From assembly GCF_964204645.1 (NCBI RefSeq), contig NC_134025.1:29182299-29246298 (forward strand): DNA of 64,000 bases, written 5' to 3'. This document shows, one piece after another, positions 1 to 64,000 of this stretch; positions within the stretch are counted from its first letter, which is position 1, and each line of letters opens with the position of its first letter. The position numbers and the translations under genes were made by a program. Origin of the DNA: Tubulanus polymorphus. Its lineage: Eukaryota; Animalia; Nemertea. The notes under the pieces are model-generated. The model was not told where the DNA came from. It ran no database searches and saw nothing but the letters and a program-made list of their open reading frames with translations.

Positions 1-1006
1 TTCGTGCCAATGCAGGATTAATGTGCGCCAGCATTGTTTGAGTAAACTTCGACTCCTTGATTACATCTGTTTGCGTCCCCTCCGATATCAACCATCCATC
101 TTCAACCCATACTGATCCTGAAATGTTTGCTATAAAAGCTTGCGTGTACAACTCACTCGAATCTCGTAAATAACATTGCATTATTTTGTCATCAGCGTGA
201 ACGAAGTCTACTGTCTGGGCAATACTATCTCTTCGTGCTTTAGGTTTTACGATTGTCGGGACATCTCGACCATAGTTTCCTTTAGTTTCAATGTTATTCT
301 GGTCATTAATAATTTCCGTATTCAACTCATTTTCCGCATTTATATGGTTTAATTGTCCACCTTCAGGGATATTGTTTGATCTGTCATCAAATTCGTCAGC
401 AAATTCAACAGTTTTGGTGCTCGATCGAGAATCAGTTGTTGGTTTAGTGTGATTATTCATGAATTCCAAACCTTGTCGTGAATCAACATATTCGACCATT
501 TCTCGTGTGTTTACCTCTTCTATAATTTCCTCGCGTTCCAGTATATCGTCTTCAATCATCAAATCATTTGAATTATTGCGTATGAAATTTGCATATCCAT
601 CCGTTAATCCAGGCGACGTGTTACCTGATTGTGTAGATTGAAGTGGCATCAATTTGTTATTGTCGTTGATATTGATATCCTCTCGTATACTCGGCAGTGC
701 CGGTACACCTTCTTTTAACGGTGCATTTTCACATTTAATTACTTCTTCGATTTCGGCACCGAAGTTTTCGTCTGAATTGCAAACGCCGCTGTTCATCAAT
801 TCATTCATCTGTTGCGACTCCAGAATTATTCCTAAATCTTTCATTTTCTTAAACTTCGCTTTCGCCTTTTCTATTTTACGGAGAAAAGATTTTCTAGTTT
901 GAATACGTTTATTTCTTCGCCCAGGTTCTGTCTGTATGCATTCGTCCTCGGTACGTACAGCAGTTGTGTAATCAAGGCCTCCGTTAATCCCTCCTGAGTC
1001 TGACAT
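1..1006 (-). CDS. Uncharacterised protein, 5' part (at least 335 aa, runs off window edge); acidic/Asn-rich, probably disordered
   Basis: Manual translation from ATG at 1006 (MSDSGGINGGLDYTTAVRTEDECIQTEPGRRNKRIQTRKSFLRKIEKAKAKFKK...WVEDGWLISEGTQTDVIKESKFTQTMLAHINPALAR) is stop-free to base 1. Missing from the ORF track, probably because no stop lies in the window. Confidence 0.7.
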   Translation of the reverse strand, partial: MSDSGGINGGLDYTTAVRTEDECIQTEPGRRNKRIQTRKSFLRKIEKAKAKFKKMKDLGIILESQQMNELMNSGVCNSDENFGAEIEEVIKCENAPLKEGVPALPSIREDININDNNKLMPLQSTQSGNTSPGLTDGYANFIRNNSNDLMIEDDILEREEIIEEVNTREMVEYVDSRQGLEFMNNHTKPTTDSRSSTKTVEFADEFDDRSNNIPEGGQLNHINAENELNTEIINDQNNIETKGNYGRDVPTIVKPKARRDSIAQTVDFVHADDKIMQCYLRDSSELYTQAFIANISGSVWVEDGWLISEGTQTDVIKESKFTQTMLAHINPALAR

Positions 1007-2336
1007 GTCAGTACCAAATGCTCGCTCGTTAGACGTGGAATCCATTGTGTCGAGATTATAGGCAATTAACAATTGATCCGATCGATCGTAATTAAAATAT
1101 TGTAATTAATATCCACCGTGCAGAAACGCGTCGATCATGACTCTGGTTTTTCCGAGATTCGATCTTTACAAATGGATATCCAAGTCGTTAAACATTTTTT
1201 ACACATTTCCAGAGTTGTAAATTGCAGATCTTCACGGCGACTTTAAACACTTATAGTTTTGTCACAGAACTATTTACTTTTCTCGTCGGCGATGTTTGCA
1301 CTTCGAAAGCCGTCTTTCTACAAATGCAATTTATAAAGATATATATTAAAACTTCCCAGACTACTGTGTCCTTTCATCGAGCGTATTAAGAATATATACT
1401 TACACAACATTAGTACAATAAAATGTCAAACGAATTGAATGTGTACACTATCCGACAAAATAAACTAGTTCCCACTGAAATGCATTTCGGGGTTATATTG
1501 AAAAACCAATCCTGTTTATACCTGGATACGATTTATGCAAATATGCGTGGATTTTATGCTACAATTAGCAACGATTCAGTGGTCAGAAATAAGATTTAAG
1601 ACATGCCGAGTGAAGATTGACGTTGGATATTAAAGTCACGCTGTCATTATCAATCAAGTCGACAGGGAATCCCTTTAGCGAATTCTGAATGGAACTATAA
1701 ACTTTATGTTTAAGATTATGTTTGTATTTACGTATAGTTCGCTGTGACATATCAATATACACAAACCGTAGAGCTGAAAATTGGATTTTTACATGTTCTT
1801 AGTACATTATTCATTTCTTTTCAAATTCTCCAACTTGCACGAAAAATAAAATGGTCGCTTGTTTCGTTTAATCCAATGGCGTAACTTTTTCACTGGTCGA
1901 ATACATTTTGACGCATAAATCATTAAAAATCATACATCCCAGGAACAGGTGGACGTTATTACGTCAAGTTGAATGTCGTGCAAGTGTCAGGGGTGGCGAT
2001 GCGTGAACCTGGACGTCTCAGCGCATCACATCGACGGCCGAGCGCTATTGGTCGCTAACTACTGTAGAGTCGTGGATGACGTATGTGAACGGAAGGCCTA
2101 CGCGTTACATCGAAGCACACTCTCTAAACTCTTCCATTCTTATTCATTTTAAAAAGAAAAAAGTAACTTTTATTTCTGAACGTATCAACACGAAACAATG
2201 TGAAATGCATACAGAGTTCATGACTAAACAGAAGAACAACAACTTAAAAAAGAATAAAATGTTTGAAAAATAATGTCAACTATTTTGGAGAAGTCAACTC
2301 AGATTTTAACAGATAAATTTTGTGAGAAAACTTATT

Positions 2337-5300
2337 TCATTGTTTTCTCAATCTTGGTTGATTGTCGTAATCGCGTTTCGTGGTTTCTTCAACCGGTGGA
2401 ATTATCTCCCAGCCCATGGTATCATCACCGTTTCGTTGATTATCCTCGCTTTTATCATCGCTATCCTCTTCACTCAACGATTCATCATCATCATCGCCAT
2501 TTTTATCATTTAACGGGTCTTTACTCCAATCATCCGTTTTCTTCCTCCAAACCCAATTTTGGTCTGAAATAGAATCAACCCAACTCAATGAATTCGTCGG
2601 TTTCTGTTCAAATTGCCAGGTCAAAGTTATTTAAGCAAAATACCAGAAACACTTACCCGCATCTTTCAGCAGTTCTTGCAAATTAACTTCACTTCCCATC
2701 ATAATATCATCTTCATCTAAAAAAAGATAAAAGGTATACGTGAAAAGGGCATGTTTACTACATTTAACACACGATGAAATACCACAATACAAAATAAACC
2801 AGGATGTAGTCGAAAACGTTGAATGATGTATCAACTCAAGGAAACTTTTAGGACTCTGATATCTGATACCCATTCACCTTCATCATCCTCTTCATCTTTC
2901 TTTCGAAATAAGTTCTTCACGAAAGCTTTAATCCACGTCCACAGTTCTTCATCTTTTCTCAGACAAACGTAAAACAACAGCAGATGTCCAATGCACAGAG
3001 CAGTCGTAATCTAGGGATGAAATAGTAAGTAATCAGTCAGAAAAAAAACATAGAAAACAAGAGTGTAAACTCTGATCGGCGCCGAATGAAGGCAATCATA
3101 AATACGAATTCGCATACCACAAATAATGGCACAGCCACATAATACGTGTCAATTGGAAGTCCGTGTATTCGTAGAATGAACCTGACTGTAAAATCACAGT
3201 AAGTCGTTCCCTTATTAACTCCCCTGAAACGAGAAAATTGTATTTGTCTCCAATGAGATTACCAATCGATAAGAACCCGGCCGCGGCCGCTGGACGTAAA
3301 CATTCTCAGCCAACTTACTTATTGGAAACTTCTACGAGATACGTAACTTCTGGAGCATGCGGGAATGGTATAGGCATGTCCGCCATACAACTAGAACTAC
3401 GCATACACAGCCAACTATAAAAATCAGTGACAAAACAACACAAAATGAGATGATAAATGAAGATCAGGCTATTTTCAAAATAGACAATTAATTTACTTGA
3501 TTCCGTTACGTGTATGATCAAATATGTGCCAATGCGTTGAGTCTCCCTCTCCTTCGACCATTGGCCCCCAAACTAACCAGTTGTTAGCCCTGAAGATATA
3601 CAACGAATATTTCTCTAAACCATCGGATCCACAGATTTCACCTATTTACCGATATAATGAAACTTACGATTCTTTAGTTTGATTGTTATATTTCTGTATC
3701 TGATCGTCGGTGTACATCTCTATGTTTTCTCTGCCGTAATAACTGCCACCAATGACGGTAAAAGTATAATTACCGGTATATCTCCATGAGATACCGGTCG
3801 CCGTATCAATTACCATGAAATAAGGATTGAAACCTTGAAAGATCGAGAATTACATCGTTTTTGAAGAATGAAAATTAAGAACTGCGTTGACAGATTTTGT
3901 ATACCGTTATAATGACTCACTGTTAGTGTAATATACGCAGGGAAAGTCTTCATCTGGATATACACAGTCATACGGAACTTCATGAAATTCAGCGAGTTTT
4001 GCCGACGTTGCACTCACATCAGATTTCAGTTTATAAGTCGGAGGACATCCAAGCACAACATTAGTTGTATATAATCCCTACAACGAATAAATAATAATAC
4101 TTAACTTGAAAATATGAAATTTTCAATGTACTTATTGCATAAAACAAGTGCATATTTCATCTGTATATACAACAGAATGTTGAGATATTACCAATGGCTT
4201 GCTATTAGATTTGGTTGGATCCTTACAATCTAAAGCGCTATCCCAAACTGACATAATCAATGAGACAGGATAGAGATTGACACCCGGTTTATCCTGAATC
4301 TGAAGATTCCCAGAACTAGAGACAGAAGCCTGAAATGAAATACATACCAACAAAATCCATGAATAAATATAAAACAAATCTATGAGTAAATAGACAATAT
4401 AACTCTCACCTCATAGCTAATCGATTCATTCAAATTGTGAACGTGTCGTATACTGTCAACACGTAAAATATCACTACGTGAAATACTGAACGATACTTGA
4501 ATGTCATCAAGAGATTTAATACCTAAAATAGTACATATATCATCCATATAACATTCATAAAACATGCGGATTATCCATCAGAAATGATTCTAGTGTCTTA
4601 ACCTTGAGAATAAACAGATTCCATTTGAATGACAACATTGAAAGAGAAATCTTCCAGTCGATCGAGGAATACGATTTCAGGTAGATCAGGCTGTTCAATC
4701 CAACTCGTATTAAACACCTATCGGAAGTAGATGGTAAATATATATATATATATATACTATTACTGTAAATCCCTTAATCAAAACCGCAGAACCCCGTGCA
4801 ACCTTACCTTCCAATAATCCATCAGATTGATTTCAATTTCATGTTTCAGAAGGTGGTTATCGTACAAATAATCGTTATAGCCCTACGATTACAAATCGTT
4901 AGATCAAAACTCAGTGAAAGTTGAATATAATTCTGCAGCCTGTAGCTCGCAGTAAGTAATACCTGATAAGTTATACGACCTCTCCATTTAGACACTCTGT
5001 CCGTATATTCGTCCAAATAAATCTTCTTATCATTTAAATCCATGTTTATCAAGTCGTGAGCTATGGCCTGGTAGGTGAGTAGACCATCAATTTTATATTT
5101 TTTCATGTAATATGACAATCGAGGCGTCCCGAATTCAAAAACCTGAAAACATATTCATGTTTCGAGTGAAAATTCAAAACACATATGAAGCAGGAAAATA
5201 TTAATGAAATCTACACTATTTTTGTATGATAACACAATGCACAAAGCAATAAAACAAACCAACTGAAGTCGTAACGAAACACAACTGACTGAATATTTAA

Positions 5301-8300
5301 GAATATCAACTATTCAACTTGCCTGTTTGCCAGAATGATAGAATCTAGGGTCGGTATCAAACCAGAGTTTAAAGAAAGGACATTTCTTTATGAAATGCAC
5401 ACTTTCCGGACTGGTTGGACTACAGGATTGGGCGCTGTAATTTATTTGAAAATCGGATATTTCTGGATAGATATAATGAAATGATCTTGTTTAAATTGGA
5501 GTTTCTAAAGAAGACAGACTTACCCGCTTATCTGGGCCTTTTGGGGATAGAAATTTAACATATCACTCTCCAAACTAATGATTCCACCTAATTCAACAAC
5601 GTGTTTTTCCAATGAATTAAGATTACTTCCATTGATTGTTGCCAAAAGCTAAAACAATTCGTAAATAATGAATTCTTTGAGTCTCACAAATGCAATATAT
5701 TTGCCTCAAGAGATTTCCAGCATTTTTTCCTGTTTACCTGATTCAAGCGATTGTGGTAATCGAAGAATATACTGACGGTGGAGTAGATCAGTGAATTTCC
5801 GTGCGACAAATCTTGATTAAACCAATGATAAATATACCAACCACCGGACGGATTCAGTTTCTTAATTTGAGTTTTCGCAACTAAACCATACCACAACTAA
5901 AATCGAATACAATATATAAGCAGAGAACTGGAATAAGCAGAGACATCGAAGCTTATACTTTAGCACAGTTTTGATACTGATTTCGCGTAGCATATACCTC
6001 TCCATTATCGGTGAGAAATGCAAATTGACCGTCGACTGATGTGGTGAAGTAAGAGATATTACTGTTACTGTTGTACTCGGCGACCATATGGACGGAAGCA
6101 CCAGCATCATCACTGAAATAACATTGATTAAACAACTAAACATATCAAAAATGCCTAAAGTTTGTAGTAAAAGGGAACGTTTATTTAGTACGTACCGCAG
6201 AATTTGTCAATCATTTGATTATGAATACTGATTAAGCATTATACACAGGGAGAAGGGGCCAGTTTGATAGTAAGTCGATTTGATGCCACGTGATATTCAC
6301 CTGTGCAACAGTTTGCTTCCCCAAATGTAGACATGACTAGTAATGAATGCGGGAAATGTTAAACCTTTCAGATACAACGAACCCGCAATCACTTCACTAT
6401 GGAACGTGTTTATCTCGGCAGGGTGAAGTAAACTGACATCTCTGGAAATATTAGTCAATGTACTGAACACTCCACTAGTAGAATTGTTACCTATGGAATG
6501 AGAAATAGTGAGGGAGCATTTTATGGGTGTAATCAAAAAACCTATACGAACTATTTTCACGAAAATATTTATCGAAAGTTAAAAAAAAAGTTTTTGCTCA
6601 GTTGGTTGATTACGGACTGGGTCGTCCTGAAGCGTATGAAAATGATATCAGAAACATACCTTCAAAGAGAACTAACTGGTAAAACGAATCAAGAGATAGT
6701 AGAATTAAGAAATTGCAGCCACCGACTGGTAAAGGGGCAGCATCAACAACGCTACATGTATTTCCTCTACCGGCACAAACCGTATTTAACGTGTACTCAT
6801 TTTTTAACTCGGTAAAAGACAGCCTTACGCCTTAAAACAAAAATATATGAAAATATGAATGTATAATGATTTGAATTGCCGCATTAGTTTTCATAACAGA
6901 CATCGCACAACTGATACCTTCAGTTAAACGACTCGCGAAAACTGAATCTACGGTTCGAATAAGGAGATGTTTCTCGCGCAGAAGGAATTGCGTTGGTAGA
7001 ACGATACCAGCTACACATCGGGATAGTACTACCTGGGGTACATGTGCGGATACAAGAGCTTCTTGTAAATGTCGATAGTTTCCAAATATTTCTACCAGTC
7101 CTTGCTGAAAATTTTGAAGATTGAAGTAAGGGAATCGATCAGAGGGTCTTAAGCCTAGCGCACATCGACACTGCGATTGGAGACAACTAGTTGCTACCGA
7201 ACGATTACCCCGCGCACATCGAAATCTAGTTACAACCGGTCAGTTGCAGCAACCGCATGGCGCGTGTCGATCGTCGAGATCCAGAGCGCGCACATCGACG
7301 GATATGACTGCGATTGAGTACAACCAGTTGCTCAAAAGTAGAACATGGGCAACTGGCTGGAACTGGAGATAGATCGACGCTTACCAATCGTAAGCTCGCT
7401 CACATCGACACATTCAAGCAACTGATCGTATCCAGCCAGTTCCTCTCATGCGCCGAAAACTGCCTTGCAACTAGTTGTCTCCAATCGCAGTGTCGATGTG
7501 CGCTAGGCTTTAACGATCTATACATGAACATTGTCAACTAGCCTACATCTTTTTACATCAAAGAACTTTTAATTCAGTATGTTCTTTGCTTATACGTATT
7601 GTTAATGATTATGAAATAAATATTCATCATTTTTAAATATATGTTTTACCTGTGTGCTCAGTAGAATTCGATCCTGTAGAGAAGCTGTATTATAAACAAT
7701 AGAAGCACCGGCGCTACAAACATCAGGTCCGCTTAGAGAAGCTAAAATAGTCAACTGCAGCACAGAAATCTCATTGAATTCCTTTTCGGCATAAAGAATG
7801 TGGTCATTTTGAAAACCACCGACGACAATAACTGGAGAGGCTTTAGGTAGGAATTTAAGCTGTAAGATATTCGTCCAGGAAAATGAATCTAAAGCTTGTA
7901 ATGGTTTCTGCAACCCGAGCACGTTAGAAACAGAGCGAGTTGCAGCCTCGAACTTGAAGCCATCCATAGGTACAATAGTTCTAGTAAAGAAATATGAAAT
8001 TCTGATTAAATATTAGTTGAATATTGATACATCACGATGTGAATATATCAAAAGCTTACTCAGATTGAATAGTCTGTCTGATTCCATCAGCAGTAACTTT
8101 TATATCGATGATAAGTGTTTTCTTATCAACGGGCAGTGGAACTAACCAGGTAGGGTGACATATAACAGTTCCGCAATCGACTCCTAAAAATCAACAGAAA
8201 TAATTCTTCACGGCGCCCCTTTTTTCAAAGAACAATATTTAAAAACGATTGTTTCAATCGATGGTACCTGAAATAGCGCTGATATCGGCTAAAGCACCAA

Positions 8301-9135
8301 ACATCTCAAATTGTACGACTCCTTCATTTCTACCAAACATCAATTCACCCCAATATGTCATAATCACTTTTGGTTGTGATATTGACAGAGCTAATTCCAG
8401 AGCCTGCTTGCCTTCAGCCTGAAAAAAAAATCGTAAATCGTCGTGAATGTTAACCCGAAGATTATCCCCGGTGAGAGACCAAACGATCACTACGATACAT
8501 ACGTGTCTTTCAATGAAAAAAGTTAGGCCTATGCGATCTTTCTAAAAACACTTACATCATTATCGCACTTGAGTTTTATACTTAGAAAATAGGTATAACC
8601 TAGATATCCGGTCTGAATGATAAAAAAGCATCGTTAGAACATAGCACATAGTTAGAACAATAGGACCCGTTTCATCCACAGTTCTTGGTAAGATTTGACA
8701 TTAAATTTCAGTTTGATTCGTTCATTTTCAATCAGAACTATCGGTGAGCAACCGGGTCCTGGTTCTAAATTATGGATGAGAATGAATGTTGATTTACTAA
8801 CAGTAGGCTTCAGTATGATATTCTTCACGTCGTACATATAATCTGAAACTCGTTCCGTGATATCGAAATGAGTGTTTATATTTTCAACTACGGATTCTTC
8901 TTGAAGAGGTGAATCGGTACTGGTTACTGTAATATCCCAGCGACAATCTTTAGCCAAACTGTGAAAACCAGAGACTAACAACAAACTGTCTCCTAAAAAA
9001 GCCGAATGAATAAGATATATTCTTGTAAAAAAGTCTGCAGGCTGTTCATCACAAGGTCTTAATATACGGTGAACATGACTTCTTACCAATAATCATTCCA
9101 AGGACAATAATCATAATGTTAGTTCCAAAAAACAT
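2337..9135 (-). CDS. CATSPERG: Cation channel sperm-associated auxiliary subunit gamma-like (multi-exon)
   Basis: Signal-like first exon MFFGTNIMIIVLGMII (ATG 9135), then KDCRWDITV and GYLGYTYFLSIKLKCD. C-terminal exons read GCPPTYKLKSDVSAT...YDCVYPDEDFPCVYY, LIDTATGISWRYTGNYTFTVIGG, SWLCMRSSSC...PHAPEVTYLVEVSN and GVNKGTTYCDFTVRFILRIHGLP, then a TM segment and acidic tail (stop 2337). These match my recollection of vertebrate CATSPERG (GCPPGKRL...FDC...PC, WLCLENAPC...APEFFFKVLVSN, TYCNYQLTFLLHIHGLP). Not every exon boundary was resolved. Confidence 0.85.
7152..7509. mobile_element. PIF/Harbinger-like MITE in a CATSPERG intron
   Basis: Perfect ~43-bp TIRs (AGCCTAGCGCACATCGACACTGCGATTGGAGACAACTAGTTGC), TTA on both sides (7149-7151, 7510-7512), and internal CACATCGA sub-repeats. 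Confidence 0.85.
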
Positions 9136-10326
9136 TCTTGTGACAAACTTGGCACATGTACCGGTGAGGCTACTAACTGCTGTGAGAGAATGGTGGAGCA
9201 TACCAGGTACCGGACCAGTACGTGTAGAAATGTTTCTGTTGACAAAATAATGTAGGCCTATCTTTCAAACGGGCCTAGGCCTACTGGTATTGTCTGTAAA
9301 AGTAGAATGTTGTCCAATGAATTACCAATTGGAATTGAAAAGCAGCAATTAAATTACACTTGAATAGCTAAATTTTTGCTTTATTTTCTATACGCCTAAT
9401 TTAGGTATAAATTGCCCTCGAGGCTCTCTTGTTTATTAGAAAATGGTAGGCGGCCCCTGTTGAACAGGCCTCCAAACCTGACTGGTCACACCATATTAAG
9501 TGCTGGTGGTGGTCACTAATCCAAAGGCAAACTTCCAATCAGATCTCAGTCTAGTCTAGACTGGTCAGTGGTTTTGGTACTATTATCGGGCGTGTATGTT
9601 AGGTCTCGGGTTTGAAGTTCGGTGATGCAGGGTACGATGATAGATGTTGGAAAGGATCCCCTTTTTTGCTGTTTTAGAATTACCGACTACCGTACAAAAA
9701 CAAGAAGTATTTCTTGAGTTGTCTCGAATATTGCTGATGTTCTGGTTTTGGTTTAACTTTTTGGAATAATGAACTGCCCTTGCTTGAATAGTTCCAAAAA
9801 GGCTACGCGACTGATCTGATGAGTCGAGTAGGCCTACCGGTACTCTCGGGCTCGGCGGTAGGAGGCGACACAACTAATCGATGGCTTTTTTAGATTTTAT
9901 AAATACAGCAGGGCAAATAAAGCACGGCACTTCTTACAGATAATATCTCTCGCCATCCTTAATGTTACTTCTCATATATTTGGGGTTTTAAGATATGAAA
10001 TTCTTCTACAACACCAGTGACGGACAATTTTTAAGTGGATAAAACAGTTCGTAGTTGCCGCTGCCATTATTACTCGCTTCCCTGTGCCTGCGCTCAATCT
10101 TAATAGCTATTTTCTACTATAAATAGACTCTTTATAACATTATATTTGTTCTCGAACAATTCATAAGTAATCTCCGCATGTTTTGTTCGTAAGCTTCATT
10201 TTTCGTTTAGTCCAGGCAAAATCTTACATTCCTTCCGAAATTATTACATCTCCATTTGCTGAGACTAACAACTTTGTCTTAAAACTTTGACCGACCCAAA
10301 AATCTGCAAACGCCTCTTTTTCTACA

Positions 10327-12523
10327 ATGATGTCACTACTTAAGATTCCTGCCAGGACTTTTGCCTCATCGGCAACAAAATGCGATGTGATTAAAAATGT
10401 GACGATTCTCGGTGGAGGATTGATGGGTTCTGGAATTGCTCAAGTAAGGCAAACTTTTGAGAATCAATCAACTCAATCAAAAGTCAATTTTATTGCATAT
10501 CATGTAGCGTCTGCAGGGAACTGGGTTCTCTTTTTTCAGTTGAACCTATTCTTTTAATCTACATTATTCAAGCACTATATCGACCACTCTTCGAGGACTG
10601 ATCTAACTCTTGTTGTTTTTAAACTTGTAGGTGGCAGCCGCTACTGAACACAATGTTACAGTCGTTGATAAAGATGCTGATTTACTGATTAACTCAACAA
10701 ACATCATCTCTAAAAGTCTGACAAGAGTAGCAAAAAAGAAGTTTCAAAGTGATGAACAGGTAAGTCTAATCGATCCATCCCTCACGAGTACCCGTATTAA
10801 GAAAAGATAAATGTAACACTTAATTCATTAGTTTCTTGTTGTCAATATTTTTAGGCTGGTAAGAAGTACGTTGATGACACAATGAACCGAGTGAAAACCA
10901 GCACAGATATAGAACAAGCCGTTGCGAACACTGATTTAGTGATAGAAGCAGTTTCAGAGAATCTAGCTTTGAAGAAGTCTTTATTCAGCACAATTGATGC
11001 CGTAGCTCCGAAGTATGTTCCTTGAAATTATCAGTTTATTGATGAGTAACGAGACGAGTAGTACTATATAGGTTAACTATTTATTTGACGCATGAGCTTT
11101 CGCTACTAATGAATAGAAGCTTCATCAGTTGAATGAGTATAGTCGATAGAAAAACAATATTCTCAGTTTATTGATGGTGAAGTTTTTCCGTAGGAAGGGC
11201 TTCGTACAATCATAATTAATAACATCCTCATCCACATGAGAGTAGACTGTTTGAAACTCGAATGCTTTCAAGTCGCTGAACTCAAACACACATGTTAGAA
11301 CTTTTGCGACGGAATGTGAAATAAATTCCATTGTCTAACTCGAATTGTCATCTCATTTGTACGAAGATCATTGGTCTCAATTCATTCTAGTTAGGGGTCT
11401 AGTTTTATAATTATTCTAAATCAATCGTTTGTTTAAGAAAATCAAAGGAAGAATCGTCATTTGTTTTGTTGATTAATCCAGCCAAATTATTTATTTCTTC
11501 AGAAATGCGGTATTCGTGAGTAATTCTTCATCAATACCGATCAGTGATATCGCAGCAGCAACAAAACGATTAGATCAGTTCGGTGGACTTCATTTTTTTA
11601 ATCCTGTTCCCGTGATGAAACTAGTCGAGGTAGCACTAATTCGCTTGCAGGCTCAATATCACAAAAGGGATTAACTCCTAAAAAGACAAACCGAATTAAT
11701 CAAGAAATTTAATTGTGTTGAGAATTAAACTTTTCATGCACATGGGCCCGGGGTTTCGTACCAGAAAAAGTGATGTATTTTTCTTTGATTTGTTTATTTT
11801 TAGCTCGTCAGAATTAATGAGACAAACGATACAACATTTAACAAATTGAAAGCATTCTCGAAAAAATTGGGCAAAACTGTGGTTTCATGTAAGGTATGCG
11901 ATTATTATTTGAACCTGGCTAGACACATGCTAGCCCCCATGCTAGATAAACCAGATCAGATCAGTCTGATGTGATTGAGATTATTAAAGCTCTATGATTT
12001 TACCCATTTATAGGATACAAGTGGGTTCGTTGTGAATAGACTGCTAGTTCCGTATTTATATGAAGCTGTTAGGATGTATGAGAGAGGTAAAGTGCTTTAG
12101 TTTACCATTGTATTATGATGTCGAAAGGCTTTCTTTACTGTTGAGGAAATGAAATAAACAACATATTTGTGATATCATTTTAGGTGATGCAGATTTCAAA
12201 GATATCGATACAGCTATGAAGTTAGGTTGTGGATATCCAATGGGTCCATTCGAACTGATTGATGTAGTAGGATTGGATACTATGAAATTCATTTATGATG
12301 ACAAGGATGGCAAGTGAAAACCATTCATAAATTATTTATAAACTCCATTATAAAAGTATCTATCAAACGATACATTATATGCGCTTCATTATTTTTAGGT
12401 TGGCACACTCGAAATCCTGATAACCCTTTGTTCAATCCCAGTCCATTACTCAACAAGATGGTTGAAGAGGGAAAACTTGGTCGAAAGTCTGGTGAAGGCT
12501 TCTACAAGTACAACAAAAAATAG
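10327..12523 (+). CDS. HADH: Mitochondrial short-chain 3-hydroxyacyl-CoA dehydrogenase, 8 exons
   Basis: Transit-like N-terminus, Rossmann motif [80 protein letters not shown]. Approximate exons 10327-10443, 10631-10759, 10855-11011, 11503-11629, 11803-11893, 12014-12086, 12184-12309, 12399-12523. AATAAA near 12580. Confidence 0.96.
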
Positions 12524-13467
12524 ATTCAAATGAATTAGCTTTGACACTGTATTAATTATTCATACTCAATATTTATTACAAATAAAATAAGTTGAGTTCA
12601 ACTCGAAATTTGCTTTGTTCTTCTGGTTAATCTAAGGCTACATAGATTCAATGTTTGTCAGGAATTGGTGACCAGCGCTTTTTGGAATTTAAGGCAGTAA
12701 AGATGAACATTGGATTTAAGCTTGGAGGTAATTACCAACTGATATATTTCTAGTCTTTTGAATAAACTTTTAGCCTTTAATTCATCTATCGTGAGATGTT
12801 ACTCTTTCGTTTTCTCTCGGATATTGTGATCTACGACTGATTCGTGAATATTATTGGACTGTACGATACCAGTGTGCCACGAATGCTGTGCTGACGACGT
12901 TTCAGTAGATCCGACAGATTTTCGCTTTATCCACACTGCCTACTGCGAGCACGGGTCACGCAGCGGCGGCACTGCGCAGTTTCAAGAAGTAGTTTACAGA
13001 TTGTCAAAATTCATGAAATAATGTCGAGGTACCTCCTCTCTCTCTTAAATACAATACAGGGGCGTAGCCAGGGGGAGGGGATTCGTGCAAACCACCTGAG
13101 AAAAGCAAGAGTTCTGCATTATTTGGGCCATAAGATTTTCTTTAGACGTTTAAGGTTGCAGGCCTTTTTTAGTACACAGTACTCCACACCGCCGACTCAC
13201 GACTTTCAGTTTTATTCAGACACCCCCAGTAAAATGTCTGGTTTAGTTTCACGATCGGATATTTTCACAAACCACATTGGTATAAGCCCATCCGATTATA
13301 AAAGCTTAACTAAACTAAAATCAGTGTCTCCTAAAACCATCCACCTGCAATGACCTTAAATTTTCCTGAACAAATCTTTAATCATAGGATCCTGGATAGG
13401 TCTGTGAGTGTGAAACATCATTGCTTCTATGATGCATTCAATTGTAGTTGATGGATATTGAAAGACG

Positions 13468-16400
13468 ATGGCATTGCAGCAGAGTTCACCGGTAATAAAG
13501 AATGAACGTGACTTGAGGAAATTGACCGAATTTGCTCCGTTGACGTCGGATGTAAAACCCAGCGGTTTCTTTTCAAGATTTTTCAAACGTGAAAAAGGTA
13601 ATGAAAAATAAGCCTATGAGAGTCATGATAACCTACCCCTCTCTTTGCAAGGCTCCCTTCATAAAATTTTCAAGTATCTTCTTGGGTTACAAGAACCCCC
13701 GTTGTCAGTGTCCCTCATCAAAGTTGGGTATCCCAGTTTGTCTTTGAATTCTATAGGCTCTGAAAGCACAGGAAGGAATTAAATTGAAAATATCAGAAAT
13801 GTTTCATATCCTGTTTCAGAGTCCAGTTTTATTTCAATTATTATAATCCCAATAAAAAATCCTCAGGATACCAGGATACCATCAAAATGGAACCCTGAAA
13901 ACTAAGTAAACCCGTGGCTAGTTTGAAGGCAATAAAAGTCATTAGTAGAGTTTGATGAAAGGCAATAAGCTCAATAATCTAAGTTTATGATAATTTATTG
14001 GTCCCAGAAGATCCGCACTGTGAAGTGTGCTGTATTATTGAAGAGAAAAATTAATCTATCTTGATGATACGTAGTCTATATATGTTAAGTCAATGAAGTT
14101 TATAGTTTCACTTTCAGTTGGATCACAAAGCGATGCCGATAATGAAACTGAGGAATCTTTATCATCTAATCAATCCTCTCCAGCTTCTGCTTTAAAAGGT
14201 TTGTTCATTTGTTTGATTGGTTCAGACTTCCATGGGTGAAACCAGACAGTCTGATGAAACTTCTAATCTTAGACCCTCAAAATGTTGAATACCCATCAAT
14301 TTGAATGCAGATTATCTTAAAAACGGGACAATTAAATTAATGATGTCGAAAGTTCTTGAAAAATGGTATTTTTCCACTGCCTTATTGGAACCTTTATTAT
14401 CTTTCATCAGGTCTAGAAAGTGAAGGGAATAATGCTGATCGCACTGTCGAATCGGAAGATGTATCTATTTCTAGTAGCGATGATATCATTCCTCAGACCA
14501 GGAATTTTTCTTCCGTTTTAACGAGACTTCGGAATATCTTAGACAATCGTAAGGGGGAGGTAAGACTTGTAACACCGGACCAAGTTCCATCGTTCACTGA
14601 TGAAATTTGACTCTACAATAAAAGAATTGAAATATTGAATATACATGTATTGGAAATTATCTTATTTCAACTTGATAGCAAAACTTCATTAATGACCATG
14701 GAACTAGACCCTCAGTTGATTTAATCCTGAAACGGCAATAATGTTCTTTCAATAACTGAATTGTTTTCAGAGGTTACAAGCGTATAAAGATAGTGATTTT
14801 AAACAGTACTGGATGCCGGATGATAATTGTAAAGAATGTTTTGAATGCAGTGACAAGTTTACGACATTTCGAAGGCGTCATCATTGTCGAATATGTGGAC
14901 AAATATTCTGTAGTCGATGCTGTAATCAAGAAGTTCCCGGACATATATTCGGCTACACCGGTAAGCAATGGTGCAGCAAACATGTTATCATTAATCAATA
15001 CATCGACAGATGTTCACAATTCATAGTTTTTACACCAGTAATAATTAAATTGGCCAAATTATTACCGGTTGATTGGATTTCAGTTTTTAATCGATTAACT
15101 TCGGAACAGGGAATTTTGAACGAATGCCATAATCAGATACCAAAAAACAGAGGACAATTTCTTTACAAAACAAGCTTAACTCAGAACAGTAATTTGTGCT
15201 TTACAAAGGCTTTCAGCTTTGCTAATTTTTGGGTTCAGTTGAAAATGTTCTATGTTTGGAAAGCTAATGTAATTTTGGAAGGGCACTGTCCAGGAGGCCT
15301 AGACCAGAATATTGCACAACGTTCTGCATCAGCCGCTCGATAGGTAGCTGGGTCAGAGTTTTAGATATTAGATTACAACACAAACGATTGAATGAATTTC
15401 TATTGAAAATATGCATGATATGTTTTTGGAAATTTTGGCACAATAAAAGACCCCAGCAAGCCAATGCCTGTGTTCCGGTGGCTTGGGGCCCTTGATGAAT
15501 GAGAAATTAAAAAGGACAAAAAAATGTAGAGAAATAACAAGAAAGAAATCAGCAAAAAGCATGATATGGATACAAACATGTGTATGTACATATATTTACA
15601 TACCATGCTTAAAAAATGATAATTGATGAATTTTGTAGGTGAATTGCGGGTTTGTACTTACTGTTGTAAAGTAGTATTGAGTTATACTCAACAGACGGAT
15701 GCAGCCGGTGATTTACAGGCACTCAGGGAAGATATGAAGTTTTTAACTAATATCGACTGTGATACAACCCCTATTTATCAAGAATTTGGAAAATGGACAC
15801 CGAGAAAGTTTAGACATAGCGATGAAGGCCAATTTCAAAGGTGCAGTTAGGATATATCAGGAATAGGGTTCAACCGATCGGAATATGATCACGTGATTAT
15901 AAATTGTTCGTCTTGTTTCTCGTATTCAACAGTAGATCGGGAAGTTTAACTGGTTTGACTGAAAACACAAGTTTTACGAATTTGAGGACTCTGACTCCGT
16001 TCGGGATGACTCCGCAACACGAATATCCGACGATGGTTTCCATAAACTACGAACGAAAAATGTTGATTCAGGTAAAGTTCTTACTAATTATCGTTGGCAC
16101 TGTTTGTTATGCAGGTGTCATTTTGCTGCCCTAAATCACCCCTTCAGACATTCACCAAGACTGCTGATAAATATATCATGGTCTGGTGTCTGATTATTAT
16201 GGAAGAATTATTATTAGCAGCATGCTTGATGGATCTTTGAAACATCAAACCTCCATATCTGTAGTTCAATTCGGTCGAATATTGAAAGACTGCTGATGTA
16301 TGGAGTAATGTCTGGGGGTGAAAGGTCCCCGTTGAGAGGGTTGTAGACCGCCGATGGATACCTATATGAAGAATGAAGTAGTAGCGATCCGCTGACTGAA

Positions 16401-19400
16401 ACTGATTACTTTCTCTAAAGGATTCTCAACAGTTGAAAGAGATCTACGTCCAGTTACAAAACCGTGATGAGGGTTTACTAATGCAAACGCATCGATTCAG
16501 ATTGAGAACTTACAACAATTGTTTGTTCGGTCGAGAGCTCGTTGATTGGTTAATCGACAAGGATAAAGTCGCTACCAGGTATAACTTTGATCAACTACAG
16601 TAAATGTTCTCGCTTAATTCGGATCGTTTGCGGCCGATGAAATTCATCCCATTTTTGAGAAATCTTATTTTCATCATATTTACATACATTTTTGTTTAAT
16701 TGGGTCGTTGTGATATCAACGAAATTCTGATTCGATTCGTCTGGATTCAGGCGCGGATCTAAGGGGTAGCACCTGGGGCACGTGCTACCCTCTACATTTT
16801 CAGTTGGCCCGTTAATCATTCCCGGTACCACCTGAGGACGTCGAAAGGCTCCTATATATATCTTTATTTGGTTGAAACAAGCTCAAATCCTTGGAAATCT
16901 CATCTGCAGGGGTTTATCTTTTAGAAATTTTCGTAGGGGAGGGCCAACAGACCCCCCTTTCGTTACGCGTGGGTAGTGCCTCTTCATAATAATTATTGCC
17001 CTTGTCGGGTGCTACCCCTCAATATAAGCTCTGGATCCGCCTCTGGGATTAAGTGGGTTTGACTGTGTATAAATTTGATGCAAATGTTACTGAACGCGAT
17101 TTGATATATCATGAATTTGATGTATCAGTTTATAATTTCATAAGATGAGTCATCTGATAAGCTTGTTTCACACTGTCACTATAGAGTACAAGCTGTTGCT
17201 ATCGGTCAAGCGTTATTAGATGCCAAATTGCTCGGATCGATCAGTTCAAGAGATCATATATTTGAAGATGAATACAGCTTATACCAACTGGGAGAGGTAA
17301 CTTACGCGAAACTAACGCTTCATAATCTTCATTTCTGCGAAAATACGCTCGCGGACATCGTCATTATTGTAGATAATTTAAAGTACTTTGATCAAAATTT
17401 ACTGTAAAGCGCTATTAGAATTTGAAAAAACAGATTACGTATTAAGTTGCAAGTTAAAAACAGTTATAAAATTGATAAATTGATGAAAATTTCTTTTAAA
17501 AATTTCAATCTTTAGATTTGTTTAAAACGATTGCGGTGCCTGAAACAGTAACATGATTCGTGTAAAGCGTATGCAAATTACGATGTATTACAAGTTATAC
17601 CGATTGTTTTAATGAATAGTTATGTGAAAGTCCGGCTGAAGCGATATCAATCGACCCGAGTATAATAGAGGAAGATTCAGAACCAGTTTGGATTCGAGAA
17701 ATATCGGTGGCTGGTGATAGTAGTGATGGTCAGTTCTACGTAGTGTGATTAAATGTTCTCGGGTTGCTGTGTTCTCCATAATAGTTTTTAAAGAGGTTTT
17801 GCTTCCGCCCCTCTCAATACCAGCCATCCCTGTTTAAACATCTACTGCTCTTCAATAAGAGTTGGTCAATATTTCGTGCCAATGTTCTATCAAGCCTTAT
17901 AATGTCATTTGCTTTGTCAAGTAATGTGTTGAACTGTGTGACAGATAGCGCTATATTGAACCTAAATAAAGCTGAATTTCGATATTTTTTTGGGCCATAC
18001 AAAATGCTTTGTATTCAGTGTCCACTGTGTCAAACTAATGAATGAATACAGTTCCTCGAGAATTCTAGCGTTTTGAGAACTCTTGAGTTAATCAGCTCAA
18101 TACTAACCACGTAATAAACTGATTTCAGATAGTTCATATGATGACAGTATTGAATACGAAGTTAAAATAGATGATGAATTAGCACCAGCTCACAGCGAAT
18201 CCGGTTCAATGGCTTACGTTAATAACTTAATTTCGAATCAACAGCCTGTGCGTACGAAACAGAATCGACATCTATCCACGTCATCAGATAGAGGTAAAAT
18301 ACCGTAGTCTAATAAGTTTAGATACAGATTATGCACAATTTCACATCTTATTATATCCACATATTTGATACGATTTGATATAATCTTAACACTCGACATT
18401 TTGTGCACATTGTCCATCAAACCCTTTATTACCAAACTTGATGCTTTATGTGTTAAATGTCTATTTAATGAATTCGAAATTTGATGATAACTTTCTTTCT
18501 CATCGTATTGTTCATTCTAATTCTTTCTGAAGTTTAACTCATGAAATTTTTGCAACTTTAACAAATCTAATTAATGAATAATTTTCATAGTCCTATAACC
18601 GTTTATAAGAATAATATCCGGTGAAATAGTGGTGAATATGTATTTCGTATGGTACTGGTGAAAGTTATATTTGTAGGTGCTGCTGCTGCTGCTGATGCGG
18701 AAGTAGCGATTAGCGATGAGTTTGTTTCAGGTATTTCACTGTAATTCTGTAGCAGTTTAGTTGTCTTAGCTCCTGCATCCTCCTCGTGTCATCTACGTTA
18801 TCACTATCATTACATAATCTACATTCAACTCATAATCAATTGTACTATTTACACTCGAGTAATTAATGAGCTCTTAAGTAATAAGTGAATGGTGAAGGAA
18901 GTCTTAGTACTGTGTAATACTAAGTACTGTGTAATACTAAGTACTGTGTAATACTAAGTACTGTGTAATACTAAGTACTGTGTAATACTAAGTACTATGT
19001 AATAGTAGCACCTCATCTCAAAGAATGGCCTCTTGTATGTGTAATAGAATAGCAGCTTCGGGTAAATCGGTAGTTAAAATTAGCGGTAAACGATATCTGA
19101 TTATTGAAGTTATCACTTTTATATTAGTACCGTTGAAATATTTCTGTCGACTTTAGATGCTTTGATACCCAGTCGAAGAGATCAGTTGAATTATGAAACG
19201 ATTCCTGATTGGTGGAAAGCGGTTCATTCTGAGCATCACCACGAAGACAGCGCTGATCGATTAGCTTACGATCGTTTGGGGTAGGTTTTACTCCGTCTAA
19301 TTGAAATAACGGTACAACATCAACGCAGTCATCTACGATTAGTCTTTTTTTTTTTTATAGAAAAGCACATTTCGATCATATGTCGATGCTCACTAAACAA

Positions 19401-22400
19401 CTGTTAGCGAGCCAAGGATTAGCGTTATCGTGGACAGATTTGATACTGCAGATCGTACGTAGAGTTTGTGAATTCGTCAGTCCTGATGTGAAAACCGACG
19501 GTGATGACATGGACATCCGGCAATATGTTCAAGTTAAAAAGGTAGAATAACCGTTCTGAAAAATTCTAGTGCTGTGAGGATAAACGAAAATCCAGCATGA
19601 AAAATGAAAAATTTAATCCGAAATTTTGTTAAGCATAGGATAGGATATAGCAGAAAACCGAATAAACTACCGAATGGCAGAATTTACTTTCTATATTGAT
19701 TCGATTTTATCTCATTTTATTTTTAGATCGCCGGCGGACAGAGAGTCAATTCAAATATTGTATTTGGTGTGGTCTGCACGAAAACAGTCGCTCACAAAAA
19801 GATGGCTCAGAATATCGCCTCGCCGAAGATTTTACTATTACAATCCGCGATAGAATATCAAAGAGTCGAAGGAAAATTGTCATCTCTGGACCCACAGATA
19901 TTGCAGGTACATTGAATTGTATATATCAGGGTTCTCACTGTCTGTGATAAATGGTTGAAAGTCAGGGAATTTAAGCTCTTTTAGCGCTCAAGTCAGTGAA
20001 AACCTATGGAATCTTTGGTTTAATGATATTTTCATGTTGTCAAACTGTGCTATGTTTATTAAAAGGAACACGAATATTTGAAGAACTGTGTCGCTAAGAT
20101 CGCAGCGTTGAAACCCGATATTTTACTGGTCGAGAAAACAGTTTCGCGTTTGGCGCAGGATTTTATTCTTCACGCCGGAATAACGTTAGTTTTGAATGTT
20201 AAGCCCGTAAGTATCGTTCCTTTACTTTTAAAGCACATGCTGCAGCTATTATACTCGATCTATGTAATGACTCTCAGTGTAAAATTCTATAGTTTGAAAG
20301 GTTTCCTAGTGCCAGTAGTTCAGTTCAACGTTTCGACTATATCCTAATAGTCATCATCAGGAAAACTATGATCAGTATAGTATTCCTTTAGTATTAAGTC
20401 GAAATAAACTTCTAACTCATGGAAACATTTTCTACTGAATTTTTCATTTTAACTGTGGTATTACATCATTGTTTTAATATGGACTTGGAGTGTTTCATCA
20501 ATGGTTTTTTTGATTATATATTGTAGACCGTTATGCAAAGAGTTGCCAGGTTTACTCTCGCCGATATAGTGCCATCTATTGATGGTCTAGTGAGTAAACC
20601 ACGACTCGGAATCTGTCACAAATTCTACAGTCAACAGTTCACGTTACCCAATGGTAAAATTTCATTACGTAAACCAGTGAACTGATCGTCTTCGGTGTAA
20701 TGTCTTTAAATTTGTGTTTCATATTTTTAGGCCTCTCAAAAACGTTGATGTTTTTTGATGGTTGTGCCAATCATTTAGGTTGCACTGTCACGTTACGAGG
20801 AGGTAGTCAGTCTGAATTGAGTAAGGTAGGAATTTTGAGATGGAATTGTCATGAAGGATGGATCCTCGAGAGACTTCTGACCAACAGAAAAGTGCACTTT
20901 TCCAGGAATAAGATCTAATTTTATGCTGCATTCATTAAAACTGACACATTCTTATCGGAGCTTTCTGGGGTATATGTTTCTGAGATTAACCCTTTCAGTG
21001 CGGACTAATTACTACCCTATAGTGCTGGAGATAATTTGAACATTTTGAAAAATTCCACCCTAGTGTGTTGAATAACGGGAATACGACTATAGTGCGTCTA
21101 CACTGTGGTGCGATGTATCGTTAGTTACTAATATCTCACTATGTTTGACAGGTGCTGCCATTTTTCAAGAGGGACATCAATACACCATAGTGCGGTGTAC
21201 AAGCAAATCTATCACTGATTTATACACTGCACTGCGGTGTAGACGCACTGAAAGGGTTAATATCAGTCTACCAGAACTATCTCTCGTGGAAAAACATTTT
21301 GTGATCGATTAGAAACTGCAATGGGTATATCGACCGTAGTTAATACTACACGTGTTACAGTCTGGATCCACCTCTCATCTTAATATCTGAAATCATTTAG
21401 CGTTGGACAATCTACTGAAAAAAATATCCATTAAATATCTTTCTGTAGGTGAAAAAGATTCTTCATTTCATGGTATACGTAGCTTATCACTCGAAACTGG
21501 AGACATCATTTATAATGGATGAACACGGTATGCCTCCACCGCACCCGACTGAACTCGTACTTAACATCGATTGCTTCGACGATTCTTCCGAAGATTCCCC
21601 TACGAATCCCATCGATTCATCGTCGAATCGCGACGAATCGTTCGTCGGTAAACTCGTCGAGAACCGGACCGATTCCGCGGCGGAGAACGACCCGTTGTCG
21701 ACGTTATCGGAGGAAATGGAGCACGCGTACGACGCGATGAAAAGCGAAGACGTGATCTTCGAGGAAAATATTCCGCTCGCGTCGAACGACGACGACGACG
21801 AACGTTGGAAACGCGTCACGCACGACGACATACGTCGAATGACCGAAGTCGTTTCAAACGTTCAAAAAAGCGAAGACGACGACATCGAGAATATTCGCCG
21901 CGACACGATCGACGTGGTGACCGATATTTCGAACGATTCTAATCAAAGCCCGATTCCGGAGTCCGACGATAGATTAACCGTACCTCACTGCTCGACGCCG
22001 GAGCTCAATCAAAGTCCGAAGGGTTTGAGTTCGTCGGCGGAAATCACTGACTTTTCCGATCCGCTTCATAATTATCAGAAATCGCACGACGAATCAATAT
22101 TTCTGAGTAAATTCGGACTGAAAGTTCAAGAGCAAGTGACGAACGATTCGTTGAAGTTTAAGAAGGCTTTAGGCGACACGTTGTTGTCTATTTCTCCGTA
22201 TATCAAATACGACATCCCCTATCTGCAAACCGTCTCCGGAGCCAGTTGCGAGCTACGTAAATACTTTCCCGATATTCTCTACTCGTCGGCGTTATTCGAC
22301 GCAAATTCGTTCAAAACGAAAAACTATAATCATGACTCGGACAACAGTACGAAGTGTTCACCACGCGTTGAAAAGAAAGACACACATCCGTTTGTGTCGT

Positions 22401-25400
22401 GTATGATGACTGCTCCGATTGATCATCCGACAAACAAGGTATGAATCTATTCACCTCCGATGATTCGCTTTATTTCTTTAATATCCATAAAATAATGAAC
22501 AGTTTCGTTTGTTCTCATATCTCGATGTATGTAAATAAATATATATAAACAGGTTTATGTAACTACCATTTGAGCATAGTTTCTACTCTTTTAACTTTCA
22601 GCGCTGACTAATTAATACCCTAAATTGCTGGAGATAATTTGAAAATTTAAAAAATTTTCATCTGAGTGTGTTGAATAACGGGAATACCACTATAGTGCGT
22701 CTACACTGCCGTGCGGTGTATTGTTAGTTACTAGTATTTCACTATGTTTGACAGGTGCTGCAATTCTTCAAGAGAGATAATTACTAATTACATCAATACA
22801 CCGCAGTGCGGTGTACTAGCAAAATCTATCACAGACGCACTGAAAGGGTTAAGAGCTTAATTACTCCCAAAATGATCAAAATACTCTCAAAATAAAAATG
22901 GTTTTTAGTTCATCTTCATTTAAATCATCTATTAAGTGGTTGAAATTACTCCAAAATGCAGGTACCGTAGTCGGGTTGCTCATCTCCCCTCAGCAGGAAT
23001 TCAAACCTGGTGGCATCGCATCCCTGCTGAGGGAATATCGATGAATATAGACTGTGTTATCAAACCCAGCACCACCAGTAAATTGTATGTAATGTAGGTA
23101 AAATATCAGTACAGATTTATTTTGAGAACCTGAAAACGTTGGACTGAATATAAGTTCATATACATCATGATATTAGATAAAAATGAAACCGTTTGTTATT
23201 TTATCAATATTTTTGGATATTCAACTATCTCAAATATTTGAGTTATCTTTCCTTGTATAACTGGTAAGATTGTTTAATTGAAGGCGATGTTAGCCGATTT
23301 CCGAGCACGTGGGGGACAAATACATCCCTTATCCTGCAAAGAAGTTCAAGAGAAGTTAAACCGAACTATTTCTAGAGAGAGTCGTTCTAGTAGAGATAGC
23401 ACTGAGGGACAATCAGCTTCTAAATGTGTTAATGGCAGTTCTGACAACTGGTCTCAACACGTAAGTAACACATTGTACTCATATGAGCCAATAGTCATCA
23501 TCGTTTGATATGATTTATGAATTTTTCGGTGGAATTTAACTATTTTTCAGATCGATTGCCTAGATATTTATCGTCACCAACGTTTGGCTGTCTTGTTCAG
23601 TAGTTATTCGTATATTTCAAATAATTATCCGAATCCGTGTATAAATCCATGGTAAGTGAGTGTTCCCGCGCAGCAGCATTTTACTCATCAATCTTAATAT
23701 AATATATTAGGGATCATTCATAAAATGCAATGGTGGGGAGCATAAATTGGACACTTCCCCCTATTTACATAATGGCTATAATTGCATATAAATGGTGGTT
23801 TGAAAATCTACAAAATCTTGATAACATACTTAATGAATAATCGATTATGCCGTTTTGTAGGGTTTTGAGTATGGACTATTATGGTCGAATCGACTTCACT
23901 TTGGGTAATTTTCTAGAGCGATTCTGTTTTAGGTAAGTTACGTACATCCGTGTAAACTTACTTATATTTGTTTGTATTTTCATCTTTTCGTTTTCAATGT
24001 CGGTATGTTTTGTATTTCAGAGAATCGTACTCGTGTCCGAGTGAAATATGCGACACTCCGATGGTAGATCATATCCGTAGATTCGCCCACGAAAATGGCT
24101 GCATACAAATCATTCTGAGAAAAGTCGAATCATCAGCACTCGGATATCCGAATCATATCGTCATGTGGAACTGGTGTCGAAAATGTAAAAAGGTCCGATT
24201 TCGTTCAGGTTGACGAGATTTTATTCTTGTATAAACGCGAGCAATTCTGATTATTTCATCGTTAAAATTGATCATTCATTTTTATTGTGCAAGCGTTAGT
24301 TTTGGTTTCATTATATCTGAGAAATCGTAACGTTTGAGTTCGTAATCGCGAACAATTAAAACATATGATATTAAGACGAGATGTATTGATTTTTAGATAA
24401 CACCGCCGGTACCGATGTCTGGTGAAACGTGGGCGCTTTCGTTTGCTAAATATTTAGAATTACGTTTTCATGGAAGTGCGTACACTCGTCGGTCACATGT
24501 TGATACATGCGCGCATTCCTTGCATCACGATCACTATCAGTATTTCGGTTTTAAGCAAATTGTGGCCGCGTTTAAGTAAGTAGTTCTCTCCTGCCGGGAT
24601 TCAGCGCCTAGACTAAATGAAGTATAGGGAAGTGGTTTACCCTGGTAGTCGGCATTTAAAGTGGTCCGCAGGGTCTTTCAATTTGGATTGTTGCTAGAAT
24701 AGTTCACACACCAGTGTAATGCTGATCTAGTCAGTTTGACAGGGTGGCCACTGACCTAGAAAGCCTGGAAAACTCAGGGAATTTGGATAATGCTATTGGC
24801 CACGTGTTTCTTTATCGTTACGTGATTGTAACATTCTGAACCCAGAAATTTCTCTGATTCACTCGGGGAATTTTTTGTAATCACACGGAAAAATCAGGGA
24901 GAACGGAAGGGGATTTGTATATGGGCAGAAAGTGGCCATGCTGTTCGTCAGATTCGGGATTTAGTGGATCAAACACTCGTTTAAAAATCTTCTATTCAGA
25001 TACACAACGATCGTATTAAAAGAGATTGCATTACCTCCTTTAATTCTGACAATCAATGAAGAAACTCGTCTTCCTAACCACGCGTTTGAAGAAACCAAAG
25101 CTTTAGCTGTGAAGTATGTACGCCTACCTTATATGATATCTAAATAATGAATAGTTCATATATTTATGCAATACTTTATTACTTATTTCAGAGGTCATAG
25201 TGTTTATAGTACTATCATGGAGCATCTGTACAAACTTAAGGCTGATATACAAACCGAACTGGAAGATCAATCGCTGGCAGTGTTTCTAGCTAAACTGAAG
25301 GTATACAATCGTCTAGTCTCATGGAAACACGTTTCTAACAGGTAGATAAATAATAGATAAATTTCATTCTCAACTATTTTAGGAAGAGCGAGTTTTGTTC

Positions 25401-28400
25401 CGTGAACATATAGAAAAATTACAACTACTGTTAACATCACCATCATTGCCGCAAGATGATGAAGCGCTTTCTAGAAAAAATAGTGTCGTCAGTAGTACAA
25501 GTTTTGTTATCGAAGAACCAACTACATGTAAAGGTTAGATTGCTAACTTGTCTTTTAATTCCTTTCCATGAATTTGTATTAATGAAATGATGATTGTTTT
25601 ACCGTAGATGTACACGAATTGCTTTTCCAAATAACTGATGCAATTGTTGAGTTGAAGCGTATGATCGCTGAAGCAGCTGATAGTTGGAACTTGAAGTAAG
25701 CTTCTTTCGAAACGTAATGACTTGCTTCTAGCTCTGCAGAACGGCCGTATAACATGAGTTAATTTTTCAGGATATCCGAGTTTCTGGATCATCAAAAGAA
25801 GATTTTAAAGAATCGTTCAAAAGGATACAAAGAAAGTAGCACACCGGACAGTGTATGTATGTTGTATTTACAATTCAGAGAGGTTTTAACCACTTGAGCT
25901 ATACATGTAGTGTCATTCGTATATCCAATATAGATATCAGAACTTACACCTCCCCGTTCTGAAGATGAAGGCAGTATGGATGTTAATCAATCTAGTAACA
26001 CTAAGAGCCTTCAAGTTTCTGATGAAATAGATAATAGTATTGATGAGGATGAAAAAGAAGACCACGAAGCTGAGGACAAAGGTATAACACATGAGAACAC
26101 AGTATCGCAGAGCTGATACGGAATGAAACTTAAAATCGACGTAGAAATAGCATCACAAAATAATTCCTTTAACACTTTGCGGGTAAACGTTATTTTGAAA
26201 CAGTCACTACTAATTCACGTTGTTTTACTAGCGTTATTACAAACTATGGAACAATTAACCGCTGCTCGAATTGAACGAGACCTTCACGAGGCAATGCAAG
26301 ACGTGCAAACCAGTACCGGTAGGAATATTCCTCATGATTCCACCTCTCTCTCTCACATCTTGCTTATTGCTGGCATGTTGGCGCTTTGTATACCGTACAT
26401 ATAATATAATCATACTGATTGATTGTCTCTGAACTGTAACGTTTTTGCTGAATCAATGTGAACGCAGTGGACAATACTTCCACGGATATGCTGATTGGCT
26501 ACTTGTCTTATTCTTACCCTCTTTTTTTTAAAACCCACTATCAGTAGATCAAGTGTGAATAAGTATAAAGATAACTACACCACAGATTCCCGCAACTGCT
26601 CCACAGTTCCGAGTTAGACTCAAGGGTTACAATAATTGTAATTGGAAATGATCTAAATTTGTCTCTATAAATAGTTCAATACAACCCAAAACTGTTGAAC
26701 TGGATGGTTCCTGAGGCCATTTTGTCTTTTGATTGTTAGAATCAGTAGATTCACCTGGTAAGCTCCGGGTTTGAGCAAAAAAAACTGGCCCCGGGTGTTA
26801 GAAGAAATTATCCATATTCGAACAATCTCAATTAAATTCACAATTTATACCACTATTTATCAAGCTTTTTCACGGAATAACACCGCATCAGTTTTAGTTC
26901 CAAAATTCTTTTTCCGAACAAATAGATTTTATTACATTTTCTTGTTTTATATCCTAGAAACGACAAGTTCTGGAATGAGTTCCTATAGCAAGGAGAATTA
27001 CATATACGGAGTAACTCCTGGTATCAGTGAATCGGGATTATTCCCTCCATCAGCGGCTGCATCATTAGAACAGGATAGTTATATCGTGTGCAGTCGACGC
27101 GGAACTGAACCCGATATTCATCATCACACGTCTTCATCATTCAAACAGGAGGATGATTTCATTATCGGTGAGTTCTTTTACAGCCAGTTCTTTTACATCA
27201 TCATCATCATCATCGGCAGGGGTTGATTTTTCTTAGAATAGAGACAGGAATTATCTCGAGGGATGCGTCATTAAAGCAGGGTGTTAGTCGGCCTGATGAC
27301 TTTGCGACTACCAGCAATGATCGCGTCGCAATCACCTTTTCACCTACGATGCTAATCACTATGAGTCGGACATGTGCTACTTTCTGTTTCGTCTCATCGT
27401 CACAACCGACATACTGAGACTAGTCACACATGTTGCGACCTACCCACCCATTTTCAAGCAGTTGCGATCTTTTAGCTATGCTAGGTGATAACTACATAAA
27501 TGATGACGATAAAATATTTTCTGATGATGAAGTAATTTTACATGTTACAAAACAGGACTTGCAATGATTTTTACTTTTACTAGATTTGGAAGACTAAGCA
27601 CAGAGTTACAAAACTCTGAGTTATAAAACTTGTAATGACAATGTTGTTTCATGAATGAATTGTTGATTTACTGTTGAAATGCCGTTAATTAACAGGATTT
27701 ATAAATAGACGTTATTCAATGGCTCTCGGTAAGCTTCGATGATAAAAAACCTTTATCTCGCTATTTAATCTGGTTTTATTTAATTATACGGTTTGTGGAG
27801 TTTCTGCTTCATAACAAATAACCATAATAATTTATATTTATATCATATAATATTGATATGAGAGTACTTACCTATACCAGTGGAGTCTATATGAAAATAT
27901 GGTTCATTTTTCATGTTATGAATACCAGTTATTATTTTGTAAATATACGATGAGATTGGATTATTTATCTATCCAAAGTGGAAAAAATTGGTCATATTTT
28001 TTGCTGTTTTACTGCTTATAATTTCCAAGCGAAAATCATATTCGCTGTTTTACAGTTTTGAGTCGGGATTAAGTTGAAAATTTTGCTTCATTCATTTATA
28101 TTATTCTATTATCGCTTATTTCGTCTGTGCCATATATAATTTCAAACAGAGCGTAATGCCGGTGAAGTTGATGTGAATTCCGACTCAGATCAAAAGCGTC
28201 ATATCGTCGTTCCAGGATTGAAGAAGAATTCCAACTATCAATGTATGTGTATCATTCACGTAGATGTACTCATCAACCCCTTATATAACTATAATATTCA
28301 TTTATATGTATCTTTATATAATATTATTCGATACATGTATTATAATATTCGCAATGTTTATCATTATTGTTACAACCAGAGCTGCCTCCGAACTGTTAAT

Positions 28401-31400
28401 GATTTTAGTTATTACGTTTTTGGCCTATGAAATATTGATTTGATATACAGAAGTGTAAAAGGTATTACCCCCATTGCTTAATGATTAATCTGACTGTTAT
28501 CTTTCATATTTCAATGAAATATGTTCGAAATATTTCATCCCTTTCCATAGGTCGGCAGCCCTGTATGTGTGTCTCAGTTCTTCCTTCATTTATCTTGTCC
28601 ACTATCATTAGTATTTCTAATGGTCAGAAGTTGATGTTGGACGAGGTGGAATTGAAGCATGAAGTCTTTCAGTAGGCCTACATTATCAGGGGCTTAAGCA
28701 TTTTTTTCCTTATATCATTAATGTGGATTTCATGCTTCTGTTCTCCTATTAACATCAACTTGTGCTCTCATGTATTTTGTTTATTAAGTTTCGTGTCTTT
28801 GTTTCAGTTAACACTCATTCTTGAACCTGATGCTAATATACCAGTCTTCATCTTTGCAATTAACATCATTTCAAATAATCCTTTCTAATTCTTTTGTTAC
28901 TCAGGTTTTTGTAAGTAATCACATGTATCATGATTGGATGAATCACTTTTTAACATTTCTTCGTTTCAAGTTCCTTTATATTATCACCAATTTCACATTT
29001 CTAGATTAAATCATAATTGACTTTTGGGATGGTGAAATCTGCTTTTTTCCTTCAAAGAAATATATTTTTTATGATGATATGATATCGAATCTATTGATTC
29101 AGCTATATATTTGTGAAGTAAATATTTTTTTTTATGATCGCCAGTAGGCCTAGATTTAAATGATATGTTTAAATATCTCCTCAGTATATCCTTGGTGGCA
29201 TTCAACTATGTGGAACGGTACCTGTAAGTTGCTTGATTCATTAAAAACCGAGAAAAGCATCTTTCACATTCGGCTTTGTTTGAAGAATTATATACTTTTA
29301 TGATATATACTCTTACTATCTGTAATTAGTAGAAAGGCTTCATTACCAATGGATAACAAAAGAAATCCATTGCGAGAAATGGCCATGTTTGAAGTACACA
29401 GATACCTGATTTTCACTGCTTATTGCCGATGCTTAGTATATTTTAGTTGAGCCTATTCTGTGCTAAGAATTCATTCTGTGAATACAATTCTATCCACTAA
29501 CTTCACAACAATCATCTATCTACATGCACCGTTAATGTGTTACTGGTAGTTATTACAAAGATAATAGTGCATTTGAGAAGATGAACGTTATTCATTAGAA
29601 AACGATTGATTTTCATGTTTCATGTTGACACCGAAGGTTTTCTCTACAGTAACTCAGGTATCTCATCCACAAGCTCAAAGTACTGATGAAACGGATGGTC
29701 ATCTGATGCGGTCAGAAAAAAGAGTACCTTCGATGAAACAGCTTTTTTCCAATTTCTTGACTGGTGCTTCATACAAACTTCTACAACCGCCTTTGTAAGT
29801 CTTCTGATCCTGAGGTAAATCTAGTGCCTCCACATTCAGATATTGTACGCTGATATTCTACTTGCAGCGGTCCGGAGGAGCATCATCTGATTCCTGGTGG
29901 CAGAAGAAGTCTTCCAATTGTTGTATATGACCAAGAACCTAGTTCGATAATTGCTTTTGCTCTCAGGTACTCATTTTCAAGAACAGTGAAATATATCTCT
30001 GGTTGATTTTTCATAGACAAATCACTGTCTGACTCGGAAAAAAACTATAAGGATTTCGACATTTCAGCTCAGACCTTCGAGCCATTTTTTCTTTTTGAAA
30101 AAGTGCTAATAGATTTGAGTCGAAACGTCAGAATCATTACAGTGCCAAAATCCTTACTGCGTTTTATGATATGATTTCAGTTCACATGAATACGAAGTTG
30201 CGCTTCAAGAACTCAAACAGAATCTATACAGTAGTTGTAGTAAAAGCGCTTCTGATTCGGGTACAAATAGTCCAGCTCTGAGTAGAAGAGGAGGTAATAG
30301 TCCAGCGGTTAGTCGACGAGCTACAGACTCAGAAATTAATGAAAATGCCCGTACGTATTCGAAGCAGTTTGTTTTAAGGTCTGTTTCACAGAGTACGTTC
30401 CGTATATATTTGATATTATCTCATGCTTATCTTTTGCAGCTTCGCAAATGAAAAAAACCACAGCTGTCCTGTCGTTTTTCCGCGTGAACAGCACGACTAA
30501 AGATCGAGAACAAAGTCCCGTAAGAACAACTTCAGGAAAACCGACGCCCTCTGAACCAGCGGATACTGTGAAATATATAAAAAAATTAGACAGAGATAGC
30601 GTCGAACTAGATGACAATACCGGTGAATAGATTCATTATGATTAGAGAATTTTGTGTTTGTGATGAATTGAATAATCATTAATGGATTTATATTTTTCAG
30701 ATGAGCCCGATTTCATGTTTTACAGTGATATGGATAGAAACAAAGGACCTAGTTCACACGTTGAAGTTCGTAAGTATGATGATGAATAATTGCAGTACAG
30801 GTGTATTTTTCATTCGTATGCGCTCATACTCAGCCTGCTGTCATTCCAGAGTTCTGTGATAATATCTCCAAGTTTTTCTGTCGTGTCTATTATGCTGAAC
30901 AGTTTAGGCAGTTAAGAAAACTTGTATTTCCATATGGTGAGGAAAGGTAAAGGAAATTTGAATCAGTCTCACTCGAAGAAATTCATTAATCAATTCGAAA
31001 ATGGGCACATGGTCACAGCAACTATATCGCATCCCTTTCGGCAGGAATTTGAACTTGGTGGCATTGCGAGACTCTGCCACAGCTCGAATCCCTGCCTGAT
31101 TAAGCCTGAGTGTGCATGTGCATGCTAATCAGGTAGGGTTTTGTGCCCTGGCAGTCTGCTATGCCGAGGAAGGATGCTATATCAGTTAAATCTGAGGAGG
31201 CGCGTGAAAAGAAAAGGTTCCTTTGTTTCTAGGTATATTCGCTCACTTTCAAGATGTATACACTGGATGGCCAGAGGTGGAAAATCTGGTTCTGCTTTCT
31301 GCAAAACGAAAGGTAGTAATAAGGAATAGCAAAATATCACATATAGGAGTTTACTGAATTTATTCTCAAATACTGTTTGATTTTTAGATAATCGATTCGT

Positions 31401-33100
31401 TCTGAAACAAATGTCACGCCTAGAGATGCAATCATTCGTTGAATTTGCTCCCCACTATTTTCAATACATAACAAAAGCCTACAGCGATCAGGTAGGTTTG
31501 AGTGCACTGTTTTGCGAAAACACAAAAATCAGTATCGTGGAAATGATAACATATCATATTTTTCAGCAACCGACTGTTCTAGCGAAAATATTGGGAGTCT
31601 ATAGAGTTGGTTACAGAAATTCACAAACGGCTTCGGCTTCCAAACAAGACTTACTTGTGATTGAAAATCTTTTCTATGGACGTAAAGTCTCTCAAGTAAG
31701 TGTAAAATTCATCGTTTACTCCTAACTATACATGCGTAAAAGACTGTATCTAAATTCTAAGCGATTTCTTTTTAACATCGTTTTTGTAGGTATTTGATTT
31801 AAAAGGTTCGATGAGAAACCGACTTGTAAATACAGCTGGAAAACGAGAAGAGGAATTGGTGCTATTAGATGAAAATCTTCTTAAGCGTAAGTTTAACCCT
31901 TTCAGTGCGTCTACACCGCAGTGCAGTGTATAAATCAGTGATAGATTTTGCTAGTACACCGCACTGTGGTGTACTGATGTAATTAGTAATTAGTTTCTCT
32001 TGAAAAATGGCAGCACCTGTCAAACATAGTGAAATATTAGTAACTAACGATACATCGCGCCAGGGTGTAGAGGCACTATAGTGGTATTCCCGTTATTCAA
32101 CACACTAGGGTGGAATTTTTAAAAATTTTCAAATAATCTCCAGCACTATAGGGTATTAATCAGTCAGCACTGAAAGGGTTAATTATTCTCGACGTTTGCG
32201 GAAACGTTCTTTATTCTTGGAATTCTTAATGTATCGTTTTTTGCATTTCGATTTCAGTGACTGTTGACAATCCTTTGTATATTCGTCCACATTCGAAAAC
32301 TGTGCTTACTCTGGCGATAACGAGTGATACTCATTTTCTGTCTAGTCATTTTGTCATGGATTACTCGCTGCTCGTCGGATTGGATGAAGTCAATAAAGAA
32401 CTCGTAGTTGGTATCATCGGTAAGTGCGATGAAATGTGTGAATTTGTGGTACTTCATACATGGGTTGATTTCAAATCCTTTCAAATCAGGCTTCATAGTT
32501 CGGCTCTGCTCTGAAGGCCTCAAGTATAACGTTTTATACTGCTGAAATGGCCTGGGAATCTTATGGCATTTTAGGTTGTATAAGGCCCACTTCCATGAAC
32601 ATTTTGGTACCCCTGTGCTTGCAGGGACAGATCTAGATCCGGGGGTTAAGCCCCTGCCTTCCTATTGAATTTGCCCTGCTAGTCATGACAGGTCGTGAAA
32701 ACCTGCAAATTTGACACTCCTCAAACTTTTTAGATTTGGATTCACTTTGCATTTTCGTAAGTACACCCCTAACTTATTATACATGTCAATTTATACCCAA
32801 GTGTATATTTGCAGACTATATACGGACATTTACATGGGACAAGAAACTGGAGATGGTCGTCAAATCAACTGGTATTTTAGGAGGACAAGGTAAAATACCA
32901 CTTTCGTTAATATGATCAGAGTTTGTTGTATTTGATGACACTATTGATGATAAGGTTCTTCAAATGTTCTTCATTCAGGTAAAATGCCGACGGTTGTTTC
33001 ACCGGAATTGTACCGTAATCGATTTCTCGAAGCAATGGAACGCTATTTCTTACTGGTGCCCGATCGTTGGAGCGGACTTGGATACAACGTCGACAGTTAG
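13468..33100 (+). CDS. PIKFYVE: 1-phosphatidylinositol-3-phosphate 5-kinase PIKfyve/Fab1 (many exons)
   Basis: FYVE (WMPDDNCKECFEC...RRRHHCRICGQIFCSRCC, LRVCTYC), DEP-like exons (16421-17296), CCT/TCP1-like domain (MDIRQYVQVKK, PDILLVEKTVS, KTLMFFDGC), CCR region (SFAKYLELRF), and PIP kinase domain (ARGGKSGSAFCKT, FDLKGSMRNR, MDYSLLVGLD, DYIRTFTWDKKLE, PTVVSPELYRNRF). Stop TAG 33098-33100. The start codon is inferred. Confidence 0.96.
16748..17045. mobile_element. Non-autonomous TIR element with CAG...CTG ends (hAT-like MITE)
   Basis: Ends CAGGCGCGGATCT / GGATCCGCCTCTG, flanked by direct GGATT, with internal GTGCTACCC motifs. Related to the element at 44352. Confidence 0.6.
18906..19007. repeat. 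17-bp minisatellite (AGTACTGTGTAATACTA) x6
   Basis: Five perfect copies plus one degenerate copy, within a PIKfyve intron. Confidence 0.92.
20990..21256 (+). mobile_element. piggyBac-like MITE, copy 1
   Basis: TTAA on both sides; TIR CCCTTTCAGTGCG / CGCACTGAAAGGG. Confidence 0.88.
22595..22848 (+). mobile_element. piggyBac-like MITE, copy 2 (left TIR eroded, small internal deletion)
   Basis: Same internal sequence as copy 1; TTAA flanks; right TIR intact. Confidence 0.82.
22981..23043. mobile_element. Collapsed copy of the CATCC...GGATG foldback (MULE-like) family
   Basis: CATCTCCCCTCAGCAGGAATTCAAACCTGGTGGCATCG resembles the left arm of the element at 33947, followed by inverted CCCTGCTGAGGG. 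Confidence 0.55.
24740..24943. mobile_element. Small TIR element CAGGGTGGCCAC...GTGGCCATGCTG
   Basis: Imperfect 12-bp terminal inverted repeats with internal TCAGGGA motifs; no clear TSD. Confidence 0.5.
31030..31176. mobile_element. MULE-like foldback MITE, internally deleted copy
   Basis: CATCCC...GGATG ends; flanks CTATATCG / CTATATCAG (degenerate TSD); arm similar to the element at 33947. Confidence 0.6.
31897..32178 (-). mobile_element. piggyBac-like MITE, copy 3, inverted relative to copies 1 and 2
   Basis: TTAA flanks at 31893-31896 and 32179-32182; same TIRs; reverse complement of the copy 1 body; sits directly after the GTAAGT donor. Confidence 0.88.
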
Positions 33101-33946
33101 AATTTCTTACAAGATAAAGGAATACAACGTTTTCATGTGCAATCAGAGTATAATAAACACTTCTAGTTTAGAGAAAAACCTGCATGAATACTATTATAGT
33201 GTGCACTGCTTGTCAGGAAATACATCAATATACTAGAAAATTCTCTCATAACACATCTGATAATTAGAATTGATCGCTGAACGCAGGGAGGTGTTACTGC
33301 TTGTACATTCCATCTCACTCACTGCATTCCATTTACTGCCTTTCATTGTAGTACGCAATATAATTGTTATCCCTTGTCAGCTAGTAATGGAACTCATTTA
33401 CAGAAGACCTGTCGAAATGAATAGATAAGATATCCCGGTCAAATGTGCCAAATAATTTTTGCTGCTCTCAGTAATCCGGTTAATCCTTGATGTAATTAGG
33501 CTGATAATACTCCAAGGTTTATAGTTCACTGCTCGTGGCGTATTCATGTAACATGGGTCTACATAAACCCATATTGAATTCAAAGAACAATGTGGGCAGC
33601 ACGGGTCAACACGGATTTCTAATTCATTTGAGTGCTATTTGTGATTTAGTTTTTTCAGTAAATTTTTTAAGCTAGGTCACGCCGTTCGTTTATCTGCTCA
33701 TAATGAATGCTAGAAGTATCGAAATCTCACTGTCCACTGTCATAAATTCGGCAAATTATTTTCTATTTTTAAATCAAAAACGTAAGATAAAACAGATCAC
33801 GTTATGTCACCGCGTCAATGTCTGTGGATGATTTGTTGTGTATATGCAATCGAATATGAAATAAAGATCAAAGATCGAACTATGTGTAAAAAATGTATGT
33901 GTTGCTGTAGACTGACAGTGTTATTCATTTATGGCCTGAAATACAT

Positions 33947-34284
33947 CATCCTCCCTCTGCAGGGACTCGAACCTGATGGCATCGCTACACTCAGCCACGG
34001 CACGAACCCCTGCATCAGTAGACCGGGTGCGCAGGTACATGCGCAGCTTTCCGAACGAAAACTGGCGGCACCAATCAGATTGCTCGTTGTATAATCGTTG
34101 AGGCAAATTTCAAGGAAGAACTATAAATGGGAAAACCCGGGCTAAAATAAAACGGGATTTCTGATTGGCTAAAAATCACATCATCTGAACTGCGCATGTA
34201 TCTGCGCACACGGTCGATTATGGCAGGTTTCGTGCCGTGGCAATCTCGATACCATCAGGTTCGAATCCCTGCCGGGGAAGGATG
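33947..34284. mobile_element. Mutator (MULE)-like MITE with ~100-bp imperfect TIRs and 9-bp TSD
   Basis: Exact direct repeat GAAATACAT at 33938-33946 and 34285-34293; arms CATCCTCCCTCTGCAGGGACTCGAACCTGATGG... / ...CCATCAGGTTCGAATCCCTGCCGGGGAAGGATG. Confidence 0.85.
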
Positions 34285-34642
34285 GAAATACATGTATTCA
34301 ATTGGCACTGACTGTACGTGTATGAGAGGGCGTTCTGTTCTTTTCTACAGTTACTGCTTTTTGCACTTGCGCGCGTCCTCATCAGTTAAATCCATGATCG
34401 CCATTATGAATGGAAAATCTTCAGAATATTTAATCAACGCTATAACTCTCGTCAAATTGATCATACAAGTCGTTTTTATTTTCGATTTATACAGGTAAAT
34501 TTCAAAGAGTTCCTGAATCAATCGAGCACGTTCTGGTTGGCTGTCCAAACGCTCCACACACAACCTTAAAGGAAATATAGCAGCATTTATGGCACCGAGG
34601 ATTTGTGTAGGTTTAATAATTACCAGCGTACAAAACTCTCAC

Positions 34643-35050
34643 CTAGTACTCCTGTGAATTAACATCTTCTTCTGTTCTTTTCTTTGCACTTTTCCTCGGT
34701 AGTAACTGCGTGAGGATATTCGGTAGAACGCCTCCTTGAGCTACGGTCACCCCAGCCAGAAGTGTATTCAATTCTTCATCATTTCGAATGGCGAGTTGTA
34801 TATGTCTCGGAATTATTGTCTTCTTTTTGTTGTCCCTCGCGGCATTGCCGGATAACTCTAAAACCTCGGCAACCAGATACTCGAGTACAGCTGCCAGATA
34901 GACGGGTGCCCCAATACCGACTCGATCGGCGTATCGACCCTTTCTCAAATGGCGATGTACCCTTCCAACTGGAAATGTTAATCCAGCCCTTTTAGACCTA
35001 GTCACTCCTTTTGTTTTAATCTTTCCGCCTTTGCCCCCGCGACCTGACAT
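34643..35050 (-). CDS. H2AX: Histone H2A variant, H2A.X type (135 aa, intronless)
   Basis: [10 protein letters not shown]...[13 protein letters not shown]...[13 protein letters not shown]...IRNDEELN...QGGVLPNI, ending in SQEY. True ATG is at 35050; the ORF track start lies upstream. Confidence 0.9.
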
Positions 35051-36897
35051 GATGAAGTAGCCTGCTGGGTGTCTCTGTACAGGTTTCACAAGTTATGAAG
35101 TTTCACGACACGAACGCTTGACTCGTTGACTCGCTTGGTCAAATTCATTGATAACTTTGAACGTCATTTTAAGGTATTCTGAGCGATAACACAATTGAGG
35201 TGCTCTATCTAGCTGGTCTTCAATATCGTTGGACACGTGGCATGTATTCAAGGAGCCATACATTTAATCCTGTAGCTACATGCAACGATCCGGTCAGTGT
35301 GTCCATGTTTCAGTTGTAGTGTTAGTATAGTTAAGATTCCTGTTAGAGTCTCCATCAGTTCCTTCTTGAATTCCAACCCTGATGCCACACGGTCTATGGA
35401 TGAAGAAGGGTTGGGGGATGCATACTAATTTTAGTCGTTTCGTTGCCTTATGTATTCCCACTAAAGAGGCTTGCCCGCCAAAATGATATCCGCCACTTTC
35501 AATTGGTGAGACTTAACGAAAAAAGGGAAACGCTTTTCAGCACCGTGCAGAAAAAGTAGATGAAAAATGCGGCACCTAAATGATGAAACGCGCTACTGTG
35601 GCCCCGGGGTACCCGGTGTAGGTCTACAACCAAAATTAAAATAATTCTTTAATCATTTCTATCTAAAAATTGCTTCTAAGCCTGTAGTAAGAGAATCGTT
35701 TCATTAAATCAAGATTACTAGTTTTAATGGAATTGACGATTGGAAACAATCGCCCGCCTCACTATTAAATAGTCAAATCTTTACCCATGTGTAACGATAG
35801 CGGGAGAAACGTGAACTAGCATAATACTCGCTTGCCAAAGTCTTTGAACGACCGAAGTGGACCAACTATTTACCGATTATGGAAGTCGCGGGTTTCGAAA
35901 TTCTATAACAGCTCTGAATCCGGTACTCGACTGAAAATTTTCTATAAAAGAATTAGTTTGAAATGAGTAAATTTGTATTTTTGTTGGTGAAAGGGCAAAC
36001 TGGTGTTTTATTCTACAACATTATTTTATTGCAAGAATTTATCATCGTGGACATTTTTTCATTTCTACTCTTTAGAAGTAAAGCGTGCCGTTGTTGTTCG
36101 TAATTTATACTCCGACTCTTTATCAACCAATCACATGTACATGTATTATCAAGTCCCGTGGAAAGATAATACTTCCGAGTAAGCGAATGTAAAGAACACG
36201 AGGGCTGATTTCTGATGAAAATTTCACAATTCATAATTGCTCACCAACAAGAGTTGTGCATGCACCTGTTGCGTTGAAATGATTATTGATTAGTTAGTTG
36301 CTAATCAATCATAATCAGTTCAAACTAGTTTGGGGCAGAACAGCAGATCATCTGCTTTCGTGCTTTCATTATGCGATTTTAGTCTTAATCGGTATAAAGG
36401 CAACAGCCTACGCAACACCCGGCGTATTTGATGACGATTATTTGACAGATGTCTTAATCAAACGCTTGAATGCGAAGTTTGACTGAAATTTCTATTGAAA
36501 CGGATATGGTTTTATCAACATATGCTACGAGTGGGAGCGATATGAGAGCCTCGCGCAACGCAACGTTTTGACAAAATATCTTATATTTTCTTTCCGTATG
36601 CGACGCTATGTGGGTTTTTGAAATTTCAGAAGAGACAAGTGAACAACGATCACTGATTACAGAAGAGATAGCAGTGAACAACGTTACGGTATCCATTTGA
36701 AATTACAAGATTTTTTTATTAATCATAAAAATTACAAGGTTTTTTTTTATCAATTGTAGAAATAAAGCTTAATTACGCGCACGCTACGCGTATCAATTGT
36801 GTCGACCTGACACCGGTATTCAACATAAAGGCATTAAATGCAACGTTCTTCACTGCAGGTTGTCTTAGTCACGATGCAAACTCAGGACTTAATGAAT

Positions 36898-39809
<2,912 letters not shown>

Positions 39810-40410
39810 AATTGCTTAAGTGAAGATGTTGTGGTTTGTGGTTGCTTCGATGGAAGTCGATTGCGCGGACTCTTGTGACTGTGTTTTCGCAGTGAATAGT
39901 GTTGCAGCACGTGTTGCGCCAACTAGCGCTTTTTTAAACCGAGGCTTCAGTTGGCGCAATCAATCAGTCCGATCTGGGTCGAATCCCACAAACTGCATTC
40001 ACGCTGGAATCGCAGTAAGTTTAAGTGTGTTTATTCATCATAATCAAATGAGTATGATACATTTTTGTACAGGCAAATATTATTGTACAATTTTTTTCCA
40101 CCTGCAATGCGAGAGGAAACAGAAATCTATGTTTTTTTACGCGGCCAAAACTCTGTCAAAAATGTATTTTTGTTCCCGCCCGAAGTAACTGCTTCTTAAC
40201 ATGTTTGTCCTTATTTGACATGCATCGAAAATGTAAAATGAAGATAGAGACCGGTAACCAGTCTCTAATCTCAGTCTAACCAGTCTGTTCGGGGCGGTAC
40301 CCACAGTCTACAGCGCCATACGTTCTCGAGATCACCAACACGGAAATTATCGGCACCGGGTTTTTACTCAGACTCATCTGTCAAAATTAGGTTTTGCGTT
40401 CTTATTGACG
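39810..40410. promoter_or_regulatory. Probable bidirectional promoter between calmodulin and GGPS1
   Basis: Divergent start codons are only ~600 bp apart. Inferred from geometry alone. Confidence 0.5.
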
Positions 40411-43341
40411 ATGGATAACAATTCAGAACGTGAGTGAGATTTTCTCATGTCCTGTTAGCCAGTACCAGCTCGATTATGAGGCCATCCCTTGAAATTCAAT
40501 AAACTCAGCAGCCGTCTGTATGTCAGAAAACATTTCGTCAATTATCAGCAATCAACAGCCAGTTGAACAACAGGCAACACATTTTCGTGCCCGTGCCCGT
40601 GGGATGGGACTGGGCGAACTAACAAACTAACTGCTTGAATAGTTAAACCGAAGAAGTTTTAAAGACAAACTGGTCAAACTATGGGCAGCCAGACAATACA
40701 TCTAATAATATAAGTCGTAACCACCAAAAATTGAATCTGATTGGATTCAATAATACTAGTGAATTGATTGAATAGAAAAAGAATGTAGGCTAGTGGGACA
40801 TACGAAAAGGCTACCGAAATAGCCTTGTACTGAGTGGCAAACATAATAGTATGAATGATGGTGATGATAAAGCCATACCCAATTTTATTCATTTCAATGA
40901 TATGCCACATGAGAGAAGTGTCACTTCATTCGGCTTGGACTTGATTTTTCTCTCCTGACTCCTTATTTTTCTGTCCATTTCAAAGTTTCCAACTCTTGTT
41001 TTAAACAAAACCTGCATTCATCAACGGTCAACTGCTGTTATGCGGGACCGGAAAATCTGCAAGAAGATCGGGAAAAGGAAGGTTTATCTCAAGAAAAAGT
41101 AGGTAATTCTTCTTATTGGTGACTGTGCATTCTAATATTGTAAATATCTGTAAATTCTTATATGGCGACCCTTTTTCATTCTTAGATTCTCCTTCAACCA
41201 TACGAATATATCCTGCAAGTTCCGGGCAAACATGTTCGCACCAAACTTTCCAAGGTAAGGAATCAATTTGAATTGCCTGAAATTTAGAAATCAATTGGAT
41301 CTTTATCTGAACTCAGAATTTATCATCTAGTATCTTGAACTTCTTGTAGGCTTTCAATCAATGGTTGAAAATTAGTGATGAAAAGTTGGAAAATGTTATG
41401 GCTGTTACACAAATGCTTCACAATGCAAGTCTGTTGTAAGTCATCATCATGTTTGCAAATTCTGAATTAAAAAATGAGTGTTTCTGATCTTTTTAAATAC
41501 ATTCATGTGATATCTTTCAAGGATTGATGATATCGAAGATAATTCTATATTAAGAAGAGGGATTCCTGGTAAGTTTAATTGTTGAGGGAAACTGACAATG
41601 AAATTATTGAAAATGGGTTGATTTTATCGTCAGTGCTTGATTTAGTCAGCAGTTTATTTATCGTCCATTCTATAAATATCCAATGCATGAACTCACTATA
41701 CATATATTATGTAACAGGTTCGCTGACATGAGTTTTAATGAATTCATTACTGTGTAATTGCAGTTGCCCATAATATTTATGGTGTTGCTCAGACGATCAA
41801 TTCAGCCAATTATGTCTACTTCTTGGGACTTCAAAAAGTGCTCAGTCTCGGACACCCAGACGCGACTACCGTATTCACAGGTAAACATGCATTTAAAACA
41901 TACTGATAGATATCCGTCTTGATTAGTTACTATGAAATGAATTCATGAATCAGTTTTGTAAAAACCTTGCTATAATGTAGCTGATGAAATTCCAAAGGGG
42001 CTGTTTATTAAGTATGAACTGTAAATAAGATTTTAATGATTTCCCCCAATTTTTTACTCTCGTGGTCCCTGTCCTATTGATGCATACCTGTTGGCACTTA
42101 AGTCCTAATCAAAAATTGTAAACCTCACAAACTCGACTCTAATGAAGACTGAGTAAGTTGCATATTTGATTTTCATGTATGTTTTTATGAGACCAGTTCA
42201 AGTATTAAAGGCTGACAAAATGTTTACATTTAAGAACAGTTGATAGAATTGCACCGTGGTCAGGGTATGGATATCTATTGGAGAGACTCGTATAGCTGCC
42301 CGACTGAGGAAGAGTACAAAGAAATGGTTATAAGAAGTGCGTAAGAGATCTTGATTTTGTTGTTCTCTATTTAGAGTTATGGCATCATTCATCTCGAAAT
42401 ATTGCTGTTTTTTTTTTTCACAGAAACTGGAGGATTGTTTGGATTAGCTGTGCGTCTTATGCAATTATTTAGCGAAAATAAAAGGTAATGGAATCACTTT
42501 AATGTACTTTCTATCAATTTCATCTTTTTCGAAATAAGGAAAATACAGGAAAAAATGCTTTATTTTTTTTCAGTAATTTTAAACCCCTTTTAGACAACTT
42601 GGGGTTGTATTTCCAGATACGAGATGATTATGCCAATCTTTGTTCGAAAGAGGTTGGTTGAATATTCACTTATTTTTTCTATTTACCCTGATGAAGGATA
42701 CAGTAACTTCAGCCTCAAATATTCTTTCAATTCATTGTTGAATAACAGTAAGACGTTACACCGACGATTTGCTTGATTCTGACCTGAAGGAAAATAATTC
42801 CTATGCGTGCCTCATTTATCTCCTTAAAGAGCCGTTCATTTTGCTCGGCTCCAAGCCCTTCCCCATGTATGTATGAGCAGTGAAACATAACGAGAAGTGG
42901 TAAATTTTTGTCATACATTCATCAATCATTCATCTTTGATTTCAACTCAATTTTCAGTACGAGTCGAATAAAAGCTACTGCGAAGACTTGACCGAAGGAA
43001 AGTTCTCATTTCCACTCGTTTGTGGAATTCGTAGGGAAACGCAAAGCAATCAAATCATGAATATACTTCGACAGAGAACCAATGACAAAGATGTGAAAAA
43101 ATATTGCGTCACATTACTTGAAAAGTTGGGAGTATTCGAGTATACTAAAACAATACTTATTGAATTAGAAGAGAGGTAAATTTCTTGAAGTTACATCTGG
43201 TTCAACTGTAACCGCTGTATGTACTTGTATCTATGTTTTATATTTTTCAGGATTATTGGACAAATTGCCGATCATGGAGGAAATGTCTATTTGAATAATT
43301 TGATTACTGAATTAAAGAAATTATACCGAGACAGAAGCTGA
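40411..43341 (+). CDS. GGPS1: Geranylgeranyl pyrophosphate synthase (multi-exon)
   Basis: [41 protein letters not shown] (FARM), [46 protein letters not shown] (SARM), [11 protein letters not shown]. Stop TGA 43339-43341. The first two small exons are inferred from splice phase. Confidence 0.95.
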
Positions 43342-43686
43342 TTGTAATAAAAATGAAAAATGTACGTCGTTTTATAGGTGCATTGATTGATTATGTCCAT
43401 TAGGGTATGATTTTTTTTTTAAATCCTGCTGTAGTCAACTTTTCTCGACTTCTCCAAAATTCAAATCAGTCACATCACAAGAACATTTGAATATACCGGG
43501 GTATACTGCGTGTTTGAATACAAGGAGTCCCAACGTGTGTAACACGCATATCAGCGCTGATAAGAATCTATGTCTAATGTGTACCGGTATATGCGTTAAC
43601 GAAATAAATATGTGTACATAAAATATAATCAAATTTTTCTAAATTGATTCAATCTTGGATATTGGGGTAGTGAAAAAAAAAATGTT

Positions 43687-43857
43687 CAGTGGAACTTCGT
43701 TACAGCGAACTCGGATACAACGATTCATCGGATATAACAAATATAGTATTTTGTCCCAAGTAAGACAATTTGATTAATTTCAACTATAATATATAATTAT
43801 CAGTTACACCGAACACATTTCCGGCCCCGAGAAGTTCGCCGGAACGAGGTTCCACTG
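43687..43857. mobile_element. Tc1/mariner (pogo/Tigger-like) MITE
   Basis: TIR CAGTGGAACTTCGTTACAGCGAACT vs AGTTCGCCGGAACGAGGTTCCACTG followed by TA; left flank reads TT. Confidence 0.7.
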
Positions 43858-44351
43858 TAGAAGCTTCCAAGTGATGGCATTTCTACTGCGCGTTAAGCAA
43901 TATGATTATGCTGCCAGGCCTACCCGACCCCTCTCGGACATCCCCCAATCTTCGATCATCCAGACATCAATCACATTAGAAACGAATCCCGCTTAACTGT
44001 GGCTACAATAATGATTTTTTTACAGCAGGAGAAAATGTTAGAATGATACTTTTATGTCTTATTATATTAGCCTGTATCTTAATTCATTCAACATTGTCGC
44101 CTTAGCTTAAGAGTTTGTTAGAGCTTGTTACTCCAAGATTTAGAGTTCACCGGTGAATTCCAATTTCAATTGAATTCACAAGAATTAAACATGGTTTAGA
44201 AATATTCACAAACAAAACAAAAAATAAAATGGATAAATTTCATAGTGGCAATTGAAATTGCGATTTAACCACGTCGTTCGCTCACCAGTTATCTTCAGCA
44301 AACTTTTGAGCAAATACACCCTTCCCCCAACGACCTGGTTACGCCCGTAAG

Positions 44352-44816
44352 CAGGCGCGGGATCCAGGGCCATACAGTGACTACAACACAGTGAAAAAAG
44401 GGCACCAACTTTGAAAAGGGCCAGTATTAATGCCCAGCGAGCGAGTTTGAGTTTGAGTGCCATTCATTGGTATCATGCCACTAAATTTGTCGTCACATTC
44501 AATTCGTTTTAAGCCTTTTTTTAGATTTTTGGTCAAAATTTGCCCTTTTTCGATTAGATTTATAGAGCGACAATAATTTGTTTTTTAGAATAGTGCCCTT
44601 TTGAGTAAAAAAATGCCTTAGATTGCCTTTTATGATTTTGGATAATTTATTTCATTCACATTTTGCTTTAGGCCTAGTACAGGAAGGCAATTATTTTTTT
44701 TATGACGCACAAATTGTGTGCCCTTTTATTTACTTTTTTCCCGAAACATAAATTTTTCAAGGGCATTTGAAAACTGCGACTACCGCACGTGCTGCATGTG
44801 TCCAGATCCGCGCCTG
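44352..44816. mobile_element. hAT-like MITE with 6-bp TSD
   Basis: CAGGCGCGG...CCGCGCCTG ends; direct repeat CGTAAG at 44346-44351 and 44817-44822; internal AAGGGCA/TGCCCTT motifs. Confidence 0.75.
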
Positions 44817-45209
44817 CGTAAGCGTTCGTATTACTACGATAGGCCTTGTTCCTGAGAATAGACATAAAAAGGCAGATCGTGACGATTAAAACTACAATAT
44901 ACTGTTTACATGAGTCGAATGATAAATAATAATAGGCCTACAATGTAATGATATTCATTTCATCATCAATTAGATCGAATTCAAAATTACGACAGAATTG
45001 GAAAAAGCAAATAACCGGTACTTGATAATCGCTCATTAGTGCCCATTGCTAGAAACACGACGCCGTCATAACGCTCGACCACTGAACGTTCAATCTTAAT
45101 TTGCAGTAATAAATTAACTGGAAATTCATCCGATTGAATTGCAATTTTACCAACATATGCCACGAGACAACACATTTCATCATTGATTTTTTTGTGTCGA
45201 TGAATATTT

Positions 45210-45450
<241 letters not shown>

Positions 45451-45699
45451 GTACATATATCATCATCAGCTCTCCGCATTTCTTGACGGAGACAAAACTA
45501 ACAGAAAAATCGTGTCTCGCGACAAGTTACCAACCTTGGATTCGAAGTTCTTGGTACTGATAATGATTCAGATTTAGGATCAGATAACCATGATCTTTAA
45601 AGAAAAAAATCTTATGTGTGACAACCTATTGAAATGATAAACAGATAAAGGAATCGTGCTAGTTCGCAGTCCCTGCGGTTTCCCTTATTTTTTACATCT

Positions 45700-45809
45700 G
45701 GACCCAGTTCCACAGTTGTGAGTTAAGATTTGACTCAGTGTTAACTCATTGAAGATGAACTAATTTCAACTCAGTGTTAACTCTAACTCATGGCTCTGGA
45801 ACTGGATCC
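45700..45809. mobile_element. Short palindromic MITE-like element
   Basis: GGACCCAGTTCCACAGTTGTGAGTTA ... TAACTCATGGCTCTGGAACTGGATCC imperfect inverted ends; internal duplicated ACTCAGTGTTAACTC. Confidence 0.55.
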
Positions 45810-46387
45810 TGCTGAATGAGATTTGCAGGTCACATGGTTTTCAATGAATATCCATGGCTTGATGACGAAGGACAAGGCCATCATGAAATCACTGAACGAC
45901 CGAACAGGTGTTTGCACGCATGAACGGGTGTTTGCAGTCTCGAGACTAGAGGATGTCCGTTTCATGTGATTTGCGTACCCCCTTGATAGGTTTCTAGTTC
46001 TTCATATCTGATACATTCATCGTGCTGGATTGCCATCAAATTGATAAAAGAAGGTATAGCAAAGAACCCCAATTGCCCTTATTTTGAATTTGCCCTTATA
46101 ATTGCTGATCAATTCTGATGTCATATCATGATTTAATTTCCCCATGGATATTTCTGGTCGTTCTCGTCGTTGGCTCAAAATATCAAAATGGCCCTCGCTA
46201 AAATCAATGCTACTGGCAGATGTGCATCACAATCATATCATTCGAATATAATTCGATTTATGCAATACACCATAAATGTCTATAAAATGTTCATGTGTGA
46301 TTTATAATGCTTCATAACCAGTTTGCCATTTGATGAAAGACAGTTAGAGAGACAAAGAATTTGATTGTCACTATCATCACTGTCAAA

Positions 46388-49300
46388 ATGATGAGGTAAG
46401 TCATCCTTTAAAGCAAGTTCGGATTTATTTGCTTTTAGCAACGGACTGCAAGAAAAACTGAAAGTAAACGTAATAACTAGATAAGGGAGAAGCTAAGAAT
46501 AAAGTCATATGAATTACAAGTACGATGAATTGTCAAAATAACTTGCGCAAATCAGAAAATTAATCGCGACTTCGGCAGTTTCAAATACATTCGCTCAAGT
46601 GAATCTAATTTCCCCCGTGGTGGATCGGTCAACACTTAAAGTGGTTTTTTAATGTTCTTTTTTTAGTCTCCGATCGGTTGGACTCGCAATCTTTGTGGTG
46701 ATTGCTTTCTTTCATTCTGGATCAACCGACCAATTAATACAAGGCAGAGTATCACGATCTATAGTCACTGCATATTGAAATACATTGATTTATCAAAAAT
46801 TGATAAAAATATTTCGTGCTTACCGTATTCATATTTCAGAGCCAGATTGCGAAGGCGATTGGTTGTATAAAACATTTGACGGACAATGCTATGATAGTAA
46901 GGGCGATAGATTTCAATTTGTTTTCCATATTCAGGATAATATTTTTTTAACTTCATCTGTCTTCTTTTTTAGGACCGGATAAATTGGCAGTAGCCGACCA
47001 ATTAATACAAGGCAGAGTATCACGATTTATAGTCACTGCATATTGAAATACATTGATTTATCAAAAATTGATAAAAATATTTCGTGCTTACCGTATTCAT
47101 ATTTCAGAGCCAGATTGCGAAGGCGATTGGTTGTATAAAACATTTGACGGACAATGCTATGATAGTAAGGGCGATAGATTTCAATTTGTTTTCCATATTC
47201 AGGATAATATTTTTTTAACTTCATCTGTCTTCTTTTTTTAGGACCGGGTAAATTGGCAGTATAGCGTGCATCAATAATTCATGATGAAACTACTCTAAGA
47301 TTGACATGAGTTGATTATAAATATTTCTGCGGATTTGGTTAATATAGAGTTCTTTAAAAGGTTATTTAAGGGGGAATTGACGGTTACTTTCAGATATCAA
47401 CGAATGCAGCTCGGATTCGACCAATAACTGCGGGGATGGTGGAGTCTGCAGTAATACAGCGGGGTCGTATTATTGTACATGTAACGACGGTTATGAGTTG
47501 AGCAGTGATGGAAAACAATGCGATGGTAGGCACAGTTTTCATTGAATCATTCGTACACGAATGGAAAAGTTCTTTATGGGAAAATTGACGGTTACTTTCA
47601 GATATCGACGAATGCAGCTCGGATTCGACCAATAACTGCGGGGATGGTGGAGTCTGCAGTAATACAGCGGGGTCGTATTATTGTACATGTAACGACGGTT
47701 ATGAGTTGAGCAGTGATGGAAAACAATGCGATGGTAGGCACAGTTTTCATTGAATCATTCGTACACGAATGGAAAAGTTCTTTATGGGAAAATTGACGGT
47801 TACTTTCAGATATCGACGAATGCAGCTCGGATTCGACCAATAACTGCGGGGATGGTGGAGTCTGCAGTAATACAGCGGGGTCGTATTATTGTACATGTAA
47901 CGACGGTTATGAGTTGAGCAGTGATGGAAAACAATGCGATGGTAGGCACAGTTTTCATTGAATCATTCGTACACGAATGGAAAAGTTCTTTATGGGAAAA
48001 TTGACGGTTACTTTCAGATATCGACGAATGCAGCTCGGATTCGACCAATAACTGCGGGGATGGTGGAGTCTGCAGTAATACAGCGGGGTCGTATTATTGT
48101 ACATGTAACGACGGTTATGAGTTGAGCAGTGATGGAAAACAATGCGATGGTAGGCACAGTTTTCATTGAATCATTCGTACACGAATGGAAAAGTTCTTTA
48201 TGGGAAAATTGACGGTTACTTTCAGATATCGACGAATGCAGCTCGGATTCGACCAATAACTGCGGGGATGGTGGAGTCTGCAGTAATACAGCGGGGTCGT
48301 ATTATTGTACATGTAACGACGGTTATGAGTTGAGCAGTGATGGAAAACAATGCGATGGTAGGCACAGTTTTCATTGAATCATTCGTACACGAATGGAAAA
48401 GTTCTTTATGGGAAAATTGACGGTTACTTTCAGATATCGACGAATGCAGCTCGGATTCGACCAATAACTGCGGGGACGGTGGAGTCTGCAGTAATACAGC
48501 GGGGTCGTATTATTGTACATGTAACGACGGTTATGAGTTGAGCAGTGATGGAAAACAATGCGATGGTAGGCACAGTTTTCATTGAATCATTCGTACACGA
48601 ATGGAAAAGTTCTTTATGGGAAAATTGACGGTTACTTTCAGATATCGACGAATGCAGCTCGGATTCGACCAATAACTGCGGGGACGGTGGAGTCTGCAGT
48701 AATACAGCGGGGTCGTATTATTGTACATGTAACGACGGTTATGAGTTGAGCAGTGATGGAAAACAATGCGATGGTAGGCACGGTTTTCATTGAATCATTC
48801 GTACACGAATGGAAAAGTTCTTTATGGGAAAATTGACGGTTACTTTCAGATATCGACGAATGCAGCTCGGATTCGACCAATAACTGCGGGGACGGTGGAG
48901 TCTGCAGTAATACAGCGGGGTCGTATTATTGTACATGTAACGACGGTTATGAGTTGAGCAGTGATGGAAAACAATGCGATGGTAGGCACGGTTTTCATTG
49001 AATCATTCGTACACGAATGGAAAAGTTCTTTATGGGAAAATTGACGGTTACTTTCAGATATCGACGAATGCAGCTCGGATTCGACCAATAACTGCGGGGA
49101 CGGTGGAGTCTGCAGTAATACAGCGGGGTCGTATTATTGTACATGTAACGACGGTTATGAGTTGAGCAGTGATGGAAAACAATGCGATGGTAGGCACGGT
49201 TTTCATTGAATCATTCGTACACGAATGGAAAAGTTCTTTATGGGAAAATTGACGGTTACTTTCAGATATCGACGAATGCAGCTCGGATTCGACCAATAAC

Positions 49301-52300
49301 TGCGGGGACGGTGGAGTCTGCAGTAATACAGCTGGGTCGTATTATTGTACATGTAACGACGGTTATGAGTTGAGCAGTGATGGAAAACAATGCGATGGTA
49401 GGCACAGTTTTCATTGAATCATTCGTACACGAATGGAAAAGTTCTTTATGGGAAAATTGACGGTTACTTTCAGATATCGACGAATGCAGCTCGGATTCGA
49501 CCAATAACTGCGGGGACGGTGGAGTCTGCAGTAATACAGCGGGGTCGTATTATTGTACATGTAACGACGGTTATGAGTTGAGCAGTGATGGAAAACAATG
49601 CGATGGTAGGCACAGTTTTCATTGAATCATTCGTACACGAATGGAAAAGTTCTTTATGGGAAAATTGACGGTTACTTTCAGATATCGACGAATGCAGCTC
49701 GGATTCGACCAATAACTGCGGGGATGGTGGAGTCTGCAGTAATACAGCGGGGTCGTATTATTGTACATGTAACGACGGTTATGAGTTGAGCAGTGATGGA
49801 AAACAATGCGATGGTAGGCACAGTTTTCATTGAATCATTCGTACACGAATGGAAAAGTTCTTTATGGGAAAATTGACGGTTACTTTCAGATATCGACGAA
49901 TGCAGCTCGGATTCGACCAATAACTGCGGGGATGGTGGAGTCTGCAGTAATACAGCGGGGTCGTATTATTGTACATGTAACGACGGTTATGAGTTGAGCA
50001 GTGATGGAAAACAATGCGATGGTAGGCACAGTTTTCATTGAATCATTCGTACACGAATGGAAAAGTTCTTTATGGGAAAATTGACGGTTACTTTCAGATA
50101 TCGACGAATGCAGCTCGGATTCGACCAATAACTGCGGGGATGGTGGAGTCTGCAGTAATACAGCGGGGTCGTATTATTGTACATGTAACGACGGTTATGA
50201 GTTGAGCAGTGATGGAAAACAATGCGATGGTAGGCACAGTTTTCATTGAATCATTCGTACACGAATGGAAAAGTTCTTTATGGGAAAATTGACGGTTACT
50301 TTCAGATATCGACGAATGCAGCTCGGATTCGACCAATAACTGCGGGGATGGTGGAGTCTGCAGTAATACAGCGGGGTCGTATTATTGTACATGTAACGAC
50401 GGTTATGAGTTGAGCAGTGATGGAAAACAATGCGATGGTAGGCACAGTTTTCATTGAATCATTCGTACACGAATGGAAAAGTTCTTTATGGGAAAATTGA
50501 CGGTTACTTTCAGATATCGACGAATGCAGCTCGGATTCGACCAATAACTGCGGGGATGGTGGAGTCTGCAGTAATACAGCGGGGTCGTATTATTGTACAT
50601 GTAACGACGGTTATGAGTTGAGCAGTGATGGAAAACAATGCGATGGTAGGCACAGTTTTCATTGAATCATTCGTACACGAATGGAAAAGTTCTTTATGGG
50701 AAAATTGACGGTTACTTTCAGATATCGACGAATGCAGCTCGGATTCGACCAATAACTGCGGGGACGGTGGAGTCTGCAGTAATACAGCGGGGTCGTATTA
50801 TTGTACATGTAACGACGGTTATGAGTTGAGCAGTGATGGAAAACAATGCGATGGTAGGCACAGTTTTCATTGAATCATTCGTACACGAATGGAAAAGTTC
50901 TTTATGGGAAAATTGACGGTTACTTTCAGATATCGACGAATGCAGCTCGGATTCGACCAATAACTGCGGGGACGGTGGAGTCTGCAGTAATACAGCGGGG
51001 TCGTATTATTGTACATGTAACGACGGTTATGAGTTGAGCAGTGATGGAAAACAATGCGATGGTAGGCACGGTTTTCATTGAATCATTCGTACACGAATGG
51101 AAAAGTTCTTTATGGGAAAATTGACGGTTACTTTCAGATATCGACGAATGCAGCTCGGATTCGACCAATAACTGCGGGGACGGTGGAGTCTGCAGTAATA
51201 CAGCGGGGTCGTATTATTGTACATGTAACGACGGTTATGAGTTGAGCAGTGATGGAAAACAATGCGATGGTAGGCACAGTTTTCATTGAATCATTCGTAC
51301 ACGAATGGAAAAGTTCTTTATGGGAAAATTGACGGTTACTTTCAGATATCGACGAATGCAGCTCGGATTCGACCAATAACTGCGGGGACGGTGGAGTCTG
51401 CAGTAATACAGCGGGGTCGTATTATTGTACATGTAACGACGGTTATGAGTTGAGCAGTGATGGAAAACAATGCGATGGTAGGCACAGTTTTCATTGAATC
51501 ATTCGTACACGAATGGAAAAGTTCTTTATGGGAAAATTGACGGTTACTTTCAGATATCGACGAATGCAGCTCGGATTCGACCAATAACTGCGGGGACGGT
51601 GGAGTCTGCAGTAATACAGCGGGGTCGTATTATTGTACATGTAACGACGGTTATGAGTTGAGCAGTGATGGAAAACAATGCGATGGTAGGCACGGTTTTC
51701 ATTGAATCATTCGTACACGAATGGAAAAGTTCTTTATGGGAAAATTGACGGTTACTTTCAGATATCGACGAATGCAGCTCGGATTCGACCAATAACTGCG
51801 GGGACGGTGGAGTCTGCAGTAATACAGCGGGGTCGTATTATTGTACATGTAACGACGGTTATGAGTTGAGCAGTGATGGAAAACAATGCGATGGTAGGCA
51901 CAGTTTTCATTGAATCATTCGTACACGAATGGAAAAGTTCTTTATGGGAAAATTGACGGTTACTTTCAGATATCGACGAATGCAGCTCGGATTCGACCAA
52001 TAACTGCGGGGACGGTGGAGTCTGCAGTAATACAGCGGGGTCGTATTATTGTACATGTAACGACGGTTATGAGTTGAGCAGTGATGGAAAACAATGCGAT
52101 GGTAGGCACAGTTTTCATTGAATCATTCGTACACGAATGGAAAAGTTCTTTATGGGAAAATTGACGGTTACTTTCAGATATCGACGAATGCAGCTCGGAT
52201 TCGACCAATAACTGCGGGGATGGTGGAGTCTGCAGTAATACAGCGGGGTCGTATCATTGTACATGTAACGACGGTTATGAGTTGAGCAGTGATGGAAAAC

Positions 52301-55300
52301 AATGCGATGGTAGGCACAGTTTTCATTGAATCATTCGTACACGAATGGAAAAGTTCTTTATGGGAAAATTGACGGTTACTTTCAGATATCGACGAATGCA
52401 GCTCGGATTCGACCAATAACTGCGGGGATGGTGGAGTCTGCAGTAATACAGCGGGGTCGTATCATTGTACATGTAACGACGGTTATGAGTTGAGCAGTGA
52501 TGGAAAACAATGCGATGGTAGGCACAGTTTTCATTGAATCATTCGTACACGAATGGAAAAGTTCTTTATGGGAAAATTGACGGTTACTTTCAGATATCGA
52601 CGAATGCAGCTCGGATTCGACCAATAACTGCGGGGATGGTGGAGTCTGCAGTAATACAGCGGGGTCGTATTATTGTACATGTAACGACGGTTATGAGTTG
52701 AGCAGTGATGGAAAACAATGCGATGGTAGGCACAGTTTTCATTGAATCATTCGTACACGAATGGAAAAGTTCTTTATGGGAAAATTGACGGTTACTTTCA
52801 GATATCGACGAATGCAGCTCGGATTCGACCAATAACTGCGGGGATGGTGGAGTCTGCAGTAATACAGCGGGGTCGTATTATTGTACATGTAACGACGGTT
52901 ATGAGTTGAGCAGTGATGGAAAACAATGCGATGGTAGGCACAGTTTTCATTGAATCATTCGTACACGAATGGAAAAGTTCTTTATGGGAAAATTGACGGT
53001 TACTTTCAGATATCGACGAATGCAGCTCGGATTCGACCAATAACTGCGGGGATGGTGGAGTCTGCAGTAATACAGCGGGGTCGTATCATTGTACATGTAA
53101 CGACGGTTATGAGTTGAGCAGTGATGGAAAACAATGCGATGGTAGGCACAGTTTTCATTGAACCATTCGTACACGAATGGAAAAGTTCTTTATGGGAAAA
53201 TTGACGGTTACTTTCAGATATCGACGAATGCAGCTCGGATTCGACCAATAACTGCGGGGATGGTGGAGTCTGCAGTAATACAGCGGGGTCGTATTATTGT
53301 ACATGTAACGACGGTTATGAGTTGAGCAGTGATGGAAAACAATGCGATGGTAGGCACAGTTTTCATTGAATCATTCGTACACGAATGGAAAAGTTCTTTA
53401 TGGGAAAATTGACGGTTACTTTCAGATATCGACGAATGCAGCTCGGATTCGACCAATAACTGCGGGGATGGTGGAGTCTGCAGTAATACAGCGGGGTCGT
53501 ATTATTGTACATGTAACGACGGTTATGAGTTGAGCAGTGATGGAAAACAATGCGATGGTAGGCACAGTTTTCATTGAATCATTCGTACACGAATGGAAAA
53601 GTTCTTTATGGGAAAATTGACGGTTACTTTCAGATATCGACGAATGCAGCTCGGATTCGACCAATAACTGCGGGGATGGTGGAGTCTGCAGTAATACAGC
53701 GGGGTCGTATTATTGTACATGTAACGACGGTTATGAGTTGAGCAGTGATGGAAAACAATGCGATGGTAGGCACAGTTTTCATTGAATCATTCGTACACGA
53801 ATGGAAAAGTTCTTTATGGGAAAATTGACGGTTACTTTCAGATATCGACGAATGCAGCTCGGATTCGACCAATAACTGCGGGGACGGTGGAGTCTGCAGT
53901 AATACAGCGGGGTCGTATTATTGTACATGTAACGACGGTTATGAGTTGAGCAGTGATGGAAAACAATGCGATGGTAGGCACAGTTTTCATTGAATCATTC
54001 GTACACGAATGGAAAAGTTCTTTATGGGAAAATTGACGGTTACTTTCAGATATCGACGAATGCAGCTCGGATTCGACCAATAACTGCGGGGACGGTGGAG
54101 TCTGCAGTAATACAGCGGGGTCGTATTATTGTACATGTAACGACGGTTATGAGTTGAGCAGTGATGGAAAACAATGCGATGGTAGGCACAGTTTTCATTG
54201 AATCATTCGTACACGAATGGAAAAGTTCTTTATGGGAAAATTGACGGTTACTTTCAGATATCGACGAATGCAGCTCGGATTCGACCAATAACTGCGGGGA
54301 CGGTGGAGTCTGCAGTAATACAGCGGGGTCGTATTATTGTACATGTAACGACGGTTATGAGTTGAGCAGTGATGGAAAACAATGCGATGGTAGGCACGGT
54401 TTTCATTGAATCATTCGTACACGAATGGAAAAGTTCTTTATGGGAAAATTGACGGTTACTTTCAGATATCGACGAATGCAGCTCGGATTCGACCAATAAC
54501 TGCGGGGACGGTGGAGTCTGCAGTAATACAGCGGGGTCGTATTATTGTACATGTAACGACGGTTATGAGTTGAGCAGTGATGGAAAACAATGCGATGGTA
54601 GGCACGGTTTTCATTGAATCATTCGTACACGAATGGAAAAGTTCTTTATGGGAAAATTGACGGTTACTTTCAGATATCGACGAATGCAGCTCGGATTCGA
54701 CCAATAACTGCGGGGACGGTGGAGTCTGCAGTAATACAGCGGGGTCGTATTATTGTACATGTAACGACGGTTATGAGTTGAGCAGTGATGGAAAACAATG
54801 CGATGGTAGGCACGGTTTTCATTGAATCATTCGTACACGAATGGAAAAGTTCTTTATGGGAAAATTGACGGTTACTTTCAGATATCGACGAATGCAGCTC
54901 GGATTCGACCAATAACTGCGGGGACGGTGGAGTCTGCAGTAATACAGCTGGGTCGTATTATTGTACATGTAACGACGGTTATGAGTTGAGCAGTGATGGA
55001 AAACAATGCGATGGTAGGCACAGTTTTCATTGAATCATTCGTACACGAATGGAAAAGTTCTTTATGGGAAAATTGACGGTTACTTTCAGATATCGACGAA
55101 TGCAGCTCGGATTCGACCAATAACTGCGGGGACGGTGGAGTCTGCAGTAATACAGCGGGGTCGTATTATTGTACATGTAACGACGGTTATGAGTTGAGCA
55201 GTGATGGAAAACAATGCGATGGTAGGCACAGTTTTCATTGAATCATTCGTACACGAATGGAAAAGTTCTTTATGGGAAAATTGACGGTTACTTTCAGATA

Positions 55301-58300
55301 TCGACGAATGCAGCTCGGATTCGACCAATAACTGCGGGGATGGTGGAGTCTGCAGTAATACAGCGGGGTCGTATCATTGTACATGTAACGACGGTTATGA
55401 GTTGAGCAGTGATGGAAAACAATGCGATGGTAGGCACAGTTCTCATTGAATCATTCGTACACGAATGGAAAAGTTCTTTATGGGAAAATTGACGGTTACT
55501 TTCAGATATCGACGAATGCAGCTCGGATTCGACCAATAACTGCGGGGATGGTGGAGTCTGCAGTAATACAGCGGGGTCGTATCATTGTACATGTAACGAC
55601 GGTTATGAGTTGAGCAGTGATGGAAAACAATGCGATGGTAGGCACAGTTCTCATTGAATCATTCGTACACGAATGGAAAAGTTCTTTATGGGAAAATTGA
55701 CGGTTACTTTCAGATATCGACGAATGCAGCTCGGATTCGACCAATAACTGCGGGGATGGTGGAGTCTGCAGTAATACAGCGGGGTCGTATCATTGTACAT
55801 GTAACGACGGTTATGAGTTGAGCAGTGATGGAAAACAATGCGATGGTAGGCACAGTTTTCATTGAATCATTCGTACACGAATGGAAAAGTTCTTTATGGG
55901 AAAATTGACGGTTACTTTCAGATATCGACGAATGCAGCTCGGATTCGACCAATAACTGCGGGGATGGTGGAGTCTGCAGTAATACAGCGGGGTCGTATCA
56001 TTGTACATGTAACGACGGTTATGAGTTGAGCAGTGATGGAAAACAATGCGATGGTAGGCACAGTTTTCATTGAATCATTCGTACACGAATGGAAAAGTTC
56101 TTTATGGGAAAATTGACGGTTACTTTCAGATATCGACGAATGCAGCTCGGATTCGACCAATAACTGCGGGGATGGTGGAGTATGCAGTAATACAGCGGGG
56201 TCGTATCATTGTACATGTAACGACGGTTATGAGTTGAGCAGTGATGGAAAACAATGCGATGGTAGGCACAGTTTTCATTGAATCATTCGTACACGAATGG
56301 AAAAGTTCTTTATGGGAAAATTGACGGTTACTTTCAGATATCGACGAATGCAGCTCGGATTCGACCAATAACTGCGGGGATGGTGGAGTCTGCAGTAATA
56401 CAGCGGGGTCGTATTATTGTACATGTAACGACGGTTATGAGTTGAGCAGTGATGGAAAACAATGCGATGGTAGGCACAGTTTTCATTGAATCATTCGTAC
56501 ACGAATGGAAAAGTTCTTTATGGGAAAATTGACGGTTACTTTCAGATATCGACGAATGCAGCTCGGATTCGACCAATAACTGCGGGGATGGTGGAGTCTG
56601 CAGTAATACAGCGGGGTCGTATTATTGTACATGTAACGACGGTTATGAGTTGAGCAGTGATGGAAAACAATGCGATGGTAGGCACAGTTTTCATTGAATC
56701 ATTCGTACACGAATGGAAAAGTTCTTTATGGGAAAATTGACGGTTACTTTCAGATATCGACGAATGCAGCTCGGATTCGACCAATAACTGCGGGGATGGT
56801 GGAGTCTGCAGTAATACAGCGGGGTCGTATTATTGTACATGTAACGACGGTTATGAGTTGAGCAGTGATGGAAAACAATGCGATGGTAGGCACAGTTTTC
56901 ATTGAATCATTCGTACACGAATGGAAAAGTTCTTTATGGGAAAATTGACGGTTACTTTCAGATATCGACGAATGCAGCTCGGATTCGACCAATAACTGCG
57001 GGGATGGTGGAGTCTGCAGTAATACAGCGGGGTCGTATTATTGTACATGTAACGACGGTTATGAGTTGAGCAGTGATGGAAAACAATGCGATGGTAGGCA
57101 CAGTTTTCATTGAATCATTCGTACACGAATGGAAAAGTTCTTTATGGGAAAATTGACGGTTACTTTCAGATATCGACGAATGCAGCTCGGATTCGACCAA
57201 TAACTGCGGGGACGGTGGAGTCTGCAGTAATACAGCGGGGTCGTATTATTGTACATGTAACGACGGTTATGAGTTGAGCAGTGATGGAAAACAATGCGAT
57301 GGTAGGCACAGTTTTCATTGAATCATTCGTACACGAATGGAAAAGTTCTTTATGGGAAAATTGACGGTTACTTTCAGATATCGACGAATGCAGCTCGGAT
57401 TCGACCAATAACTGCGGGGACGGTGGAGTCTGCAGTAATACAGCGGGGTCGTATTATTGTACATGTAACGACGGTTATGAGTTGAGCAGTGATGGAAAAC
57501 AATGCGATGGTAGGCACAGTTTTCATTGAATCATTCGTACACGAATGGAAAAGTTCTTTATGGGAAAATTGACGGTTACTTTCAGATATCGACGAATGCA
57601 GCTCGGATTCGACCAATAACTGCGGGGACGGTGGAGTCTGCAGTAATACAGCGGGGTCGTATTATTGTACATGTAACGACGGTTATGAGTTGAGCAGTGA
57701 TGGAAAACAATGCGATGGTAGGCACAGTTTTCATTGAATCATTCGTACACGAATGGAAACGTTCTTTATGGGAAAATTGACGGTTACTTTCAGATATCGA
57801 CGAATGCAGCTCGGATTCGACCAATAACTGCGGGGACGGTGGAGTCTGCAGTAATACAGCGGGGTCGTATTATTGTACATGTAACGACGGTTATGAGTTG
57901 AGCAGTGATGGAAAACAATGCGATGGTAGGCACAGTTTTCATTGAATCATTCGTACACGAATGGAAACGTTCTTTATGGGAAAATTGACGGTTACTTTCA
58001 GATATCGACGAATGCAGCTCGGATTCGACCAATAACTGCGGGGACGGTGGAGTCTGCAGTAATACAGCGGGGTCGTATTATTGTACATGTAACGACGGTT
58101 ATGAGTTGAGCAGTGATGGAAAACAATGCGATGGTAGGCACAGTTTTCATTGAATCATTCGTACACGAATGGAAAAGTTCTTTATGGGAAAATTGACGGT
58201 TACTTTCAGATATCGACGAATGCAGCTCGGATTCGACCAATAACTGCGGGGATGGTGGAGTCTGCAGTAATACAGCGGGGTCGTATCATTGTACATGTAA

Positions 58301-61300
58301 CGACGGTTATGAGTTGAGCAGTGATGGAAAACAATGCGATGGTAGGCACAGTTCTCATTGAATCATTCGTACACGAATGGAAAAGTTCTTTATGGGAAAA
58401 TTGACGGTTACTTTCAGATATCGACGAATGCAGCTCGGATTCGACCAATAACTGCGGGGATGGTGGAGTCTGCAGTAATACAGCGGGGTCGTATCATTGT
58501 ACATGTAACGACGGTTATGAGTTGAGCAGTGATGGAAAACAATGCGATGGTAGGCACAGTTTTCATTGAATCATTCGTACACGAATGGAAAAGTTCTTTA
58601 TGGGAAAATTGACGGTTACTTTCAGATATCGACGAATGCAGCTCGGATTCGACCAATAACTGCGGGGATGGTGGAGTCTGCAGTAATACAGCGGGGTCGT
58701 ATCATTGTACATGTAACGACGGTTATGAGTTGAGCAGTGATGGAAAACAATGCGATGGTAGGCACAGTTTTCATTGAATCATTCGTACACGAATGGAAAA
58801 GTTCTTTATGGGAAAATTGACGGTTACTTTCAGATATCGACGAATGCAGCTCGGATTCGACCAATAACTGCGGGGATGGTGGAGTCTGCAGTAATACAGC
58901 GGGGTCGTATTATTGTACATGTAACGACGGTTATGAGTTGAGCAGTGATGGAAAACAATGCGATGGTAGGCACAGTTTTCATTGAATCATTCGTACACGA
59001 ATGGAAAAGTTCTTTATGGGAAAATTGACGGTTACTTTCAGATATCGACGAATGCAGCTCGGATTCGACCAATAACTGCGGGGATGGTGGAGTCTGCAGT
59101 AATACAGCGGGGTCGTATTATTGTACATGTAACGACGGTTATGAGTTGAGCAGTGATGGAAAACAATGCGATGGTAGGCACAGTTTTCATTGAATCATTC
59201 GTACACGAATGGAAAAGTTCTTTATGGGAAAATTGACGGTTACTTTCAGATATCGACGAATGCAGCTCGGATTCGACCAATAACTGCGGGGATGGTGGAG
59301 TCTGCAGTAATACAGCGGGGTCGTATTATTGTACATGTAACGACGGTTATGAGTTGAGCAGTGATGGAAAACAATGCGATGGTAGGCACAGTTTTCATTG
59401 AATCATTCGTACACGAATGGAAAAGTTCTTTATGGGAAAATTGACGGTTACTTTCAGATATCGACGAATGCAGCTCGGATTCGACCAATAACTGCGGGGA
59501 CGGTGGAGTCTGCAGTAATACAGCGGGGTCGTATTATTGTACATGTAACGACGGTTATGAGTTGAGCAGTGATGGAAAACAATGCGATGGTAGGCACAGT
59601 TTTCATTGAACCATTCGTACACGAATGGAAAAGTTCTTTATGGGAAAATTGACGGTTACTTTCAGATATCGACGAATGCAGCTCGGATTCGACCAATAAC
59701 TGCGGGGATGGTGGAGTCTGCAGTAATACAGCGGGGTCGTATTATTGTACATGTAACGACGGTTATGAGTTGAGCAGTGATGGAAAACAATGCGATGGTA
59801 GGCACAGTTTTCATTGAACCATTCGTACACGAATGGAAAAGTTCTTTATGGGAAAATTGACGGTTACTTTCAGATATCGACGAATGCAGCTCGGATTCGA
59901 CCAATAACTGCGGGGATGGTGGAGTCTGCAGTAATACAGCGGGGTCGTATTATTGTACATGTAACGACGGTTATGAGTTGAGCAGTGATGGAAAACAATG
60001 CGATGGTAGGCACAGTTTTCATTGAATCATTCGTACACGAATGGAAAAGTTCTTTATGGGAAAATTGACGGTTACTTTCAGATATCGACGAATGCAGCTC
60101 GGATTCGACCAATAACTGCGGGGATGGTGGAGTCTGCAGTAATACAGCGGGGTCGTATTATTGTACATGTAACGACGGTTATGAGTTGAGCAGTGATGGA
60201 AAACAATGCGATGGTAGGCACAGTTTTCATTGAATCATTCGTACACGAATGGAAAAGTTCTTTATGGGAAAATTGACGGTTACTTTCAGATATCGACGAA
60301 TGCAGCTCGGATTCGACCAATAACTGCGGGGATGGTGGAGTCTGCAGTAATACAGCGGGGTCGTATTATTGTACATGTAACGACGGTTATGAGTTGAGCA
60401 GTGATGGAAAACAATGCGATGGTAGGCACAGTTTTCATTGAATCATTCGTACACGAATGGAAAAGTTCTTTATGGGAAAATTGACGGTTACTTTCAGATA
60501 TCGACGAATGCAGCTCGGATTCGACCAATAACTGCGGGGATGGTGGAGTCTGCAGTAATACAGCGGGGTCGTATTATTGTACATGTAACGACGGTTATGA
60601 GTTGAGCAGTGATGGAAAACAATGCGATGGTAGGCACAGTTTTCATTGAATCATTCGTACACGAATGGAAAAGTTCTTTATGGGAAAATTGACGGTTACT
60701 TTCAGATATCGACGAATGCAGCTCGGATTCGACCAATAACTGCGGGGATGGTGGAGTCTGCAGTAATACAGCGGGGTCGTATTATTGTACATGTAACGAC
60801 GGTTATGAGTTGAGCAGTGATGGAAAACAATGCGATGGTAGGCACAGTTTTCATTGAATCATTCGTACACGAATGGAAAAGTTCTTTATGGGAAAATTGA
60901 CGGTTACTTTCAGATATCGACGAATGCAGCTCGGATTCGACCAATAACTGCGGGGATGGTGGAGTCTGCAGTAATACAGCGGGGTCGTATTATTGTACAT
61001 GTAACGACGGTTATGAGTTGAGCAGTGATGGAAAACAATGCGATGGTAGGCACAGTTTTCATTGAATCATTCGTACACGAATGGAAAAGTTCTTTATGGG
61101 AAAATTGACGGTTACTTTCAGATATCGACGAATGCAGCTCGGATTCGACCAATAACTGCGGGGACGGTGGAGTCTGCAGTAATACAGCGGGGTCGTATTA
61201 TTGTACATGTAACGACGGTTATGAGTTGAGCAGTGATGGAAAACAATGCGATGGTAGGCACAGTTTTCATTGAACCATTCGTACACGAATGGAAAAGTTC

Positions 61301-64000
61301 TTTATGGGAAAATTGACGGTTACTTTCAGATATCGACGAATGCAGCTCGGATTCGACCAATAACTGCGGGGATGGTGGAGTCTGCAGTAATACAGCGGGG
61401 TCGTATTATTGTACATGTAACGACGGTTATGAGTTGAGCAGTGATGGAAAACAATGCGATGGTAGGCACAGTTTTCATTGAACCAATTGTACACGAATGG
61501 AAAAGTTCTTTATGGGAAAATTGACGGTTACTTTCAGATATCGACGAATGCAGCTCGGATTCGACCAATAACTGCGGGGATGGTGGAGTCTGCAGTAATA
61601 CAGCGGGGTCGTATTATTGTACATGTAACGACGGTTATGAGTTGAGCAGTGATGGAAAACAATGCGATGGTAGGCACAGTTTTCATTGAATCATTCGTAC
61701 ACGAATGGAAAAGTTCTTTATGGGAAAATTGACGGTTACTTTCAGATATCGACGAATGCAGCTCGGATTCGACCAATAACTGCGGGGATGGTGGAGTCTG
61801 CAGTAATACAGCGGGGTCGTATTATTGTACATGTAACGACGGTTATGAGTTGAGCAGTGATGGAAAACAATGCGATGGTAGGCACAGTTTTCATTGAATC
61901 ATTCGTACACGAATGGAAAAGTTCTTTATGGGAAAATTGACGGTTACTTTCAGATATCGACGAATGCAGCTCGGATTCGACCAATAACTGCGGGGATGGT
62001 GGAGTCTGCAGTAATACAGCGGGGTCGTATTATTGTACATGTAACGACGGTTATGAGTTGAGCAGTGATGGAAAACAATGCGATGGTAGGCACAGTTTTC
62101 ATTGAATCATTCGTACACGAATGGAAAAGTTCTTTATGGGAAAATTGACGGTTACTTTCAGATATCGACGAATGCAGCTCGGATTCGACCAATAACTGCG
62201 GGGATGGTGGAGTCTGCAGTAATACAGCGGGGTCGTATTATTGTACATGTAACGACGGTTATGAGTTGAGCAGTGATGGAAAACAATGCGATGGTAGGCA
62301 CAGTTTTCATTGAATCATTCGTACACGAATGGAAAAGTTCTTTATGGGAAAATTGACGGTTACTTTCAGATATCGACGAATGCAGCTCGGATTCGACCAA
62401 TAACTGCGGGGATGGTGGAGTCTGCAGTAATACAGCGGGGTCGTATTATTGTACATGTAACGACGGTTATGAGTTGAGCAGTGATGGAAAACAATGCGAT
62501 GGTAGGCACAGTTTTCATTGAATCATTCGTACACGAATGGAAAAGTTCTTTATGGGAAAATTGACGGTTACTTTCAGATATCGACGAATGCAGCTCGGAT
62601 TCGACCAATAACTGCGGGGATGGTGGAGTCTGCAGTAATACAGCGGGGTCGTATTATTGTACATGTAACGACGGTTATGAGTTGAGCAGGGATGGAAAAC
62701 AATGCGATGGTAGGCACAGTTTTCATTGAATCATTCGTACACGAATGGAAAAGTTCTTTATGGGAAAATTGACGGTTACTTTCAGATATCGACGAATGCA
62801 GCTCGGATTCGACCAATAACTGCGGGGATGGTGGAGTCTGCAGTAATACAGCGGGGTCGTATTATTGTACATGTAACGACGGTTATGAGTTGAGCAGTGA
62901 TGGAAAACAATGCGATGGTAGGCACAGTTTTCATTGAATCATTCGTACACGAATGGAAAAGTTCTTTATGGGAAAATTGACGGTTACTTTCAGATATCAA
63001 CGAATGCAGCTCGGATTCGACCAATAACTGCGGGGATGGTGGAGTCTGCAGTAATACAGCGGGGTCGTATTATTGTACATGTAACGACGGTTATGAGTTG
63101 AGCAGTGATGGAAAACAATGCGATGGTAGGCACAGTTTTCATTGAATCATTCGTACACGAATGGAAAAGTTCTTTATGAGAAAATTGACGGTTACTTTCA
63201 GATATCGACGAATGCAGCTCGGATTCGACCAATAACTGCGGGGATGGTGGAGTCTGCAGTAATACAGCGGGGTCGTATTATTGTACATGTAACGACGGTT
63301 ATGAGTTGAGCAGTGATGGAAAACAATGCGATGGTAGGCACAGTTTTCATTGAATAATTCGTACACGAATGGAAAAGTTCTTTATGGGAAAATTGACGGT
63401 TACTTTCAGATATCGACGAATGCAGCTCGGATTCGACCAATAACTGCGGGGATGGTGGAGTCTGCAGTAATACAGCGGGGTCGTATTATTGTACATGTAA
63501 CGACGGTTATGAGTTGAGCAGTGATGGAAAACAATGCGATGGTAGGCACAGTTTTCATTGAATCATTCGTACACGAATGGAAAAGTTCTTTATGGGAAAA
63601 TTGACGGTTACTTTCAGATATCGACGAATGCAGCTCGGATTCGACCAATAACTGCGGGGATGGTGGAGTCTGCAGTAATACAGCGGGGTCGTATTATTGT
63701 ACATGTAACGACGGTTATGAGTTGAACAGTGATGGAAAACAATGCGATGGTAGGCACAGTTTTCATTGAATCATTCGTACACGAATGGAAAAGTTCTTTA
63801 TGGGAAAATTGACGGTTACTTTCAGATATCGACGAATGCAGCTCGGATTCGACCAATAACTGCGGGGATGGTGGAGTCTGCAGTAATACAGCGGGGTCGT
63901 ATTATTGTACATGTAACGACGGTTATGAGTTGAGCAGTGATGGAAAACAATGCGATGGTAGGCACAGTTTTCATTGAATCATTCGTACACGAATGGAAAA
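46388..64000 (+). CDS. Giant secreted poly-calcium-binding-EGF protein (fibrillin/fibulin-type modules), 3' end outside window
   Basis: Exon 46388-46395 (ATGATGAG|GTAAGT). Exon 46667-46743 completes MMSLRSVGLAIFVVIAFFHSGSTDQLIQ (signal-peptide-like). 57-nt exons 46840-46896 and 47108-47164 (PDCEGDWLYKTFDGQCYD). Then 80 exons of 132 nt (47394-47525 + 208k, k=0..79), each flanked by TTTCAG and GTAGGC and encoding a 6-Cys cbEGF. The repeat exons are strongly supported; linkage to the 5' exons is inferred. Confidence 0.88.
46726..47260 (+). repeat. 268-bp tandem duplication (2 near-identical copies), each carrying the 57-nt Cys exon
   Basis: CCGACCAATTAATACAAGGCAGAG...TAAATTGGCAGTA occurs twice at a 268-bp offset, which also explains the duplicated ORFs at 46765 and 47033. 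Confidence 0.95.
47375..64000 (+). repeat. 208-bp exon+intron tandem array, at least 80 units, generally 0-3 substitutions per unit, no indels
   Basis: Exact 208-bp periodicity is maintained from 47394 to the window end; last complete exon is 63826-63957. Confidence 0.99.

Follow-up and report, generated by a model that had tools for sequence, protein, structure and literature searches.

A satellite-like array of cbEGF exon-intron units as the probable middle part of a gene for a stalked extracellular protein

A tandem array of 208-bp units runs to the 3' edge of the 64,000-nucleotide stretch of DNA analysed here (the window), and the question raised by this locus is whether the array is satellite DNA or, as proposed in a first-pass annotation, the body of a gene encoding a chain of calcium-binding EGF (cbEGF) modules. 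The structural part of that proposal was upheld: at least 80 near-identical units had been claimed, and exactly 80 were counted in the window, with exon starts at 47394+208k and spacings of 208 exactly in 79 of 79 cases. All 80 consist, as had been described, of a 132-nt phase 1-1 exon and a 76-nt GT-AG intron (GTAGGC...TTTCAG) that together give a continuous spliced frame. TRF returned 80.0 copies with a 99% match, and the units are 99.3% identical. No unit carries a stop, an indel, a Cys loss or a splice-dinucleotide change, the intron GT and AG both being intact in 80/80. The longest stop-free stretch of the unspliced array is 59 codons on the forward strand and 95 on the reverse; the long frame is thus present only after splicing, and an unspliced reading frame was ruled out. 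The module peptide is the same in 65 of the 80 units, the changes elsewhere being Y>H (11 units), D>N (2), S>R (1) and S>N (1), and a count of one K per module agrees with the single repeated tryptic peptide that had been anticipated. The TTGAC motif put forward as a branch site is present; however, its A lies just 14 nt away from the intron's 3' end, and TTTAT at -26 would fit equally. No non-cbEGF exons were found between modules across the 80 consecutive units, and no other EGF exons 5' of the array in the upstream part of the window.

Table 1. Positions of the array and of the features predicted 5' of it, numbered from the start of the window
Feature	Position	Strand	Remarks
Predicted exon 1, ATG ATG AG, phase 2	46388..46395	+	donor 11.9 bits, best of 180 GT in 43400-47393; model only
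Predicted exon 2, signal-peptide-like, needs GC donor	46667..46743	+	acceptor 11.0 bits, ranking second among 186 AG
268-bp tandem duplication, two copies, 4 differences, frame kept	46726..47261	+	present as contigs in X1-X3
Predicted 57-nt exon, copy 1, phase 1-1, 19 aa, two Cys	46840..46896	+	acceptor 9.5, donor 3.9 bits
Predicted 39-nt chimeric exon from duplication junction, GC donor	46973..47011	+	open, phase 1-1; acceptor 9.5; model only
57-nt exon, copy 2	47108..47164	+	identical to copy 1
Possible 6-nt microexon, frame-optional	47242..47247	+	acceptor 9.1, donor 7.8 bits
cbEGF array	47394..64000	+	80 units x 208 bp; extends past window edge

An array of this kind could be an assembly artefact in which a few copies were multiplied by the assembler, and two observations are compatible with this: the window stops inside the array, and spanning reads were not seen in the run contigs. 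However, the 208-bp unit forms a closed circle in three public DNA runs (X1-X3, from two samples) at depths of 2,317, 256 and 788, compared to 7-38 for flanking contigs, and the 17 unit haplotypes are arranged in ordered blocks within the array. Because the unit stands at high depth in all three runs, the array is not assembly inflation; this read-depth check speaks against a few-copy expansion, and the artefact reading is largely refuted and highly improbable. The unit/flank depth ratio is ~93 in X1 and 35-55 in X2 and X3, with denominators that differ and may be multi-copy and library types that are not given; in one run the unit is ~90-fold deeper than a neighbouring contig. From these contig depth ratios, a proxy for true copy number, we infer a copy number on the order of 100, and the estimate rises up to ~2-fold if the 268-bp contig represents two copies per haplotype. 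The reads of X1-X3 retain the intron and exon-exon joints are absent from them, indicating that the runs behave as DNA. No RNA run came up for a 4.5-kb query to which the 132-nt exon contributed less than 5% of the words, a query that could not list runs with the exon only. Positions 47267-47371 are uncovered in all three runs, where a filter may drop records.

Fifteen distinct variants occur in the array: 8 lie in the intron (0.11 per site), 3 are synonymous (0.12 per site) and 4 are missense (0.037 per site), the missense rate being about one third of the silent rate. The missense deficit has a one-sided p of 0.033, or 0.063 with transition weighting, and all four missense changes spare the cbEGF consensus; the lack of disruptive changes taken alone gives a p of 0.11. 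These 15 variants lean, marginally, towards purifying selection. Adjacent units differ less than units in shuffled order (0.77 versus 1.41; 0 of 5,000 permutations), one block of six units occurs twice (units 6-11 and 33-38), a periodicity lies near 14 units (z -3.8), and two four-gamete site pairs are present; this pattern shows unequal-crossover structure. The same variation bears on a run-away amplification without use, whereby a genuine EGF exon, belonging to a small gene for a secreted protein, grew into a minisatellite in a gene that is now silent or decaying or includes just a few of the units on splicing. We consider this unlikely. A divergence of 0.7% marks the array as young or constantly homogenised and hence intact by default, and a young array appears intact whether used or not; the missense deficit (p 0.03-0.06), however, argues for use.

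Splice sites were scored with a small training set of 23 host introns from PIKfyve and from GGPS1, which lies upstream of the array; one of 17 PIKfyve junctions was excluded as unreliable. The array intron falls in the range of 75-94 nt that includes 11 of these 23. The array donor scores above 98% of 2,683 GT sites, and donor and acceptor are each the top-scoring site within their own unit. The acceptor, at 2.4 bits, lies above 84% of all AG, but 21 of the 23 host acceptors, scored leave-one-out, are stronger; exon skipping is therefore possible, and the weak acceptor would suit an amplified but unused array. The probable exit from the array is canonical, which argues against disuse: in a 3,492-nt contig of X1, an EGF exon exits at the same phase-1 position via a different canonical donor (6.4 bits) and the contig continues into sequence absent from the window (30 letters read). 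This contig is probably the end of the array, and alternatively it could be a paralogue. Since the probable last EGF exon has a donor, further exons would follow downstream.

At the other end, a signal-peptide exon and small exons in frame with the array are predicted as the 5' end of the gene (Table 1). The model is stop-free from the ATG at 46388 through the array (3,601 aa), and ~80 aa precede the array. By the hydropathy measure, on which the signal peptide is a resemblance, exon 2 has a peak of 3.1 over 11 residues, and equal hydrophobicity was reached by one of the 66 upstream acceptor-frames used as controls. Use of exon 2 with GT donors only was rejected, as the nearest GT donor (46748) leads to a stop. 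The model requires two GC donors, and the donor is GT in 23 of 23 host introns; this requirement, the second recent duplication directly 5' of the array and the resemblance of the 19-aa exon to a domain fragment would all fit an unused locus, but the duplication likewise keeps the frame, and the splice sites at exons 1 and 2 are strong. The 19-aa exon gave no match in Pfam. It may be a vWD remnant, with a non-significant likeness to the vWD start (E 0.18 versus PDB; E 4.8-8.4 among 256 proteins), or the N-terminal hairpin of a C-type lectin; both readings are no more than leads. When short spliced fragments (24-77 aa) were searched, two of six candidates matched, both to unrelated sequences (76% over 57% of the query).

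The module itself was matched by Pfam EGF_CA (PF07645) over all 43 positions (E=8.5e-12; 45.6 bits versus a cut-off of 27). Six Cys with EGF spacing and the cbEGF consensus are present in 80/80 modules, as are the calcium consensus D/N-x-D/N-E/Q...D/N*...Y/F, defined as in excerpts of PMC4826273, and a packing aromatic four residues after Cys5; the hydroxylation residues are kept in every module. The calcium-binding and Asn-hydroxylation consensus reported for the array in the first-pass annotation thus holds throughout. The calcium consensus, packing aromatic, rod-like organisation, and hydroxylation and O-glucose motifs are described in excerpts of PMC4826273 and PMC8405936, and at the consensus level the array module matches all of the published calcium, packing, hydroxylation and O-glucose features. 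A structure model of a single module (pLDDT 74.8) has the central hairpin; Foldseek with this one module returned EGF chains, none at E<=0.001. The top PDB matches of the module are human CD97/EMR2 (EGF-TM7 stalks). Based on sequence, the modules, each with a net charge of -8, would bind calcium and, stacked on one another, form a long stiff stalk. The ~480 Cys of the array within the window alone would make folding costly, and LPA repeat number reportedly affects secretion, to go by the title of a paper cited in PMC7613587; both points fit an array that is spliced in small part or not at all.

Our preferred explanation, with a probability of about 0.58, is that the array of at least 80 units is the middle of a working gene whose exported protein uses a long stiff stalk to carry its C-terminal part. 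One symmetric phase 1-1 exon and its intron would have been duplicated, and the unit would then have been multiplied and homogenised via unequal crossing-over, events that could not break the frame. The signal peptide would take the protein into the secretory pathway, each module would bind one Ca2+ at its own N-terminal junction, and the Tyr four residues after Cys5 would pack against the module that follows, an arrangement known from fibrillin and Notch. At a length of ~2.5 nm per cbEGF module, a value from general background, the result would be an acidic rod of roughly 0.2-0.25 micrometre, likely keeping a C-terminal part, be it an anchor or a domain for polymerisation or binding, at a distance from the small N-terminal piece. 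Altogether, the anatomy supports the proposal of a satellite that is a gene (host-typical intron, good donor, in-frame 5' end, probable 3' exit and the lean in selection), while its splicing is predicted only. Such a locus would be an unusually clean protein-coding gene body resembling satellite DNA, which standard annotation would mask or collapse. If spliced in full, it would be ~3 times the longest uninterrupted cbEGF run among 256 proteins (28 modules), with near-complete identity, and it makes testable the fidelity of the spliceosome over ~100 identical exons, the maximal length of disulphide-rich rod that a cell folds and secretes, and selection on stalk length. A bolder version is rather unlikely: ~100 interchangeable exons would be spliced into the longest near-homopolymeric cbEGF rod so far, over 0.2 micrometre, skipping and allelic copy change would tune its length as a molecular ruler, and the gene would be masked from annotation. 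Tuning by skipping would be allowed because every exon is symmetric with a weak acceptor.

The array was compared to a set of 256 proteins, and five proteins with homogenised cbEGF runs were scanned by Pfam. No orthologue was found among the 256 (best module identity 60%), and no description of such an array was found in the literature searched, mainly open-access main texts. The suggestion that a homogenised cbEGF run is undescribed was nevertheless overstated, since annotated Nematostella, Astyanax and amphioxus (P0256) proteins have near-identical runs. Nematostella vectensis XP_048579921.1 (P0147; RefSeq label 'neurogenic locus notch homolog protein 1', with 42 cluster members named isoforms) resembles the array in its hydrophobic N-terminus and long near-identical cbEGF run (28 matches to the motif, 19 of them in an unbroken run, at a median identity of 92%); however, it has far fewer modules, a 38-aa Notch-type module and interspersed D8C, and at 49% to the array module it is not an orthologue. 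Adhesion GPCRs of Astyanax (XP_049336902.1, P0140) and Pelobates (XP_063305290.1, P0261) have, like the array, a recently amplified cbEGF run, there as a stalk; P0140 has 19 uninterrupted modules (median 83%), whereas the array is at least 4 times longer and 99% identical. EGF-TM7 GPCRs have GPS/GAIN and 7TM, and the corresponding 3' part of the array lies beyond the window. Beside the homogenised runs lie 7TM/GPS (P0140, P0261), D8C (P0147), LCCL (P0256) and SUEL lectin (P0243) domains. Because all five scanned proteins carry other domains, a stalk for a C-terminal part is likelier than a secreted homopolymer with a structural or mineral-binding role, as a component of a fibre, tube, glue or cuticle, whose function would reside in the array and not depend on any important terminal domain. 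The latter is quite doubtful: a signal-like start with ~80 aa alone before the array, acidic modules that bind calcium by consensus, a probably lophotrochozoan host and the precedent of scallop byssus, whose main components include EGF-rich proteins with up to 49 domains (excerpts of PMC9168380), are all in keeping with it, but further exons would follow the donor on the probable last exon, and the identical six-Cys modules provide neither a free Cys nor an evident motif for cross-linking. Of the rod-like extracellular protein first envisaged, the stalk is therefore kept, and the stand-alone homopolymer is less likely.

Long cbEGF/EGF runs in extracellular proteins also occur in fibrillins and in the ascidian vitelline-coat proteins CiVC57/HrVC120, CiVC57 comprising a signal, a vWF domain, 24 EGF, ZP and TM (excerpts of PMC9265791). 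The array shares the fibrillin-type five-residue linker; however, fibrillin modules are diverged and TB-interrupted (median of medians 42% over the 256 proteins), and no TB (8-Cys) domains of fibrillin/LTBP type occur across the 80 modules. Dumpy-type EGF-DPY-EGF triads are likewise absent from the array in the window, which holds cbEGF modules only; the C-terminal ZP domain of such proteins is not seen here either, its place lying beyond the window.

The array is an extreme case of a known kind of gene growth, symmetric-exon amplification with concerted evolution. It fits the structure of an intron-containing coding VNTR of the LPA KIV-2 type, with a frame-preserving, homogenised exon-plus-intron unit. 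According to excerpts of PMC11462820, human LPA kringle IV type 2 varies from 1 to ~40 units and likewise has an exon-plus-intron tandem unit, one disulphide-rich domain and a secreted protein, but its unit is a 5.6-kb two-exon kringle, whereas that of the array is 208 bp with one exon in at least 80 units. Intragenic repeats homogenised by unequal crossing-over are shared with Drosophila dumpy (~40 PIGSFEAST copies; PMC2930355), abalone VERL (repeats 3-22 >95% identical; PMC2704960) and the EGF modules of tenascins (PMC2267704); however, the PIGSFEAST copies are all contained in a single large exon, VERL repeats have no introns between them, and the homogenised unit there is not a cbEGF exon.

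The first-pass annotation had proposed that a satellite-like array is the gene for a giant protein of calcium-binding EGF (cbEGF) modules, made of at least 80 near-identical exon-intron units, and the array bears out that structure: 80 exon starts run from 47394 to the window edge, the 208-bp spacing is exact in 79 of 79 intervals, and each unit divides, as had been claimed, into a 132-nt exon, phase 1-1, followed by 76 nt of GT-AG intron. Two units differ on average at 1.4 of 208 bases (0.7%), and comparison of the 79 full units gave 15 variant sites, 17 haplotypes and no indels. Read without splicing, the array has a longest open frame of 59 codons on the forward strand and 95 codons on the reverse. 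Neighbouring units are more alike than units in shuffled order (0.77 vs 1.41 differences; 0 of 5,000 permutations), with a second similarity peak at lags 13-15 (z -3.3 to -3.8); the six-unit block of units 6-11 is repeated at units 33-38, and all four allele combinations occur at two site pairs. This pattern is that expected of repeated unequal crossing-over in multi-unit steps. The exon is symmetric and its length is divisible by three, so whole-unit gain or loss would keep the frame.

The array stretch, compared over window positions 46994-47601, was found in three public DNA sequencing runs (two samples, one study), in all of which the unit forms a closed 208-bp circle that still includes the intron. 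The circle had depths of 2,317, 256 and 788, and the flanking contigs 7-38. In the run designated X1, unit depth was 93 times that of a 3,492-nt contig (depth 24.8), or 106 times when corrected for variant words; run depth is not itself copy number, the baseline here is this contig, and X1 is possibly the source sample itself, so these ratios give an order of magnitude only. Copies probably number on the order of about 100 rather than a few, with at least 80 in the window. Inflation of a few copies by the assembler is contradicted by this ratio and is extremely improbable, since the variant blocks stand in order and the circle is far deeper than the flanking contigs in all three runs.

All 80 modules contain six cysteines with the N-terminal calcium motif, the C3-x-N-x4-Y-x-C4 and narrower C3-x-N-T-x-G-S-Y-x-C4 motifs, and an aromatic residue four places past Cys5, using motif definitions from excerpts of PMC4826273 and PMC8405936. 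The module scored 45.6 bits against Pfam EGF_CA (cut-off 27), confirming its cbEGF identity. The 80 predicted modules amount to about 363 kDa, with a net charge of -8 per module and no N-glycosylation sequons.

Splice signals were scored against 23 host junctions, 16 from PIKfyve placed by homology and seven from GGPS1 giving an open frame. The 76-nt array intron is ordinary for the host, since 11 of the 23 host introns measure 75-94 nt. The array donor (7.7 bits) outranks 98% of 2,683 GT sites. Its acceptor has a weak score of 2.4 bits, lower than 21 of 23 host acceptors, and is nonetheless the top-scoring AG within the unit. Between the end of GGPS1 (near 43340) and the array lie 4 kb for a 5' end, and the region upstream of the array has its best donor at 46395 and second-best acceptor at 46667; this predicted junction links an ATG (46388) to a hydrophobic, signal-peptide-like exon, matched in hydrophobicity by one of 66 control acceptor-frames. 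Four more of the top nine acceptors set small phase 1-1 exons in the model, two of them duplicated within a 268-bp frame-keeping tandem, and model and array together would encode 3,601 aa with no stop, relying on two GC donors (6.7 bits scored as GT). The duplication (46726-47261) begins within predicted exon 2 and stops past a possible 6-nt microexon, whose donor in copy 1 is AT, not GT; this would carry the exon on as far as the duplicated GC donor, with the frame kept. A predicted 19-aa two-Cys exon (46840-46896) has a weak likeness to a vWD domain start (E 0.18) or to a C-type lectin N-terminal hairpin, and may be the remnant of a lost head domain. At 44026-44100 (+), a short hydrophobic, signal-peptide-like frame of ~20 codons, with a strong acceptor before it and a stop after it, is either chance or a decayed exon.

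One X1 contig opens within an EGF exon (two differences in 61 bases) and exits it at the same position by another canonical donor, beyond which its sequence has no counterpart in the window. Most simply, this would be the array's last exon, in which case further exons would follow downstream; alternatively, the contig may come from a paralogue. Variants within the array occur at 0.037 per site for missense changes (4), 0.12 for synonymous changes (3) and 0.11 in the intron (8), a missense deficit with p 0.033, or 0.063 when transition-weighted. Of the four amino-acid replacements, one is D>N at a D/N position, one is Y>H at the variable position preceding Cys4, and two lie within the Cys5-Cys6 loop. 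This spectrum leans, marginally, towards function. The array is a real feature, and probably part of the predicted gene.

Homogeneity was compared in 265 proteins from EGF searches (best 120 of 252, 2, and best 150 of 6,625, overlapping), 256 of which had at least four motif-matched modules. Among these 256, median internal module identity was 42%, and the longest unbroken cbEGF run was at least 28 modules; eight had at least three adjacent modules at 90% identity or more, in runs of up to five. Runs are under-counted, as the strict module pattern overlooks some modules, and databases may collapse such arrays. No orthologue of the array protein occurred among the proteins compared (best module identity 60%). 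The most homogenised among the matches listed were a Nematostella protein, Astyanax and Pelobates adhesion GPCRs, an amphioxus LCCL protein and a Hydra lectin-domain protein. Other domains stand beside the run in each of the five, which suggests that the run is a stalk or spacer in them. For this reason a cbEGF stalk with an unseen C-terminal part is favoured for the predicted protein (probability about 0.58) over, in falling order of likelihood, unused amplification of an EGF exon, a stand-alone structural homopolymer and, far behind, an assembly artefact. The rod-like homopolymer first proposed retains its module array, but its stand-alone form is improbable in view of these five proteins. 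A cbEGF module is about 2.5 nm long, and 80-100 modules would reach 0.2-0.25 micrometre, acting as a stalk that carries the C-terminal part. Tandem cbEGF pairs of this consensus are described, in an excerpt of PMC4826273, as rigid and rod-like once Ca-bound. Separately, RefSeq cluster members number 42 for Nematostella vectensis XP_048579921.1 (P0147), 24 for Astyanax XP_049336902.1 (P0140) and 8 for a SUEL lectin protein (P0243), mostly isoforms that are longer or shorter than one another by one or more complete modules (38 or 49 aa); these steps may reflect genuine skipping of exons in homogenised arrays, or ambiguous mapping of reads.

At the DNA level the array resembles LPA KIV-2, a coding repeat of exons and introns with 1 to about 40 units (excerpts of PMC11462820, PMC7613587), and at the protein level its predicted product resembles the stalks that EGF modules form in adhesion receptors and in matrix proteins. 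On features readable here, it is of neither the fibrillin nor the dumpy kind, the latter having about 40 near-identical repeats in one exon under concerted evolution (excerpt of PMC2930355). Excerpts on further comparison systems covered VERL (PMC2704960), EGF homogenisation in tenascin (PMC2267704), ascidian vitelline-coat EGF proteins (PMC9265791) and scallop byssus proteins, in which there are as many as 49 EGF-like domains (PMC9168380). The literature search found no description of a near-identical cbEGF exon-intron array this large. The array is an extension of known kinds of repeat, not a new kind, and stands apart by its size and uniformity: its one-exon units are 99% identical and number at least 80, probably about 100. 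It would be more remarkable still if it were spliced over its full length and that length could be tuned.

The array's neighbours in the window are PIKfyve, histone H2A, calmodulin and GGPS1. The histone ends in an H2A.X-type tail. A PIKfyve exon had its best of five matches in the annelid Paralvinella palmiformis (E 3e-33, with 46% over 41% of the query; next 6e-10). By this one search the host is likely a lophotrochozoan, perhaps an annelid.

Features in the neighbourhood of the array
Feature	Position	Strand	Remarks
Probable 3-hydroxyacyl-CoA dehydrogenase exons	10291-12523	+	weak Pfam 3HCDH_N, E 0.026
PIKfyve/FAB1 gene	13498-33082	+	FYVE and PIP5K domains; source of splice-model junctions
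Histone H2A, single exon	34643-35092	-	C-terminal SQEY
Calmodulin-like EF-hand gene	37448-39082	-	
GGPS1-like polyprenyl synthase	41366-43341	+	open frame over seven introns; array gene's closest upstream neighbour
Perfect 44-bp inverted repeat	7151-7194 and 7467-7510		MITE-like; flanks about 270 bp
Minisatellite, 17 bp x 5.8	18906-19004		
~280-bp interspersed repeat, three copies	20985-21260, 22595-22835, 31893-32183	one inverted	PIKfyve introns; 83-89% alike; probably a small mobile element
(TA)123 microsatellite	45214-45460		about 0.9 kb 5' of predicted ATG
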